A stretch of DNA of 64,000 nucleotides from Nitrospirota bacterium (lineage in GTDB: Bacteria > Nitrospirota > JACRHJ01). This document shows, piece after piece, positions 1 through 64,000 of the stretch (positions are counted from its first letter, which is position 1; each line of letters starts with the position of its first letter). Under the pieces are notes generated by a model. The model was not told the origin of the DNA, ran no database searches, and saw only the letters and a program-made list of their open reading frames with translations. Where the stretch lies: NCBI GenBank assembly GCA_963733375.1, contig CAVTDB010000003.1, positions 96,001 through 160,000 on the forward strand, written 5' to 3'. The position numbers and the translations under genes were made by a program.

Positions 1-123
1 CTATATCGCTCGAGAGGAAACAGGCGGACGTCCCGTCCACCCTGAGACTCGTACGGGACCCGCTAGGGGCCGACAAATCATGAAGACATTTTGTCCAGCA
101 GGAGATAAAGAGGAGGGCGGTAT

Positions 124-613
124 ATGAGATGCCCGGCGTGTGGAGTCTTCCATGTCGAGGAAATTAAATTCTGCGATTACTGCGGGGCCCGGCTTGCAAG
201 AAAGCCATTGAAGAGATTGAGGGGTCTGCTCGCCGCCTTCGCCGTCGTGGTCATATCGTTCCTGGGCAGCTACCTGTTGACAACTGGCGTCCTGAGTCTC
301 CATGAAAAGAGGCTTAACGACGAAACCCCGCGCCCATTGACAGCCGCACCCGCCCGCTTCGCGAAGAACAGCATCCGTCCCATGCGCAGCATATGTGCGA
401 CTCCGGCCGTGGCCAGGCCGGCTGCCAAAATGGCGGGGTCCTTTGCAGTTGCGCGGGCCGACGACAAATCCGCCGCCACCGAGGCTGCCACGCCCGGGAC
501 CGCCGCGCCGGACTCGCATGCTGCAAACCAGCCGGAGAGCAGGTTTCGAACTCATGAGAGACCCGCTGAACGCGGAGAAGTAAAGAACGGTCGCGTTATC
601 GGCCTTCGAAGCA
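124..613 (+). pseudogene. Zinc-ribbon + single TM protein, 3'-truncated by an IS21-like end (ORF reads through to 918 antisense to ndvB)
   Basis: RBS GGAGG before ATG 124; CPACG...CDYCG zinc ribbon, then a hydrophobic helix; TGTTGATAGGCG end starts at 614. Confidence 0.55.
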
Positions 614-641
614 TGTTGATAGGCGTAAATTTTGACCCATC
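614..641 (+). mobile_element. Isolated IS21-like MITE terminal repeat
   Basis: TGTTGATAGGCGTAAATTTTGACCCA matches the MITE end TGTTGATCGGCGTGCAATTTTGACCCA seen elsewhere in the window. Confidence 0.7.
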
Positions 642-669
642 CCGGCTGTTAGAAAGCGGTGCGCTCACA

Positions 670-3600
670 TCAAACGCTTGCCGCAACCCTCACCTCGGCA
701 CTATGTTCCTGACGGTCGTCAACAAGTGGAATAGCCTCGCCTTCTTGCAGGACGCCATCGACCGTGACACTTGTCTCACCTTCCTCATGGCGCGTTTGCA
801 CGGTGATATGGTAGATGGTTTCCCTGTACCGGTAGTGGACTTTGAACGTCTCCCAGCCCTCAGGCAGGCACGGCGCGAAATGCAGCTTGTCTACTTCGAG
901 CCTCAGTCCCAGAAGTGATTCCAGGATGAGGCGGTACATCCAGCCGGCAGACCCCGTGTACCACGTCCATCCGCCGCGTCCGATGTGAGGCGATACTGCA
1001 TAAACGTCGGCTGCGACAACGTACGGTTCGACCTTATATGTTTCCATCTCTTCCCGGGATATCGCATGGTTCACCGGGTTGATCATCGTCAGGATTTCCC
1101 ATGCACGCCGCCTGTCGCCTAATTGGGCGAAAGCCATCGCAGCCCAGACCGCGCCGTGCGTGTACTGTCCGCCATTCTCCCTCACGCCCGGGACGTACCC
1201 TTTTATATAGCCCGGGTTCAAATCAGACTTGTCGAACGGCGGGTCAAGGAGCTGGACCAGCTTATGGTCGCGCCTTACCAGGCGTTTATCCACCGATTCC
1301 ATTGCCATTGCCGAACGCTTGGCGTCCCCGGCGCCGGAGAGGACTGACCAGCTTTGCGAAATGGAATCAATCTGGCATTCGGCATTGACTGCCGAACCGA
1401 GAGGCAAGCCGTCGTCGAAATAGGCGCGACGGTACCAGCCGCCATCCCAGCCGCTTTCCTCGATATTTCGTCCTCAGCCCGGCCGCCTCTTCCAGACAGC
1501 GTTCCGCAAAAGGCCCGTCGCCGCGCAGCCGTGCAATTTTATTAAACTGCATGAGTACTTCGTAAAGGAAGAACCCCAGCCAGACACTTTCGCCCTTGCC
1601 CTCTGCGCCAACCATATTCATGCCGTCATTCCAGTCGCCCGAGCCGATAAGCGGCAGGCCATGCTCGCCAATGCCGGCGCCTTTCATAATAGCCCGAACA
1701 CAGTGTTCGTACAGACTGGCCGCTTTTCCAGACTGGCGTGGAAGGTCGTAATACGAGTCCTCGTCCGCATTTACCTGGCGGCCGTCTATGAAGTGGACAG
1801 GTTCATCGAGCACGCCGGTATCCCCGGTGCTTATAACGTAGCGGCATACAGCCAGCGGCAGCCAGAGAAAATCGTCGGAACAGTGCGTACGGACGCCTTG
1901 GCCCGATGGAGGGTGCCACCAGTGCTGGACGTCTCCTTCCTGGAACTGACGCGACGCGCACAGGAGTATGTGTTCGCGCACGAGGCGCGGTTCCGCGTGG
2001 ATGAGTGACATCACGTCCTGCAACTGGTCGCGGAAACCGAAAGCGCCCCCGGACTGGTAGTACCCGCTGCGGGCCCAGAGGCGGCACGCGAGAGTCTGAT
2101 ATATCAGCCAGCCGTTGGTCATTATATTAACGGACTGGTCGGGCGTCTCCACCTGCACCGCGCCCAGGGTGTGGTTCCAATGCTGCCAGACCTTCTCTAA
2201 CGCGTCGCGCGCGGCGGCGGCCCCCCGGAAGCGATGTACCAGTACGCTGGCGGCGTCGGCGTCCTGGCCCGCGCCGAGCCTGAATATGACCTCGCGCTCC
2301 TGCCCGTCGGCAAGCTCAAATGGGACCTGGATCGCGGCGCAGGGGTCCAGGGCGGCCCCTACCCTGCCGGAAAGCCGTGAACGGCTCATCGCCGCCGGAT
2401 CTTTAAGCGTTCCGTTGCGGCCTAGGAACTCCGCCCGGTCGCCGCTCATGGTACGGGCCGCCTCGTCCACGTCGAAGAAGGCGGTCTGGTCCGCGAATTT
2501 TGTGCTGTATGGGTTCCGCGCAAATAGCGCACCACTGCCCGGATCAATTTCGGTAATCACATGCATTGCCGTCCTCGACCGCAGGTCTCCCAGTACCCAT
2601 TCCACATAACCCGTAGCGGATAGCCGGCGCGGTCTTCCGGACTCGTTTTTCACCTTCAACACCGTGAACTTGACCGACGCGTCCAGGGCCACATAGACCC
2701 ACATCTCGGTGCGTATGCCGTCCTCCACGTGCTCAAAGACGCTGTAACCGAATCCGTGGCGGCTAACGATAATGCGTCGCCCCGCGGCTGGGCAGAGGCG
2801 CGGGCGACCAGAAATGGCCGCTCTCCTCGTCGCGGATGTAAAAAGCCTCACCGCTGGAATCGCATACCGGGTCGTTATACCAGGGTGTGATGCGGAACTC
2901 ATGGGCATTGTCCATCCAGGTGTAAGCGAGCCCGCTCTCCGAGATAACGGTCCCGAACTGCGGGTTCGCCAGGACATTCACCCACGGGGCCGGAGTCGTC
3001 TGGTCGTGCGTCGGTAGTAATAACGTACTCGCGGCCGTCAGGCGTGAAGCCGCCGAGCCCGTTAGAGAACAGCAGGTCGCCGCGAGGCGTCGCCTCGGCA
3101 TGCGGGGCTTTTTTGTAGACCCGGGTCGGAGTGAGGCGCGGTATGCTTGCCTCGGCGACACCGCGGCGGTTAACAGTCCAAATGACCTGGTCCACCAGTG
3201 TTCCCCGGCTATCGGTGATGATGGCGCGGGCGACCGTTTTAAACAGGATGCGGTCCTCGTTCGATATCTGTTCCGCGGGCCTCACAAAAATGCCGCCCGG
3301 CCGGCTCCGCCGCGTCCGATTCCAGGCCCGCGGCGATTAGCCCCATTATCTGCTCTTGCAGAAGCTGCCGGTAACCGGCATGGTCTTCGTTCCAGATAAC
3401 CAGGTCTACAGGCAGTCCCTTTAAGCGCCAGTATGCGTGGGCCTGTACGAGTTGGCGTACCAGCTCGATATTGGCCAGGTCCGCAATCTGCAGCAGCACG
3501 ATAGGGAGGTCGCCCGAAATTGAATAGCCCCACAGGCCGTATTGCCCTCTGCGGTTACTGAGCAGCACGTCCGGGGCGGCGCGAAGCGAAGAATTGGAGT

Positions 3601-6600
3601 AGATCAACGAGCTGGCCAGGCGCCCATAGAGTTGCGCGTCGGTTTCCGTGGCGTTGATCTGTCGCAAGAGCACCTGGCCGTGCGTCCATGCCATATCGAA
3701 GACACGGTCCGCGAGACGCCGGTCCTGATATTTCTCGACAAGCCCCAGGCATGCCTCCCGGTTTTCACCAATGCCTGTGACCATATTTATTGTGACCGGC
3801 TTGTCCGGCTCGATAGTTATCCTGTGCCTTACGGCGACGATGGGGTCGAGAACCGAGCCCTGGCTGCCTGAGAGCGTCCCCGACGGGTTTGAAGTATCGT
3901 GCATGGCCTGCGGGTCGGCGACCGTATTGCCCCGGCCTATGAACCGCATGCGGTCGGTTTCATAGGATGCCTCTCCTGGCGTCCGCCCCGTGCACGGCCA
4001 TCAGGTGAAACATCCAGGGCGGCTCTTCGTCGATGGAGCGGGGCCGGCGCGTGCAGAGTATGGCGCCCTGCTCGTCAATGATTTCCGTCTGGACAAAGAG
4101 GTTGCTGAACGCCGGATGCAGTGCGTCCGACGCCTGCGATGCAAGGACCACTTCCGCGTAACTCGTTATATCGATCTCCCTGCGCGTCTGTGAGCGGTTG
4201 GTAATCGTGATCCGGCGCAGTTCTATGTCGTCCTCGGGCGAAACGGTAATCTCCGTATGCGTCTCAATGTTATTGTCCGTACGGCGGAACTCCGCCCGCG
4301 CTTCCGAAAAAATCGCTTCATACTTCTTTGGCCGTTTAAGCGTAGGCTGATACGCGGTTGACCAGAACTCTCCGCTCGCCACGTCGCGGATGTAGCAGAA
4401 CGTGCCCCAGTTATCGCAGGTACTGTCTTCGCGCCAGCGTGTGACCGCTATATCTTTCCACCTGCTGTAACCGCCTCCCGCATTGGTGACCATCACGTGG
4501 TACCGGCCGTTAGACAATAACTGCACCTCCGGTACCGGCGTATTGGGGCTGCCAAGTACGCGCACGGGCATCTCTATTCCGCTTGACGCCGTCCGTATCT
4601 CTGAAATCTCGGCGGTTTGCGAATAAAACGCCGTGGCCTTAGGCACACGCTCCTGGAGCAGCAGCATGGTCGCCTGGAACCCAGGGTCGGACTCGAACCG
4701 CTTCTGCATCTGACCGTCCAGGAGCAAACAGGCCAGCGAGAGGAAGCTCATACCCTGGTGATGCGCCATGAAGGACCGCACCACCGCGCTTGACTGTCCG
4801 CGCGGCAGGCGGGAAGGCGTGTAGTCTATCGCCTCATAGAAGCCATACCGGGTTTCAAGGCCTTCGGCCGCGAGCCGCTGCAGGTTTAAGCATGCTTCCT
4901 CGGGCGCCACCATCAGGGCAAGGGCCGAAGCATAAGGAGCAACTACCAGGTCCTCGGCGAGACCGCGTTTCAGCCCAAGGCCGGGCACGCCGAACGCCCG
5001 GTACTGGTAGTTTAAATGCACATCGATCGTGTTGAAGCCGGACTCCGACATGCCCCACGGCACCCTGCGCTTCTTCCCGTATTCGACCTGCGCGGCCACG
5101 GCCGCCTTATATGTCTGGTCGAGCAGCGTGTTTTCATACGTCGGCATCACCAGGAGCGGCATCAGGTACTCAAACATCGAGCCGCTCCATGAGAGTAGGA
5201 CCGGGTCCCCACCGGTGGCGGTGAGAAGGCGTCCCAGAGCGAACCAGCTCTCCTGCGGCAGTTGTCCCTGCGCAATCCCGATGAAACTGCAAAGCCTGGC
5301 TTCAGAAGCTAATAGATCGTAAAAACTCTCATCCAGCCTCCGCTCGCCGACGTTATATCCGATGGATAATAAATGACGGGCCTTGTCGAACAGAAAGTCA
5401 TATTCCATGCGTGCGAACTCGCCGCACTGCAGCGCAAGCCGCTCTATCGCCGCGATCCTCAAGCCGGCGCGCCGGCTTGCCTCTTTGATAAGCCCTTTAA
5501 GCTCATCATCGATTGCCGGCGGCAACTCATCCTCAAGGGCGGCCAGTTGGCGCAGCGTCGGGATTCCGGGTAACGACCTGGAAGTTATCAGGAGAATCCG
5601 GCAGCAATATCCACGGCGCGAGAAACTCCAGCTCATCGAGGGCGGCCTGGCACTGAGCGACGAAGGCACGCGCCCACCACGCCGCCTGGCCATCATTGAC
5701 CGCACCGGCGCTACCCTGGGCGTCAATGCCGGCGACCACTTCCGCGGCGGACTTTGCCAGTTGTTCAAGGCACAGCCTTGCCGCCGCAAGATTATCGGGC
5801 GGGCATTTATACGCTGACTCCATATCCAGTTTAAGGCGGGCGAGCTGGGCTTGAGCGGCCCCATTCGCCGCGTCCGCGAGAACCCGGACGGTATCGCCCA
5901 AGCCGTCGAACAACCTCGCTCCCAGTATCTTCTGGTCGGCAAGCGCCAGCAGGCCGGGCCGCAATGTAAGAAGACTGCCTGCAAGGTTCCCGCTGTCCAC
6001 CGATGAAATATAGGTGGGCAACAGCGGCTTCAGGGACTTTGTATCGTACCAGTTATAAAAATGGCCCCGGTATTTTTCCAGGGATTCCATCGTCTTAAAC
6101 GCGTTTTCAGTGCGTTCGATGAGTTGCCCGGTTACAATATAGCCGAAATCATGCGCGGATAAATTCGATAGCAGCGCAAGCCCCATGTTTGTAGGCGAAG
6201 TGCGATGGGCGACTACGGAAACGGGATGCTCCTGAAAGTTATCAGGCGGCAGCCAGTTATCTTCCGGACCTACGAATGTCTCAAAAAACGCCCACGTCTT
6301 CCTGGAAAGATTCCGTAGAAAAATATTCTGGTCAGCAGTCAGCCTTGCTTCGCGCCGGGCGAGCGGCCGGCTGATCCACCACGCGATAAAGGGTGATGAA
6401 AACCACAGGCCCAATAAGGGTGCGGCCATTCCCAACGCGGCCGGCCTTGAAAGGGCAAGATAGACCGCTACGGCAGTCGCAATTATGGGGGCTATCCACA
6501 TTGACCTGAAGGTGGCGGCGAGGCTGGTGCGCCCGGTGTTGCCCGATGCATTCCATTCAAGAAGCCGTTTATGCGTCAGCAGCATCCGCCACACGGTGCG

Positions 6601-9354
6601 CAAGATCGCATCCAGACTGTAAAACGCCTCATAAGGCAGACAGGCGAGCGTAAATGCAGCCTGGGCAATGCGCATGCCGGTAGAACGCCCCGCGGCAGAG
6701 AGGTGCTGACCAAGAAGCACATCTCCCGGCTTCCGAAGAAGATCAAGGATAGAGGGAATCAGAGAAGGGAGCAGGATGATCCCTAAAACCGACAAGGTCC
6801 AGAAAAGCGGCATCGCCAGGACAGTCCAGCCAAGCAGCAGAAGGAGAGTCAACGCCACTGGCACGAGACTGCGCCGAAGGTTGTCCAGAAGCTTCCAGCG
6901 GGACAGCATCGAGAGCGGGTTCTTTTGAAAGCGGGAAAGGGCTGCCCGGGACGCCGGGCAGCAGCCACCTTACAAGCTGCCAGTCCCCGCGAATCCAACG
7001 ATGCCGGCGGCTCACGTCCGCGCTGTAGCCGGACGGATATTCCTCGTACACCATAACATCGCTCTGAAGCCCCGCGCGCGCGTAACATCCTTCCAGCAGG
7101 TCGTGGCTGAGTATACGGTTCTCGGGGAAGCGTCCATCCAGCGCCAGCTCGAATGCGTCGACGTCATAGATGCCCTTGCCTATGAACGACCCTTCCTGGA
7201 ACAGGTCCTGGTAAACATCCGAGACAACACGCGTATAGGGATCGATTCCCGGCTCGCTCCCGAACATGCGCGCATACCTCGAACGGTTCGTGCCGGGCAG
7301 GCTGACGGCCACGCGCGGCTGAAGGATGCCATATCCCTCGCAGACGCGCTGCTTGTCCTGGTCGTACCGCGCGCGGTTCAGGGGGTGCGCCATCGCACCC
7401 ACAAGCTGCCAGGCCGAGTCGCGCGGCAGCTGCGTGTCAGTGTCAAGGGTGATCACATACTTAACGCTTGATAATACCGCCGTGTCGCCTACTATGAGTG
7501 AAAAGCGTTCTTTTGCGACGCCATGTTCACCGGCGCGCAGTAAGGCGTTTAAGTCCGAAAGCTTGCCGCGCTTACGCTCGTATCCCATCCAAATACGGTC
7601 CTGGGGATTCCATCGGCGCGGGCGATGGAAAAGGAAGAACGCGTCGCCCTTTGAATTCCCGTATTTTTCATTCAGTTCTTCGATTCTCTGACGGGCCAGC
7701 AGCACAAGAGCTTCGTCCTCGGGCAGCGTTTCCTCGGCTGCGTCCCGAAAATCAGTCAGCAGGCCGAAGTGCAGGTTGTCGTCACGATTTGCCAGGAACC
7801 TGACTTCCAGCGCCTCGACCAGGTCCTCGATGTTCTGAGCGCTGATGAGCATGGTCGGGACAACCGTCAAGGTACGCGACTGTGGCGGTATGCCTTTGGA
7901 GAAGTCCATCCGGGGCAGCGGATGCGGTGCCGCGAGCAAAGTGGCCAACCAGTTCACCAGGGCCACGGCCAGATGACTTGCGCACAGAAGCGAGAGGATG
8001 CCCGTCAGCCCGAGCGCCCAGCCGTATAGCCCGCCGGCATGCGCCTTGGATAACATGAACCACGTGGGTACCGCTGTAATCAGCACGATGGCGCCTATAT
8101 ACAGCAGCAAGGGAAACCGTGAGGCCGATTTCCGAAGGGCCTCAAAGACGGATAAGCGTACTTCCGCCAGTTGCTCAAGCTGTTGACGCCCCTTGTCTAT
8201 CAGGTAATAGCCGACATGTACCGCATTTTCATGCGCAAGCCTGATCGCTTCGGCCGCAACTTCGCTCTCCGATAGCCGGCTCTTCTTAGCCGTTTTCTCC
8301 ACGGCGTGGCGGTAACGGTCGCGCGTAACAAAATCCATCTTGCCGTAAACGCCGCCTGTGTCCTCCCGCAGGGTCTGTTCGACAATGCTCATCGTCTCGA
8401 CGAACTCGCGCCAGTCCATTGCGCCAAGGAAGCGGAGGCTGCCTATACTGTTACTCATCGAGACCTGGTCGGCGGCCTGCTGCTGGTTCTCCGACTGCAC
8501 CAGTTGTTTGATCGTCAGGCCGGACTCGGACAGTTGCTGCTCAATCCAGGTAAGCGGCAATGCGAGGGCGGGGCCCTGTCCCTGGAGCCGGCGCGTGAGT
8601 TCCGCAACAAACGAACTCACCATCGGCGGGCCGGACCGCGCCATGTCGGCAATCACAAGGATCAGGCTCTTCGGGTCCTTCTCCGCGGTTTGGGTCAGCA
8701 GGTCAGCCCAGTAATCGGCGCTGTTCCGGTCGAGCCTGTCAGTGGCGATCCGGACCGCGACTCGCCGGAGGTTCTCGATCAGCGCCAGGCGCAGCATGAT
8801 GGGGATTGCCCACAATTCGCCTAATTTCAGGCTGGTTACTCGTCTGATAGGCCTTTACAAAACCGATGAGGCTCTCCGGGTCTACCCGCCCGTCTCCATG
8901 TGAAATAGTTTCCAACGCAATGTCATATACGCGAGGGAGACCGGCTGAAGGACCATCTTGCAGGCGAGGCAGTTCCCGGCTGTAACCTTTCGGCAGATGC
9001 CTTCTGGCTGTTCGGACCTGCTCCTCTATCAGGTAGAAATTGTCGAGCAGCCATTCCCCCGCAGGTGTGATCCTGCGGTCTGTCTTGACAGCCTCGGTCA
9101 GCAGGTTGCGGGTTTCCAACAGCACGCTTTCATTCTCAGCCAGGCGCGTCAGCAGCTGCTCCGGGGCATGGCCCTGGGCTCAGCCTGTGCGAGTTCGCGA
9201 GCGTCTTGCCGTGCTGCTCCATCTGATAGGCGCTGAACAACTCCGACCGAAGCGGCTGCTCGTCGCTTGCACGTTTTTGCGTTAAGATATTTTTGCTGAG
9301 GCTCGCACCCAGATGAGACAGGCGCCCGAGAATAGTTTTGCTACTCTTCTTCAC
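670..9354 (-). CDS. ndvB: Cyclic beta-1,2-glucan synthase (GT84 + glucoamylase-like + GH94 phosphorylase domains), split by ~8 frameshifts
   Basis: Colinear ORF pieces with WLLDNFYLIEEQ, WMGYERKRGKL, ILSHDLLEG, RTSPTNMGL, SWSGSMFEYLMP, YYQSGGAFGFRDQLQD, GSGDWNDGMN, PGVRENGGQYTH, GGWTWYTGSAGW. Confidence 0.92.
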
Positions 9355-9595
9355 GTTTTATTCCGTTTTTGATGAGAGGATATCAGAGTGTACTTAGGTG
9401 AGAACTTTTTCTCGGTATGGCGATTTCAGGACACAGTGAGGTTCTTTTGTATAAGCCAGTGTAGCCCCTTTATCATGTCAGGTCAAGGCAAAACGGTTTT
9501 AACTATCTGAAACAAGGGGATTTTGGACCAGGTGTCCATTGAGAATTCGACGGATATAAATCGCCATACCTAATACGCAAAAGAATAATAAACGT

Positions 9596-9624
9596 TTGAC
9601 ATCTCGCAAATAAACGTATAGAGT
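9596..9624 (+). promoter_or_regulatory. Sigma70-type promoter of the cold-shock gene
   Basis: TTGACA (9596-9601), 17-nt spacer, TAGAGT (9619-9624). Confidence 0.65.
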
Positions 9625-9636
9625 GTATCTAGTGTT

Positions 9637-9666
9637 GCTGCGGCGTGATGCTGCAGCTTTTTTTTT
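9637..9666 (+). terminator. Terminator-like hairpin in the csp 5' leader
   Basis: GCTGCGGCG-TGA-TGCTGCAGC followed by T9. Confidence 0.55.
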
Positions 9667-9785
9667 GCCTGGAATTTTTTCATGCTTTTTGGATTGTAAT
9701 GATTTACTTAAGGCTTGAAACGGTTTGACAGGTTAACAATGGTTGAGCGTCTCAGGGCGTTCGCCAAAGAACAAGGGGTATTAAA

Positions 9786-9983
9786 TTGAAGGGTTCGGTT
9801 AAGTGGTTCAACGAGAGCAAGGGTTATGGTTTCATCACGCCGGAGGAAGGCAAGGATGTGTTCGTGCATTTCTCCGAGATAAAGATGGACGGCTTCAAGA
9901 CCTTGAACGAAGGCCAGGAAGTACAGTTTGAAGTGACTGACGGTCCGAAGGGTCCGCAGGCAGTCAATGTAATGAACGTGTAA
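9786..9983 (+). CDS. csp: Cold-shock protein (CspA family)
   Basis: [15 protein letters not shown] (RNP1), VFVHFS (RNP2), 65 aa, TTG start. Confidence 0.97.
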
Positions 9984-10005
9984 TTAAAAAAACGCTTCAA
10001 AATCG

Positions 10006-10039
10006 AAAGGCCCCGGAATTTTCCGGGGCCTTTTTTTTA
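10006..10039 (+). terminator. Intrinsic terminator after csp
   Basis: AAAGGCCCCGGAA-TT-TTCCGGGGCCTTTTTTTT. Confidence 0.9.
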
Positions 10040-10098
10040 TGCACGTATTATGAATCCCTCAAGTCGGGGTTTTGGTCCGGGGGATTCGTTAAAGTAGC

Positions 10099-10947
10099 TC
10101 ACTCGCCCCTGTGTCTTTGCTCGCCCGCGCCCCCTTTATCTGGCGCGCCTCCCTGCTCCTTTTTCTGCCCGCGCGGCTGCTGAGCTTTCTCCTGAGGCTG
10201 TTTCTGCTGCCGCTGAACCTGAGGTCGCTGCTTCTGCTGCCGCTGGACTTTCTCCTGAGGCTGTCTCTGCTGCGGCTGGACTGTTTCCTGTGGCTGTCTC
10301 TGCCGGCGCTGGACTTTCTCCTGAGGCTGTCTCTGCTGCCGCTGGACTTTCTCCCGAGGTTGTCTTTGCTGTTGACCTTGAGGTTTCTGAACCTGGGGTT
10401 GTCTTTGTTTCTGAACCTCAGGCCTCTGTTGATATTGCTGTTGCCGTTGTTGTCTTAGCTGCTGTCTCTGCTGTTGTGGCCGAGGTTGATAGCCCTGGAC
10501 GCCCCAAGTCCCTTGCGTCCAATGCCGGTCACTGTGCCAGCCCCTCCAGTTCAATTGGAGTTGTCGGTAAGGAATCCGTTCATAGTTCCATCGGTGTCCG
10601 TTCCAATTATGGTCTCTGTAATATCCCCTCCAACCCGGGTCTACATCAAAATAGAAAGTTGGGACATCGTTATAATAACCCCAGCCACGGTCATAATAGT
10701 GTGAGCTATACCAACGGCCGTCCCATAGACGCCACCACCAGCCATCCCAGAAGTAGAGGTCCGCATCAATGGCAGGGTCAACGTAGACATCGTCAGCATC
10801 AGGCAGCACTATCACATCTGGCGGTGCGGGAAATATGAGTGGCGGCGGCAGGGGGATCCCGATACTTACATTTACATCCGCCATTGTCGGAACCGGCACT
10901 GCAATTGTCAACGCCAAAAGCACTGTTCCCCAAAATAACTTCTTCAC
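10099..10947 (-). CDS. Secreted protein with a W/Y/D-rich domain and Gln/Arg-rich tandem-repeat tail
   Basis: Signal peptide; VNVSIGIPLPPP; YFWDGWWWR; repeated QRQPQEKVQRQ; RBS GGAGG. Confidence 0.8.
   Translation of the reverse strand: MKKLFWGTVLLALTIAVPVPTMADVNVSIGIPLPPPLIFPAPPDVIVLPDADDVYVDPAIDADLYFWDGWWWRLWDGRWYSSHYYDRGWGYYNDVPTFYFDVDPGWRGYYRDHNWNGHRWNYERIPYRQLQLNWRGWHSDRHWTQGTWGVQGYQPRPQQQRQQLRQQRQQQYQQRPEVQKQRQPQVQKPQGQQQRQPREKVQRQQRQPQEKVQRRQRQPQETVQPQQRQPQEKVQRQQKQRPQVQRQQKQPQEKAQQPRGQKKEQGGAPDKGGAGEQRHRGE
10190..10400 (-). repeat. Imperfect ~33-bp coding tandem repeats (QQRQPQEKVQR)
   Basis: Recurring ctggactttctcctgaggctgtctctg units. Confidence 0.75.
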
Positions 10948-10986
10948 TTTGTTGCCTCCTTTAAGCTTCAGGGGTCTTTTCGCCCT

Positions 10987-11208
10987 TCAGCCTTTCCTGC
11001 TTCCCGCAACAACCAGCGCGACGCCGCCCGCGAGCGCAATAGCGCCCACGATCGGAGTCAGCGGGATCGTTTTAGTCTTATCAGCCGTCAGATGGATCGG
11101 CCCGATATCTACGACTTTCTCTCTGGTCGTGTAGGTAATGCCTTGATACGCAAGGGACGCGATCCCTACAACAATGAGGAGGATGCCTATAATCGTATAT
11201 GCTTTCAT
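10987..11208 (-). CDS. Small two-TM membrane protein (DUF3185-like)
   Basis: MKAYTIIGILLIVVG...YTTREKVVDIGPIHLTADKTKTIPL; RBS AAGGAG. Confidence 0.8.
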   Translation of the reverse strand: MKAYTIIGILLIVVGIASLAYQGITYTTREKVVDIGPIHLTADKTKTIPLTPIVGAIALAGGVALVVAGSRKG

Positions 11209-11247
11209 TTCACTCCTTTTATGGTCCACGATGTGGAGCCCGAAACA

Positions 11248-11275
11248 AACAAGGCCGGGAAAACGGCCTTGCTTG
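11248..11275 (-). terminator. Hairpin, probable terminator after the small lipoprotein gene
   Basis: CAAGGCCG-N6-CGGCCTTG with a T-rich tail on the minus strand. Confidence 0.5.
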
Positions 11276-11313
11276 TCGGCAGACGGTGAACCAGGCCGCG
11301 ATCTCTTTACCCT

Positions 11314-11478
11314 TTAATGCCTGTCATGGTCGTAGTCGCCCCGGTCGCCGCGGTCGTGCATCTCACCATGCTCATGGTCACGGCCCCTGTCCTCATCGCG
11401 TCGGTCATGCCAAAAACATCCGGAAAGCATAACCGTCGCTAACAGAACGGCAATCAACCCCAGCAATATACGTTTCAT
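11314..11478 (-). CDS. 54-aa His/Asp/Arg-rich lipoprotein (not in ORF track)
   Basis: Manual translation MKRILLGLIAVLLATVMLSGC-FWHDRRDEDRGRDHEHGEMHDRGDRGDYDHDRH; lipobox LSGC; RBS GGAGG. Confidence 0.75.
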   Translation of the reverse strand: MKRILLGLIAVLLATVMLSGCFWHDRRDEDRGRDHEHGEMHDRGDRGDYDHDRH

Positions 11479-11873
11479 CTCGCCCTCCGTGGACCACCTT
11501 GATGCGATTATAACCCTCTACTTGACGTTAATGTTGTTTAAGGATCTCCACTGATAATAAAAAGCGTTAGCGACATCCATAACTTGTGGTAAAATATAGC
11601 AAAAATCCCATATTCCGTCAAATTGCTGAAATCTACGGCCACCCGAAAGCCACCAAAATTAGGATTGACTCAGGAAGGAGCGGCCGCCAGAGATTTGAAG
11701 CCCTTTGCAACTGGTGAGTTTTTAGTTTATACTTTAATTAAGAGGTGAGGTTATGTTTTACAATACCTTGCTGATACTATTGTTCGTGGTGATTCTCGCG
11801 CTTGCTGCCTCCGGCTTGCGGCCTTGGCATTAGGTATCAGGGCGAACGGTTGAATGCTCTATAGGGGGTTTTT

Positions 11874-12683
11874 TTATCCGCAGGTCTTACCAATTAGAAC
11901 AGAACATTTTGAATTTGAAAGCACTTGTCTTGATACGCTGCCCAACATCTTCTTAATTCCTCTTAAACCCCTGCAACCCACGGCAATTAAATCCGCTTGC
12001 GTCTCTTCGGCTGATTTCAGTATTTCGCTGGATGGCGTTCCCGATTTCAATTGCACATGGATACTTTTAAAACGGTTTCTTAAGCGGTTCGCTGCCTCCT
12101 GAGCTATTCTTTCAGATTCCATAATGTTTTGATTTGTCCCCGTTACATTCAGAACCGTTACTTCCGTATCATCGGCAAAAGGAACCAACGACAGCAACGC
12201 TCCGGTAGCGAGCGAATGTTCTGAGCCATCCGTGGCAAAGAGGATTTTCATTCTGCCCGATTTTAAATCGGGAGGACGTTTTACAACAATGACAGGCTTT
12301 TTGGAATTGGCCATAATAGACTTCATCACGCTTCCAAAGATAAACGACTCGGCGCCTTTTGCGCCAATGACTATCAGGTCCGCATCCATATTGTCAGCCG
12401 CATCAGGAATGCACTGTTCGGGGGGACCGTCATCAAACGCCACGCTTTTAATTGCCTGTGTCGAACTTAAAATTTGAAGTGCGGGATTAAGCACGTTCGG
12501 CGCGATATTATTTTTTAGATCCTTAAGCGTGCCGAAATAAAAATCCTCGTCGTATTGGAAAGGTATCCAGTCTATGGCGTGAAAAATCGTTATGCTGTCG
12601 GAAGATGAAAGCTGGAGCCGGGCGAGAAACCCGGCCGCCCACTCTGAATATTTGAACCCGTCCGTTGCAAGCAAGATTTTCAT
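11874..12683 (-). CDS. Tandem-domain universal stress protein
   Basis: Two MKIL(L/F)ATDG starts; ADLIVIGAKG and ADLIAVGCRG..LGSVS motifs. Confidence 0.9.
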   Translation of the reverse strand: MKILLATDGFKYSEWAAGFLARLQLSSSDSITIFHAIDWIPFQYDEDFYFGTLKDLKNNIAPNVLNPALQILSSTQAIKSVAFDDGPPEQCIPDAADNMDADLIVIGAKGAESFIFGSVMKSIMANSKKPVIVVKRPPDLKSGRMKILFATDGSEHSLATGALLSLVPFADDTEVTVLNVTGTNQNIMESERIAQEAANRLRNRFKSIHVQLKSGTPSSEILKSAEETQADLIAVGCRGLRGIKKMLGSVSRQVLSNSKCSVLIGKTCG

Positions 12684-12691
12684 TTATTAAA

Positions 12692-13781
12692 CTATTTTTC
12701 TCCAATATAAACATCCACCAACTGGCCGGGATAAATATAGAAGTTTTTGGGTTTCTCAAACCTGAAAATTACCGGCAATACCCTTACATCCACCCTTTCA
12801 GTCCTTTGATTTGACAATTGAATTTTAGGCGATACATATGGCTGGACCCGCACATATTCCAAAGGAATGTGGATATCGGTGCCCCTTATGAACATTTGCG
12901 CATTCATTTTTGGCTGCCTGCGGCAATCTGGGCACAAGTATCTCATCGATATAGCATCTGACACCAAAATAGTTCTGCGAGCTCCCCATGACGAGGACGG
13001 GTTAAACCCCTGCGTATATGTGTCATATGTCCCTTGCGCCGATACGTAGCTGCCGACCGCCGTATTTATGGAAAGCACTCTCCATCCACGGGCGCTTTTA
13101 TGGTGTACTTGGCAAGCAGGGCGTTTGAAGCCTGGTATGCCTTTGTTAAGGCATCATACTGGTTTTCCTGGTTTTTAATATCATAAATCCAGGCTCCGGC
13201 CTTGGTGAGTTCATACTGTCTTCCGGGCGACTTCGAGATTTGCCTTTGCTGTTTTCACTGCGTTTTCCGCGTTATCCAATACGTCTTTGCTCACTGATTT
13301 CGGGTCAAGTTCATATGATTTCCTCTGCTTGTCCATACTGGTCCTGCGCCGTCTTGAGGCTTGCGCTTGCAAAATCCACCTGGGCTTTGGCAATATCCAG
13401 ATTTTCTTTTCTCGGCTGGGCCTTAAGTTCTTTCAAGAGGGCCAGCGCGGCCTCAGCCTGGGATTTCTGCTGCTCGACGGTTGCCCTTTGGACGGAATCG
13501 TCCAACATCAGCAGCGGCTGTCCCTTATGCACATGCTTCCCCTTCGGAGACCAGGATATTTGTGTATTACTCCCTGAGCACTTCAGGATATATATTGATA
13601 TTCTCTCCATTGCTCTGGTAGCTTTCAATGATGCCGTTGGCATAGATGCCTTTTGCGTAAGGATTGGAGGCCGGATTAAACGCCGGAGGCTGGGGCTTTT
13701 TTTCTATGCCGAATATATAGGCGCTCACCAGGCCCGCTATCAGGCCGATGATTGCAAGGAGAATATAATCTTATTCCTCAC
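12692..13781 (-). CDS. HlyD-family periplasmic adaptor, frameshifted
   Basis: N-terminal TM; VHKGQPLLMLDD; coiled coil; ERVDVRVLPVIFRF...YPGQLVDVYIG. Confidence 0.85.
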
Positions 13782-14474
13782 AGTTCCCTCCTTTTTCGAT
13801 GCCGATGATCCTGCCGTCCTCCATTTTCATTATCCTGTCGGCGTATTCAAATATCCTGCTGTCATGGGTAACGATGATGATGCACCGGTTTTCGTTCAGG
13901 ATGTTTTTCTTGACGAAATCCACAATTCTTCTCCCGGTGTCCCCGTCCAGGGAAGCGGTCGGCTCGTCGAATATCAGGATATCGGGACGGCTGGCGATCG
14001 CCCGCGCAATCGCCACCCGTTGCTGCTCTCCTCCGCTCAATTTGACCGGCGGGAGGTATGCCCGGTCCTTGATCCCCACTATCTCCAGATACTCCATGGC
14101 CTCGTTCATGGATTCATTCCAGTCAAGCTTTTTCAGGATCAGGGGGATCGCCACATTTTCGACCGTGGTCAGCCGCGGGAAGAGGTGGTAATCCTGAAAC
14201 ACGAATCCCACCTTGTTCAACCTGAAATCGGCGATCTGGTCGCTTGTCATGTTCCAGATATCCTTGTCCTCGACCTGCACCGAGCCCGAATTCGGCCTGA
14301 GAATTCCCGAGATCAGGCTCAACAAGGTTGTTTTGCCGCTCCCCGACGGGCCCTCAATATAAAGCATTTCCCCGAAGTAGGCATCGAAACTGACGCCTCT
14401 CACGGCGTAAGTTTTGGCTTCTCCCTCGCCGAACCATTTGACCAGTTCGTTGCCTTTACCGCCAGATTGGCCAT
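13771..14474 (-). CDS. ABC transporter ATP-binding protein (LolD/DevA-like), frameshift near 5' end
   Basis: GPSGSGKTT, LSGGEQQRVAIARA, DEPT, VTHD. Confidence 0.93.
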
Positions 14475-14476
14475 TA

Positions 14477-15616
14477 TTATCCCCTGAAAATGTCGAACGG
14501 CTCTATCTTGAGCACTTTCCTGACGCCGATATAACTTGAAATGCCGGCAATGATCAGGACCATGACAAAGGCGAACCCAAGATTTCCGTAAGTTATTCTG
14601 GCTGCGTAGCTTGGCAGCCTGAGTCTTGCCACGGCTATAATCAGGGAGGCCAGGCCGATACCCAGGCCATAGCCGGTAAGGGCGGTGAAAGGTCGCCTGG
14701 AACAGGATCATATAAGACCAGTTCCTTCCCCTTTGCCCCGATCGCTTTTAATGCGCCGAATTTTTCCAGGTTCTCCAGGATGAAGGTATAAAAAGTCTGC
14801 CCTGAAATGGATAAGCCGACAATAAAACTTATCACCGTCATGATAAGGACATTGATGCCGATGCCTGTCTGGTATTTGTAAAAATTGGATATTTTCTGGA
14901 TAAATTCATCTTTCGTCAACGCCTCATATCCAAGCGATTTCACCTGCTGCTTGATGTACGGCACCGCGTCGCTGCTCTTGGGATCGACCAGAATATATGA
15001 GATGGTGAATCTCATGGAGGGGATATACTGAATGGCCCTGTTATACGTGGTGTAAAGGGTCGGAACGCCGAACAGGCCGCTGGACGTGACTTTGGCAATG
15101 CCGACAATGACTCCCCGGTGGTCGTTTATTTCAAATTCGGTACCGAGTTCGGGTTTTCGAGCTTGGGGAATTCCGCATCCTTGACCACAACAAAGGCATT
15201 TTCCGCATAGATGTCCTCGATATTCCCCTCGATGAGCTCAGGCCTGCCAAACAGGCTGGAGTCGTCCAGCCCAAGGACCGTCACCGATTGATAGGCGCCG
15301 CTGCGCAGCTTCACCAGAGCCCCGCCGGAATACAGCGGCACTGCATATTTGACGCCGTTAATGCTCCGTACCGCGTCCAAGTACATAATCCGGCATCGGG
15401 ATGCTGTTCGCCGGGGTATTGACCGCCGGGTCCATCACCCAGAGCTTGGCGCCTACGTTGAGGACGGTGGAGGATGACCGGTGCAGAATGCCGGCGAACA
15501 TCGAGGTCATCATGACCATCAAGAAAGACCGCAAAGGTTATCCCGACAAGCAAGGCGGCAAATTTCCCCTTGTCGTTTACCAGCAGCTTATATGCGATTT
15601 TCAGGATTCCCGGCAC
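14477..15616 (-). CDS. ABC transporter permease (FtsX/DevC-like), frameshifted
   Basis: IAYKLLVNDKGKFAALLVGITFAVF; GQTFYTFILENLEKFGALKAIGA. Confidence 0.85.
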
Positions 15617-15670
15617 AGTATTTCCTTAAATTTTCCGGTTGTTTCAGAATGGTTTAATTTTTATTTAAGT

Positions 15671-16195
15671 TTAGCTTTCGATCTCGTCCAACTCTTCCGG
15701 GGTGAGAACCTTTTCCCCAAGCGGAAAAATTATTTCGTCTTCTCGTTGCATATGCTTCCGGAGCAGTTTTATGTAAATAGAAAGATTGTCCAGCAGCATA
15801 TCGGCTGAAGACTGGGGAGTCACGCCGCAGCAGAATTCTGAATCCTTAGGCTCTGGACTTATGCCTGCTTTCATCCCTCCCGCGTCCTCGGTCCCTGGAA
15901 GGATTTCAGCCATCAATTTAACCATTTTCCGGCATAGGTCATGCTCCGCGAGCATGACGACTACCGGGTCGTATTCTTCTTTAGTTCGCTCTTCCATTTT
16001 GTTGAAGAGGTGCTTTTCCTCCCTGGCCTGATGATAATCGTTCACGTACTCTTTACAAAAACCTAGAAAATCCTCAAATGTGGCTCTGTGTACCTTCCCC
16101 GTCTCGCCAATGAAGGTCCCTTCCCGCTCTGCATCGGCCAGTTTCAGTCTAATTATTTCATGCTCGTTCCTGAGTATTTCAAAAATCTTCTTCAT
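15671..16195 (-). CDS. Hemerythrin-like (HHE) domain protein
   Basis: LRNEHEII, YHQAREEKHLF, MLAEHD, HMQREDEIIFP. Confidence 0.85.
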   Translation of the reverse strand: MKKIFEILRNEHEIIRLKLADAEREGTFIGETGKVHRATFEDFLGFCKEYVNDYHQAREEKHLFNKMEERTKEEYDPVVVMLAEHDLCRKMVKLMAEILPGTEDAGGMKAGISPEPKDSEFCCGVTPQSSADMLLDNLSIYIKLLRKHMQREDEIIFPLGEKVLTPEELDEIES

Positions 16196-16273
16196 ATCAA
16201 CCCGCCCTGACCTCATAGATGTATTTAATTACAGCACACCCGTGGACGCATTTCACCTTCAGTGATATTATAT

Positions 16274-16303
16274 ATTATAACATTTGGGATTATAACATTT
16301 GGG
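16274..16303. repeat. Perfect 15-bp tandem duplication in a divergent promoter region
   Basis: ATTATAACATTTGGG x2. Confidence 0.85.
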
Positions 16304-16553
16304 CTACAATAGAGACGAATAAATGCGCGATAGTTCTTACAATTACATAATTGTTGGTGGGGGGCGGACAATGACCTCTGAACGATGTTTTGGATTTCAT
16401 TACACTGAGAAGGTACGTTAGCGTCAAAAAAGCCACTGAACTCTCAGCCGCCAAGCTGGTTTGACAGCTCTAAGGGGGTGTTATTCTTGTATACAGGTTG
16501 CGGGCAAGGTCAAAATGGCAAATGAGCTGATAGCGACTGAGGTCACATCAGTT

Positions 16554-17555
16554 ATGATCCGAAAGAAATATTCTCCCATAATCATTGCGGTGCTGACGGT
16601 TTTTTCCCTTGTACTCACCGTGCCCGGAGCGATTTCCCGCGCCTATGCCCAGCAAGAGTGTCTTGCCTGCCACGGACAGAAACAATCGCCCTACTTTATC
16701 GATGAGGCGCGCTATAAGGAATCCGTCCACGGCGTATTCCCATGCCAGAGCTGTCATGTAACAATTTCCAGCTACCCCCACACGAATGTCCGAAGAGTCG
16801 ATTGCGGGATATGCCACTTGAAGGAAGCCAGTGGCGCCCCGATGACGCAGGCGCTCCAGTACGTGATGAGTGTTCACGGTAAATTGAGCAAGGAAATAGA
16901 AAATGCGCCGCGTTGCCAGACTTGTCATGGATATCACTATGTCCTGCCCTCGGCGGATCCGCGTTCCGAAACTTTCCGGAAGAAGATCCCTTCCCTGTGC
17001 GCCAGATGCCACCCCGCCGAATACGACGTTTATATAACGAGTATTCACGGCACTGAATTTCTTGGGCAAAACAATATGAAAGCCGCCACCTGCATTGATT
17101 GCCACGAGGAACACCTTATTCCTAATCCCGAAGAAAAAAAATGGAAACTATGGCTAATCGGCGAGTGCGGTTCATGTCACAGGAAACAGCTCGACACCTA
17201 TCATGATACGTATCACGGACGAGTGACCGAACTCGGTTTCACCACCGTGGCCAAATGCTCCGACTGCCACGGTTCGCATGGCATCTTTCCACAAGGAAAC
17301 ATGAAATCTTCCATATCAAGTGAGAATATCCTTAATACCTGCAGGAAATGCCATCCAGGTGCGACGGCCGGTTTCACAAAATATCATGCTCATCCTGATG
17401 TCCATAGCCGTAAGAAAGACCCTGTACTTTACTACACATATATTTTCATGACTGTGCTCCTCGCGGGGGTATTTTGTTTCTTCCTGCCGCATACCCTGCT
17501 CTGGGGGTATCGGTCGCTGAAGGAGCGCATCAGAAAACAGGGGAGAACGGAATGA
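16554..17555 (+). CDS. Nonaheme c-type cytochrome with signal peptide and C-terminal TM (CbcL c-domain-like)
   Basis: Nine CxxCH: CLACH, CQSCH, CGICH, CQTCH, CARCH, CIDCH, CGSCH, CSDCH, CRKCH; start could also be 16515. Confidence 0.9.
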   Translation: MIRKKYSPIIIAVLTVFSLVLTVPGAISRAYAQQECLACHGQKQSPYFIDEARYKESVHGVFPCQSCHVTISSYPHTNVRRVDCGICHLKEASGAPMTQALQYVMSVHGKLSKEIENAPRCQTCHGYHYVLPSADPRSETFRKKIPSLCARCHPAEYDVYITSIHGTEFLGQNNMKAATCIDCHEEHLIPNPEEKKWKLWLIGECGSCHRKQLDTYHDTYHGRVTELGFTTVAKCSDCHGSHGIFPQGNMKSSISSENILNTCRKCHPGATAGFTKYHAHPDVHSRKKDPVLYYTYIFMTVLLAGVFCFFLPHTLLWGYRSLKERIRKQGRTE

Positions 17556-18376
17556 GCGAGGCAGTCTACATAAAGCGGTTCAACGCCTACCAAAGAATTC
17601 TCCATATCATCATGGCCCTGAGCTTCCTTGGCCTTGTAGCGTCTGGGATGCCTCTTAAGTATGCCGAGACCGGCTGGGCCAGTAAGTTTATGCAGGTGGT
17701 CTTTGGAAGTTACCATACCGCCGGAGTAGTGCACCGCATCTGCGCGGTTGTGACATTCGGATACTTCTTTGCCCACATAGTCTACGTGATTTACTACATA
17801 GTCGTCGTCCGCAGGTTTAAGTTCAAGATCTTCGGGCCTGAATCCATGGTGCCCAGGTGGAAAGACGCAAGGGATATTTATGGCAATTTCAAATGGTTTT
17901 TTGGCTTGGGGCCTAGGCCTCGATTTGACAGGTGGGCTTACTGGGAGAAGTTCAACTACTGGGCTGTTTTCTGGGGCGTAGGAATGATCGGCGTATCAGG
18001 ACTTATCCTATGGTTTCCTATTTTCTTTACGCGGTTTCTTCCGGGATGGATTATCAATGTTTCGACTATCATCCACAGCGACGAGGCGCTCCTTGCGTCT
18101 GCCTTCATCTTCACCATCCATTTTTTCAACACCCACTTAAGACCGGAAAAGTTTCCCATGGATACGGTGATTTTCACAGGAAGCTTATCCCAGGAGGAAT
18201 TGAAATTTGACAAGCCGCTTGAATATGAGCGCATAGTCAAGGAAGAAGGGGATACTCGTACAGTCCCCCCTCCGCCCCGATGGCTCTTGTCCGCCGGCAT
18301 TATTTTCGGTGATGTCTTGATAATTGCCGGTCTTATCCTGCTCGCCCTCATAATTTACGGGCAATTTTTTAGCTAA
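17552..18376 (+). CDS. Cytochrome b subunit (FdnI/HydC-like; CbcL b-domain-like)
   Basis: RILHIIMALSF, VVHRICA, YWEKFNYWAVFWG, IIHSDEALLA, IHFFNTHLRPEKFPMD; ATGA overlap with the upstream gene. Confidence 0.88.
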   Translation: MSEAVYIKRFNAYQRILHIIMALSFLGLVASGMPLKYAETGWASKFMQVVFGSYHTAGVVHRICAVVTFGYFFAHIVYVIYYIVVVRRFKFKIFGPESMVPRWKDARDIYGNFKWFFGLGPRPRFDRWAYWEKFNYWAVFWGVGMIGVSGLILWFPIFFTRFLPGWIINVSTIIHSDEALLASAFIFTIHFFNTHLRPEKFPMDTVIFTGSLSQEELKFDKPLEYERIVKEEGDTRTVPPPPRWLLSAGIIFGDVLIIAGLILLALIIYGQFFS

Positions 18377-18409
18377 TTGAAGGTGCCCCCCTTTTATTTG
18401 ACTGCGTTA

Positions 18410-20125
18410 TTACCACCGGGGGTTCCTTTTAAGCCAGCCGTCCAGAATTACCCAAAATATCTTGAACGGGTTAATCCGCCAGCCTTTGATGGGCCAGTCG
18501 ATCTCGTGCTTATAGCACAGCGAGTCGAGCGTGTTAAGGCTGGCTATCTCATCTCGCATGCCGACGGCGACGTTATCCGGGTCGTTTAGCTTATCGTTGA
18601 GTTCGAGCGCCCGCAAGGCATGCTTCCTAACCATCGCACCTTTTTTCTTTCCTATGGCCCCGTACTTTTCCTTGAGGTCGAGCAGTTTGAGCGCTGCGTG
18701 ATACGTGGCCTTCACGATTTCTTCACGCGTCATCCATTTCGTCTCGTAGTTCAAGGTGTACTTCCAACTCGGCATGAGCATGGCTTCCCGGTGTTCTTTG
18801 AGTGTCCGGTAGAAAAACCGGTAGCCGAACTTCTCGGGGTCCTCGAATATGCCGCTGCCAGGGTCGATGAACGGCGCGAGGGGCGCAATAAACGGCAGGA
18901 GCCTGTTGCCGGAACCGTACTTTGCCATGAGTTCGCCGCAGTAGTCCACGGTCTCCATGACCGAACGGTAGTCCTGGTGCGGAAGGCCAACCATGAAGAA
19001 CAGGTCTATACGTTTGCACCCCGTATGAAACAGTTCCTCGACCAGGGTTTCAAGCTCGTCGTTCGTGTAGCATTTTCCGAACGTCTTCCTGACGTTGATG
19101 TCATGGGATTCGGGGGATATCTCGACGTTGAAGGTCTCAATGGAATCCGCGACCCTCTCCAGGAACCCGGCCGGAGGGGGGTTGAAAAACTCCAGGGCGA
19201 TCTCGTTCTTGACGCGGCGCCTTTTGAGGGCGTCGAGGAACCGCTCGCCGTAGTCTCTGCCCGCCTGGAGCAGGTCTCCCAGCACCATCACAGGGGCGAG
19301 GGTATATTCCGATATGCGGTGTATGTCTTCGGCAAGCAACTCCGGAGAGCGGAAACAAGGCCGAGGACGCATGCAGACTTTCTGGAATGCGGAGATCGAA
19401 CCGCCGCAGGAACCGCAGTTGTGGTTGCAACCCCTGCACGAGAATACCGCCGTGACGGGATAGTTGGACCAGTTCTCGAACGGCATATAGCCAGAAGGGT
19501 CGCGGTACTTGATTGCCATCCTCATAAGGTGTGAATAATCAAAACGGACGCGGTCGAGATTTGGGGGCGAATAGGATCGCTCGTTGACCACGATGCGCCC
19601 GTCGGCGTCTCTCCATACGAGGTTGGGCACTGCCTGATAGCCGGTACCGGACTTGATAGCCTCCATGAGCAGCCGCAGAGGCTCCTCCGTGGATTCCCCG
19701 CAGACGACGAAATCCACAAACGGGTAGTCTCTTATTATCTCTTCGTGGAAGTAGGTCGCGCTCAGACCGCCGAGGATGACCGGCTTACCCGGGTGGTGTT
19801 TCTTGACGAGCGCGGCCAGGCTCAGGCTGCCGTCCACATGGGGGAGCCAGTGCAGGTCGATACCGAAGGCAAGCGCGTCGAGCTTCCTGACAAAGGGACC
19901 GGGGTCGAACGACCGGTCCCGCAACATCTTCAGGGCGAGGTTTATTATCCTGACGCTGGTGCCGTGTCGCGTTAGGTACTCCGAGAGGGTGAGGAAACCG
20001 ATGGGGTATATCTCAAAGACCGACGATGAGGGTATGACATCGCTTACTGGGCCGGAGAAAACCGGCTCTTCCCTGAAGTTGAATACGCTTGGCGGGTGGA
20101 GGAGTATCAGGTCGGGCTTGGGCAT
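18410..20125 (-). CDS. B12-binding radical SAM protein (TIGR04190-like)
   Basis: DLILLHPPSVF...SDVIPSSSVFEIYPIGF; GIDLHWLPH; RGCNHNCGSC. Confidence 0.85.
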   Translation of the reverse strand: MPKPDLILLHPPSVFNFREEPVFSGPVSDVIPSSSVFEIYPIGFLTLSEYLTRHGTSVRIINLALKMLRDRSFDPGPFVRKLDALAFGIDLHWLPHVDGSLSLAALVKKHHPGKPVILGGLSATYFHEEIIRDYPFVDFVVCGESTEEPLRLLMEAIKSGTGYQAVPNLVWRDADGRIVVNERSYSPPNLDRVRFDYSHLMRMAIKYRDPSGYMPFENWSNYPVTAVFSCRGCNHNCGSCGGSISAFQKVCMRPRPCFRSPELLAEDIHRISEYTLAPVMVLGDLLQAGRDYGERFLDALKRRRVKNEIALEFFNPPPAGFLERVADSIETFNVEISPESHDINVRKTFGKCYTNDELETLVEELFHTGCKRIDLFFMVGLPHQDYRSVMETVDYCGELMAKYGSGNRLLPFIAPLAPFIDPGSGIFEDPEKFGYRFFYRTLKEHREAMLMPSWKYTLNYETKWMTREEIVKATYHAALKLLDLKEKYGAIGKKKGAMVRKHALRALELNDKLNDPDNVAVGMRDEIASLNTLDSLCYKHEIDWPIKGWRINPFKIFWVILDGWLKRNPRW

Positions 20126-20258
20126 GGGCGTCCTGGTCCTCGGCGTATTCCTGGCGTACAACTCCCGGCCATAATGCTTCTCTCCAGCTTGCCTGAAAGC
20201 CCATCCCTCGATAAAGCGCGTATATTATGTATATCAAAATAGCTGGCTAAATTCAACT

Positions 20259-20393
20259 TTTTGATCAGCGTGCAATTTTGACCCGTAACCGGTATCCTGT
20301 TTGTCCCAGATAAATTGCAACAATATAACGAAGGGTGCCGGGCTTAAGCGCGGATTTCTCTGCCAATGGATCAAATATCGACATCGGTTTACA
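20259..20393. mobile_element. Degenerate IS21-like MITE copy
   Basis: TTGATCAGCGTGCAATTTTGACCC...GGTATCCTGTTTGTCCCAG...TGGATCAAATATCGACATCGGTTTACA. Confidence 0.55.
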
Positions 20394-21522
20394 GTTGTGG
20401 GGGCGCTATTGTTATGCCTTCCCGATTTTCAAAAGCCACACAGTATACCCCCTTGCCATCCACTGCGGGGCCAAAACATTCATTGCAGGAAATGCATCTG
20501 GCTTTGCGGTGGTCACCCTCATGCCAGCGCCTGATTAGTGCCGGTTCGGATATCAGCGGACGGCTGAGAGATATATAATCTGCCGAACCGCTCTTTACCA
20601 AATTGTCCGCGACCTCGTAGGAACGGATGCCGCCAACAAGCATCAGTGGTACGGATACATTTTGTTTATAAGCCTGCGCTGATTCCCTGTAGTAGACTTC
20701 ATTCTCCGGAGTTTTGAGAATGCCCGGACGCGAAGGAATAAGTTTTTCGGGCGAAGCCACTGTACCTCCGGACAGTTCAACAGCATCTACAGTAGCATTT
20801 CCGAGCATGGCCGCAACTTTTATTGCCTCCTCAGACGTCATCCCTCCCTCCATGAAATCGTCTGAGTTAAGCTTTACGAACACCGGGTAAGCGGGTCCCA
20901 CCGACTCCCGTACACTATGCGCCACCTCAAGCAGGAGTCTGGCCCGGCTGTCGAGGCAACCTCCGTATCCGTCCGTCCGTTTGTTGAACACAGGGGAAAG
21001 AAACTGGCTAAGCAGAAAACCGTGGGCTGCATGTATCTGGACAGCATCGAACCCTGCCTTTTTCGCGCGTACGGCCGCCTGGGCGAAAGCGGATTTGAAG
21101 GCTGCAATATCATCTATACCGGCCTGACGGTAGGTCGGTTTCCCCTCGGATTTTCCGGAGGATGGCCCGACAGGGTCCAGCCCGCTCAGCGACTGGTCAG
21201 AGTTTGCCCCTGCGTGTACCAACTGTAAGGCAATCTTTCCGCCGACCGCATGTACAGCCTGCGCCATATCCCGGAGGCCTGGGAGGAAGCGATCGCCGTA
21301 AACTGCCAGTTGCCACCGGCTTGATTGACCTTCTGGGCTGACGAATGCGTAACTGCTGATAATCAAACCAACCTCTCCCTTGGCCAACTCTACCATCATT
21401 TCCGTGAGTTTGTGACTGGCTGATCCGTCCTCGTCCGCCAACCCTTCCCAAGTGGCCGACCGTATAAACCTGTTAGCCAGTTCCAAACCGTTGATGCATG
21501 TGCGTTCAAACAATTTAGGCAT
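20389..21522 (-). CDS. NADH:flavin oxidoreductase (old yellow enzyme family)
   Basis: NRFIRSATWEG, QLVHAG, GFDAVQIHAAHGFLLSQFLSP, CISCNEC; RBS AAGGAG. Confidence 0.93.
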   Translation of the reverse strand: MPKLFERTCINGLELANRFIRSATWEGLADEDGSASHKLTEMMVELAKGEVGLIISSYAFVSPEGQSSRWQLAVYGDRFLPGLRDMAQAVHAVGGKIALQLVHAGANSDQSLSGLDPVGPSSGKSEGKPTYRQAGIDDIAAFKSAFAQAAVRAKKAGFDAVQIHAAHGFLLSQFLSPVFNKRTDGYGGCLDSRARLLLEVAHSVRESVGPAYPVFVKLNSDDFMEGGMTSEEAIKVAAMLGNATVDAVELSGGTVASPEKLIPSRPGILKTPENEVYYRESAQAYKQNVSVPLMLVGGIRSYEVADNLVKSGSADYISLSRPLISEPALIRRWHEGDHRKARCISCNECFGPAVDGKGVYCVAFENREGITIAPPQL

Positions 21523-21544
21523 GACAGTCTCCTTTAGAAGCACA

Positions 21545-21654
21545 CCTGACCCACCTTGCGTGGTCATATCTTGCTGTTATTAATATGATACATTAAATCA
21601 CGCCTGGATCAAGAAAGGGTGCCGATGATGGGTAACTCTGAACGTCGATTTACA
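21545..21654 (+). mobile_element. Degenerate partial IS21-like MITE copy
   Basis: TGACCCACCTT..GGTCATA..TGCTGTTATTAATATGATA..TGCCGATGATGGGT..CGTCGATTTACA. Confidence 0.6.
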
Positions 21655-21674
21655 ATTACAGCCGTGTCCTATCC

Positions 21675-22418
21675 TCAAAATAACTTCTGACAGGCAATCC
21701 CCGCCTTTTCAAATCCCGCCCTCAACTCATCACCCATCTGTTCGAAAAACCCGTCATCCATAGCCCACGTCATCCCATGTTTTTTATACGCCCAGTCTGC
21801 ATAATGATAGTTCAGCCGGTCTAAGAGAACATGGTCAACTTTGCCCTTAAGCATATCAACCAGTCCTTCGGCACCGGGAAGCAGGGGAGCGATCATGACA
21901 AAGGTTTTAATTCCGGCTGAATGCAGAATACCCAGTGCCTCAACCCTTTTGGCAATCGGCGGCGCATTCGGCTCAAATATCTTCCTCACTCTTTCATCCG
22001 CCGTGGTTATGGTGAACCCAACTTCGGAATCCTTGGCTTTTTTCAATAGCTCAATATCTCTCAGAACCAACGGGGATTTAGTCGGAGCCGTAAGCGGCCA
22101 GTCGTTTCCTACGAGGATTTCAATGCATCTCCTGGTGAGCTGATATTTCTTCTCCAGAGGTTGGTATGCATCACAGACCCCGCTTATCCAGACGTTCCCT
22201 TTTTTCTTTTTCTTAACCTCACGGTCTAATAGTTCAGGGGCATTTATCTTAACATCGACAAAATCACCCCATGCTTCACGGTGCCCTGTGAACCGTTTCA
22301 TGAATTTGGCATAACAATAAACACAATTATGCTGACAGCCGACGTAGGCGTTCAGCGCATAATCGTAAATCTGGGATTTCGATAGGATGCTCTTTGCAGC
22401 TATCTCTTTAATGATCAT
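21675..22418 (-). CDS. Radical SAM protein, SplB-like
   Basis: LNAYVGCQHNCVYCYA; DAYQPLEKKYQLTR; TKSPLVLRD. Confidence 0.88.
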   Translation of the reverse strand: MIIKEIAAKSILSKSQIYDYALNAYVGCQHNCVYCYAKFMKRFTGHREAWGDFVDVKINAPELLDREVKKKKKGNVWISGVCDAYQPLEKKYQLTRRCIEILVGNDWPLTAPTKSPLVLRDIELLKKAKDSEVGFTITTADERVRKIFEPNAPPIAKRVEALGILHSAGIKTFVMIAPLLPGAEGLVDMLKGKVDHVLLDRLNYHYADWAYKKHGMTWAMDDGFFEQMGDELRAGFEKAGIACQKLF

Positions 22419-22540
22419 TTCTTTGTTTTTATTTATTCCGTTGCTACTGCTTCAACTGTCGTTGATATTCACTGTATCAGTTCATGAGTTATAGTCAATA
22501 CCCTTGCCTCAAATGAGTGACATCAGGTCCTCCCAGCATA

Positions 22541-22628
22541 AAAAAAGGACCTACGGTTTTTCGTAAGTCCTTGATTTAAAATGGTAGGCGATGTGGGGTT
22601 AGAACCCTCGAACCCTGCCGTGTGAAGG
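22541..22628 (-). mobile_element. att-site remnant: decayed 3' half of tRNA-Val(CAC) plus hairpin and IHF-like site
   Basis: Minus strand CCTTCACACGGCAGGGTTCGAGGGTTCTAACCCCACATCGCCTACCA, then AATCAAGGACTTA (WATCAANNNNTTR). Confidence 0.7.
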
Positions 22629-22786
22629 ACATCTTAAATCATCAACCTCTTTTCCGAATTTCTCCTTTTCTTTCCTTATTCATCCTCATACCCGCGAAAT
22701 CGGATATCCAGCAACATTAAGACATAGTTTAAATATGGTGTAGCCGGAATTACCACCACGCTCGCCCAGTAAAGAAAAGCTGCGAC

Positions 22787-22822
22787 AAAAAAGAGGCTGC
22801 GAATCCGCAGCCTCTTTTTTAT
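22787..22822 (-). terminator. Bidirectional intrinsic terminator
   Basis: AAAAAAGAGGCTGC-GAATCC-GCAGCCTCTTTTTTT. Confidence 0.9.
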
Positions 22823-22839
22823 TTCTGCCTCGTGGAGGG

Positions 22840-25800
22840 TTAATCGGCAGCGAAAGTCACCAATATCGTATGAGGCGTGGTTACATTAATGAACGTATAG
22901 GAAGTTGTCGTGGTCACAGGGCTTCCGTCCACCGTGAGTGTATCTACGTGATATCCGGCTTTGGGGATGATGGTGTAAGTCTGGTCCGCACCGCTGGTCA
23001 CCGCTCTCACGCCGGGAGGAGAAATGTTGCCGTTTGCGCCCGCTGTGGCCGTGATCGTCGGGATAAACGCCGCGGCTATAGTGTGGTCAGCCTGCACATT
23101 CGAGAATGTGTAGCCGGTCAGCGCCCCTTTGGAAGTCCCGTCGACCGTCGTGCTGCCCATCGCATAGCCGCTCGCTGGTGCAATGGCAAAGGTCTGGCTG
23201 GTGCCCTGCACCACTGCGGTGGTCCCAGGCGTTATGCTGCCGTTTGCGCCCTGGGTAACCGTTATGGTAATCGTCGAATTCTGCGCGAAGGTCACCGATA
23301 TCGTATGAGGCGTGGTTACATTAATGAACGTATAGGAAGTTGCCGTGGTCACAGGGCTTCCGTCCACCGTGAGTGTATCTACGTGATATCCGGCTTTGGG
23401 GATGATGGTGTAAGTCTGGTCCACGCCGCTGGTCACTGCTCTCACGCCGGGAGGAGAAATGTTGCCGTTTGCGCCCGCTGTGGCCGTGATCGTCGGGATA
23501 AACGCTGCGGCTATAGTGTGGTCAGCCTGCACATTCGAGAACGTGTAGCCGGTCAGCGCCCCTTTGGAAGTCCCGTCGACCGTCGTGCTGCCGACCGCAT
23601 AGCCGCTCGCTGGTGCAATGGCAAAGGTCTGGCTGGTGCCCTGCACCACTGCGGTGGTCCCAGGCGTTATGCTCCCGTTTGCGCCCTGGGTAACCGTTAT
23701 GGTAATCGTCGAATTCTGCGCGAAGGTCACCAATATCGTATGAGGCGTGGTTACATTAATGAACGTATAGGAAGTTGCCGTGGTCACAGGGCTTCCGTCC
23801 ACCGTGAGTGTATCTACGTGATATCCGGCTTTGGGGATGATGGTGTAAGTCTGATCCGCACCGCTGGTCACTGCTCTCACGCCGGGAGGAGAAATGTTGC
23901 CGTTTGCGCCCGCTGTGGCCGTGATCGTCGGGATAAACGCCGCGGCTATAGTGTGGTCAGCCTGCACATTCGAGAATGTGTAGCTGGTCAGCGCCCCTTT
24001 GGAAGTCCCGTCGACCGTCGTGCTGCCCATCGCATAGCCGCTCGCTGGTGCAATGGCAAAGGTCTGGCTGGTGCCCTGCACCACTGCGGTGGTCCCAGGC
24101 GTTATGCTCCCGTTTGCGCCCTGGGTAACCGTTATGGTAATCGTCGAATTCTGCGCGAAGGTCACCGATATCGTATGGGGCGTGGTTACATTAATGAACG
24201 TATAGGAAGTTGCCGTGGTCACAGGGCTTCCGTCCACCGTGAGTGTATCTACGTGATATCCGGCTTTGGGGATGATAGTGTAAGTCTGGTCCACGCCGCT
24301 GGTCACCCCTCTCACGCCGGGAGGAGAAATGTTGCCGTTTGCGCCCGCTGTGGCCGTGATCGTCGGGATAAACGTCGCGGCTAACGTGTGGGCCGTCTGT
24401 ACATTCGAGAATGTGTAGCTGGTCACTGCCCCTATCGAGGTCCCGTCGACTGTCGTGCTGCCCATCGCATAGCCGCTCGCTGGTGCAATGGCAAAGGTCT
24501 GGCTGGCGCCCTGCACCACATCGATTGTACCAGGCGTTATGCTGCCGCCAGTACCGGCTGATGCGGTTATTGTCAACATCGATGTCGCTATAGTCATCGT
24601 GCCGATCGCGCTGCCTTGGTAATTGGCGTCGTTTATCGTGCCTACTACCGTATAGGTCCCGACCGCGGTCGGAGCTGTTGATGTGCCGTTATAGGTAAAG
24701 CTTACCGAGAGGCCCACAGGGCTGGTGGTAGCGCTTGCGCTCTTCGCGGTGCCATCGCAGGTTTGGCTCAGGCCGCAGAGCGTTACCGTGGCCGTACACT
24801 GGGCTATCGTCATAGTGCCCAAGGCGCTTCCCTGGTAGTTGGTGTCGTTGATCGTGCCCACTACCGCGTAGGTCCCGGCCGCAGTCGGGGCTGTCGATGA
24901 GCCGTTATAAGTGTACGTGACTGCGAGGCCCACAGGGTTGGTGGTAACCGTGGCGCTCTTCGCAGTCCCGTCGTAGCTATGGCTCAGGCCGCCGAGCGTT
25001 ACCGAGGCCGTCGCCTTGGCAATAGTCATCGGGCCGGTCGCGCTGCCCTGGTAGTTGGTATCGTTTATCGTGCCCACTACCGTATAGGTCCCGGCCGCAG
25101 TCGGAGCGGTCGATGAGCCGTTATATGTGTACGTGACTGCAAGGCCGTTCGGAGTCGTGGACACCGTGGCCGGCTTCGCAGTTCCGTCATAGGTTTGGCT
25201 CAGGCCGCTTAAGGTTACGGTAGCCGCAGCCTGCAGCACGTTTATCGTCACGTCCTTGGACGCAGTGTTGTAGTCGGTGGTGTCCGTCGGGGTAAAGGCC
25301 GCTTGCAGGGTCTGGCCGCTGCCCGCATTCAAGACCGCCCCGGCAGCCGGAGTGTAGGCAAATGAGCCGCCAACCGGGGTGCTGGCGTTCAGCTCGAGTC
25401 GCGCCCAGTGCCGTGCCGTAGGTGATGTCGGCGGGGCTGTTCCAGGTAATGACTGGAGTCGCCTTCGCTATAGTCAGCGTGCCCGAAGCGGTACCTGTAT
25501 AATTCGTATCGTTGACAGTGACGGCTACAGCATAGCTCCCGGCAGCAGTCGGAGCGGTCGATGAGCCGTTATAAGTGTACGTGACTGCAAGGCCACCCAC
25601 AGGGCTGGTGGTGGCCGTGGCGTTCTTAGCGGCGCCGTCGTAGCTCTGGCTCAGGCCGCCGAGCGTTACCGTCGCCGGCGCCTGGGAAACGTTTATCGTC
25701 ACGTCCTTGGACGCAGTGTTGTAGTCGGTGGTGTCCGTCGGGGTAAAGGCCGCTTGCAGGGTCTGGCCGCTGCCCGCATTCAAGACCGCCCCGGCAGCCG

Positions 25801-28800
25801 GAGTGTAGGCAAATGAGCCGGCCACCGGGGTGCTGGCGTTCAGCTGAGTCGCGCCCAGCGCAGTGCCGTAAGTGATGTCGGCGGGGCTGTTCCAGGTAAT
25901 GACTGGAGTCGCCTTCGCTATAGTCAGCGTGCCCGAAGCGCTACCTGTATAATTCGTATCGTTGACAGTGACGGCTACAGCATAGCTGCCGGCAGCAGTC
26001 GGAGCGGTCGATGAACTGTTATAAGTGACGGTGACCGAAAGGCCGTTCGGAGTCGTGGACACCGTGGCCGGCTTCGCAGTTCCGTCATAGGTCTGGCTCA
26101 GGCCGCCGAGCGTTACCGTCGCCGGCGCCTGGGAAACGTTTATCGTCACGTCCTTGGACGCAGTGTTGTAGTCGGTGGTGTCCGTCGGAGTGAAGGCCGC
26201 GTGCAGGTCCTGGCCGCTGCCCGCATTCAAGACCGCCCCGGCAGCCGGAGTGTAGGCAAATGAGCCGCCAATCGGGGTGCTGGCGTTCAGCTGAGTCGCG
26301 CCCAGCGCAGTGCCGTAAGTGATGTCGGCGGGGCTGTTCCAGGTAATGACTGGAGTCGCCTTCGCTATAGTCAGCGTGCCCGAAGCGGTACCTGTATAAT
26401 TCGTATCGTTGACAGTGACGGCTACAGCATAGCTCCCGGCAGCAGTCGGAGCGGTCGATGAACTGTTATAAGTGACGGTGACCGAAAGGCCGTTCGGAGT
26501 CGTGGACACCGTGGCCGGCTTCGCAGTTCCGTCATAGGTCTGGCTCAGGCCGCTTAAGGTTACGGTAGCCGCAGCCTTCAGCACGTTTATCGCTACGTCC
26601 TTTGTCGCGCCGTTGTAGTCAGTGGTGTCCGTCGGGGTAAATACCGCGTGCAGGGTTTGGCCGTTGCCCGCATTAAGGACGCCACCCGCCGGAGTGTAGG
26701 CAAATGAGCCGGCCACCGGGGTGCTGGCGTTCAGCTGAGTCGCGCCCAGTGCCGTGCCGTAGGTGATGTCGGCGGGGCTGTTCCAGGTAATGACTGGAGT
26801 CGCCTTCGCTATAGTCAGCGTGCCCGAAGCGGTACCTGTATAATTCGTATCGTTGACAGTGACGGCTACAGCATAGCTCCCGGCAGCAGTCGGAGCGGTC
26901 GATGAACTGTTATAAGTGACGGTGACCGAAAGGCCGTTCGGAGTCGTGGACACCGTGGCCGGCTTCGCAGTTCCGTCATAGGTCTGGCTCAGGCCGCTTA
27001 AGGTTACGGTAGCCGCAGCCTTCAGCACGTTTATCGCTACGTCCTTTGTCGCGCCGTTGTAGTCAGTGGTGTCCGTCGGGGTAAATACCGCGTGCAGGGT
27101 CTGGCCGTTGCCCGCATTCAGGACCGATCCGGCAGCCGGAGTGTAAGTCAGCGTGCCAGGCACCGACGCTGTCGCGTTAAGCTGAGTCGTGCTCAATGCC
27201 GTGCCGGACACAATGTCGGCGGGGTTGCTCCAGGTGATCGTCGGAGTCGCCTTGGTGATCGTCAGGTTCGCCCCGACGTAGGTCAGGGTGTAGTTGCTAC
27301 TCAGCGCGAGCGTGCCCTGCTGTATAGCATGCGTCCCTACTGACTCGCCTGACGCTCGGGTCAGACTTCCGGTGAAGCTGTCGCCGTTCACGAGCGAGCC
27401 GCTGGTAATGGAGTAGGTGAGCGCCGGGTCCGAGTCGCCGTACGTCTTGCTCTTGGCGTCCGCGGTGACGCTAACAAGCCGCTTGGCGATAGTTAGCGTG
27501 CCGGTATCGTTTGTGCTGCCAGCGCTTACAGTGAAACTATCATTTGTGACAGCCGATGCTGCACTTGTGGTCGTTACTGTAAGCGTCGATGTTTTGTTGG
27601 AAGAGTCCACCGTTGCCGGGCTGAAGACCCCGGTGGCTCCGGAAGGCAGTCCTGAGATGGTCAAGGTGGGACCGGTACCGCTACTGTACCCCGACGTGCT
27701 GATGGCGTAAGTTACGGATCCGCCTGTCCCGTACGTAAGCGTGCCTGTTTGATTACCGACCGAAACCGAAGTAACGTGATACGTTGCCGCCACATAAGGC
27801 CCGACGTACGGGCCGCCGCCGGGCGCGCCGGCAGGCTCTATCTCGTCGGAACCTGTATTCAAAACGGCATTAGCCATGTTGATACGGCCGTTGCCAGTTT
27901 CGTCCGTGGAGTTGCCCGCAAGGTCGGCGGAAGCCGCCATCCTCGACACCACCACCCCGTTTGAGATGGTAGCATCGTATGCCCGCAGGTAGCCCGCCAC
28001 ACCCGCGGCTATGGCCGCCGAGGCCGACGTGCCGCTAACTGCGGCATAGGCATTATAATCAAGGCTGGTTGTGACAATGCCGACGCCCGGGGCCGCAAGG
28101 AAGACGTCCTTCCCGTAATTGCTGAAGGAGGCAAGCGCGTCAGAGGAATCTGTCGCGGAAACGCCGATGACGCCCCTGTCGCCCGCCGGATACGTCGGGT
28201 CCGAAATCGCATCATTACCGGTGGCGGCCACAAGGACGACGTTCTTCGACCAGGCATAATCTATGGCGTCCTGGAGGTTCTGACTGAAGCCTGGGTTGCT
28301 GAAACCCATGAGGATAACGTTGGCCCCGTGGTCCACCGCATACAGGATACCCGCTATGATATCGGCGTCCTTGCCGGTGCCGTCCGCGCCCAAGACCGTA
28401 ACGGGCATTATGCTGACGCCTGAAAAACAAACGCCGGTGATACCGATATTATTGGATACGCCCGCTACTATGCCCGCAAGCGACGTGCCATGTCCATTGG
28501 GATCGGTCGTGCCGCCGGAACCGTCTATTATAGACGTCCCCGGGACTATATTGCCGGCAAGGTCCGGGTGAGAGGCGTCCACGCCCGTATCGAGTATTGC
28601 GACCGTAGAGTGATAAAAAGGGAGAGACACACCATAAACGGAGTCCCAGCCGATCCTGGGGAGATACCACTGGCCTTCGTAATAAGGGTCCGGCGGAGTG
28701 AGTGTTTCGACCTTGCGCGTCTGATTTACCTCGACGCTTTCTACCTGCTGGTCGGATTGATAATTGAGGGTTACGGTGGCCAACTGGTCAGCCGTAACTT

Positions 28801-29026
28801 CTATGACATGCAGTCTCAGCGCCGGGATCGATGAGGTTTCCACGCCGCCGTCGCGTGCTACTATAGCCCCCACATCGACATATGAAAGCCCGGCAACCGT
28901 TTTTACTATTAAAGAGGTTTTCGGGGGGTCTGGAGGATCGGCGGCCCATCCGGCAGGAAGATAAGATAGAAAGAACAAAATGGATAATAACGGCAGTACT
29001 ACAATTAGCCTCTTGAACAGGCCCAT
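22840..29026 (-). CDS. ~2060-aa secreted S8 subtilase with MBG/Ig-like and divergent InlB-like repeats; frameshift near 25390
   Basis: Signal peptide; catalytic ILDTGVD, HGTSLAG, SGTSASA; VTADAKSKTYGDSDP MBG repeats; ITATAGANGNISP repeats. Confidence 0.88.
22860..24560 (-). repeat. ~4 near-identical 435-bp tandem coding repeats
   Basis: tg(a/g)ggcgtggttacattaatg recurs at 22871, 23306, 23741, 24176. Confidence 0.92.
25200..27260 (-). repeat. ~4.5 near-identical 444-450-bp tandem coding repeats
   Basis: gtaatgactggagtcgccttcgc recurs at about 25446, 25896, 26343, 26787. Confidence 0.9.
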
Positions 29027-29345
29027 AACCCCTCCTTTTACACGCGCTACGGTTATAAATTCAGGATGAAGAGGACTTATGGCTCTACCAAATCGGAACT
29101 GCTATTGGGAAAAACTGGAGTTTTTCACATAACTACTATTAGCTAATCTCATTTCCGTGAAATGTCAATGACCCAAACGTATTAGTTTATGTGGAAGTGC
29201 TTGAATTTGCATTAAAAATAATTAAATTATTTTAATTAACCAGCCTGCTTTGGGGTTAATAGGCGTCACTTGACAAAGTGTTCATCAATTCTGGATTAAG
29301 TACATACGAGAATTGCCCGTTTGTTTGGAAGAAGCCGAAAAAAAC

Positions 29346-29434
29346 TGCTACAATTCCGCTACAATTGTAATTTTTGACAAAAAAAGGACCTACGGAAATC
29401 CGTAAGTCCTTGATTTTAATGGTAGGCGATGGGG
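29346..29434 (-). mobile_element. Second att-site remnant (direct repeat of 22541-22593) with arm-like GCTACAATT repeats
   Basis: AAAAAAGGACCTACGG..CGTAAGTCCTTGATTT.AATGGTAGGCGATG shared with 22541; GCTACAATT x2 upstream. Confidence 0.72.
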
Positions 29435-29623
29435 GGCCTCTAAGTGGGCTGCTGGTTTGGGAGATCGGCTATCCCACTGGAATACATATGCTTTAATTTC
29501 CTTCCGATATTTACAATGTTTCCATACAGTATGAACACTGCTTTGTATTCCCGGCAAATCATATAAGTAAAAGAGGGGGCTTTTGGCCCCTCCTTTGCGG
29601 ATGATTGCTTCATAATTTTTTTC

Positions 29624-29830
29624 CTAAATAGCACCTCCCTTCGCTAAATAGGATTTCAATTGCGCTGAAGTAATCCCATTTTTTGTTCTGGGATTTATAT
29701 AGTGAATTAAGCCAGCTTGTGGCGAATCAATAAGCGCGCCTTTTCTTAAATATCCCCATTCGGATTTGGGGTACTCCGCGGAGTATTTGTTGGTATCCAA
29801 CGAGCACACCACAATTCCTTCGGCCACAGA
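29624..29830 (-). pseudogene. Probable 5'-truncated small hypothetical protein
   Basis: GIVVCSLDTNKYSAEYPKSEWGYL...SPQAGLIHY looks protein-like, but there is no clear RBS or start. Confidence 0.35.
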
Positions 29831-30003
29831 AGCAGTTCTCAGCATACGATAAAGACTCGGAATTCAAGGAACTCCTTATTGTTCACAATGGTGAGCCGGT
29901 AGCAGTTCAGCACACCCTTTTTCTCTTGTAAGGAAAAAGGGAGCCTTCTAAACGACTCCTCTGTAGGTTTTGTTATGGTCTTGAACCAGCGAGTCGTGTA
30001 AGC

Positions 30004-31735
30004 TCAGGAAGCAAAGAGCTTTCTGTCTGTGTACTTAACGTCGTCCTCATTGAAGTAGGGCTTAGCCCAGGCTGATGTCTTCTTGAGCACAAACGGTTTT
30101 GTATTGCCTTCCTTGTCAGTCGTCTTTGCCCGGAAGTGGAAGTGGTCCACGAGCCTCACGGCCTCTATCGCAAAGACCGTGGCGATGTCCTCGTCCTTTA
30201 TGCAGATCAGGTTGTCTCCGTTAGACATTTCCCCGCCGAGCGCGAGGTTGGACGAGCCGAAATATACACAGTTGTCAGGGGTGTTGAAGTCCATTACGAC
30301 GAACTTGTGGTGTATGTTGTGCGCCTTCACGCTTTCTTCCTTGTCGAAGGGTGGCGGCAATGCGCCAGCAAGACTCTTCGCGTTTACCAGTATGCCTCTC
30401 CTGGATCCCGGCTTGTAAAGCGAAACGGCCTTCGTGGAGTCAGTAACGCCGTAGGAGAACACGTCCTCCCTGTTTTGTATCTCCCTCAGCGCCGGATACA
30501 CGGAACCCCCGGTATTCTCCGCCAGCGACATGATCGAAAAAAGCACCGACTTTGTCTTCGGACTCCCGATCCTTTCAGAAATGCCGTCAAGAATGCTTGT
30601 TGCGAAATCCTTGTTATGAGGCGCGAAAGTGATCGAAGTGGAACCGCCGTTGAATTCAAAACACTCGGTCGCGCATTCGCACTCGCTGAAGTTCTTCATG
30701 TTCTCCCAAGAAGCCTCGAAGACTTTCCCGTAACACACGGCGACATCCTTGTCTTTGAAGACGGCCACGTGGTTCGCGTTCACACAGAGGCCCGTGACGG
30801 AGAAGTTTGTGGAGCCGGTGAGTACCTTTGCCGCATTGCCGCCCTTCTTGACTATTATGACTTTATCATGCGCAAACCTTTTGAACTTTCCACGCATTAT
30901 TTTGGAGTCGCTGGTCCCGGCGGCTTTCTCGAACCTCTTCTCGAAATCGGTCTCGGGCGAGTCGTCCGTCCCGTGTCCAGTTTTTTCGCCGTCTTCCGTG
31001 GAAGTTGAATTGTCCAGGATCATGCGTATCCTGCCCTGGCTGGCAAGTTTCAGGCACAGGTCCGCAATGACAGGCTCGTTGAAGTCGTAAGCGAACATGT
31101 CCACTTTGAGGGATTTGTCGGCCAGCACCTCGTTTAATATGTCCAGGATTTCTTTACGCGCAGTGAAACCAAGCCAAGTATATACATCTTCATAGGTAAA
31201 GTCATTCCCGTCGTTAGAGCAAAAGTGTTCGGACGTATCGAATAACCATCCATCACCTTCCTTGATGAAGGCGTCATTCTGGCCGAACCAGGCTGAGCTA
31301 GGCCTGCGACGTCAGAAATGACCGAGTGAAGGCGAGTTCAACGTTCTTCGAAGCGAACCTGTCAACGAGGATCTCGGCGGTGGCGGTCAATGAACTATCC
31401 AGGTCTTCAAGCTTCCCGCTTTCTTCGTCCCAATAGCGCGGCGTGACGTAGTATTTATAATTGCCGTATTCCGGATTGTTGAGCTTTTGATGAAAATCGC
31501 CCGGTACATGTATCCAACGGAACTTCTGGAATGGAGATTCGTTGGAGTGTTTTTCTTCCTTGGTGCCATCGAAGTTGACGCGGTTCATCAGGAAATACCG
31601 GCTTCCGGATGGTGTGCCTATCTCGATAGAGAAACCCACGAAATTATCCTTCATGAGCACGCCATCGATATCGAAGGCGAGCAGCGTCATGGCATCCCCT
31701 CTGTATGCTTTCACCGATACTCTGTTATCAGGCAT
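30004..31735 (-). CDS. Phospholipase D-superfamily protein (two HxK motifs), one +1 frameshift near 31298
   Basis: AHDKVIIVK..TGSTNFS and IHHKFVVMDF..GSSNL; VKAYRGDAMTLLAFD N-terminus; removing one G rejoins the frames (SQAYSAWFGQ). Confidence 0.85.
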
Positions 31736-31834
31736 AACGAGACTCCTTTTAGAAACTTAAGAATGGCAATGAGAGCCCGCCCGGTGGAAACCATAAAAAG
31801 CTCACATCAAAACAGGCAGGCCGGTTTAATAGTT

Positions 31835-32869
31835 TTATTGCGAGCCATTCGAAAATTCATAAAACGGGTCTATGAATTCCTGAGACCCGTAGAACTCTTT
31901 CGAAGCGGCGGTGCAACCGCCTTTGCATTTATCTTTAAGGGGATGTTCACACTCGATGCATTTTTGCGGCACGGCGCTCCAGAACTGCCTGCATTTCTTT
32001 CCAACCACCAACTCCTTGAAGCTTTTTTCCCTCAGGTCCCCCAGGACCAGCGAAGAGTGGTTGCACGGCCTTAACATGCCGTCGCAGCCTATCGTGTAAT
32101 AGGAGTCAGTTCCTCCTCTGGGGCACCACCCGAAAGTTAGGTCTGGATATTTTGTCAAGTCCAGTACACAAGGCGGAATTGGAACGGAACTGAACACCGG
32201 CATGCCGTATTGTCTTACAGCCTCCTGCGTAAGACTAAGACTTTCCTCAAGCATCTGAACTGGCGGCATCAATTCCCTTGCACGGGACTTCATGCCGCTG
32301 CTGAGGTTGACACGATTGTACATGAAGCCTATCGCGCCAACCCCGAGGGCGAGTTCGTATACATTCATAATATCGAGAGCGTTGTATCTTGTTGCTACGA
32401 ATACCGTCGTCAGGTAGGAACCGTGCCGATTGATACGAGAAACGTTCCTTACGACTTTGTCGAACACCTTTGCGCCAGCCAGTCTGTCGTGAAGGTTTGC
32501 ATTGTGCCCCAGGAGCGTGACTTCGAACATTATTCCCGATGGCAGTTTGGCAAGCAGTGAATCTGTTAGCAAAGCACCATTGGTAATGACCGTTGGTTGA
32601 ATGCCGTCATCAACAAGGTCTCCAAGTATCTGGGGTAGATCTTTTCTTAGCAACGGCTCCCCCCCTGAAAGTACAACATATCGTAATGGCACGGATTCTT
32701 TCACCCTGTTTATGAGGATACGTATTTCCTCTCTCGACAGCGTTCCAGAGTCTGTACCGCTAACGACTCTGCCTTCCTTGCGCCAATAATTGTAGCAATG
32801 CAGGCAGGCGTTGTTGCACTTCGGGGTCAGCTCAATACTTATAAAACGAGGCTCACCGCTTTTTTGCAC
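31835..32869 (-). CDS. Radical SAM/SPASM protein (PqqE-like maturase)
   Basis: ELTPKCNNACLHCY; SGGEPLLR; CPRG..RPC..CIEC..CKGGC SPASM. Confidence 0.9.
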   Translation of the reverse strand: MQKSGEPRFISIELTPKCNNACLHCYNYWRKEGRVVSGTDSGTLSREEIRILINRVKESVPLRYVVLSGGEPLLRKDLPQILGDLVDDGIQPTVITNGALLTDSLLAKLPSGIMFEVTLLGHNANLHDRLAGAKVFDKVVRNVSRINRHGSYLTTVFVATRYNALDIMNVYELALGVGAIGFMYNRVNLSSGMKSRARELMPPVQMLEESLSLTQEAVRQYGMPVFSSVPIPPCVLDLTKYPDLTFGWCPRGGTDSYYTIGCDGMLRPCNHSSLVLGDLREKSFKELVVGKKCRQFWSAVPQKCIECEHPLKDKCKGGCTAASKEFYGSQEFIDPFYEFSNGSQ

Positions 32870-32871
32870 AT

Positions 32872-33283
32872 CTATCCTTTAATCTCTTTGATCATCTGTC
32901 TGCCCAGGGCAGCGGGAATCTTAGCGTCTTTGACAAGCTTCTTCACCGCATCCATCCTAACGCCACGGTCAATTTCAGGAATTTGACCCTGAGCCACTAT
33001 ATAGCAAGTGACGTGGTAACAACGGAACTTCGGGAGGTTAAATATAACGGCGACTATGACGGCCTGCTCATCGACTAACACCTTGGCTTCCGTAGTTTTC
33101 GCAAGCATCTTTTCAAGCGGCTCAGGAGAGGATATTCAGGTTAGCCTTCAACTCGCTCTTTTTCCCATCTACCGCGACATAAACCTTGTTACCTGTTATC
33201 AATATCTTGCCCACTTTCGCTTTGGTACCATACTTCTTTTCGAGTTCTTCCACACTCATTTCGGCCAGTTTCACTTCCGGCAT
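32872..33283 (-). CDS. ~136-aa hypothetical protein with CYHVTCY motif, frameshift near 33125
   Basis: RBS GGAGG + ATG 33283 (MPEVKLAEMSVEELEKKYG...) joins the 32872..33108 ORF; 2 nt from the next rSAM start. Confidence 0.65.
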
Positions 33284-33343
33284 GTCTTCCTCCTTTGAAA
33301 GGCGTTAACGGTCTTCTTGCTGGAATGGGCTACTACCTGATAT

Positions 33344-34397
33344 TTATGTAAAGTCGCATCTTGGTCGATTTGGATAGCTGCAATAGCGGCTCTCAAAAAG
33401 GGAACCACTGTTGAAATAGCTTGAACCCCTGCAACCTCCCCGGCATATGTGGCCTTTGTCACATCCGGCGCAGGCTCCGGCAAGCATGCTCACATCGAAA
33501 TTCCGGTTGTAAGCAAAGTTCCCATCCTTTGTCCATATCTCTTCGAAGGACTCATGGCGCAGGTTACCTTCGATGAATTTTTCAGAATAGATCGACTCGC
33601 ATCCTTTGACATTTCCGACGCTGTCGATGCCGACCACCCGTATCCCCGCTTTGCAGCCGTTCCAGGCTGAGATGGTACCAGGTAGACTACGGATGTAAAA
33701 CTCATTCTTGTCGAAGTAGCCAATATCGTCACCTGCATATATTCGCATTAGGCCCCTCCGACGTTTTTCTCGGATAAAATCGGTGATTTCTCCAACCCTC
33801 TCTGGAGCGAGGAGAATATCCTTTGCGCCCAGCCATGTTGCCCATGCCCGTGACTATCTGAAGCTGCCAGATTTCCACTCGGTTATCAACAAGTAGGTCA
33901 TATAGCTCGTCAAGATCTTCGGCGTTAAAGTCAACGAGGCTCGTTACGATGGCCATCGGTATATTTTCGCGGTTCAGTCTATTGAAGGCGGCAAGGACTT
34001 TTTGAAAAGAACCTTTCTTTCTTCTCATCCGATCATGGTTCTTTTCCATCCCATCAAGAGAAATACCTACATTGTTCAGTCCCGCCTCCCTTATCGAGGC
34101 TACCTCTTCGTCACCAAATAAAAACGCATTTGTGATGATGTTGGTTTTCGCTCCTCCATTTGACATCCTCCTTGCCACCTTTTCCCATCCCTTGTAGAGG
34201 AAAATTTCACCGCCTATGAAGGTGATCTGTCGGCAGCCTAAGCGAAGGAGATCATCTACTATGGGCAGACACTCCTCTACAGTCAGTTCGTTAGGCCGTG
34301 CCTTCGCGGCGGACGAACCGCAATGGAGACACTTCATGTTGCATTGAAGTGTCATTTCCCAGACGGCATTTTCCGGCACATATTCGGTTAAATTCAC
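33344..34397 (-). CDS. Radical SAM/SPASM peptide maturase, PlpX/splicease-like; frameshift near 33820
   Basis: AVWEMTLQCNMKCLHCGS; IGGE; WQLQIVTGMGN; GDDIGY; WNGCKAG..GIDSVGNVKGC; CAGC..ICRGGC. Confidence 0.8.
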
Positions 34398-34416
34398 CGT
34401 TCTGCCTCCATTCGAT

Positions 34417-34454
34417 AAGCCGCGCGGCGGGGCCGCTGCCCGCGCCGCAGGCTT
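34417..34454 (-). other. GC-rich intercistronic stem-loop between precursor and maturase
   Basis: AAGCCTGCGGCGCGGG...CCCCGCCGCGCGGCTT, no U-tract. Confidence 0.5.
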
Positions 34455-34464
34455 AGATTTTCCT

Positions 34465-34749
34465 TTATACGCGGACCATGTACATTGCACGTATTACGTC
34501 CTGGTGAAGTTCAATGAAATCACAATCTACTCCTGCTTCATCCTTTATTTCTCGCATCTGCCAGCCGGTTAAATACATCCGTTTATACTTGTCATGGGTC
34601 GGAATACCGTATCGCAAAACCGGGTGCGGCGTCGTAGGAACATCGAGTTCATAAGTATTGCATTCGACGCCAAGAAAATCCTTGATCATCTGCTTTTGCC
34701 AGTCCTCAAGATAAAGGATTATTTTCTTCGCACCATCCACTGTCGGCAT
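34465..34749 (-). CDS. 94-aa putative RiPP precursor with two internal leader/core modules
   Basis: Strong RBS AAGGAGGT; repeats YLxxWQxxxIKDxxGVxCxxxEL ending in LRYGIP and AMYMV. Confidence 0.75.
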   Translation of the reverse strand: MPTVDGAKKIILYLEDWQKQMIKDFLGVECNTYELDVPTTPHPVLRYGIPTHDKYKRMYLTGWQMREIKDEAGVDCDFIELHQDVIRAMYMVRV

Positions 34750-34819
34750 GATCAACCTCCTTTTAAAATGTTTTGAGACATTACGTCAAATTCAGCCGAG
34801 GCAAAATTACCCGGCAGGC

Positions 34820-34884
34820 CAAAAGCCCACAGCCTTTTTACACTCATAACCGTTACTGTGCATAAAACGGCTCATGCGGCTTTC
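34820..34884 (-). promoter_or_regulatory. Candidate structured leader element, copy A
   Basis: GAAAGCCGCA..GAGC..TGC..GAGTGT..GTGGGCTTTTG, shared with 35651-35717. Confidence 0.45.
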
Positions 34885-34899
34885 CTAAACACCAAGTGA

Positions 34900-35559
34900 T
34901 TAAACAGAAGGGTTTTCCCTGACCGTGACCAAGAGTTCCTTGATCCCTACGATGCCACCGAAAGCCGCCCCTATACTTGTGACAGTATAATGATACAGTT
35001 TGTCTGGATAATCGGATCTGGATGGCGGTATCTGCCTGATGGCGTCAAAAATGGCATCTTCAAGGGAAAACTTTATTGACCGACCCGTCGCCTGTCTTGA
35101 TTGTAAGTTAATTATATCTGTTAACAAGTGCTCCATTCCCTTGCCAACACTAAATGGTATGGGGACTTCTCCGCCGCCGCCAAGCGGTACAGGTACCTCC
35201 CCACCTCCGCCAGCTATCAAAGTTTTAGTTACGACTCCCGATTCCGTTGCCCCAAAAGCGATGACATCAACAAGTTTATCTCCACCATTGAAATATACTT
35301 TGACCTGTTTCTTGCATGGACCGATGTCGAAAACCTCCACATGTTCCCACTTGTATCCTTTATGTACAGCCGCGCATACTATGCCGTCAGGCAAGTTCCT
35401 TTGAACAATAAACCCTGGCGGCTCTACATCTAGTTTATTTGAAATAATTTCTATGCCCTTTGTGCAGGCGTCAGGATAGGTTCCCCTTGCATAAATAAAG
35501 TGTTGCCCGAATGCAAAAAAAGCATTAACGCTGTCTATCCCAATTAATGCGGTAGCCAT
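34900..35559 (-). CDS. Hypothetical two-domain protein with a GGGGEVPxP duplication
   Basis: 219-aa ORF with RBS AGGAG; ATGRS..SLEDAI..IGAAFGGIVG C-terminal domain. Confidence 0.75.
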   Translation of the reverse strand: MATALIGIDSVNAFFAFGQHFIYARGTYPDACTKGIEIISNKLDVEPPGFIVQRNLPDGIVCAAVHKGYKWEHVEVFDIGPCKKQVKVYFNGGDKLVDVIAFGATESGVVTKTLIAGGGGEVPVPLGGGGEVPIPFSVGKGMEHLLTDIINLQSRQATGRSIKFSLEDAIFDAIRQIPPSRSDYPDKLYHYTVTSIGAAFGGIVGIKELLVTVRENPSV

Positions 35560-35650
35560 GTGTAGCTCCTATTCTATTAATAAACTGATGGAGAAAACAT
35601 TGCTCGAAAAGGTAAAACCCATATCTGTTTACAGAGGTGGACTTTGTTTA

Positions 35651-35717
35651 CAAAAGCCCACGACTTACTCTGAGTCCTGACACTCGGATAGCACGTAAAG
35701 CTCGTATTGCGGCTTTC
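35651..35717 (-). promoter_or_regulatory. Candidate structured leader element, copy B
   Basis: Same termini and internal words as copy A. Confidence 0.45.
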
Positions 35718-35942
35718 TATTTAAACAAGGTTATTTCTACATTATTGAGAACCTAAAGTCAATAAAGATTACCAGCTTATTGACTAAGGTAAAAATACTA
35801 CTACTTTTGAGTTAGACATAAGTAACTGCGCATTTTCAACTTTCGCCCCTTTTTTTGACTACCTGGTTTGCGTAACGCAATCCGTCTCACGCTTCTCTGA
35901 TTGCCTTATAGCTAGGACGGAAGTAGCCGCCGAAACGTTTTG

Positions 35943-36338
35943 TCATTGCCATTGGCTGGTCTCGACAGGTGTCCCGACCGGAGTTACATCGTTAGAGAGA
36001 TCCGATGCGTCGCTCGTCCCCGCTGAATTAGTCGCCATAACAACAAAATTGTAGGTGGTTCCATTTGTAAGACCTGTTACAATTATTGGGCTCGATTGCC
36101 CAATAGCCCTAACCGTAGCTACACCGGGGCCTGAGATAACTATATATGAAATGATAGGACTGCCGCCGTCATCCATAGGAGCGGCAAAGCTCACAGTAGC
36201 CTGCCCGTCGCCAGCCATCGCTTGAACATTGGTCGGCGCGCTAGGGACTGTTGAGTCCGCAAAACAGAGTTGGCCGACAACCAGAAGAGCAAAAACTAAT
36301 AGCATAGTCCAAATAGCGCTTAAAGAATGAATCTTCAT
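35943..36338 (-). CDS. Secreted fibronectin type III domain protein
   Basis: Signal peptide; VPSAPTNVQAMAGDGQATVSF..DGGSPIISY..VTGLTNGTTYNF. Confidence 0.85.
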   Translation of the reverse strand: MKIHSLSAIWTMLLVFALLVVGQLCFADSTVPSAPTNVQAMAGDGQATVSFAAPMDDGGSPIISYIVISGPGVATVRAIGQSSPIIVTGLTNGTTYNFVVMATNSAGTSDASDLSNDVTPVGTPVETSQWQ

Positions 36339-36413
36339 AATTCCTATCCTCCTTTTTATCACGAGAATTCCCATACGATTATTATCCCCGGCTGTCCGTT
36401 TGAACCGGTATAC

Positions 36414-36574
36414 TGTTGATCGGCGTGCAATAATGACCCACTTAGCGGGTAATCGGCGTCCAATATTGACCCTCCCTCTGAAGTCATAACACGCGGTTAT
36501 TAATATGATAAATTAAATTAACCCTGGGTCAAACAGGATGCCGATGGTGGGTCAAAATTGCACGCCGATCAACA
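36414..36574 (+). mobile_element. IS21-like MITE, copy 1 (161 bp)
   Basis: TGTTGATCGGCGTGCAAT...ATTGCACGCCGATCAACA terminal inverted repeats with internal ATCGGC-N-AT-TGACCC repeats; no ORF. Confidence 0.85.
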
Positions 36575-36663
36575 TCCTGAGGCGTTTCCGTGGCGTTTTC
36601 CGAAGCCGACTTGTCGTGATTTCAAAGAGTTAGGAATCTCACCCCCCCTGTCAATGTACAGTC

Positions 36664-37140
36664 TTGCTTTTGGGGGAATGCCCTGAATGGTTAAGGGAGA
36701 TAGTCACCTTCGCAATCTATACCGGGATGAGACGTAACGAGATACTATCCCTTAGATGGCCCCAGGTGGACTTAGAGCGGCAGGCGATAACGCTCCTTAT
36801 AACCAAGAATAAGGAAAAGCGCACCGTGCCAATAAATGAAAAGGTTCTGACCCTTTTGAGGGAAAAGGTCTCATCGCGGAAAAATTCTGGTTACGTTTTC
36901 CCTTCGGAGGCGGGCACGATGATAGAGGGGCACAATTTGAGCCGTGCATATAGGCTGGCAAGGGAAAAGGCAGGGCTTAACGATGTCCGTTTCCACGATC
37001 TCCGCCATACTGCGGGCAGCCGGATGGTTCAAGCTGGTGTTGACCTCTATTCAGTGAGTCTGATCCTGGGCCATAAAACCCTAGCTGTTACAAAGCGGTA
37101 TGCTCACCACAATGTTGAGAGTCTGCGCCGTGGCTGTTGA
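36664..37140 (+). pseudogene. Tyrosine integrase catalytic domain, N-terminally truncated
   Basis: TGMRRNE, FHDLRHT, LGH, RYAH; no core-binding domain upstream. Confidence 0.85.
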
Positions 37141-37410
37141 TTAACATCCGGTTTGAGATTTATTGTCAGGAGGGGTGAGATTAACCCTATCGAAGTTTTG
37201 ATTAAACAAAGCGCGAAATGCGTCCTTTGTGGTGCTCCTTATGGGAAATGCGATTGCTGGCAGCCATGCGATTATAAGCCGCCGTGCGGCCACGTGCATG
37301 AAAAGGGGCAACTTGCGGGAATCCCATTCATGAGATGAAAAAGGCAAAAGAGAGGCGGCGGTGGGCTGCTTGGTAAAATCGGATTTCACGTGGTGAAATT
37401 TTTCGAGAGA

Positions 37411-37513
37411 GCGAGTTATCTCACCGTTTTGCGAAAGTTATCTCGCGCCGCTACACAGAAACGAGGGAGTTGACTCTAACTTTACAACTGGTACAATAAA
37501 CGGGGGCAGATCA
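37411..37513 (-). mobile_element. Two adjacent orphan transposon ends (TGTAGCGGCG.. with GAGATAACT x2; IS3-like TGATCTGCCCCC)
   Basis: Repeat-containing TG end at 37455; TGATCTGCCCCCGTTTATTGTACCAG end at 37513, matching 44003 and 45674. Confidence 0.55.
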
Positions 37514-37587
37514 ATTGAAATCCCCCCTTATCCAGGTTTGGACAATCCGGCCCCGGTATTCCAGGAATTTAAGTCAAATTATGGATT

Positions 37588-37623
37588 CCCCGATTAAGTC
37601 ATTCGCGAATGACTTAATCGGGG
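37588..37623. repeat. Perfect 36-bp palindrome (REP-like)
   Basis: CCCCGATTAAGTCATTCG|CGAATGACTTAATCGGGG. Confidence 0.85.
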
Positions 37624-37741
37624 GTCATTCCACCTAATCCTATCACCCCCGCGGGTGCCTGGGGTTGGTCAGTAACCTTCCCCCAGCCATATGCCGCCAG
37701 CTCGTCAGGGGTTACACACCAAAGGTTTGATACTGAACCTC

Positions 37742-39244
37742 CTAATGGACGTATCCGATGCCGTTCAAAGTCAACGTGTCGTTACCGCCGTATATATTGC
37801 TGTCGCTCGCGGAGAGGAACAGCTTCACTGAGTAAGTTCCGGCGGGGTAGATCAGACCTCCCCATCCTCCCCCCCCCGTGAACTGGTACGCGCCGCCAGA
37901 AGAAATACCTACGGCGCCAAGCCTTGTTCCGTCCGAGTTGTAGAGGAACACCTCTGCGTCGTCGTAAGTATCTGATATTCCCAACATATTCACCGTGATG
38001 TTGCCCGCGTCAGTGGTCGTGAACGATACAGCAGTGGATGTCGTGCCGCTGCCAGATCCGTCGTCTGTGACCGAGGCAGTCTTGCTCGTGTCCATGCTGA
38101 AGTTACCGACAGTCTGCTGATAAGGACAAGATTGGGACACGGCTACCGTGGAGTATCCTTTTCCAGCCGATATTTTAGTTATCCCGGTGAAGCCGCTCTG
38201 AACAGGATTCCATTTGTCGGTAGTAGTTCCATCGCCAAGCTGGCCAAGATCGTTACGTCCCCAGGCCCGGACTGTGCCGTCCGATTTCAGGGCAACAGTA
38301 TGATACGCTCCCCCGGAAACCGAGACTACGCCGGTAAGCCCGGGCACCTGGATGGGGGAAAGTCTGTTAGTGTTGGTCCCGTCACCTATTTGGCCGTATT
38401 GATTACTTCCCCACGCCCAGACCGTACCGTCCGACTTCAGGGCAACTGTAAAAAGATACCCTCCGGTAATGGATACCACGCCAGTAAGCCCGGGCACCTG
38501 GACGGGCGAATGTTCGGTAGTGGTAGTCCCGTCGCCCAACTGCCCATACTGATTATCTCCCCACGCCCAAACCGTGCCGTCCGACTTCAGGGCAACTGTA
38601 TGCTGATACCCTGCGGCAATAGATACCACGCCGGTAAGCCCAGGCACCTGGACGGGCGAATATCTGGTAGTGGTAGTCCCGTCGCCTAGCGGGCCATTAT
38701 AGTTATATCCCCAGTCCCAGACCGTACCGTCCGACTTCAGAGCAAACGTATTATAATCTCCCACGGCAATTGAGACTACGCCGGTAAGCCCGGGCACCTG
38801 AACGGGCGAAAGCCTGTAAGTCGTCGTCCCATCGCCAAGCTCTCCTTCTCCTTCCGCATTTCTTCCCCAGTCCCAGACCGTACCGTCCGACTTCAGGGCA
38901 ACCGTATGATAACATCCCGCGGTAACCGAGATTACGCCAGTTAGCCCGGGCACCTGAATGGGTGAAGTCGTGGGATTGTTATTCCCGTCACCAAGCTCCC
39001 CATCTGAATTAGCTCCCCACGCCCAGACCGTGCCGTCCGATTTCAGGGCAACTGTATGCCATCCCCCTTCAGAAATTGAGACTACATCGGTCAACGGCAC
39101 CTCCACGGGGGTAGTGGTATTAGTCCCGTTGTTAGCCCACTGGCCAGTAGCCCAGACCTCCCCCGCCTCGGCCCTAACAGTCCCTATGAAACCTAAGAAG
39201 AGGATCGCCGTCAAAACTGAAAAAACCCACACTGCTTTTTTCAT
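37742..39244 (-). CDS. Secreted RCC1/BLIP-II-type beta-propeller repeat protein
   Basis: Signal peptide; six HTVALKSDGTVWAWG..GQLGDG..SPVQVPGLTGV repeats. Confidence 0.92.
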   Translation of the reverse strand: MKKAVWVFSVLTAILFLGFIGTVRAEAGEVWATGQWANNGTNTTTPVEVPLTDVVSISEGGWHTVALKSDGTVWAWGANSDGELGDGNNNPTTSPIQVPGLTGVISVTAGCYHTVALKSDGTVWDWGRNAEGEGELGDGTTTYRLSPVQVPGLTGVVSIAVGDYNTFALKSDGTVWDWGYNYNGPLGDGTTTTRYSPVQVPGLTGVVSIAAGYQHTVALKSDGTVWAWGDNQYGQLGDGTTTTEHSPVQVPGLTGVVSITGGYLFTVALKSDGTVWAWGSNQYGQIGDGTNTNRLSPIQVPGLTGVVSVSGGAYHTVALKSDGTVRAWGRNDLGQLGDGTTTDKWNPVQSGFTGITKISAGKGYSTVAVSQSCPYQQTVGNFSMDTSKTASVTDDGSGSGTTSTAVSFTTTDAGNITVNMLGISDTYDDAEVFLYNSDGTRLGAVGISSGGAYQFTGGGGWGGLIYPAGTYSVKLFLSASDSNIYGGNDTLTLNGIGYVH

Positions 39245-39446
39245 CAGACATCTCCTTTGAAGAAAGAATTAAGAAAGTGGATGGGATACTCCTCCGGGGT
39301 AGTAGAACCATCTTTAAATAATGAACATAAAAACAAAACATCGGGACGGGCAGAAGCAAGACCATAAGGATAATAACAAATAATGCCTCCTTTCCTCCTT
39401 ATTTTACTAATTTTTGAATTGCAATCCTAATTTTCTTTAGGATTCC

Positions 39447-39607
39447 TGTTGATCGGCGTCCAAAATTGACCCACCATCGGCATACTGCTTGACCCAGGGG
39501 CAAGTTAGTTTATCATTTTAATAACAGCAAGTTATGACCTCAGAGGGTGGGTCAATATTGGACGCCGATTACCCGGAAAGTGGGTCATTATTGCATGCCG
39601 ATCAACA
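39447..39607 (-). mobile_element. IS21-like MITE, copy 2
   Basis: Reverse-complement match to copy 1. Confidence 0.85.
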
Positions 39608-39683
39608 CCTTTAACCTCTAATACGATTTATATTCCGGTAGCCTCCGTGTAAATAACGGAATTTTCCCCGTTCTTATAATGCA

Positions 39684-40715
39684 TTATCCTTTTGACTTAT
39701 TGGGTTCTATGAACTTCTGGTTTTTACTTGAGGCTGCAGAAAGCCTGTTGAGCAGTTGATCCATGGTAGAACGCAGCAGTTTCTCTCCCGCAAAACCAGC
39801 AGCAAAATCAATCACCCTATACGCTACATACACGTCTGGGACCTCAATTTTAATTCCGGCAGAACTACTTCCGCCCGTTTTTATTATCCCGAAGAGCAGC
39901 TGACTCTCGGCCAAGAGGAGTATTGCAAGGGCCGTGGCCGCACCCATAATTGGACGTGCAAAAACGTTTAATGTCAGGTTTATGGTAAAGTTTCCCTTTA
40001 TCAAACTCTGTTTGTCGGAAGACATTATTCGAACTTAGGCTACCGCCAAGCGCACCCAAAACACAGGCATAAAAATAATCCGTGGACCCGTTCTGGCGGT
40101 AGTAAATAAAAAACAGCGCGATTAAAAGTAACGCCATTATTATCTGGGACACGTTGTTGATTTTTACCATGTAGAGTTCGAGGAAGCTGCTGTCCAAGCT
40201 CCTATTAATGGTATTCAGCGCCGCCTTGAGGGTTTTCCTCGACCTTTCAAGGACGTCATTACTTACTGTTTTCTCTTCGAGTTTCTTTATCACATCATCT
40301 AATTGGGCTCTCCAGGTTTTCCTGATGTCCTCGGGAAGGTTTGTAAGTGACAGGTTGTCCAAGATGCTTCTCGCATCGGTAAGAAGCTCATCCCCGTCCT
40401 TTATCAGCAGGAAATCCTCGTCAAGCCGATGCGCCGTCTCGCGGAAAAAAACTATTTTCTTATTAAGATATCCTTTTTTCTCCGTCTCCTAAAGACACCT
40501 TAAGGAGATTGATCCTCTCTCCAAGTTGCTTTAGCAGCTCGATTTATATGCATGTCTTCGGTCTCAACATATCTGGACTTGAGTATATTGAACTCCGACT
40601 CTATGCTAAGCATACTTGCGTATAGGTCCTCTTTGGGCGGCGTGTGGAACCCTTTAAGGGCTTTTATATAAAACAGGTGGTTTGTCGGCTTGCCTGAGTG
40701 TTCTAATTCGGTCAT
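39684..40715 (-). CDS. Membrane protein (GALGG...RPxxG...AAGF type), frameshifted
   Basis: RBS GGAGG at MTELEH; three colinear ORF pieces with TM helices, VLGALGGSLS, ARPIMGA, DFAAGFAGEK. Confidence 0.65.
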
Positions 40716-40934
40716 GGATCCTCCTGATAAAAGATTTAACGAACAGCAAAGGGGGGGGACATGCAATCTCAGTTTTCACCGCAATACCATATTGCATCAT
40801 TACAGTTAGGTAAAACTTTGACTTTAAGCAAACTAACAATCGGCTGGTAATAAACTACCTGAGCCTGAACCATTATACAGTTGAAAGGTTGATGTCAGAG
40901 TTGAGTATAGTATTCCGCCCGTCAAGGCATTACC

Positions 40935-42138
40935 TCACTTGATATTAACACCTTCAGGCTCCTTGCAATTGCTATCCAAGAAAAACACCTCCGCACCAGT
41001 ATCCTCGACCGGGTTGTTTGGTTTCAGCCAGCCGCCCGTGTTATATAGTTCTATATTAGTTGCACCGGTAGCTAAAGGTAGTTCATATGAAAGCGGGTTT
41101 TCAATTGCTTCATGTGTATGACCAAATATCACCCTCTTGGGCACGGCCAAGCCAAAACCCGCGGCTTGGCTACAGCTCGCTGAATAAAAACGCGCAAACC
41201 TCTTTTGCACTTCAGGTTTATCTTTAAATGTCTTGGAGTAGCGACTGTCTTCATAGCCCGAGATTTGGCTGTCCACCCAGTGCTTCAACAAGCCGATAAC
41301 AAGATCATATGTCTCCCCGGTTAACCGGGTCGCCCCAAACATCTCCTTAATGTTGTTTTTGATGACATCAATAGCTTGATCCAATTGCTGGGATTGTTGG
41401 CTTTTTGCCTGTTGCTGCACAGTTTGAAACAACCCCGTTACCGGGCCTCCCATCCCGAGACCGGTACATATCATGGTGTTGATTGGCAGGTTATATTCCT
41501 CAATTTGCTTGACATCTGTTGCATCGGGTAACTTACCACCAGGAAAATCCTTCAGCAAGCTCTGAAAGCAATACCCAAGCTAATTCCAAGAAATGGCCAT
41601 GCGTGACAAGCGTAGCATTCTCGCCGCACTTTATATAAAGGTTTGGATAGACTATGTATATAGGCACATTACTTTCTTTGGGCAGCAATCCTTCTATATA
41701 CATACCGCCGTAGTCCCCGTCAGGGTTAGGCGTTACACCAGGGAGATTTATGCTGCCAGCCTCGAGGTTTATTATTCCTGGCTGGGTATGTATAAAGGCC
41801 TCTGGGTCGGCGTTCTTTTGAAGCTTCATGATGACATGCCGCTGCCACTCGGTAGCGTCCCAGACCTGTTTGTCATGGTTGCCTGGGATATATACTATTT
41901 TCTTCGTCAGTTTTACGATTGCTTCAAAAAACGGTTTTGAAATTGCACATGAATTAGCAAAGGAATTGATAGAAAAGTCTAATGTATCTCCGTTTAAGAC
42001 AAGGTAGTCAATTGGCCCCTTGTTATCTATTGCGCTCTTGAACCGATCAAATGTCGGGGTAGTCTTACCGTTGGCGACAAGCTTGCAGTTTGGATCGCCA
42101 AAGTGAGTGTCTGAGATTATAGCTATCCGTGCACACAT
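40935..42138 (-). CDS. Calcineurin-like metallophosphoesterase, frameshift near 41555
   Basis: SDTHFG, NGDTLD, PGNHD, THGH, FGHTH, NTGGW. Confidence 0.88.
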
Positions 42139-42855
42139 AGTTCTTACATTCCTTTCTTTAAGTGTTTCATTTACCCCCAGACATTATCATTTTCAATCTT
42201 GTAATCATCGTACTGCCATTTTTTCTGTTCGAATATTTTCCGTAGAACAGATATACGATCTTCAATAATCTTCAATCAATTCTTATTTTTACTATCAACG
42301 CCTAAGGTTTTAAGTCTGTTAAACTCAGCTCAATACTAAGCATGTTGGCGAATAATTTTTCTTTGTGAGGAGAAAAGATACTTTTTGTAAAACCAATATC
42401 TAGGTTCTTCCTTTTCGTGGAGTTATATATATTATTTCTTATATGAGGATTACTTTACATTGTTAGGAGAAAAATGCCAATATAGGTATTTTACCAGGGA
42501 TTAGATTAGAATGAAGGGCCGGTTTGCTCTCCTGAAATTGTCAATTTTCCTAGTGTATCTAATTGGTTATATTCTATAGACGCAGCGGTTGGAACTTAAA
42601 ATATTTGTTGTCCTTGTCCTTATATGTCTTTAAGGAAAAAGAGAATAAACGGCGGCTGGGAATTCTGATGATAGATTAGCTTAAAAAAGATTTAGCTTGT
42701 GCTGTGATCAGCCGGATGGAATTGAACCCGCTGATAGGTTTTTTTATCTTTTAAAATACATCGCTTAGAAAATTGCAAATGGATTTGTGAACCTTTTGTG
42801 AACCAAGTGCCAATTCATACCCTTCAACTTCTTTTTGATGGTAAAACGCCGCTAG

Positions 42856-43017
42856 TGTGGATCGGCATGCAATAATGACCCACTTTGTGGGGTCATCGGC
42901 GTCCAATATTGACCCACCTTCTGAGGTCATAACATTCTGTTATTGATAATGATAATTTAAATTACCCCTGGGTCAAACGGATGCCGATGGTGGGTCAAAA
43001 TTGCACGCCTATCAACA
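42856..43017 (+). mobile_element. IS21-like MITE, copy 3
   Basis: TGTGGATCGGCATGC...GCACGCCTATCAACA. Confidence 0.85.
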
Positions 43018-43164
43018 CTGAATGGGGACGCGCCGGTCAGGAAGACCGAATTGCTTATTTGGGAGAGAACAAATGGCTGCATTGCGACATCGACTACGCG
43101 ACAGTAACTCCGACAATGGAGGCGGCGGTGGCTACATCGGCACTAAATTCCTAATACGCGTAAG

Positions 43165-43839
43165 TTAGGTACTGACTTCCAGTTGGTGTTTCCATAGCCG
43201 CAACCATGCTTCCCGATCATGATATCCAATTATTTTTGAAGGATCAAGCACAACATGTCCTAAATTGATTAACGAAGATACCGCAAGGAGGTTGTCTGCC
43301 ATACAATAATCAAGCATGTCGGGATAGTTCGCAAATTCGGCAACAGAGCAGATAAATGCATATTCTAGATCATTAACAAGTTCGGGTTGATTTACTAAGT
43401 CTAAACCGATCAGATCCCCTAATTCTTTATATCCATTGTGGCCGGTCGTTTGAATAAATCCACGGCCTCTAAAGTTATAACCATCATCAGTGCCTGGTCG
43501 ATTTCCCATGCGCCCACCATAAGCGAGATCGCCAATCATTTGTTGGTTAGCCGGATGTTCCTGGGTGCGCCCATAAAGCAAAGCCTGCGCGGTGTTAAAA
43601 TGAGTTGGCCATTGTTTAAGCAAAGCTTGAGGGGTGTAATTTAGCGACTCAGTCATTTCCAAGGCTGTATTGCTTTCATGGCTTATTTGGGCCATCAGAT
43701 GAGCAAGTTCCAAAATACTATCGATTTTGTATTTTATAAAAGCTTCCGCCTGAATAGCCAAAATTCCGGTAATTTGACTTTGAACTTTTTCGCTATCTGG
43801 CCACACGGCATTAAAATCATCTTGAGTAAGATATCTCAT
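43165..43839 (-). CDS. Glycoside hydrolase family 19 (chitinase/endolysin-like)
   Basis: LAHLMAQISHES, ESLNY, YGGRMGN..DGYNFRGRGFIQTTG..Y. Confidence 0.9.
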   Translation of the reverse strand: MRYLTQDDFNAVWPDSEKVQSQITGILAIQAEAFIKYKIDSILELAHLMAQISHESNTALEMTESLNYTPQALLKQWPTHFNTAQALLYGRTQEHPANQQMIGDLAYGGRMGNRPGTDDGYNFRGRGFIQTTGHNGYKELGDLIGLDLVNQPELVNDLEYAFICSVAEFANYPDMLDYCMADNLLAVSSLINLGHVVLDPSKIIGYHDREAWLRLWKHQLEVST

Positions 43840-44002
43840 TGAAGGTTACCTGGTTATTTATAAATTTATGGCCTCAGCATTACGCCCTGTGTTTAAACGG
43901 AAGAGGCATTAAGCCCCTTCCGCCATTTTTTTCTGACGGCTGCCATCGCCACCACGTAAAGCACGATAGCTACCTGTCTGCCCATTTTAGCCCTCCTTCG
44001 CC

Positions 44003-44036
44003 GGCCTGCCCCGTTATTGTACCAACTGTAAAGTTA
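44003..44036 (+). mobile_element. Orphan IS3-like terminal repeat
   Basis: GGCCTGCCCCGTTATTGTACCAACTGTAAAGTT, similar to 45674 and to 37478-37513 reversed. Confidence 0.55.
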
Positions 44037-44077
44037 AAGAAATCTGTCCCGAGGGCATAGTACATAATCAGCGCCCC

Positions 44078-44362
44078 TTACTTTTTGCCATCCACCATCT
44101 CTTTCAATTCTTTGCCTGGTTTAAAGAAAGGCACTAATTTCGCTGGAACACTGACAGCCTCCCCAGTTTTGGGGTTCCTGCCGTCGCGTTCTTTTCTGGA
44201 GCGTAATTTGAAACTGCCGAATCCTCGGATTTCAACGTTGTCATTGGAAGCAAGGGCGCCTTTAATGCTGTCAAAAAAGGCATTGACGATGATCTCGGCC
44301 TCTCTCTTGTTAATTCCATCTACTTTATTAGCCAGTTTATCTGTGAGTTCTGCTTTTGTCAT
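44078..44362 (-). CDS. ihfB: Integration host factor beta / HU family protein
   Basis: MTKAEL..VEIRGFGSF..GRNPKTGE..VPFFKPGKELKE. Confidence 0.88.
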   Translation of the reverse strand: MTKAELTDKLANKVDGINKREAEIIVNAFFDSIKGALASNDNVEIRGFGSFKLRSRKERDGRNPKTGEAVSVPAKLVPFFKPGKELKEMVDGKK

Positions 44363-44404
44363 AGGATTCCTTGATAAATAAAACGCTCTTGTTTTTTTCA
44401 GCTG

Positions 44405-44551
44405 TTAGATTATGTTAGCCCTTCGGCGATTCTGTGCGATCCTTTTATCCACGATGCTACCGCAGTTTAAGCACTTCCAGCCGTAGAAAGTCATCGAATT
44501 GTTATCGAACCTCTGATAGACCATCAACCCACCGCATTTCGGACATTTCAT
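44405..44551 (-). CDS. 48-aa zinc-ribbon protein (not in ORF track)
   Basis: Manual translation MKCPKCGGLMVYQRFDNNSMTFYGWKCLNCGSIVDKRIAQNRRRANII; purine-rich RBS. Confidence 0.75.
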   Translation of the reverse strand: MKCPKCGGLMVYQRFDNNSMTFYGWKCLNCGSIVDKRIAQNRRRANII

Positions 44552-45135
44552 AATTGTTCCCCCTTCCAGGTATTGTAAGTTTTATGGGGATATCCGGAAA
44601 GCCGCCTTTATTTTGAGCCAGTCTTCTTAAGCAACCAAGCCATGTTCTGCCCCAGCACCTCCATCGTCCTGATCCCCTCTTCGTCCTTTTCCACTTCTCC
44701 TTTTTCGCGGCCTATCTTCGAGAGTCTGCTTACTAAAAGAATTTGGAACTCAAGTTGGTTTCCTCGCGCTTCATTGTTGATCGACGTGCAATTTTGACCC
44801 ACCTTCTAAGGTCACAACTGGTTGTTATTAATATTATAATTGAAATTAAGCCTGGGTCAAACAGGATGCCTATGGTGGATCAAAATTGCACGCCGATCAA
44901 CATAGAAAGTAATCGAATTGTTATCGAACCTCTGATAGACCATCAACCCACCGCATTTCGGACATTTCATAATTGTTCCCCCTTCCAGGTATTGTAAGTT
45001 TTATGGGGATATCCGGAAAGCCGCCTTTATTTTGAGCCAGTCTTCTTAAGCAACCAAGCCATGTTCTGCCCCAGCACCTCCATCGTCCTGATCCCCTCTT
45101 CGTCCTTTTCCACTTCTCCCTTTTCGCGGCCTATC
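44484..45135. repeat. 233-bp direct duplication (44484-44716 and 44903-45135)
   Basis: Near-identical copies offset by 419 bp; two mismatches seen. Confidence 0.92.
44775..44902 (+). mobile_element. IS21-like MITE, copy 4 (128-bp deleted variant)
   Basis: TGTTGATCGACGTGC...GCACGCCGATCAACA; core matches copy 6. Confidence 0.85.
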
Positions 45136-45605
45136 CCTATGTTCCAGTAAATAGACCCAGGGACTATCATTTGAGTTACCATAAAAAAATGATTTATAGA
45201 GTCGAATACGTTTATTGCCCCGCCTCGGCGAACCGCGACGACGGCAGCACCTACTTTCCTCTTGAACATATCGTCATTGGCCATGGAGGTCATTCCGGCC
45301 CTCTCAATGAGAGCCTTTAGCCCCGCGCTGATATCGGCAAAATAGGTGGGTGAGCCCAAGATTATTCCGTCAGCATCTAGCATCTTGTCTATACACTCAT
45401 TGACTACATCATCCTTAACGGCACAATGACGGTCTTTGTTCTTAAAGCATTTGTAGCAGGCAATGCAACCCTGGATTTTCTTGCCCGAGAGCTGAACCAT
45501 CGTTGTTTTTATGCCTTCCTTCTTCAGTTCATCAAAAACCCGGTTAATCAGTATCGCTGTATTACCATTTTTGCGGGCACTCCCATTGAAGGCAATGACT
45601 TTCAT
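45027..45605 (-). CDS. Iron-sulfur flavoprotein / flavodoxin-family FMN reductase
   Basis: MKVIAFNGSARKNGNT; CIACYKC..C; GSPTYF. Confidence 0.9.
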   Translation of the reverse strand: MKVIAFNGSARKNGNTAILINRVFDELKKEGIKTTMVQLSGKKIQGCIACYKCFKNKDRHCAVKDDVVNECIDKMLDADGIILGSPTYFADISAGLKALIERAGMTSMANDDMFKRKVGAAVVAVRRGGAINVFDSINHFFMVTQMIVPGSIYWNIGIGREKGEVEKDEEGIRTMEVLGQNMAWLLKKTGSK

Positions 45606-45673
45606 TTTGTTCCTCCTACACAGAACCATTGGGGTGAATAAAACACAAGTGCTCTATTGATGGTTGGCGCGGA

Positions 45674-45800
45674 TGACCTGCCCCCGTTTATTGTACCAGC
45701 TATAAAGATTTTACTTACCATCTTGAGGTGCTCCCCTTTTTAGGTCCATCCGGGATGAGGAAAATGCTATAAATTTGCTCATGAAGGAACAAGTTTTTCC
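45674..45800 (+). mobile_element. IS3-family end remnants
   Basis: TGACCTGCCCCCGTTTATTGTACCAG at 45674; TGAGGTGCTCCCC near 45724. Confidence 0.5.
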
Positions 45801-45846
45801 AGTGTTGGATTTTGCTCCTGTAGAGCAAACATCTCCGGCGTTAAGT

Positions 45847-46009
45847 TCTTGATCGGCATGCAATAATGACCCACTTTGGGGGGTCATCGGCGTCCAATAT
45901 TGACCCCACCTTCTGAGGTCATAACATTCTGTTATTCATAAGATAATTTAAATTACCCCTGGCTCAAGCAGAATGCCGATGGTGGGTCAAAATTGCACGC
46001 CGATCAACA
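45847..46009 (+). mobile_element. IS21-like MITE, copy 5
   Basis: TCTTGATCGGCATGC...GCACGCCGATCAACA; core matches copy 3. Confidence 0.85.
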
Positions 46010-46074
46010 GTATAACCCCGCTTCGCCATACAACACCCCCTTATTAATAATCATGTCCAGATTCTAACATTAAA

Positions 46075-46122
46075 TCTGGACCGGTTTAAAGGGGGCAGGT
46101 CATTATTGCATGCCGATCAACA
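46075..46122 (-). mobile_element. MITE end fused to an IS3-like end
   Basis: GGGGGCAGGTCA overlapping GGTCATTATTGCATGCCGATCAACA. Confidence 0.65.
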
Positions 46123-46284
46123 CTTAGCGCAAAAACGGCGCTTTCGAAGTTTAACTTTGGAGATAAAAACCCGATAAAATCCACTATGGGCACTTTTCTC
46201 TTAAATACTTCTTGCCCGATCGCTCTTAATTGGTCCATGTGTTTCGATTAACGACACAAATGCTGTTCAGAATAGTTAATTCAT

Positions 46285-46722
46285 TTATTTCTTATCGCCG
46301 GTATCCTTTGATTTTACTTCATGCTCCCGCGTATTTATCCATTTTGCATGTTCCTGCGACACAATAGCTTCAACATGCTCTGCAAACATAGCACTTGGCT
46401 CTTTTGCTGTAGCGTAATGACCGGCTTTCGCGAGATAGAGAAACTTTTCATGTTTCAGTGATTCACATGTTGTTCGATAAGAAATCCAGTTTTGGCTATA
46501 TTGGTTCAACTGTTGCAAACTTTCAAGGATAACTATGACAACGCCAAATCCACCGGTTATATAAGGTGATGCCCCAATACCTGCCAAAAAGGGAATCACG
46601 GCCGCCGCTATTATTTGTATGACCTTTAGCCGTTTATACAACCGTTGATTTTTTATACTTCGCTGATCATACCAATTGATTTGGTCTTCCAATCGTTCAA
46701 ACGTAGAGTTTTGTTCGGACAC
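46285..46722 (-). CDS. SLATT-type two-TM protein (DUF4231-like)
   Basis: RLEDQINWYD..; two TM helices; WISYRTTCESLKHEKFLY; RBS GGAGG, GTG start. Confidence 0.88.
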   Translation of the reverse strand: MSEQNSTFERLEDQINWYDQRSIKNQRLYKRLKVIQIIAAAVIPFLAGIGASPYITGGFGVVIVILESLQQLNQYSQNWISYRTTCESLKHEKFLYLAKAGHYATAKEPSAMFAEHVEAIVSQEHAKWINTREHEVKSKDTGDKK

Positions 46723-46746
46723 AGTCGATCCTCCTAAATTTTTATG

Positions 46747-47037
46747 CTATTTGCCATCAACTTCTTCAGATCTTCTAGTCCCTTTCCAACCAGTATCATC
46801 GACTGCTAAGATTGTCTTTAATTCTGTTGCGCCAACCACCGCAGCAGCAGCAGTAACAGCAAGCTGTCTAAACTTGTACCAAAGTTCAAACCAACTACAA
46901 TGAAACTTGTTCGGCCAAGACAGTTAGCATAATACTACTCACGGGAATATAATTGACAACGTCGAAATCGATCTGTGTCCCAGAAAAGCTAGTTTTCTGG
47001 CCAAAAGGCATGAGTACAAACATAATGGACGAGACAT
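46747..47037 (-). pseudogene. Remnant of an NDT-like/DUF4071 (TRAFs-binding) gene
   Basis: With one indel reads MSRPLCFVLMPFGQKTSFSGTQIDFDVV, then degenerates. Confidence 0.55.
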
Positions 47038-47100
47038 GAATAGCTTCCTAATTTAGCGGTGAATTCGGGTGGAACTTTAAACCAGCCCCCCAAATTATTT

Positions 47101-48991
47101 TTAATAATCTGCCATCATTTCGTAAATAGGTTCCCACACACTAGCTAAATGTTTTAATTCTGTATTAGAGTCGTTACGTAGTACATCTATAATATCCTCG
47201 CGCGTCAGACGTTTGTAAAGAAAAGACTCAACAGCAAGGTTTTTTCGTATTGTAGCGAAAAAATCCTGGAACTCACTTGTCATACCGATTGAAATAACGC
47301 TTAACGCCGTTAAAACTTGTTCGCTAATATCTGAAGACTCTCGGTAAGCAGTTTGAATAATAGCATAGTGTTCAGGTCTTCCTATCCGCGCTAATGCAAG
47401 GGAAGCATGGCCTCTATTTAGACTCTCATTACTAGAAATGGCATTTATTAATTCGTTCATGAAAAATGTATCTTTTCTCAATCCGATGGCGCGATAAACC
47501 CAGCATTTCTCACTAAGTGAAGAGCTAAGGAGCATACTAGCTATACTACGGAACTCGTCATTATTTTCGATATAATGCACTGAAAACGCTAAAGGTAATA
47601 AATATCTACTACGAGAAAGTGAGTTTACCGCTTTTTCACCACCAATGTTCCCTAGAGCGTAGGCCGAAGCATCAACCACATCTGGTTCTTCTTTTTCATT
47701 AAAAAGACGCTCACTAAGGAGTGGGACTGCTCGTGAAAGTCTCATTTGGCCTAATGCGCGTACTGCTAGTAGGCGAAGATAGGCCTTATCAGAATTAAGC
47801 CAACGAGAATATCAATAAATCAGAATGTCTTGCTTTACAATGTATCAGTTCGTTATTAACAGTATCTATTTTTTGATAATTAGAGAGAGCCGCTTTAAAA
47901 TTAATCGCAAAATGTAATCCCATTTCCAACTTATCAAAGGCATCTGAAATTCTATGTTTGTCACATTCGAGTACAAATATCTTTGATAGAGCCTTAAGAG
48001 CGAATATACAATATTTTCCAAAATCATATTCGCTGGTATAATATCCTATAATTGGATAGTTTTTTCCACGAAGAACATCTAGGATAGCAAAACCCCACTC
48101 GCTTGCACCTAAATATCCTAATGCCTCTATGCAGACACGACCTAAATCTGGGTCAGAAGTCTTTTGTAGTGTTTCCGCGATGTTACTTGCACAATACGGC
48201 TTATGCACAACATCTAAACAATCAGCCATGAAAATTGCTTCATACCAATTTTCGCTCGCGCTCATTATGATTTCCAATATTAATGGAGCAGCGTCCTTAG
48301 GGAATCTCTTGAGCACATTACGAACGATGATCTGATTAATCAGCCTTAAGTTTGTTTTTTTTATTTGGGCAATTATTGTGTTAATATCAATATTTTCAGA
48401 TGATATTAATGTTTCAGTAGCTGGCACACTAACTAAGGGATCGGGATTAAAAATATCATCAAACAGGGCAGCGAAATCGGATTTAGGAAATAGATTTGCA
48501 TGATTTGCTAGAGAACTAGCTGAGCGGACATCGCTAATCGCTCTGCGCAACTCTTCAAGTAAATTGTTATAAACCGCGGCTTGCTTTGCTTTACTAGCAT
48601 AGTCGCCTAATGGTTTTTCCTTGGGAAAATGTTGGGTTTGGCTCAGCCATGGCAGGTTCTTCCAGTCGCAAGCATACAGAATCACAGGGAATAAACGAAG
48701 CCCAGCTTTTCTTCGTAGTTCGAGGAAAGAGGCTACTTCCTCTTCTTGGCAATATGGTGAAACTAGAAAATCATTACTAATTAACAAAACAGCTATTTGA
48801 CTATTTTCAATGTTTTTCTTTATTTCTTCATCCCAAAGTTTACCGGTAGCGATTCTTTCATCATCCCAAAATTCTACTTCCTCTTTTACGAGAATTTTAA
48901 GATGATCAAGTAGCTGGTTCTTTTTGCGACGATCTTTGTGGCTATAGCTAATAAAAATCCTTAACATTTTAAATTGGTCCTCAATTACCAT
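47101..48991 (-). CDS. TIR domain + HEAT-repeat protein, frameshift near 47800
   Basis: IFISYSHKD, FWDDERI..G..W, LLISNDFLVSPYCQEEE; ALGYLGA, ALGNIGG, LALARIG HEAT motifs. Confidence 0.85.
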
Positions 48992-49159
48992 AGTTTAATA
49001 AATTCTATTTTTCTCCCAACTCCTCGCATGATGGGCTTGAAATCCAATCTTTACTCCCAAGCGCGTCTCCTTAGCATCAATTCATTTATCTCATTTAGCA
49101 GTATTCCATGAGAACTTAGACTGGCTTTTATTAATGCGGCCTAGCGGGCTTAAGTAAAC

Positions 49160-52100
49160 TTATATTCCCAAATTTTCATTTTGGGCCTGGCTTTCGGCCT
49201 TGTCAACATTAATCAGGCGCTTCAATGTGTCCTTCTTAGGATGCTGACGGTTCTCCTTGATCCAGCTCAAAACCATCCTCCGCAATGTTGGTCTAGAATT
49301 CTGAGCAGTCCATAAATCTAAGACTATTTCTGACCATTCGTGGTATTTTGAATTTAAAGCCAAAAAATTAATTCCCCAGCGTAAAAGATTCTCGTCATTA
49401 GAATCAACTGCCCAAACCGCACGCCAAACGGGCAAGACTGCGTCATCTTCTTTAAGATTCGAATATATCCATTCCTTCGCATGTCTCACCAGTTTCGAAT
49501 GATTTTCTACATCAAGGTCCCAAAGGGCAAGCCAAATCTTTGGCCATGAAGAACGGGTGAAGAAGCCATGTTGCATCCACCGCCGGCCGAGTTTCAATAG
49601 TTCGGAATCCGACTTTCGAGCCCGTACCATTGCGTTCCACACAAGCCCCCAGCCGGGTGAACTTGAATCCACGCCCGTGACCCATACCTTTCCTATGCGC
49701 ATCAATCCTTCGTCTGGACCGATCTCATCAAAAATATCCTTCCAGATAAACGGAAGCTGCTTTATCCACCCCGCTTTTTCAATTGCATTAATAGCAAAAC
49801 ACGCAAGTCGCGGTCGTTCAATATCGGCATCCCAAGCCTGCCTCCATAAGAAAGTCCAGTTATCATTTTCTTCAATGGGGGCTGTCTCAATCCGATTAAT
49901 CAGTGCTTCCTCTTCCGTTGGACTAGACTCCGCCAAATAGGCAAAACCCCGCTTACGCCCTGCTTCCATTATGTCATCGGGCATTTTCCCTGTGCCTGCC
50001 AACCTCGACCAAACGTCGAGCCAATTATTGTCGAAAATCATATAGAAACGGAGGTACCGTTCGGTCGTTGCCAACAGATCGGTATCCCAGCAATCCCCTT
50101 CGGACAAACGTTTCCAGAGTTGTATCCATTGCATATCCCCCGATGCAACCTTATAAGAACAAGACGCAGCGTTATCCAGCCATTCCAGTCCAAGCTGAAA
50201 TAGCTGCCTATCTCGGGGGAAATACGTGAAGAGCACAGTCCAAACGTAGCCCCAGCCAGGGCGTTGCGTAATCGAACTTGCCAGCCAGGAACGGGCTTCA
50301 TTTTCCAGATTTTGATCTCCCGGTGTTCTATTCCATAGTGTCCGCCACACATAGGGCCAATGTTTGTCTTCCAGTCTAGCCCTTTTTAGCCAAACAAACC
50401 CCTTCTGTTTTAATTGTTCGTCAAAGGGAGACGTAGCGTAAATTACTTGCCAAATTTGACTCCATCCCCTGTGCAGGATGGGAACTCGGTCAAGCCAAGT
50501 TCGTCCAATAATTATGAGTCCGTTATCGCCGGGGCTTGCTGTATGAAGTTCCATCCAGACGTAACTCCATCCACCATGAAATGGTGGCGCAACAGAGAGC
50601 CAATTTAATCCGATTCTGTCAATTCTCCCGTCGTTCTTGCAAAACTTTCTTAACTGCATCCATATGGTGTGCCAGCCTGCTTGGGATGCCGGTGCGTTTT
50701 CTATCCAATTAATTGCCTGTTCCAGCAGGACAGAATCTCCTCGCTTCTTGTTCCACAGCGTAATCCACACGGCTGCCCAACTTTTGTTCTCTAAGGCTGC
50801 GATCTTTAACCAGCTCTGACCCCGGCTTATTAATTCCTCATCCGCATCGGAACTTTCTGCAAGAGCTTTCCATATATACCCCCACGAGTCATTTTTAGCT
50901 GTTATTTCGTTAAGCAATTTGAAACCTAAATCCTTCAAACCGATGTCGGCTGGATTGCTCTTAAATAAAGGCCCCCAAATAAAATTAAAATTCACCTGCA
51001 CGATTTTTACATGCCCAAGCCACTCACGCGCCATTGTTTGTAATACCGAATTGCCAGGATCTGCTTCCCATAGCTTAGGCCAAATGTACCCCCACCCGAT
51101 GTGATCTGGTTTAGCTATTTCAAGCCATCTGCGGCCTTGTTCCGCAAGAACGCAATCGCCTACGTTCACTTCCCATAGTGAAAGCCAGATAACCCCCCAA
51201 AAATGTTCGAATTGGAGAACGTTCTGTTGCAGCCACTGGATTCCTAGCCTCTCCAGATCTGGATCCTTAGGGTCCACCTGCCAAAGATAACGCCAAATCA
51301 ATGTCCAAGCCTGATGCCCAGCAGGTACGTTGTTTATCCAATTGCGACCCATTTGTTCTAATTCGGAATTTCCTGGATGTTGTACCCACAGCGCTACCCA
51401 TAGGTAAGTCCAAGATCCATTTGTAACTGGCTGTTCCGCTAGCCATCTTCTGCCAATTGCCTCAAGGTCGCTGTCGCCTGGCTTCCACGCCCATAAAGCT
51501 GTCCAAACAAGTCCCCATGCAGGGTGCTCTCTTGGGCCGCCCTTTAGCCATCGGCGTCCGCTTGTTTCTAGTCCCTGCTCGCCGGGATTACCATTCCAGG
51601 ATTGACGCCAAGTTAAGCCCCATTTACCAAGTTCCTCACTTGTTTGTTCATCAATACCGTCATCTTCCGACATACAGTAAGTAGGCTCAACTGTTCTAAA
51701 AAGCTCATTTATCGGAATATCCGCATTAATGGAGACCAATTCAACAAGTTCATCATCTATACCCCTCCAACATTCAATAAGCGCACGGCTCAACTGCTTT
51801 CGCAAACCAGGCTCCATCTTGCTCAAACGCTCAATAAAAGCAATCATTAATGGACGTGATTCCTTGTCAAGAGATTGAAGAGCGTTTTGGGCGTCACGAC
51901 GTATCCACCTGTTTGAGTCGAGGAGAGAATTAATAACCCCCTCCAAAGCGTCCCGCCCCGGAATTTGACTAAGAGCTGTCAATGCAATACGTCTCATCCA
52001 ATGTAGGTTGCTCTTTTGAAGAAGTAATAACTGGGATACTATCATATTGCCAAGTTGAACCATTCCTGATAGGGCAGCAGGGCAGTTTTGGCTACCACCT

Positions 52101-53968
52101 TGAATGAGGCTGATAAACCGGTTTAGCAATTGTGCCAGTATTCGGCAATCGATGGAGTATTCGTTTGGCGACTGTGAAATTGCAGCTGCCGCCAGAAAAG
52201 GATCGCGCTCAACAATATCCAGAAGCATGGAAGAAGGATTTCCCAAGTTTAGTAGGGTGTATATAACTTCATCATAGGGTCTTAAAATGCGTCTTCCGTT
52301 TTCAATTAGCGGTTCTCGAATTAAGGCACCTAATTGTTCCGAATGCGTAAGGTAATACTCTGCTGCGAAATATTCAAGTAATAGAGGATGGGCGAACTTC
52401 AGAAAACGACCCTCTTTCACTAATACGATAAAATCAGCACCACGGCCAAGTCTGACAAGAGCATTACCGTCAATCCCATTTGGTAAATATCTTTCTATGT
52501 ATTTCGTTTCAACCATCTGAGACGTTCTATTATGGAGCATGGCAACTGCTAATGCTCCGAAACCATCAATAGCAGTAGATAACTGATGGTACCTCATTTC
52601 TTTACGTAATTGTTTTTGTTCCCGGTCGTATAATTCAGAAGCAAAAGATCGGATAAGTTCTCCCCGAGTTGGCGGTATTCGTTCATCTTTATTATAAATA
52701 AGACACATCACTTGCAATAAAAAAGGATTCCGGGCCATATGGACCAGGTCGCGAGGCGCAGCATCAAGTCGGCACTCCCATCCAATTTCATGAAGAAGCC
52801 CCTTGTTTCGATCGCCTAGTCGCTCTAGCACGAACTTTTCGACAGCTTTGTCATTCATAGGGAGGACATTTACTATCGGCAAACCTAGATGTCCAGTTTC
52901 CTCCCGTGAAGTTATGACTACAGAGGTTCCTGGGTGCCTGGAAAGCCATACTGCGATTGATTCAATCTGGATAGCGGCATATTCTGAATCCATTTGACTT
53001 AATCCATCAAGCAATAGCAACAACGATTCAGGAAACACAGGAGTGCCTATTTGATTAAGGGTCTCATTATGGATCAAGGTGGCAAGATCTATGACGTTAT
53101 CTGGCCATGCTTGAAGTTCAATAAAAAGCGGTATTGATGTTGTGGTACCAGCCAAATATCGATGAGCGGTGTCATTTAAAATGTGCTTTAGGACTGCTGT
53201 TTTCCCGCATCCTGGCCTGCCTACGATGACAAATTGTCGGTGGAATGCCACCGCGTTCTCTACTTGTAACAGTGAGATGGCCTTTGGAATTTGTGGCGCA
53301 ATCTGTTCCATGGTATTAACGTATGACGGCCACAAAAAGTCCGAACAGTCATCGCGGTCCTTAATCTCTGTTATGTGAGTACCTCCACTGAGATGAACAT
53401 AGTACTTTTCGAACTTATTGTTCGTGTACGTAGATTTAATTTTTTCTAAATATTTTTGAACAGGGGATTCCGGTTGCGATGGTTTTTTGACGTTTTGCCT
53501 ATCATTCTTCCACTTGAGAATGCTATCAGATATTAAGCCAAGGAGCTCATCTTTATTATTAAATGTACGAGCTCGAAGATCAAGAAGCCTCATCCTAAAA
53601 TCGTCGATCAGTACTCCACGTTCATTATCTCCAGTAGAATGATCGGTAAGACTCCGGGGCCATAAAGGATCGTCGAGCACAAACATATGCCGTTCAATTC
53701 CTTTATTCCCGGCCTCTTCATATTCCAATTCTGTGATAGATTTGGTTTCACCTTTAAAAATATGTCCGTAACGATAAGCGATAATACCTATAAATAGGTC
53801 GCACTCGCGTATATCCCCCAGGCATTTCTCAAGATGCCTCGTTTCCTCAGCACAATAATATTCCATCGCAACGTCATCGAGATTTAATCTTTTTAACTTA
53901 TCCCGCACGGCGCTACGGATATTTTTGAGGTCATCGAACGTTGCGGAAACATAAACCTTTTCAGGCAC
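49160..53968 (-). CDS. NLR-like protein: DUF4062 + NACHT NTPase + HEAT + Trp-rich repeats (1602 aa)
   Basis: KVYVSATFDDL..IGIIAYRYG..SITELEY; GRPGCGKT; LLLLDGL; VITSR; NPFLL; FAHPLLLEYFAA. Confidence 0.9.
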   Translation of the reverse strand: MPEKVYVSATFDDLKNIRSAVRDKLKRLNLDDVAMEYYCAEETRHLEKCLGDIRECDLFIGIIAYRYGHIFKGETKSITELEYEEAGNKGIERHMFVLDDPLWPRSLTDHSTGDNERGVLIDDFRMRLLDLRARTFNNKDELLGLISDSILKWKNDRQNVKKPSQPESPVQKYLEKIKSTYTNNKFEKYYVHLSGGTHITEIKDRDDCSDFLWPSYVNTMEQIAPQIPKAISLLQVENAVAFHRQFVIVGRPGCGKTAVLKHILNDTAHRYLAGTTTSIPLFIELQAWPDNVIDLATLIHNETLNQIGTPVFPESLLLLLDGLSQMDSEYAAIQIESIAVWLSRHPGTSVVITSREETGHLGLPIVNVLPMNDKAVEKFVLERLGDRNKGLLHEIGWECRLDAAPRDLVHMARNPFLLQVMCLIYNKDERIPPTRGELIRSFASELYDREQKQLRKEMRYHQLSTAIDGFGALAVAMLHNRTSQMVETKYIERYLPNGIDGNALVRLGRGADFIVLVKEGRFLKFAHPLLLEYFAAEYYLTHSEQLGALIREPLIENGRRILRPYDEVIYTLLNLGNPSSMLLDIVERDPFLAAAAISQSPNEYSIDCRILAQLLNRFISLIQGGSQNCPAALSGMVQLGNMIVSQLLLLQKSNLHWMRRIALTALSQIPGRDALEGVINSLLDSNRWIRRDAQNALQSLDKESRPLMIAFIERLSKMEPGLRKQLSRALIECWRGIDDELVELVSINADIPINELFRTVEPTYCMSEDDGIDEQTSEELGKWGLTWRQSWNGNPGEQGLETSGRRWLKGGPREHPAWGLVWTALWAWKPGDSDLEAIGRRWLAEQPVTNGSWTYLWVALWVQHPGNSELEQMGRNWINNVPAGHQAWTLIWRYLWQVDPKDPDLERLGIQWLQQNVLQFEHFWGVIWLSLWEVNVGDCVLAEQGRRWLEIAKPDHIGWGYIWPKLWEADPGNSVLQTMAREWLGHVKIVQVNFNFIWGPLFKSNPADIGLKDLGFKLLNEITAKNDSWGYIWKALAESSDADEELISRGQSWLKIAALENKSWAAVWITLWNKKRGDSVLLEQAINWIENAPASQAGWHTIWMQLRKFCKNDGRIDRIGLNWLSVAPPFHGGWSYVWMELHTASPGDNGLIIIGRTWLDRVPILHRGWSQIWQVIYATSPFDEQLKQKGFVWLKRARLEDKHWPYVWRTLWNRTPGDQNLENEARSWLASSITQRPGWGYVWTVLFTYFPRDRQLFQLGLEWLDNAASCSYKVASGDMQWIQLWKRLSEGDCWDTDLLATTERYLRFYMIFDNNWLDVWSRLAGTGKMPDDIMEAGRKRGFAYLAESSPTEEEALINRIETAPIEENDNWTFLWRQAWDADIERPRLACFAINAIEKAGWIKQLPFIWKDIFDEIGPDEGLMRIGKVWVTGVDSSSPGWGLVWNAMVRARKSDSELLKLGRRWMQHGFFTRSSWPKIWLALWDLDVENHSKLVRHAKEWIYSNLKEDDAVLPVWRAVWAVDSNDENLLRWGINFLALNSKYHEWSEIVLDLWTAQNSRPTLRRMVLSWIKENRQHPKKDTLKRLINVDKAESQAQNENLGI

Positions 53969-54064
53969 TTTGAAAAGCTCCTTTCAGGACCTTACAAGTT
54001 ATAGATTGGAGAAGACGTTCGAGTGCTCCTACTGCCTTCTCTTTTGGGTTCCATGATCGCCTTG

Positions 54065-54226
54065 TGTTGGCCGGCGTGCAATTTTGACCCACCATCGGGC
54101 ATCCTGTTTGACCCAGGCTTAATTTAAATTATAATATTAATAACGACCAGTTGTGACCTTAGAAGGTGGGGCAATGTTGGACGCCGATTACCTTCAAAGT
54201 GGGTCATTATTGCATGCCGATCAACA
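54065..54226 (-). mobile_element. IS21-like MITE, copy 6
   Basis: Reverse orientation; core CCTTCTAAGGTCACAACTGG as in copy 4. Confidence 0.85.
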
Positions 54227-54289
54227 AGCCTATGAGCGTAATAGCGAATTGGCCGTGTGCCATTTTTTTAAAGCCGCTGGCAACTATTA

Positions 54290-55873
54290 TTAAACTTGCG
54301 CACCTGCATACCTCAAAATTGCCAGAATTTCTGATTTAACTTTTATTGGTATTTCTGCAGCTTGCGAGATTTCTACATATTTGAAAGTTGTAACATCGAA
54401 TGGTACTTTGTCGTCGGCGTTTACAGGTTCAAAAAGTAAAATAAGGCGATTCTGTTCATGATGCTTTAGGGCGTACCCTATCTCAACATATACATTGGGC
54501 CGGTGACCTGTAAGGTCGCATATGATTATATCCGATGAGGCAATCGCCTCGTACATTTTTTTGTGAATAGGAAAAGTCCCGCCTTCCTCAGTTCCCATAT
54601 CCTCCAAATCGAGTTTTATACGATTCTCTCTCTCAATAGCAGCAAGTGTTTCTTTGAGTTGCTCAAGCCTTCTTTCTGCTCTATTATAAGCTCCATTCGG
54701 CGCATCAACAGGAGGATACCATCGTGCTAGGAAGACTTTCTTCGGTATTTTAAGTTGTGCGGCCTTGAATGTTTCAAGAAGCTGCTGAGCGGGCGATACA
54801 GGGCTGAGGAGGTTCGTTATTCCTTGCGAGCCGAGCCAGTTTCCTATGCGATTAAGATAATCGACCGACCACCTTATTTTAGTTTCATGGTCTCCACCGC
54901 TTGCCTCTCGCCAGACTCGTGCCGCTAGCTCTAAAAAAGAATACGTTTTACAGAGTGATGGATGTTCCGCCGTGAGGCGAGTGAGTATATCGGAAAGTCC
55001 TGCAAATAGATCCTCAGAAAATATCGTCATCTTTTCTCGTGACTCAGTGATACTCTCATCCAGCTTTATTAGATTGCTGGCAGCTTCCGACAAAGCTGTT
55101 AACGGACGTTCTCCAAACCGTTCTCGGGCAGGTTGAGGTAAATGTTGCAGACGCTCAGACAGTAGTCTGGTTAAATGTAATTCGGGGCTATATGCAAACT
55201 CTCTGTCAGGGGTCATGGAGTGAGTCGGGTCTTGACCAAGTAGAAGTCTCAAGCCATGTTCTGATTCAAGCGGTAACGCTTTACTGTTGATAGTATGGAA
55301 GATCAGGGACTCAGCAAAATCATCTGCATCGTTATTAGGCGGCTCAAGTAATACTAAGCAAAACGGCGCAAGGTATTTGTTTGGTAATGACATGTCTTCT
55401 TGTAGGTCTTCAGCCTTTGCAAGTCGGTGATTGCCGTCAATTCTTCTAAATAATTTTTCAGCCTTGACTTGATCCAGTTGGCTGCGCCTAACCCAAACAC
55501 GTAGTATTCTAAGATTCCTGCTTGCGTATCGACGATAGATTCCTATAGGACCTTCATCGACAGTTTTTACACCAACAGTTTCATCTTCAATCGTAATAGG
55601 TTCCACATGGCAGCGCACTGAGAGTATAACTTCTGGAATGAAACGACTATCGCTTTTCTCAAGGTACTTTCTTATATCATCTGCGTGCTTCGGATCTAGC
55701 TCTCTCTGATGTCCGGTGACGCGTTGGGGCTGGCCTCCATCTGTCATTAAGTAAGGAACGGATATAGCTGCCAAGTCTCTTAAATCGGCAAAGCCACGTA
55801 TGATGCGGAATATGCCTAACACACCTTCGGCAAAGTAGCCTTCGAATGATATGTATTGTGTTGCCAACGTCAC
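54290..55873 (-). CDS. DGQHR/DndB-like (ParB fold) domain fused to a nucleoside 2-deoxyribosyltransferase/TIR-like domain
   Basis: GHQRELD..IRKYL..FIPEVIL..RIDGNHRL..IFHTINSKA; KVFLAR..SDIIICDLTGHRPNVYVEIGYA..VPFDV. Confidence 0.75.
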   Translation of the reverse strand: MTLATQYISFEGYFAEGVLGIFRIIRGFADLRDLAAISVPYLMTDGGQPQRVTGHQRELDPKHADDIRKYLEKSDSRFIPEVILSVRCHVEPITIEDETVGVKTVDEGPIGIYRRYASRNLRILRVWVRRSQLDQVKAEKLFRRIDGNHRLAKAEDLQEDMSLPNKYLAPFCLVLLEPPNNDADDFAESLIFHTINSKALPLESEHGLRLLLGQDPTHSMTPDREFAYSPELHLTRLLSERLQHLPQPARERFGERPLTALSEAASNLIKLDESITESREKMTIFSEDLFAGLSDILTRLTAEHPSLCKTYSFLELAARVWREASGGDHETKIRWSVDYLNRIGNWLGSQGITNLLSPVSPAQQLLETFKAAQLKIPKKVFLARWYPPVDAPNGAYNRAERRLEQLKETLAAIERENRIKLDLEDMGTEEGGTFPIHKKMYEAIASSDIIICDLTGHRPNVYVEIGYALKHHEQNRLILLFEPVNADDKVPFDVTTFKYVEISQAAEIPIKVKSEILAILRYAGAQV

Positions 55874-57240
55874 GTCTCCTTAACAGGTAACTTTCCAAGT
55901 ATCATTGTCTCTATTTCCTTCTCGATATTTCGCGCCAACAGTTTAGCTGCGTCTTGCTCACGGGCAATCTCTTTTCTGCCCTCGTCAACGCGGCGCATAA
56001 TCTTTCGTTGCTCTTCGACATCCTTTGGCAGTGGTATGCTCAAACTTCGGATTTCTTCGGTGTTGATGTTCGCCTGTCCGATAATTTGTCTGCTCATAGC
56101 ATCTATCTGTTGACGACCAACGGTGGAGTTTAAAACGAATGCAATAAAATCTGGGTCGGCCTTATTAACGTTGGCACGTAGTCGAATCAAGTAAGATGCA
56201 AATACATAATCCCCTACTTCGTGAAACACCGCACATTTTCCAACAAGCTCTTTGCTGTTTGTTCTATTTATTAAGATATCGCCTTCTCTTAAAAGCAAGT
56301 TCACGGTCTCACGTTCGGATAGTTTAATATGCTTCAAGTCTTTTAGATTCAGGGTTCCGCTTACAATGTTGTTCATGCGTATAACTGGCGTACCCTCCCC
56401 GTTGATGTTCGCCTTATCGCTCGTGCCGTATTGAACCATGTCGAGGATAGAGCCAAGCGACACAACGGGGAATCGTCCCTTGGAGATATCGCAGCCTGTT
56501 TGCACTTGCTGGTTAAAGTCAACACCCCAGCGCGGAAAGTCTTTCCACCATACCGATAGCGACTTGGGCAACTGCGCCTGCATTGGTGGCTTTAACCCAA
56601 GGTCTTTATAGAACCTGGCGTCAATGTCCGCTTTTATTTGCTCAACCCTTTTATTGGCGGCTTCTATTTTCCCCTTTGCTTTGTGCCAGTGGTCAACGAT
56701 GGCTTGCTGGACAGAAGGCGGGGGGTAGGGTACTTGAACGGATAATAGGCGCTCCTCGCTTATTTCGCCTTTGCCTATACCACCGGTTTCAATATTAAAT
56801 TGATTCGTGCAATATTGTGAACGCAAAGCCGCCCATAGGAATTCAGTATTAACTTTTGAGGTATCTGGTATTAGCGAACGAAAATGAATCGTGATACCTA
56901 AGTCTGGGCCATCGGGTACTATCCCTATAGCTCTTTTTCTTGCATTTATTTTTGAGACGACAATATCACCCGGAACTGCACGATATTGAACCATTTTTGT
57001 AGCTGTACGCTTACCGGAGAAAACCTTCCCTTCATCAAACGAAATACGATCTAAGAAATTCACTTTCTCGTGTTTTTCCTGTGGCACAATCTCGAAGCGA
57101 ATATTACATACTTGCCCTAACGGTATGGTCGGCCAATGGCACTTATTACTTAATGAGAGGCGAAGTGAGGCAACATCCCAATAAACAAAATTTTGAAATG
57201 TAACCGCAAAAGCTTTTGTATCTATGCTATCCGTTATCAT
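55870..57240 (-). CDS. hsdS: Restriction-modification specificity (S) subunit, two TRDs
   Basis: VPYPPPSVQQAIV; QYGTS..PVIRMNNI..GDILINRTNS..VGK; QANIN..IPLP..EEQ; TAATG overlap with the upstream gene. Confidence 0.9.
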   Translation of the reverse strand: MITDSIDTKAFAVTFQNFVYWDVASLRLSLSNKCHWPTIPLGQVCNIRFEIVPQEKHEKVNFLDRISFDEGKVFSGKRTATKMVQYRAVPGDIVVSKINARKRAIGIVPDGPDLGITIHFRSLIPDTSKVNTEFLWAALRSQYCTNQFNIETGGIGKGEISEERLLSVQVPYPPPSVQQAIVDHWHKAKGKIEAANKRVEQIKADIDARFYKDLGLKPPMQAQLPKSLSVWWKDFPRWGVDFNQQVQTGCDISKGRFPVVSLGSILDMVQYGTSDKANINGEGTPVIRMNNIVSGTLNLKDLKHIKLSERETVNLLLREGDILINRTNSKELVGKCAVFHEVGDYVFASYLIRLRANVNKADPDFIAFVLNSTVGRQQIDAMSRQIIGQANINTEEIRSLSIPLPKDVEEQRKIMRRVDEGRKEIAREQDAAKLLARNIEKEIETMILGKLPVKET

Positions 57241-59454
57241 TAGTCTGTCCCTAAAATCAAAAAGGACTCCGGGTTAGCAAGGAACTCACCGTAAAGCTCC
57301 AGACACGTTTTCTCAACGCCCGAAGGCATATTGTTGTTAGGATAAAGTTCGTTCTGGTCGGCTTCACCCGTAGCCGTAATGCCGACCTTCTCCGCGTCGT
57401 ACAGGAAAATCATGTACGGGAACCTCTCCTTCAGGAGCGCCCGGGCTTTGGCTATGATAAGGGCTTCCATCCTCTTCTCATATTCCTTAAGCTCCTTCTG
57501 AGACGCTTTGCGAGACTCGGTATCTCTGGCGTCCTTTGCCGCCTCAATCTCTTTATTTAAACGCCCCCGCTCAGCTTCCATTTCCTTACTGTACTTGCCG
57601 CGTATCTCTTCTTCCGCTACGGTTTTCTTGGACTCGAAATCGGCCTTTTCACTTTCGGTGAATTTCTGCATGAATAATAACGACGCCTTCACGCTGGCCC
57701 CGGATGAGAAGAACGTCTCCTGGGGTAGGCTGACGACGGCTCGGATATAGGCGCGATCCTCACAAAATTCTCGGACGTAAGCAAGAGAAGGGTTATTGAA
57801 GACGCCTTCGGGCAGGACTATCCCCATTCGTCCACCAGGCTTAAGGAGCGAAAGGCAACGCTCGATGAAAAGTATTTCCGTCTTTATATTGCTTGTCGTC
57901 GTCTTTGGCAGTTCGAAAAGCGCGGCTATAGGCTTACCCTTGACAGCCTGCACCCTCGCCTGGGCCTCTTCATAAAGCTCTCCGAACTCAGAGAAGTATC
58001 TATTTGCCATTTCATTTGGAACCTGTATGTCTTCTTCTCTTATAATGTCGGAAGGCTCGACACTTGCGCCAAAGGGCGGGTTGGTCAGTATGATGTCAAA
58101 ACGTCCTTCAAATATTCCGTTCACATTCAGGAAGCCGTCGTGATGATGCACGCCGCCATGCCCGTCGCCATGCATTATCATATTCATCTTGCTCGTCCTA
58201 GCCATTCGGTCGTTGGCGTCCGTGCCATATATGGCTTTATTCGCAAGCTTCCAAAGACGGGAACCAGTTAATGACGGGTCAATCGTCTTTTGTATCTCTT
58301 CGTATTTTTGCCGAAGCGCTTCCGCCTTCTTCTCGTCAGAGAGCTTCTTGTTCTCTAATTGGGCTTTGTACTCCTGGTAAGCTTTGTCCGCGTCTGCAAG
58401 GATCTTCTGCCGTACAACCTCAAAGAAGCGGATAAGGAAGCCGCCAGAACCGCTTGCCGGGTCACATATAACATCTCCTTCCTCTGGCTCCACCATATGA
58501 ACCATAAATTCAACTATGGTTCGAGGGGTAAAAAACTGGCCGATTTCGCCACGGAATGTGCGGCCCAGAAATTTCTCAAAGGCGATACCCTTAATGTCTT
58601 CGCTGGTTTCAGAAAGGTTGTAGCGTTCGAGCCTTCTAACTATTTCATGTCCGGTTGCGGGCTTCAGGTTGATGTGTTCATCCGCATCAAAGATTTTATC
58701 GTTCTTGAAGAATGCCTTAGTGTCTTGGAAAAGTCCGTCCAACGGGTTATCGCCGAACTGCTCATTAAGAACCACGGTGGTGAAGAGGTTCTTGCGCTTA
58801 CGCTTTGCGCGCAGTTCCCTTTCAACAAAGACCTTGACGAACAGTATCTTGGCTATTTCATCGAATGCTGCGGCGGGGTCTTTTTTCTCGCGGTTACGGA
58901 TTACGTTATGGCAGTCCTGGAGGAGCTTTGCAAACTCGTCCTCTTTGAAGATTTTCAATTTGGATAGGAGTTCGTCTATCTCCTTGTCGCTGGCGTCGGC
59001 ATGGGGGATGTTGTCGATCTCTTCCAGCGACTTCGGCATCTTGTCATGCAAGACGCGCCAATACTTGGTTTCCCTGTTGTTGTGGGTTACAAGAAAACGC
59101 GCGTTAGAATAGCGGGCATATGCGTCACCCTGCCGGTAATCCTTATCTGTTATGGTTACGTTATCGGATTTGCACTCCACTACAATCAGAGGACTCTCGT
59201 TTTCGGTTTTGTCCTGAGCGGTACGCCAGATGACAAAATCGGCCCGCGCGTGTGCCGATCCCCTACCTGTTACCTCCTCCTCTTCAGCAATTTGGTTCTA
59301 AGGAAAAACCATATTCTTCGATGAGCACGAGAAGGTATTCTTGACGTACACGTTCTTCCGGCGTCTCGACGAGCCATCTTTGCCGCTTATGGCTCCAAAT
59401 CTTGCCGCCCTTAGTTTGTATTTCCAAAAATGTCTTGGCTTGTTTTTTTTCCAT
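57240..59454 (-). CDS. Fused HsdR_N-type PD-(D/E)xK nuclease + N6-adenine methyltransferase (type IIB/IIG-like), frameshift near 59295
   Basis: TPEERVRQ..RADFVIW..IVVECK; GQFFTPR; DPASGSGGFL; LTNPPFG; GIVLPEG. Confidence 0.9.
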
Positions 59455-59553
59455 GGAGGTTCCCTGCCAACTCAATAATAAAGGATAGCAGTACAGACGG
59501 TCTTCCTTGTGAGTCAACCCTGCCTATAACCGCTATCCTGCTGAATACGCCTT

Positions 59554-62500
59554 TCAGTTGCCTGATAGATTTGATTTCCGCAGTTCCAAATATCTCAGGT
59601 CGGAATGTAAGGTTTCACTTTTGATTCCTTGTAGAGAAGTCAAGTCAATCTCGTTTAATTCTTTTAGATATTTCTTTTCTAGATCATTGTCGCCAAGTAT
59701 TCGCCAAAGAAATGAGCTATGTCGAAATATTCTTAATAATTGGACTAATTGATTTTCATGTTTCATTAACTTCCAAATAACATTATGACATCTATTAAAT
59801 AAATCTTGGAGCCACTGATAATATAGATGAGTGTATGCTAATGATAATAAATGTCTATCTTCAGAATTAATTTCATTAGTTCTTATTTCTTCTATTAAAA
59901 TCTCTGCTTTAGTGATGATAGCTATAATGTGATTATAATCGTCTTCACGTGTCTGAAGAATTTGCTCAAGAAATCTAAGCTTCTCTTCCGTATTATCTGA
60001 TTTTCTCATTAAATTCAGGAGGGTGTTATTGCTAAGAACAGTGAATCCTTTCTTGCGAGCCTTCTGCTCCAATTGCAACAATTCCTTTTTTGTATCTGCG
60101 CTGGTTTCTTTGCATTCCAATATTATTTCTTTCGCATGCATATAAGCGGCGGATTCTTTTTCTTTCAGTTCCAAAACTTGTTCCGCAAACGATATTGCAG
60201 AAGTTCGTTCGATATTTTTAAGTGCAAGTGCAATATTCAAATACGCTGAAGCTTTCATTTCCTTGTTTAATAATTTTTCGCTATGCCCAAGGACTGATTG
60301 AAGGACTTGCACCGCTTCTTTTCTTTTATGCGTCATTCGAAGAGATTTCCCGTATATAAGGGCTATATCAGTAAACTCTTTTTTTAAATTCTTACCTTCA
60401 ATTAAATGATATATTTCAGCTGAAGCTTTACAGGCATCTTTGAAGCGATCATGATCAAATAATTGACCGCAATAATAAATGGCTAAACTGGCAGCCTGTT
60501 TAGCCGCTAGCTCATCTTTTTTTTGAAGTGCCGCCCAAATTAGATGATAAGCTACCGCATGTTCATTACCAGGGCCAATTGGCATCGCAAACTTCATTCC
60601 TAATTGAGCCATTTTCGTAAGTTTGATTTTACCTTCTCGCCAGTTTGGACCAAAAAGCAAATCTGTTGCTGTATATGTAATATCTGAATATTCTTCTTCT
60701 GTAATTAATGAGCTTACATAATCACGAACCTGCCTTGGTATACGAAGCAATTTAAATGCCTCAGATAAGGTAGCAGAGCCTTCTCTAATATAAAGGTTTC
60801 TGGGCGGGCGATAGAAGAGGCACTATTTCTAATAGCGAAAGCTCGGATAATTCCATAACGTTCCCTGGAAAAAAAGGTTCGGTAGGATAAAAACGCTTAA
60901 TCGTAGCCAATGTTTCTCCATTTGAGAGAACAGTTAGCAGTTTCAAGAGACGATAGCTCCGACGAGAATATCTGTCATTCGATTGAGCGAGGGAAGATAC
61001 GGCTTGTACCAAGGCCTTCGGGACAGGTTCTGCGTCAATTCGCTGTTCTTGCCCCGTTTCAAGCTCTATATCGAGCAATTCGCTGAAGGATATAATTTTA
61101 AGTGATTTTATTATTCGATCCAGATGCATTGGTAAGCCGCCGGAGAGTCTGGAAAGTTGTTCGACACTCTCAGCGTCTTGAAGTTCCATATTAGCTTCAG
61201 GGTGAACAGCCATATAATTACGGACTTCCGGTAAATCCAGCGGTTTTAATTCTACAAAGTCCAAAATTTGTTTAGTGATTTGTCTTGAAACAAGAATAAT
61301 ATAAATGCCCGGACAATAATCTAGGATTGAACTTATGAGTTGTTCAATAACGTTTCCTTTGCCTTCTTCAAAGGTAGATTCTGATAGTTCTGGAGTTATA
61401 TTGTCTAATATTAGTATTGAACAGGGTATGGCCGTATTTATGGCAACAAATTCTTGTAAAGGCAATCGGAATTGATCATCAAAGGCAGATAATAGTTGCT
61501 CAGCAGTGGTTATATCTTCGCATTGGAGGTTATATATATCTAAATAGGAAGATTGACCTTTCAGCCGTTCGAAAACACATCCTATAAATGTTTCTTTACC
61601 TAGACCCCAATCTGAAATTAGCCAAGCATACCGATTTCTACGAAGTAAGGTCTCAAATTGCGACTGGTCTTCCAAGCGGATTGCTCTATGTTGAGGTCCA
61701 ATATTTACTTTCAGTCGTGGTATTCCTTGAAGCTTTGATTTTGCTTTTTCAACGTCAGGGGATTCTTCACTCAATAAAGTTTTAAAACTTTCATTTAATG
61801 CGATTTCTTTTTCTGAGAGCCTCATTTGTAGGAGCTTCTAAGTGTAAAGATAACGATTCAGTTTTTTGTATTTCAGCTTCTGGGGGTTTTTTCGGTTCAA
61901 ACGTCCATACGATTGAATCTGCTTCGTTGAGGTCAAATTGTTGATCTGGACCAATTCGAAGATGGCCCGCATATGTTTGTACTGATATTCTTGGCCAAAG
62001 CTGCAACCTTCCTTCTGTTTCTGTTTTGTTTATTTCTATCCGGCAAGCGGTATACCCATGTATACGTTTTACCCTTTCTCGATATGTTTTCAGTCCAAAT
62101 AAAGAAGGTCCTTGCAAATATCTTCGAATCTCTGCACCACCTTCACTTATGCTCGCGGTGAAAGGTTCATGCATGTGCCCATATAGATGGGCAAAAAACC
62201 TTCCTGGCGGAGAAATTTCTCCTTTAAGACGAGCTTGTGCATTGGGATGCAGCCACTCCGGGCCATGATGAGATATCAATAAAGTAATATCTTTTTCTTT
62301 GCACCAGCTGACCGGATCACCGGAACAGGCATTGTGAATCTGGTTTTCATGTATATCGAGTTGACCTTTGTAATCATCCTTAGTGAGCTGCAAAAAGGCT
62401 GTATTTATACCAATAATCCCAAAACTTGCCCCGCCTATTTCAAGAACGATGGAAAAGTCTCCGGGGAGTAAACCATATTTTATTTCTTTAGGGTGGGGAA

Positions 62501-62942
62501 GAGATAAAGTTTGCAGCCATATTGTGTAATTATAAAAGCATTCATTTATGGTTGCTCTATATTCATTTTTACTAGAGCCCCAAAATTGTTTTCGTAAATC
62601 GGCGTCCTCATGCCAGTGTCTGAAAGCTTTGACCGCAGCATTCTCAGTTGAAGGGCGCAATAAATCATGGTTTCCTGGTACAGTTATCAGCGGCGGCCAG
62701 CTGCCCAAACTTCGGAAATGGGCCCAAATCTTATCCAAGGTTTCTGATAGTTTTTCGAATTCTTCCTTTTTCCCAGAATATGTTAAGTCGCCAGAAAATA
62801 TTACAGCATTCCACGGACCAGTTTGATCATGTAATTTCGATAGGTTTTTAAAAAATTCTTCGCGGTAGGTTGGCCAAAGCCATTCTTGATTTTCAATTCC
62901 AAAGTGCAGATCGGAGAAATGTAGCCAGTTAAAAGTAGCCAT
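59554..62942 (-). CDS. Metallophosphoesterase + degenerate P-loop NTPase + TPR-like helical domain (STAND/Avs-like), two frameshifts
   Basis: WLHFSDLHFG, SGDL, PGNHD, SHH, GHMH; SDWGLGKETF, ILILDN, SGGLPM; helical C-terminus. Confidence 0.78.
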
Positions 62943-63081
62943 TTGTTTTCCCTGAATAAATATATGAAGTCGGTATTAGTTCTTGGGCAAGAAAGAAGCC
63001 ATTTCCAATGAATTTTATTACGCCATATTATGTTTTTAAAGGCAAGTAAATAATCAGAATTCAACTGAGTTTATTAAGGAT

Positions 63082-63560
63082 TCAGGTATTAACGCTGCAT
63101 AATGCCTCCTGCATATCACAGGACAAGTTCCCCATTAGAGTAGCGATCTTATAAAGGCTTTCCCCTTTCATGGCAAGCTGACTCCCAAAAGTATGTCTAT
63201 AATCCGGACATATCCATTGATGCTTTGCCTTCTCATTTGCATTTGGAAGAGCTTGTGAAATGTCGTCAGCATCCCATTTTACCTTGCGGACTGGTAAAGT
63301 ACCAACCTTCATGAGTGGGGGCTGGCGTATATCTCTCAAGATATTTTCTTAAAGTCGTGCTTATAGGCACTACGCGGTTTGCCTTCGTCTTGGGCTGCCA
63401 AAATTTTCCATTGATATTCTTTGCCCTGATGCGCAACATTCCTGCTTTCAAGTCAACATCCTCAAGGGTAAGCCATACAGCTTCTTCTCGACGTATTCCT
63501 GCAAAAATATACATGGCGACAATCGTCTGAAGCTGTGGTTGGTCATTGAGGGCCTCAAGC
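63082..63560 (-). pseudogene. Tyrosine integrase C-terminal fragment, cut by a MITE end
   Basis: FAGIRREE; DYRHTFGSQLAMKGESLYKIATLMGN; TGTTGATCGG begins at 63561. Confidence 0.85.
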
Positions 63561-63612
63561 TGTTGATCGGCGAGCAATTTTGACCCACCATCGGCATCTG
63601 CTTGACCAGGGG
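63561..63612 (-). mobile_element. Partial IS21-like MITE, copy 7
   Basis: TGTTGATCGGCGAGCAATTTTGACCCACCATCGGCATCTGCTTGACC. Confidence 0.8.
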
Positions 63613-63864
63613 CCGGATGGCCACCGGATTCGCCTCAGGACCACGAATACGGTGGAGCGGCTCAACAAGGAAAAAGCGCCGGACAAGCGTAATCGAGATA
63701 TTCCCGTCCGTGCAGTCAGCCGAGCGGATCATCGGGCATTGCTTATCGACCAGGATGAAAAATGGCAGGTCGAAATAACCTACCTAAACATGGATGAACT
63801 CAAGGAGTGGGAAAGGAAGCAGTCAAGCGAACAGGTCGAGGAGTCGGAATTTGCAGAAGCTTGA
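63613..63864 (+). pseudogene. IS256-family transposase C-terminal fragment
   Basis: HRIRLRTTNTVERLNKE...ALLIDQDEKWQ..YLNM. Confidence 0.75.
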
Positions 63865-63865
63865 C

Positions 63866-64000
63866 TGCCATCGGCATGCAATAATGACACACTTGGGATG
63901 ATAGGCGCCCAAAATTGACCCACCTTCTTGGGCCATAAATTGCTGTTATTAAAATGATAAATTAAATTACGACTGGGTCAAGCGGGATGCCGATGGTGGG
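63866..64000 (+). mobile_element. IS21-like MITE, copy 8 (runs off the window)
   Basis: ATCGGCATGCAATAATGAC..AAAATTGACCCACCTTCT..TGCTGTTATTAAAATGATAAATT..GATGCCGATGGTGGG. Confidence 0.8.

Follow-up and report, generated by a model that had tools for sequence, protein, structure and literature searches.

Does the gene pair at 33344-34749 of the window (the whole 64,000-nt stretch of DNA that we analyzed) splice tyramine out of a small protein that it encodes itself? Tyramine splicing is among the small number of enzymatic reactions that introduce beta-amino acids and ketoamide groups into a ribosomally made chain, and it is already in use for protein labelling and protease-inhibitor discovery. 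A first-pass annotation had proposed a splicease-like radical SAM (rSAM)/SPASM enzyme encoded beside a precursor with two core sites. We compared both genes with their homologs, their genomic neighbors and known spliceotide systems. On the strength of these sequence comparisons, we lean toward reading the pair as a two-gene ('binary') spliceotide-type tyramine-excision system.

Results

The precursor gene (34465-34749, minus strand; catalogued as P0001) begins with ATG and encodes 94 aa plus a stop. The strong ribosome-binding site noticed earlier ahead of this gene is a Shine-Dalgarno AAGGAGG at 34756-34762 (minus strand), read from the sequence 6 nt upstream of the ATG. The product is also, as first proposed, an internal duplication. 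When the 32-row family alignment was split, its two halves matched each other far beyond chance (hhalign, Prob 98.1%, E 8.2e-14, 37 columns), with Tyr47 (RYG) in register with Tyr90 (MYM). From the AF2 model, hhalign and the site statistics, we placed module 1 at residues 8-50 (34600-34728) and module 2 at residues 54-94 (34468-34590), with the codon of Tyr47 at 34609-34611 and that of Tyr90 at 34480-34482, all on the minus strand. Module 1 is modelled by AF2 as a strand-helix-strand unit (LYLEDWQKQMIKDFLGVEC...YEL) followed by a low-confidence loop ending R-Y47-G-I-P, and module 2 as KRMYLTGWQMREIKDEAGVDC..IEL followed by a low-confidence tail ending A-M-Y90-M-V-R-V. Residues 16-26 and 62-72 are predicted to be helical. 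The protein is predicted to fold (pTM 0.60), with pLDDT of 70-86 in the modules and below 50 at residues 42-50 and 86-94.

The precursor homologs comprised 31 proteins of 92-108 aa and one fragment. A search for shorter homologs returned only one 40-aa fragment, and no single-module form was seen. The precursor had zero Pfam or NCBIfam matches, Nif11 and NHLP included, and the recognition-plus-core unit is present twice, which agrees with the proposal of a repeated, non-Nif11 leader. Foldseek found 0 matches to the precursor model in the PDB at E 0.001 or better, the best ESM Atlas score (0.83) was to unnamed clusters that gave no lead, and inspection by eye showed no signal peptide. In the literature searched, from which the predicted systems of Scott et al. 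2022 were missing, no paper describing the precursor family was found.

Site statistics were drawn from 57 non-redundant precursors, the number of rows counted differing by site. Tyr occupies site 1 in 54/54 rows and site 2 in 52/53. The residue before it is K, R, L or M in 52/54 and 49/52 rows, respectively. Position +1 holds Gly in 37/54 (site 1) and 31/52 (site 2) rows, with Met, Ala, Arg and Lys occurring otherwise. Position +2 holds V/I/A/S, position +3 is Pro in 37/54 and 28/52 rows, and no crosslink partner residue is conserved after Tyr. Conservation among homologs, which the first-pass annotation had suggested examining for both Tyr and YG, therefore holds for the tyrosine and, for the pair, only in the majority of rows. 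Because the Gly is not conserved, 'YG' is the family's majority state and not a rule. In the published sources consulted, splicing was demonstrated only at XYG sites; set against that rule, Gly is replaced at 31-40% of the family's sites, and the window's site 2 has Met. The earlier suggestion that this AMYMV site is a non-canonical mimic of AMYGV fits its alignment with YG in relatives, but YM is common in related systems and the site is no unique mimic.

Tandem precursor copies with differing loops occur at loci L005, L011, L012, L013 and L105, where the scaffolds are conserved and the loops are hypervariable around an invariant Tyr. In the divergent member L079, the Tyr sites are doubled to four. 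The loops also resemble published splice tags (PMC10533398, Table 1): GPIRPLYGLPI resembles NPIRPLYGIPA of L105 and PHPVLRYGIPT of the window, and AVAAGYGVVFP (engineered M to G) can be likened to VIRAMYMVRV of the window.

Two cysteines, Cys30 (54/54 rows) and Cys76 (55/56), are conserved as strongly as both tyrosines. Each lies inside a conserved and confidently folded G-V-x-C-D strand region, outside the variable stretch. Splicing does not explain their conservation.

The rSAM/SPASM gene expected beside the precursor was recovered at 33344-34397 (minus strand), with a GTG start at 34397 that we placed by alignment with the intact homolog P0034, a ribosome-binding site GGAGG at 34405-34409 (minus strand) 7 nt before that GTG, and a stop at 33344-33346 (minus strand). 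The first-pass annotation had spoken of a repaired enzyme, and the gene does run through two frames. The first (33816-34397, minus strand) covers the radical SAM domain (Pfam PF04055, E 3.8e-27) and is 84% identical to residues 1-193 of P0034 by tblastn. The second (33344-33814, minus strand) covers the bridging region and the SPASM Cys set (PF13186, E 1.3e-6; TIGR04085) and is 83% identical to residues 191-347. The frames switch at 33815-33816 ('RKGY|LLAPERV', at 'aa'), where the window has one extra base relative to intact homologs.

Both the CxxxCxxC cluster motif and the SPASM auxiliary-cluster cysteines are present in the window enzyme. C19-x3-C23-x2-C26 is encoded at 34320-34343 (minus strand), and these three cysteines plus seven others are invariant in 51 family enzymes. 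The motifs AVWEMTLQCNMKCLHCGS, WQLQIVTGMGNMAG and WNGCKAG...GNVKGC are all present in the window as well. We take the motifs AVWExTLxC..HCGS, WQxQ..MGN and WxGCxAG..KGC to be shared by PlpX-type spliceases. The consensus of 25 representative neighboring rSAMs has the first and third motifs in common with the window family, as well as WQxQ, with PxGR in place of MGN.

We next placed the enzyme by profile score. The best matches were two of the three families that had been named in advance, TIGR03913 ('GDL motif peptide-associated radical SAM/SPASM maturase') and TIGR04103. The two pieces of the window enzyme scored 157.1 + 70.0 bits and 147.0 + 65.5 bits against them, respectively, and the intact homologs (8/8) scored 228-269 and 217-255 bits. 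All remained far below the curated cut-offs of 591.75 bits for TIGR03913 and 725 bits for TIGR04103. For the eight intact homologs, the next family was TIGR04133 (140-163 bits) and all others reached at most 140 bits, including MftC (110-125 bits) and PqqE (77-99 bits). The sactipeptide families StsB and SkfB gave at most 105 bits, far under their cut-offs. Enzymes of the window family, at ~350 aa, match only positions 5-344 of the 412 in TIGR04103 and therefore lack its C-terminal extension; they match only positions 15-354 of the 477 in TIGR03913. Judged by these HMM scores, the enzyme is a distant relative of PlpX. When the PDB was searched by sequence with this enzyme's profile, the best solved structure was the thioether-forming SkfB (E 2.4e-28, radical SAM half), and no splicease structure was among the matches. 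Neither TIGR04103 nor TIGR03913 gave anything over its cut-off in the window's genome or 14 control genomes, and TIGR03913 at E 1e-60 hit 0/401 genomes of the window's phylum in a scan that gave no match anywhere.

The tree was built from 60 hand-chosen rows and anchored, in place of validated spliceases, by a curated TIGR03913 member and TIGR04103-like representatives. The TIGR04103-like P0279 (551 bits), P0278 and P0270 formed a clade of their own with the TIGR03913 member P0297 (771 bits) at SH-aLRT 100. The window family also formed one clade (SH-aLRT 99), within a sister branch that holds other clades associated with Tyr motifs. This position is outside the anchor clade, and by the cut-offs the enzyme belongs to neither TIGR04103 nor TIGR03913.

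The nearest enzyme relatives of the window family (35-47% identity) are PlpX-like rSAMs encoded beside Tyr-repeat proteins, none of which, to our knowledge, has been characterized. To survey this neighborhood, we scanned with a 7-row alignment, a 25-row alignment being too diverse. We retrieved 80 metagenome loci whose enzymes are 41-51% identical to P0159 and set aside five in which the DNA ahead of the gene was too short. In 57 of the remaining 75, a frame upstream on the same strand contains Y[GAMS]x[PQ], a motif defined after the data were seen and occurring 97 times in 336,303 background residues; 30 of the 75 have at least two copies, up to a maximum of 8. YM, YA and YS sites are common beside these enzyme clades, and the window family shares their x-Y-[GAMS]-x-[PQ] site grammar, YM included. 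The adjoining proteins include lipoprotein-like YMAQ/YMAP repeats, NF033662 acidic double-disulfide repeat proteins with GxLYGIPF, and gut-metagenome peptides ending MAVYAAP. Where the window's putative substrate is a compact, two-module cytoplasmic protein, these are long repeat proteins or peptides with a single site. Several also have a lipobox-like N-terminus (LAGC, GGC; by eye), unlike the window precursor.

The precursor is followed by the rSAM gene on the same strand in 20/20 loci (11 bacterial, 8 archaeal and the window). Their hosts are scattered anaerobes among the bacteria, and archaea that cycle methane. Across the 20 loci the pair shares no third gene, and no protease or exporter, which supports the earlier statement that a separate PlpY/RRE gene is missing. 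This absence is nothing new, being already general to non-cyanobacterial spliceotide pathways (PMC11414181).

Complex prediction for the natural pair at L001 (P0037 + P0002) returned 'weak support', with a score of 0.57 against 0.00 for the best of 3 controls. The partner had a pLDDT of at least 66 and the runs agreed in at least 5% of contacts, with no contacts given. In calibration, 58/80 solved complexes and 2/110 mismatched pairs reached the mark, and scores of at most 0.60 accounted for only 7/80 solved complexes plus both mismatches that passed; these counts apply only roughly to P0037 + P0002, which was predicted with custom alignments and with riding ligands.

Discussion

How does the pair compare with known spliceotide systems? 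The type I systems PlpA/PlpX/PlpY and PcpAXY (Pleurocapsa, TIGR04103) have an rSAM/SPASM enzyme that falls in one broad clade with the window enzyme, and their splice tags resemble the x-Y-G-[hydrophobic]-P context of the window's Tyr site. Several sites per precursor are possible in type I, as in the window, PcpA having two (PMC11414181). In contrast to type I, the window system has neither a Y protein nor a Nif11/NHLP leader, its precursor is a duplicated strand-helix-strand protein, and the Gly after Tyr is often replaced in its family. The Y-less 'type II' systems of Rheinheimera (RhaA/RhaX, RcsAX and RasAX), like the window system, have two genes only. All non-cyanobacterial spliceotide pathways lack PlpY and are binary, with a leader helix that activates the enzyme (PMC11414181), a role for which the predicted helices of the window precursor are candidates. 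Products of these binary systems are ketoamide protease inhibitors (PMC11414181; PMC11626197). The window family differs from the Rheinheimera systems in its pair of leader-like modules, its lack of conserved processing genes, and its hosts, which are strictly anaerobic bacteria and archaea.

Under tyramine excision, the 94-aa product would be the substrate, and the strand-helix-strand unit in each half may serve as a docking or activating element. The flexible stretch after each unit would present one Tyr within the motif [K/R/L/M]-Y-[G, less often M/A/R/K]-[V/I/A]-P, and the adjoining enzyme would then remove a tyramine equivalent (C8H9NO, -135.07 Da) at Tyr47, and probably another at Tyr90. 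In doing so, it would join the carbonyl of Arg46 (or Met89) to the former Tyr carbonyl to leave alpha-keto-beta-Arg and alpha-keto-beta-Met. Given that the neighborhood conserves neither a protease nor an exporter, we infer that the product would remain a small protein, now with two ketoamide groups, and plausibly a reversible covalent inhibitor of Ser or Cys proteases.

Other readings of the same pair have to be weighed against this one. The enzyme might carry out different radical chemistry at the same Tyr sites, such as beta-hydroxylation, epimerization, or a C-C or C-O crosslink in which the Tyr ring or its C-beta is bonded to a neighboring residue. We consider this unlikely. It draws on an enzyme that neither scores up to the curated cut-offs nor groups with the anchor clade, on a branch for which no experimentally characterized member was found, as well as on the unfixed +1 residue and the existence of SPASM enzymes, MftC and PqqE, that alter Tyr otherwise. 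However, TIGR04103 and TIGR03913 score ~90 bits or more above every crosslinking family, the residues around the sites agree with those of proven splice tags, and only the -1 residue is narrow, with no conserved partner after Tyr. Modification of the conserved cysteines to sacti- or ranthipeptide-like thioethers, leaving the Tyr loops another role, is very improbable in our judgment. Near-invariant Cys30 and Cys76 and the structural match to SkfB speak for it; their location in folded strands instead of the variable core, the low sactipeptide scores, and the YMAQ/YMAP repeat stretches of the sister clades, many of which are without Cys (by eye), speak against it. Less probable still is that the 94-aa protein is a partner or regulator of an enzyme that acts on something else. 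Such a role would suit a protein that is predicted to fold, whose loci conserve no protease or exporter and whose complex prediction drew 'weak support' and no contacts, but it would not account for tandem paralogs that keep the scaffold and vary the loops around an invariant Tyr, for four Tyr sites in L079, or for sister clades adjoining proteins that carry as many as 8 Tyr motifs.

It also matters whether the window's own cassette is functional, because the extra base could mark a decaying remnant with a truly frameshifted, inactive enzyme. The cassette adjoins a truncated integrase within a patchy accessory region, and the query P0034 had no match at E 1e-30 in the 2 same-genus and 3 same-family genomes examined. 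Moreover, the enzyme copy at L017 has two frame changes. Against decay stands a 151-nt short-read contig (run X1) without the extra letter at 33815, a single contig of depth 2.3 that is perhaps from the same sample as the window; runs X2 and X3 gave no contig there. The unshifted enzyme allele is one open 350-aa frame with no stops, 81.6% identical to P0034, and an intact allele therefore exists. Both enzyme halves keep 83-84% identity to an intact homolog and all invariant cysteines. Other large window genes overlap in the manner typical of assembly indels, namely a subtilase/MBG pair and a GH94 ORF lying over two family-less ORFs. Given that these genes also look frameshifted, the extra base is likely an assembly error, and we rate decay as improbable, somewhat more so than different radical chemistry.

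Tyramine excision can be extended to a broader and more doubtful reading, which we put forward tentatively as possible. The product would be an uncleaved, folded, pseudo-dimeric mini-protein carrying two alpha-ketoamide groups, with the side chains beside them (K/R/L/M) selected as protease P1 residues. It would act inside the cell that makes it as a gene-encoded, bivalent, reversible-covalent protease inhibitor. Its cassette would move by horizontal transfer between anaerobic bacteria and archaea that are methanogens or methanotrophs. The enzyme and its large, uncharacterized sister radiation would splice at Y-M, Y-A, Y-S, Y-R, Y-K and Y-G, so that the 'XYG' rule would be one instance of a broader X-Y-x code.

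If tyramine excision is correct, the pair would be very compact (an enzyme of ~350 aa and a substrate of ~94 aa), with a duplicated recognition unit carried by the substrate itself and a site repertoire beyond Tyr-Gly, and it would occur in archaea as well as bacteria. It would offer a smaller splice tag and enzyme toolkit, a test of the real requirement for Gly, and access to a protein-sized ketoamide product. Should Scott et al. 2022 already list the family, the gain would be smaller: a documented example with site statistics.

The stem-loop reported earlier between the two genes was also recovered. It is a GC-rich hairpin of ~17 pairs at about 34415-34455 (minus strand), within the 67-nt spacer at 34398-34464. 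With an MFE of -37.6 kcal/mol (z -2.15) and 8/200 shuffles folding as well, the hairpin is real and only modestly unusual for a GC-rich spacer. We rejected it as a canonical terminator, since no U-tract follows it and a terminator scan was empty between the precursor and enzyme genes. Among 18 gene pairs compared, two of which had spacers too short to fold, strong hairpins occurred at the same position in L002, L003, L004, L006 and L016, the folds being read by eye.

Cassette layout and the interrupted enzyme gene

The cassette lies entirely on the minus strand, and its elements follow one another as the first-pass annotation had described them. A strong Shine-Dalgarno sequence (AAGGAGG, 34756-34762) precedes the 94-aa precursor ORF (34465-34749), which is followed by a GC-rich hairpin in a 67-nt spacer, a GGAGG site, and a radical SAM (rSAM)/SPASM gene. 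The GTG start of this gene at 34397 was set by alignment to P0034, an intact homolog from locus L002. The hairpin folds at -37.6 kcal/mol (z = -2.15), with 8 of 200 shuffles being as stable, and our reading of folds places spacer hairpins in at least L002, L003, L004, L006, and L016 as well.

The rSAM gene is split into two pieces, with Pfam's Radical_SAM domain in the first (E = 3.8e-27) and SPASM in the second (E = 1.3e-6). Alignment to P0034 locates the frame switch between RKGY and LLAPERV, at the "aa" of 33815-33816. One Logan contig from X1, a public short-read run of a soil metagenome, covers 33679-33830 (151 nt, depth 2.3) and differs from the window by a missing letter at 33815 and A>G at 33722. 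Without the extra letter, the gene becomes one 350-aa open frame with 0 internal stops and 81.6% identity to P0034. The frameshift is probably an assembly error or a strain variant, as judged from a single low-depth contig that may derive from the same sample as the window. The source genome comprises 26 contigs, with 81% completeness and 5.2% contamination.

Long minus-strand ORFs also overlap by 146-452 nt at 22840-29026 and 3960-8815. The former set consists of an S8 subtilase ORF carrying MBG domains (25187-29026) and an MBG/InlB-repeat ORF (22840-25332), while the latter contains a GH94/glucoamylase ORF (3960-5984) overlapping two more ORFs, neither matching any family. These sets look like single genes that indels have split, suggesting that assembly errors are spread over the window. 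Among the relatives, a Methanosarcina MAG has its enzyme gene spread over three reading frames with two frame changes (L017:2127-3165), and the L005 enzyme is truncated by a contig end.

A two-module precursor with conserved tyrosines

Searching 5.8 billion proteins for the precursor yielded 32 proteins among 32 candidates, including the window's own and one 61-aa fragment. A search for shorter homologs returned one 40-aa fragment and nothing else, indicating that members normally have two modules. The proposed internal duplication was borne out by aligning the profiles of the halves (Prob 98.1%, E = 8.2e-14), which put Tyr47 (site 1, RYG) in register with Tyr90 (site 2, MYM). The leader had been called non-Nif11, in agreement with the precursor matching no family in Pfam or NCBIfam; Atlas gave no lead.

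An AlphaFold2 model from the 32-row alignment (mean pLDDT 68, pTM 0.60) predicts a strand, helix, and strand in each module, at residues 7-13, 16-26, and 32-36 and at 55-59, 62-72, and 78-82. Both tyrosine stretches (42-50 and 86-94) have pLDDT < 50. Comparison of the model with PDB folds produced 0 matches at E ≤ 0.001.

To count residues at the two sites, we pooled 28 precursor-like locus ORFs with the 32 proteins and deduplicated them by their last 70 residues, leaving 57 rows, a few being fragments. Tyrosine occupies site 1 in 54/54 rows and site 2 in 52/53, the exception being Asp. The preceding residue is K16 R13 L13 M10 P1 A1 at site 1 and R18 L14 K11 M6 H1 I1 E1 at site 2, and the following residue is G37 A6 R5 M3 I2 W1 and G31 M12 K4 R2 A2 N1, respectively. 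Position +2 is V15 I14 A10 S7 (others 8) at site 1 and Val in 35/52 at site 2, and Pro is found at +3 in 37/54 and 28/52. Invariant-type cysteines occur at Cys30 (54/54) and Cys76 (55/56). These counts imply that Tyr and the -1 residue are constrained, with Gly at +1 only the majority state. Hence, the expected conservation of YG in both modules held for its Tyr and failed for its Gly (37/54 and 31/52). In the sub-clade that includes the window's MYM, site 2 is consistently Y-M.

Kinship of the enzyme

Eight intact homologs scored best against TIGR03913 (228-269 bits, cut-off 591.75) and TIGR04103, the PlpX splicease family (217-255 bits, cut-off 725), followed by TIGR04133 (140-163 bits, cut-off 425) and every other NCBIfam family at ≤ 140 bits. 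Thus, the anticipated best matches were recovered at scores below the cut-offs, and the window's enzyme is a member of neither TIGR04103 nor TIGR03913. Exhaustive phmmer with P0034 against 1.84 billion representatives found 421 proteins at E ≤ 1e-30, with identity to P0034 falling to 35-47% immediately beyond the family of similar precursor and rSAM pairs. We scanned the best 150 representatives with NCBIfam (the first 75 listed at E 1e-75, the second 75 at E 1e-100). Among these 150, one was a curated TIGR03913 member (P0297, 771 bits) and none reached the TIGR04103 cut-off, the highest being P0279 at 551 bits.

We built a tree of 60 chosen rows, comprising 12 enzymes of the family, 18 from metagenome loci, 6 anchors (TIGR04103-like representatives and P0297), and 23 further representatives, with the second rSAM of the window serving as a long-branched outgroup. 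One clade held the anchors (SH-aLRT 100), and the family formed a separate one (SH-aLRT 99; 14 rows, including L079 and L105) in a branch sister to the anchors (support 93). The family therefore lies outside the anchor clade, contrary to the splicease clustering first proposed. An earlier anchor-free tree, which left out L074 due to an internal stop, agrees. No splicease structures were found in the PDB.

The spliceotide literature (PMC11414181, PMC10533398, PMC11626197, PMC9811515, PMC11002830, PMC10849128, and PMC5995677) describes excision of C8H9NO by spliceases at XYG sites, with 939 systems predicted and 27 pairs confirmed. RhaX is activated by a leader helix (PMC11414181). A Y protein is described as required by cyanobacterial type I spliceotides and missing from every other type (PMC11414181). 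Spliceotide products are described as Ser/Cys protease inhibitors (PMC11414181; PMC11626197). Published splice tags (PMC10533398) include GPIRPLYGLPI and AVAAGYGVVFP, and are close to the family's P-x-x-x-Y-G-[IL]-P loops and the window's RAMYMV.

Using alignments together with SAM and three 4Fe-4S clusters, we modelled P0037 in complex with P0002, its natural L001 partner. Across three runs, the median score was 0.57 versus 0.00 for the best of 3 controls, graded "weak support", with partner pLDDT ≥ 66 and run-to-run contact agreement of at least 5%. The score mark, roughly valid for this job, is reached by 58/80 solved complexes and 2/110 mismatches, although at scores ≤ 0.60 it is reached by just 7 of the 80 and by both passing mismatches. 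With moderate confidence, we favor a mechanism in which a minimal Y-less PlpX-like enzyme splices out tyramine at Tyr47 and probably also at Tyr90; its substrate, the 94-aa product, would be a duplicated, self-recognising mini-protein.

Distribution and genomic context

Scanning one genome each for 185,579 species gave 44 pattern matches, with a relative encoded at 19. Eleven loci are bacterial (3 "delta proteobacterium" MAGs, 2 Ignavibacteria, Acidobacteriaceae, Desulfobacca, Treponemataceae, Clostridia, Thermoguttaceae, and Desulfomonilaceae) and 8 archaeal (3 Methanoperedens, 3 Methanosarcina, Methanosarcinales, and Methanothrix). All-against-all clustering of ORFs from these loci and the window placed the precursor before the rSAM gene on the same strand in 20/20 and detected no third truly common gene; one large protein family was common to just 3. 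The precursor and rSAM being the sole real common genes, the suggested lack of a separate PlpY/RRE gene was upheld. By their coordinates, the remaining recurrent ORF "families" are shadow frames overlying the precursor and rSAM genes themselves. At L005, L011, L012, and L013, the precursor is present in tandem copies.

The cassette was not found in the 2 same-genus and 3 same-family genomes searched and is near a truncated tyrosine integrase, and so it looks accessory and mobile. The integrase (36664-37140, plus strand) matches Phage_integrase positions 22-170 of 172. Other flanking minus-strand genes encode RCC1-repeat (37742-39244), fn3 (35943-36374), and PLD-like (30004-31128) proteins, and GC is 0.44-0.50 in the flanks versus ~0.60 at 24-28 kb. 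The flanking genes and lower GC are consistent with an accessory island.

Immediately downstream is a second minus-strand peptide and rSAM cassette (31835-33283), consisting of a 53-aa ORF with KKYGTK and a strong AAGGAGG site (33122-33283), a 78-aa ORF (32872-33108), and a 344-aa rSAM/SPASM (31835-32869). Its rSAM has weak generic NCBIfam matches (~75 bits to AhbD/NirJ2), and among 20 relatives searched there were 36%-identity matches in 2 and none closer. A third PlpX-like rSAM, in a 383-aa frame outside the window on the same contig (G000:C3:239187-240272), scores 131.8 bits on TIGR04103, shares 28% identity with P0034, and has one TAA within its TIGR03913 match.

Proteins beside neighboring enzymes

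We fetched 80 metagenome loci (L028-L107) encoding enzymes that are related to the closest representatives outside the family and share 41-51% identity with the protein P0159. Having read recurrent Tyr motifs in upstream frames, we counted Y[GAMS]x[PQ] post hoc at the 75 loci with upstream DNA, excluding 5. Upstream same-strand frames contained at least one copy at 57/75 loci, two or more at 30, and none at 18, with a maximum of 8, relative to a background of 97 copies across the 336,303 residues that make up the remaining frames.

Three kinds of protein were seen beside sister rSAMs (example loci L033, L046, L065-L073; L029, L030, L038; L083, L090-L104): KYMAQM/DYMAQM/LYMAPM repeat proteins with, by eye, a lipobox-like LAGC or GGC start; NF033662 acidic double-disulfide repeat proteins with GELYGIPF repeats and up to 8 GxLYGIPF sites; and human-gut-metagenome peptides ending in PPIMAVYAAP. 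The enzymes beside such proteins score like the window's family (TIGR04103 227-317 bits, TIGR03913 201-270 bits). As read from these sequences, the sister clades may belong to a broad and uncharacterised radiation of maturases that target Tyr.

L105 and L079 are the two loci among the 80 that hold family members. At L105 there is a pair of precursors, and one of them contains NPIRPLYGIPA. The L079 protein (L079:2527-2967, plus strand) is a divergent two-module member with four Tyr sites (MKYAMILP, TLYGVPIP, LKYGIVVP, and MRYGIPPP), in which the WQ-motif Trp is gone and both Cys are retained.

Follow-up and report, generated by a model that had tools for sequence, protein, structure and literature searches.

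The window analysed here, a 64,000-nucleotide stretch of contig CAVTDB010000003.1 from a Nitrospirota bacterium, contains a three-gene operon that appears to be an undescribed type of anti-virus defence. Two of its genes encode a BsaXI-like restriction-modification (RM) enzyme, composed of a nuclease-methyltransferase (M) and a specificity subunit (S), and the third encodes a protein, hereafter G3, with a ParB-like domain at its N-terminus and an NDT/TIR-like domain at its C-terminus. The operon is present in many unrelated bacteria, and is both conserved and horizontally mobile; its anatomy and key residues are maintained, and G3 is obligately linked to M and co-diverges with it. We put at about even the chance that G3 is an NTP-gated N-glycosidase effector which, in concert with the RM enzyme, brings about abortive infection. 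The sequence-only reading had proposed a candidate new system, a proposal that is partly supported. None of the PADLOC 2.0 and NCBIfam 20.0 defence models covers G3, nor did we find a description of G3 in the literature. The genes lie as follows:

57240..59454, minus strand: gene 1 (M, the RM subunit), nuclease-like N-terminus plus N6-adenine methyltransferase, BsaXI-like, frameshifted in the window
57240..59180, minus strand: methyltransferase open reading frame (ORF) of gene 1, 646 aa
55870..57240, minus strand: gene 2 (S subunit), 456 aa, with two target-recognition halves
54290..55873, minus strand: gene 3 (G3), 527 aa, GTG start overlapping the S stop, DGNHR (ParB-like)-helical-NDT/TIR-like

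ORF calls and the sequence itself bear out the earlier description of three minus-strand genes joined by TAATG and GTGA overlaps. One base of the TAATG at 57242-57238 is common to the M stop and the S start, and the four bases of the GTGA at 55873-55870 are common to the S stop and the G3 start, with an AAGGAG placed 5 nt upstream of the G3 GTG. The claim that HsdR helicase, dnd and dpd genes are missing also holds, there being no Pfam match to these families among the 40 window ORFs scanned; neither the window nor the related loci yielded a dnd or dpd gene, and the related loci share no recurrent helicase or HsdR gene. Neighbouring genes in the window encode a TIR protein, a DUF4062-NACHT protein and also a phosphoesterase similar to anti-phage models.

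Genes 1 and 2 together most resemble, by sequence, a Type IIB system, that is, a BsaXI-like nuclease-methyltransferase with an S subunit. The solved structure closest to gene 1 is RM.BsaXI (8w0p_A, E 1.6e-35, in four collinear stretches), with Type I HsdM structures matching at 1e-21 or weaker; the PADLOC MTase_I model (PDLC03018) matches at 7.8e-200, a label that denotes similarity only. Pfam detects N6_Mtase in the window gene (2e-36) and HSDR_N_2 on its truncated ORF (8.1e-7), and in the intact homologue L021 it detects the whole HSDR_N_2 model (1.4e-21) along with N6_Mtase. As in Type IIB enzymes, a PD-(D/E)xK nuclease and a gamma-class N6-adenine methyltransferase share one polypeptide in this intact homologue, and at the window and related loci S is a separate subunit and the motor subunit is absent. 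With an RM part of this BsaXI-like kind, the lack of HsdR is expected rather than anomalous. A Type I RM system was considered and rejected, HsdR being absent from the window and the triad loci. Three sites in gene 1 are of particular relevance:

59291..59297, minus strand: frameshift site, one base more than in homologues (three-frame translation)
59169..59177, minus strand: E-C-K of the PD-(D/E)xK motif (alignment of 24 M sequences)
58071..58082, minus strand: NPPF catalytic motif of the N6-adenine methyltransferase (translation; invariant in the M alignment)

In the alignment of 24 M sequences, E2, C3 and K4 never vary, and at least 90% of the sequences retain the Asp of ARAD. The Asp of the motif (..RADF..) is encoded upstream of E-C-K, immediately past the frameshift and already in the phase in which the methyltransferase continues, and the D..ExK array aligns weakly (7.4 bits) with RvDvlv..FiEvK of RM.BsaXI. 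For gene 2, Pfam reports Methylase_S in two stretches (3.3e-19), PADLOC reports Specificity_I (PDLC03148, 2.8e-69, positions 10-450 of 453), and the PDB offers EcoKI HsdS (7.5e-22) and S.BsaXI (4.8e-13), all in agreement with its earlier identification as an S subunit.

Gene 1 had been described as a nuclease-methyltransferase fusion. Its domains, HSDR_N_2 plus N6_Mtase, are indeed found together in intact homologues, but in the window they do not form a single open frame. The frame that opens at ATG 59454 closes at TGA 59286-59284, 56 codons in, and the methyltransferase frame continues in a different phase, in which the first start codon is the GTG at 59180. The split falls near 59291-59297, where the window gene reads GAACCAAA. 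In 28 homologues ..EYG(F/Y)..(E/D)QI.EE.. runs uninterrupted across the shift point, and the N-terminal part and body share a single frame in all 29 complete gene-1 homologues, from which we infer that the window gene carries one extra base. The frameshift may be a sequencing or assembly error, or else the mark of a real pseudogene; an assembly error may be indicated by other broken genes in the window, such as a GH94 glucan-synthase-like gene (670..8815) that is cut into six or more ORFs, whose ends interrupt Pfam domains. Barring such an error, one would not expect a frameshifted M beside an intact G3 were M-S to hold a toxic G3 in check, and this counts against the effector reading.

G3 itself divides into three regions:

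55229..55873, minus strand: residues 1-215, DGQHR-type ParB-like domain (TIGR03187 and conservation)
55703-55708, minus strand: QR motif of the N-domain (translation)
55424-55438, minus strand: DGNHR motif of the N-domain (translation)
55286-55300, minus strand: FHTIN motif of the N-domain (translation)
54749..55228, minus strand: residues 216-375, helical middle region (conservation profile)
54293..54748, minus strand: residues 376-527, NDT/TIR-like N-glycosidase-type domain (PADLOC, Pfam and PDB profile matches)
54515-54517, minus strand: Asp453, of DLTG (alignment with NDT/DNPH1)
54482-54484, minus strand: Glu464 (alignment with NDT/DNPH1)

Full-length alignments of the protein with 20 homologues show 64-70% identity, and every motif earlier quoted for it is present in its translation (QR 56-57, DGNHR 146-150, FHTIN 192-196, DLTG 453-456, PNVYVEIGYA 459-468 and PFD 491-493). 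Over a broader set of 49 sequences (22-60% identity), Q56, R57, D146-R150, F192, N460, V461, E464 and G466 are invariant. The DGQHR domain is defined, in a passage of one survey, by a QR pair, a DGQHR pentapeptide and an FxxxN motif (PMC4619093); here QR and FHTIN occur invariantly, and the pentapeptide is DGNHR, with Asn for Gln in 49 of 49. NCBIfam TIGR03187 matches residues 30-217 of the window protein (3.5e-9, 36.8 bits, cut-off 58.85) and all 49 diverse relatives (E up to 0.01, best 3e-15). The more specific models do less well: PF14072 (DndB) gives 14.3 bits against a cut-off of 29.1, and the DndB and DpdB equivalogs score 27.4 against 450 and 11.3 against 300. Among the relatives, NCBIfam calls DGQHR_dnd_1 in 16 and DpdB in 14 of 49, and PADLOC calls DpdB in 16. 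The earlier assignment of a DGQHR (DndB-like) N-terminus agrees with these matches, with the correction that the sub-cut-off scores point to a separate DGNHR clade, distinct from DndB proper. G3 as DndB or DpdB proper is rejected, on scores far below the equivalog cut-offs and the absence of dnd and dpd genes from the window and related loci. The N-domain is probably an NTP-binding switch or a DNA sensor. Residues 216-375 have no Pfam, NCBIfam or PADLOC match, and W346 alone is invariant in this middle region across the wide family.

At the C-terminus, the PADLOC CBASS "Effector TIR" model (PDLC00733) matches window G3 at 9.1e-10 and 48 of the 49 relatives. Pfam Nuc_deoxyrib_tr (PF05014) finds 19 relatives (E up to 0.01, best 9.5e-9), with window G3 at 13.3 bits, below the gathering score of 28.8, and PF10137 (CAP12-PCTIR_TIR) finds 8, with window G3 at 12.3 bits against a cut-off of 24.7. 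Profile matches in the PDB are NDT 2a0k (0.0012), DNPH1/Rcl (0.003-0.008), MilB (0.012) and Cap12 (0.076). The invariant Glu464 falls on the Glu of FEVG in 2a0k and of YELG in Rcl, and Asp453, kept in at least 90% of the 49 sequences, falls on the Asp of IADLS. G3 therefore has the Glu in ..ExG.. with a preceding Asp that marks the NDT/DNPH1 superfamily, a pair that we take to be the catalytic residues of NDT/DNPH1 (a reference on E98 agrees, in its title and a passage), and the earlier claim of an NDT/TIR domain retaining its Glu agrees with these matches. G3 shows no resemblance to its canonical TIR_2 neighbour. Cues to the substrate diverge, the TIR-like models hinting at NAD+ and the NDT/DNPH1 matches at nucleosides or nucleotides. 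G3 probably breaks base-sugar bonds and senses nucleotides or DNA.

One could imagine the bond in question to be in DNA itself: M-S would guide G3 to its site, the DpdB-like NTPase domain would open the DNA, and the NDT-like domain would remove or swap a base, resulting either in abasic-site restriction (base excision as opposed to strand cleavage) or in a new sequence-specific base modification. A sequence-specific DNA-binding complex is encoded in the same operon, and besides the DpdB matches to the N-domain noted above, passages in the literature describe DpdB as a ParB-like ATPase aiding base insertion into DNA by DpdA (PMC12839542), transglycosylation by NDT enzymes (PMC7308715), and a proposal from a HEPN survey that NDT toxin domains attack the DNA base-sugar bond (PMC3710099). 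On the other hand, all of the solved matches (NDT, DNPH1, MilB, Cap12) use free nucleosides, nucleotides or NAD+, there is no recognisable DNA-binding module beside the C-terminal domain, and M already has a conserved nuclease motif for restriction. We consider a DNA-acting G3 unlikely.

G3 homologues sit consistently in RM operons: a full, same-strand M lies upstream of G3, in the order M-S-G3, in 29 of 31 related loci, the count being limited to loci with at least 4 kb of upstream DNA. At 21 related loci, most M-S gaps measure -4 and most S-G3 gaps +1. Pairwise identities of G3 track those of M (r = 0.91, 231 pairs) but not those of S (0.26), and the G3 and M trees are congruent in their major clades. 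A Leisingera plasmid encodes a coding sequence in which the N-terminal half of a 35%-identical M is fused in frame to a distant G3 (hhalign 1.4e-37 for the M part and 1.9e-58 for the G3 part), and the linkage therefore reaches distant branches. Besides this relic, no relatives were found on plasmids, and none on phages. That G3 is an unrelated gene fallen beside an RM system by chance is very improbable. Defence genes do cluster in islands, and the flanking genes on either side of the triad differ between loci, but the recurrent order, which argues for more than chance, the coupled starts, the co-divergence with congruent clades and the M::G3 junction in a distant lineage all contradict it.

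A role for G3 as regulator or housekeeper of the RM system, as opposed to killer, is to our minds another unlikely option, no better than that of a DNA-acting G3. It could hold down methylation or restriction in the way that DndB, called a negative regulator in passages of two papers (PMC3632139, PMC10853773), limits phosphorothioation, or it could remove or detect methylated deoxynucleotides that come from marked DNA; the PDB matches do include DNPH1 entries named 5-hydroxymethyl-dUMP N-hydrolase, an enzyme for modified dNMPs, and methylome-derived m6-dAMP is, according to one excerpt, a danger signal in another system (PMC12871103). Of 38 loci, 5 carry a broken G3 or have lost it, with M intact in 3 of those 5; some loci thus lose G3 while M-S persists, which would suit a regulator, but the decay is also of the pattern of an R-like gene, in keeping with the effector that we favour. 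Against a regulator, the best C-domain model (PDLC00733) is an abortive-infection effector, the switch motif and catalytic Glu are both invariant, as in sensor-effector fusions, and the neighbourhood in the window is a defence island. Moreover, in a related operon from Flammeovirga the G3 slot beside a 45%-identical M-S pair is occupied by an OLD/PtuA/mad3-like ATPase-TOPRIM gene, an OLD-like nuclease.

The effector that we favour might work in the following way. M-S would mark host DNA and cut unmethylated DNA, with the Type I-like S subunit supplying sequence specificity and no HsdR motor needed. G3, a co-inherited third component, would act as a second-layer effector whose ParB-like domain switches it on in response either to foreign DNA engaged by the RM complex or to a block of that complex by an anti-restriction protein. 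Once active, it would cleave the N-glycosidic bond of a small molecule, most likely NAD+ and otherwise (deoxy)nucleotides, and growth of the infected cell would stop in abortive infection. Excerpts of earlier work supply precedents in the NDT-like effector of retron Ec86, in DUF4062 as a TIR-like NADase, and in ParB-like genes within RM loci that have been proposed as cell-death modules. Considerations against this reading are that the family matches of window G3 (TIGR03187, PF14072, PF05014, PF10137) all fall short of their curated cut-offs, that relatives were found neither on phages nor, the Leisingera relic apart, on plasmids, and that a BsaXI-type RM-plus-S pair is already a complete restriction enzyme, for whose cutting G3 is unneeded.

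Were the effector proposal, drawn as it is from sequence, correct, a restriction enzyme would be wired to a non-nuclease effector attacking NAD+ or nucleotides, RM, the oldest known innate defence, would be tied directly to metabolite-depletion immunity, and the DGQHR/ParB fold would have a clear function, that of switching an enzymatic effector according to the modification status of DNA. The M-S chassis seems able to host more than one kind of third gene (G3 here, an OLD-like nuclease in both Flammeovirga and MADS), and this modularity suggests a family of HsdR-less, methylation-based systems that defence finders have missed or called incomplete RM. As a compact (three-gene), highly conserved system in named genomes, the family is directly testable; holders include Desulfobulbus rhabdoformis DSM 8777, Rhodobacteraceae HTCC2083, Pseudomonas, Zhongshania arctica and Metallumcola ferriviriculae.

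Among known systems, the BsaXI/BcgI Type IIB enzymes are alike in that gene 1 is collinear with RM.BsaXI, from nuclease motif through methyltransferase to a C-terminal DYPIFM..AE.VG, and in having a separate S (related to S.BsaXI and EcoKI HsdS) and no motor subunit. Classical Type IIB systems generally consist of two genes, whereas a third, co-diverging gene is present here in 29 of the 31 loci. PrrC, an ABC-type ATPase with a HEPN anticodon nuclease, is encoded with the HsdR-containing Type Ic system EcoprrI and acts as a back-up when a phage blocks restriction. It too is an NTPase-plus-toxic-enzyme protein encoded inside an RM operon, but the resemblance is functional only, with no homology: G3 combines a ParB-like with an NDT/TIR-like domain and belongs to a system that lacks HsdR. 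Pfam, NCBIfam and PADLOC give no ABC or HEPN match in G3, and a PrrC-type RM guard is rejected for want of both domains.

GmrSD/BrxU and SspE (DUF262, DGQQR) have, as one passage describes them, an N-terminal ParB fold with QR/DGQxR/FxxxN motifs and a C-terminal effector (PMC4619093), and, in part of another account, they work alongside DNA-modification systems (PMC3632139). They share with G3 the fusion of a ParB-fold domain to an effector; theirs is an HNH nuclease on DNA, in contrast to the N-glycosidase-type domain of G3, and the Pfam GmrSD_N model touches 1 of 49 G3 relatives. DndB and DpdB belong to the same DGQHR domain family, unlike which G3 has DGNHR, an extra NDT/TIR-like domain and no dnd or dpd partners. 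MADS is likewise HsdR-less, with a related methyltransferase and S subunit (M against MAD2, 1.7e-78, 264 against a cut-off of 720; S against MAD5, 6.6e-16, 58 against 400), but it has eight genes (mad1-mad8) and effectors from other families, e.g., the OLD-like MAD3-MAD4, and the passages describing it mention no G3-like protein (PMC13662399). MADS membership is rejected, with M and S below the cut-offs and three genes in place of eight. Finally, the NDT-like effector of retron Ec86, CBASS Cap12, Pycsar TIR and DUF4062 (Swarozyc) share with G3 the effector superfamily and the conserved Glu, and excerpts describe such immune effectors as depleting NAD+ or adenine derivatives. Their sensors are retron msDNA, cyclic nucleotides or a phage portal, whereas the partner of the G3 effector domain is a restriction-modification enzyme together with a ParB-like domain.

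The operon comprises three minus-strand open reading frames arranged head to tail in the order M-S-G3:

57240..59180, minus strand: gene 1 (M), nuclease-methyltransferase subunit, ORF of 646 aa
55870..57240, minus strand: gene 2 (S), specificity subunit, ORF of 456 aa
54290..55873, minus strand: gene 3 (G3), DGNHR ParB-like and NDT/TIR-like protein, ORF of 527 aa with a GTG start

The stop codon of M and the start of S have one base in common (TAATG), while the stop of S and the GTG start of G3 share four (GTGA), with AAGGAG lying 5 nt upstream. Upon translation, every G3 motif quoted in the sequence-only reading is found where it had been placed. That reading also took gene 1 to be a single fusion frame, which it is not: the frame beginning with the ATG at 59454 runs for 56 codons to a TGA (59286-59284), and the methyltransferase lies in another phase, for which a GTG at 59180, inside the nuclease motif, is the sole remaining start. 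The frame is uninterrupted at the shift point in the 28 homologues with sequences displayed, so the window gene has one extra base near 59291-59297; the N-terminal part and the body of M occupy one frame in 29 of 29 complete homologous genes. Programmed frameshifting was considered and discarded, as the shift is common to no homologue. An assembly error and a true pseudogene are equally likely as the source of the frameshift. Elsewhere in the window, a GH94 cyclic-glucan-synthase-like gene (670-8815) is divided among six or more ORFs whose ends interrupt Pfam domains, and an S8 peptidase with MBG repeats (22840-29026, minus strand) appears as two overlapping ORFs. The broken genes of the window suggest either assembly indel errors or widespread gene decay.

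The truncated M ORF matches Pfam N6_Mtase (2e-36) and, of HSDR_N_2, the last half; its intact homologue in related locus L021 carries the whole of HSDR_N_2 (1.4e-21), followed by N6_Mtase. Neither the ExK triplet nor NPPF varies in an alignment of 24 M proteins, at least 90% of which also have the upstream Asp. The top solved relative of the M profile in the PDB is RM.BsaXI (8w0p_A, E 1.6e-35), matched in four collinear stretches that begin at the nuclease motif and reach the C-terminus, and Type I HsdM chains rank below it (1e-21 and weaker). Gene 2 encodes an S subunit made of two halves (Methylase_S 3.3e-19; PADLOC Specificity_I 2.8e-69) that matches the solved subunits EcoKI HsdS (7.5e-22) and S.BsaXI (4.8e-13). 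Judged by homology, then, M and S represent a Type IIB architecture, in which a single chain holds both nuclease and methyltransferase and is accompanied by S; given such an architecture, the absence of HsdR is to be expected and leaves no gap. We take BsaXI to be a Type IIB enzyme, the PDB entry itself saying just "RM.BsaXI" and "S.BsaXI". Papers on Synechocystis Type I systems were rejected as a precedent, as they concern a different kind of methyltransferase.

The window G3 finds no match in Pfam at E < 0.01; DndB (0.022), Nuc_deoxyrib_tr (0.096) and CAP12-PCTIR_TIR (0.18) appear once the threshold is relaxed. More specific models reach further: residues 30-217 match the NCBIfam DGQHR domain model (3.5e-9; 36.8 bits where the cut-off is 58.85), and residues 427-501 the PADLOC CBASS "Effector TIR" model (9.1e-10). 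Scanning 1.84 billion representatives with a close-family G3 profile returned 1462 proteins at E <= 0.001. A wide alignment of 49 sequences was assembled from the window protein and 48 near-full-length members (22-60% identity) of the 150 matches listed. In all 49, R26, G27, S38, Q56, R57, P80, E81, D146-G-N-H-R150 and F192 are invariant on the N-terminal side, as are W346, F381, N460, V461, E464 and G466 in the remainder; N196 and D453 are present in at least 90%. TIGR03187 matches 49/49 of this wide family and PADLOC PDLC00733 48/49, followed by Nuc_deoxyrib_tr (19/49), PADLOC DpdB (16/49), Pfam DndB (15/49), CAP12-PCTIR_TIR (8/49) and GmrSD_N (1/49). For the homologue P0031, Atlas clusters are unnamed, DndB-labelled or NDT-labelled, and nothing else.

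Against PDB sequences the close-family profile (A1) gives no meaningful match. The wider profile (A2) finds the NDT 2a0k (0.0012), DNPH1/Rcl (0.003-0.008), the CMP N-glycosidase MilB (0.012) and Cap12 (0.076), aligning Glu464 with the Glu of FEVG/YELG and Asp453 with the Asp of IADLS. On these sequence profiles we therefore read G3 as a predicted DGQHR-type ParB-like domain in which Asn consistently replaces Gln, followed by a helical middle part that has no relatives and by a putative NDT/TIR-like N-glycosidase-type domain whose acidic pair is intact; the domain reading made at the outset appears to be right. The DGQHR motifs have been defined (PMC4619093), and NDT domains are predicted Abi toxins according to PMC3710099. 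An HEPN-like Rx6H in the middle region (R322..H329) was dismissed, being without conservation in the wide family. A search for longer fused forms of G3 found none, which is weak evidence. Residues 436-505 (54359-54568) match the phage family phrog_3634, of unassigned function (1.3e-9), so that phages carry relatives of the C-terminal domain.

A word-indexed search for G3 gave 779 proteins at E <= 0.001 among 8000 candidates scored. The best 120 of these (64-72% identity, 510-545 aa) bear the names "hypothetical", "DGQHR domain-containing" and, once, "DUF4071", and no others; two distant clusters carry the name "nucleoside 2-deoxyribosyltransferase". In species-representative genomes a single scan yielded 39 loci, one of them (L039) a spurious weak match, with hosts in Thermodesulfobacteriota, Alpha-, Beta- and Gammaproteobacteria, Verrucomicrobiota, Planctomycetota, Synergistota and Nitrospirota, together with a Peribacteria genome and a Methanomicrobiales archaeon. 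Because close copies of the operon occur in unrelated phyla, the unit moves horizontally. No G3 relative was matched in phage records or in E. coli genomes.

Could G3 be a chance neighbour of the M-S pair? Where at least 4 kb lies upstream of the G3 match, a near-complete M is found upstream on the same strand in 29 of 31 loci, which bears out the expectation that homologues sit consistently in RM operons; the exceptions are L019, with an M remnant, and L035, which is rearranged. A search with the window S identifies an S gene in 27 of the 29 M-bearing loci, and the other two hold a same-cluster S-sized ORF (L038) or half an S fused to M (L016). Where 0.7-1.5 kb lies upstream, S directly precedes G3 in four of four. 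Intergenic gaps are mostly -4 for M-S and mostly +1 for S-G3. Over 22 operons (231 non-independent pairs), the pairwise identities of G3 and M are closely correlated (Pearson 0.91, Spearman 0.90); S tracks neither G3 nor M (Pearson 0.26 and 0.23, Spearman about zero). The G3 and M trees built by maximum likelihood (25 rows) agree in their three major clades and most subclades. Linkage, co-divergence and congruent trees, together with the Leisingera M::G3 pairing described below, contradict chance adjacency. What the analysis shows is thus the anatomy of the unit, its invariant residues of switch and catalytic type, and its obligate linkage to and co-divergence with a BsaXI-like RM enzyme.

For G3 the window is placed within clade A, for M it is not; an exchange of M/G3 modules was rejected as an explanation, since the AU test does not reject a grouping of the window with clade A for M (p = 0.448). 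G3 is damaged in 5 of 38 loci: L019, L020 and L034 carry frameshifts in it, L035 a rearrangement, and L038 retains just 41 of its residues. M is complete in three of the five (L020, L034 and L038); M is broken with G3 intact in the window only. Such a bias of decay towards G3 over M resembles what one sees for restriction genes as against methyltransferases, albeit in small numbers.

The surroundings of the triad vary. A RadC-like JAB gene (232-256 aa; RadC 7.7e-38, plus UPF0758_N) directly precedes M in 10 loci (L004, L006, L007, L009, L010, L012, L014, L015, L023 and L038), making a four-gene unit with M-S-G3 in one subclade; the window has no JAB gene. Fic genes lie near the triad in five loci, and other variable neighbours are YhcG, RhuM, DUF4145, DUF6880 and zeta-toxin-like genes. 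Desulfobulbus rhabdoformis DSM 8777 (L014) has a YhcG/DUF1016 PD-(D/E)xK nuclease gene inserted between S and G3 (6953-7999). The M fused to half an S in L016 (964 aa, 5094-7988) is followed directly by G3. Plasmid pTcM1 of Acidithiobacillus caldus (L042, 5695-8463) encodes a 922-aa M relative without G3.

Two further plasmids bear on the position behind S:

L041, Flammeovirga kamogawensis plasmid p1, 5461-11125: HTH regulator, HSDR_N_2/N6_Mtase (770 aa), S, ABC-ATPase/OLD-TOPRIM
L040, Leisingera thetidis plasmid pBMJM1_1, 5879-8122: 747-aa CDS annotated "N-6 DNA methylase"

The Flammeovirga protein is the closest plasmid-borne M relative (45.6% identity) and belongs to an HSDR_N_2/N6_Mtase-S pair of the same kind. 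In the G3 position, with an overlapping start, it is a 568-aa ABC-ATPase/OLD-TOPRIM protein, PtuA/mad3/AriA/Old/GajA-like, that follows S. The G3 slot holds a nuclease-type effector here, and the position behind S therefore takes different effector-type genes. The Leisingera gene, the one plasmid gene matched by the distant G3 relatives P0224 and P0163 and the only G3 relative found on plasmids, joins the two families. Its residues 51-335 align with the part of the M family that follows the nuclease domain and extends slightly beyond NPPFG (1.4e-37, 35% identity), and residues 363-745 with all of the G3 family that lies after a point shortly ahead of DGNHR (1.9e-58; both by hhalign), retaining DGNHR, FHNIN, DLT and NV..E.GY. 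The first ~117 residues of G3 are missing, there is no S gene, and an integrase fragment adjoins. The CDS may be a functional fusion, or what an in-frame deletion has left of an M-S-G3 operon; either way, it shows the M and G3 families paired in a far more distant lineage.

In the window the following further genes lie around the operon:

30004-31128: PLD-like protein
36664-37140: tyrosine-integrase ORF
37742-39244: RCC1-repeat protein
47101..47745, minus strand: HEAT-repeat ORF
47795..48991, minus strand: ThsB-like TIR protein (PADLOC ThsB 6.8e-27)
49160..53968, minus strand: DUF4062 + NACHT + repeat protein, 1602 aa, adjoining G3
59554..60750 and 60785..61825, minus strand: two proteins without a family, upstream of gene 1
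61791..62942, minus strand: calcineurin-like phosphoesterase, resembling PADLOC PDC-S60 and two anti-phage models of NCBIfam, DS8 and DS9

By hhalign, the G3 family has no match to the adjoining canonical TIR protein and a weak one (probability 18%) to the DUF4062 domain. The three genes at 59554-62942 may be a candidate defence system in split form; they do not recur in related loci. The PLD-like, integrase (truncated at 158 aa, model positions 22-170) and RCC1-repeat genes sit between metabolic genes and the defence cluster, which is a hint of an integrated island in the right part of the window. The window yielded no tRNA genes, no Rfam families in 53000-60800, and as repeats short chance-like pairs only; promoter-like sites number 9 (8.4 expected) and terminator-like sites 3 (6.9 expected).

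How might the unit act? M-S would methylate host sites and cut unmethylated DNA, with G3 kept with or near the complex. By binding NTP, the ParB-like domain would sense what state the complex or the DNA is in, whereupon the C-terminal domain would cleave an N-glycosidic bond, and the resulting loss of NAD+ or (deoxy)nucleotides would arrest the infected cell. A possible trigger is the engagement of unmethylated DNA or, following the PrrC-like idea of the sequence-only reading, a block by an anti-restriction protein. As the candidate substrate we favour NAD+, because the CBASS TIR-type effector is the strongest and most general model match, and place (deoxy)nucleotides second on account of the NDT/DNPH1 matches. 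A rival proposal makes G3 a DNA-directed glycosylase or base-exchange enzyme, by analogy with DpdA/DpdB; DpdB is described as a ParB-like ATPase in PMC12839542. Another would have G3 act as a DndB-like regulator or as a sanitiser of methylated nucleotides, possible roles of DndB itself being considered in PMC10853773.

The M-S-G3 finding is real, the broken first gene excepted. Full-text searches of the literature outside subscription journals found no account of the three-gene unit, nor of an NDT or TIR-like domain in fusion with a DGQHR/ParB-like protein. In a survey of ParB-fold fusions, whose supplements list the fusions it covers, the words TIR and deoxyribosyltransferase are absent from the main text (bioRxiv 10.1101/2025.10.10.680097). 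The unit, widespread and conserved, is apparently a hitherto undescribed variant of RM-linked defence, and its action is inferred.

Known systems offer several points of comparison. ParB-like COG1479/DGQHR genes inside Type I loci have been proposed as cell-death modules (PMC3632139), and retron Ec86 has an NDT-like effector (bioRxiv 10.1101/2023.08.16.553469). DUF4062 is reported to be a TIR-like NADase (Swarozyc), and the DUF4062-NACHT fusion of the window is a bacterial mirror of the eukaryotic TEP1/NWD layout given in the same work (bioRxiv 10.64898/2026.05.01.722283). The methylation-associated defence system MADS comprises eight genes (PMC13662399); M resembles its methyltransferase MAD2 and S its specificity component MAD5, both below cut-off.
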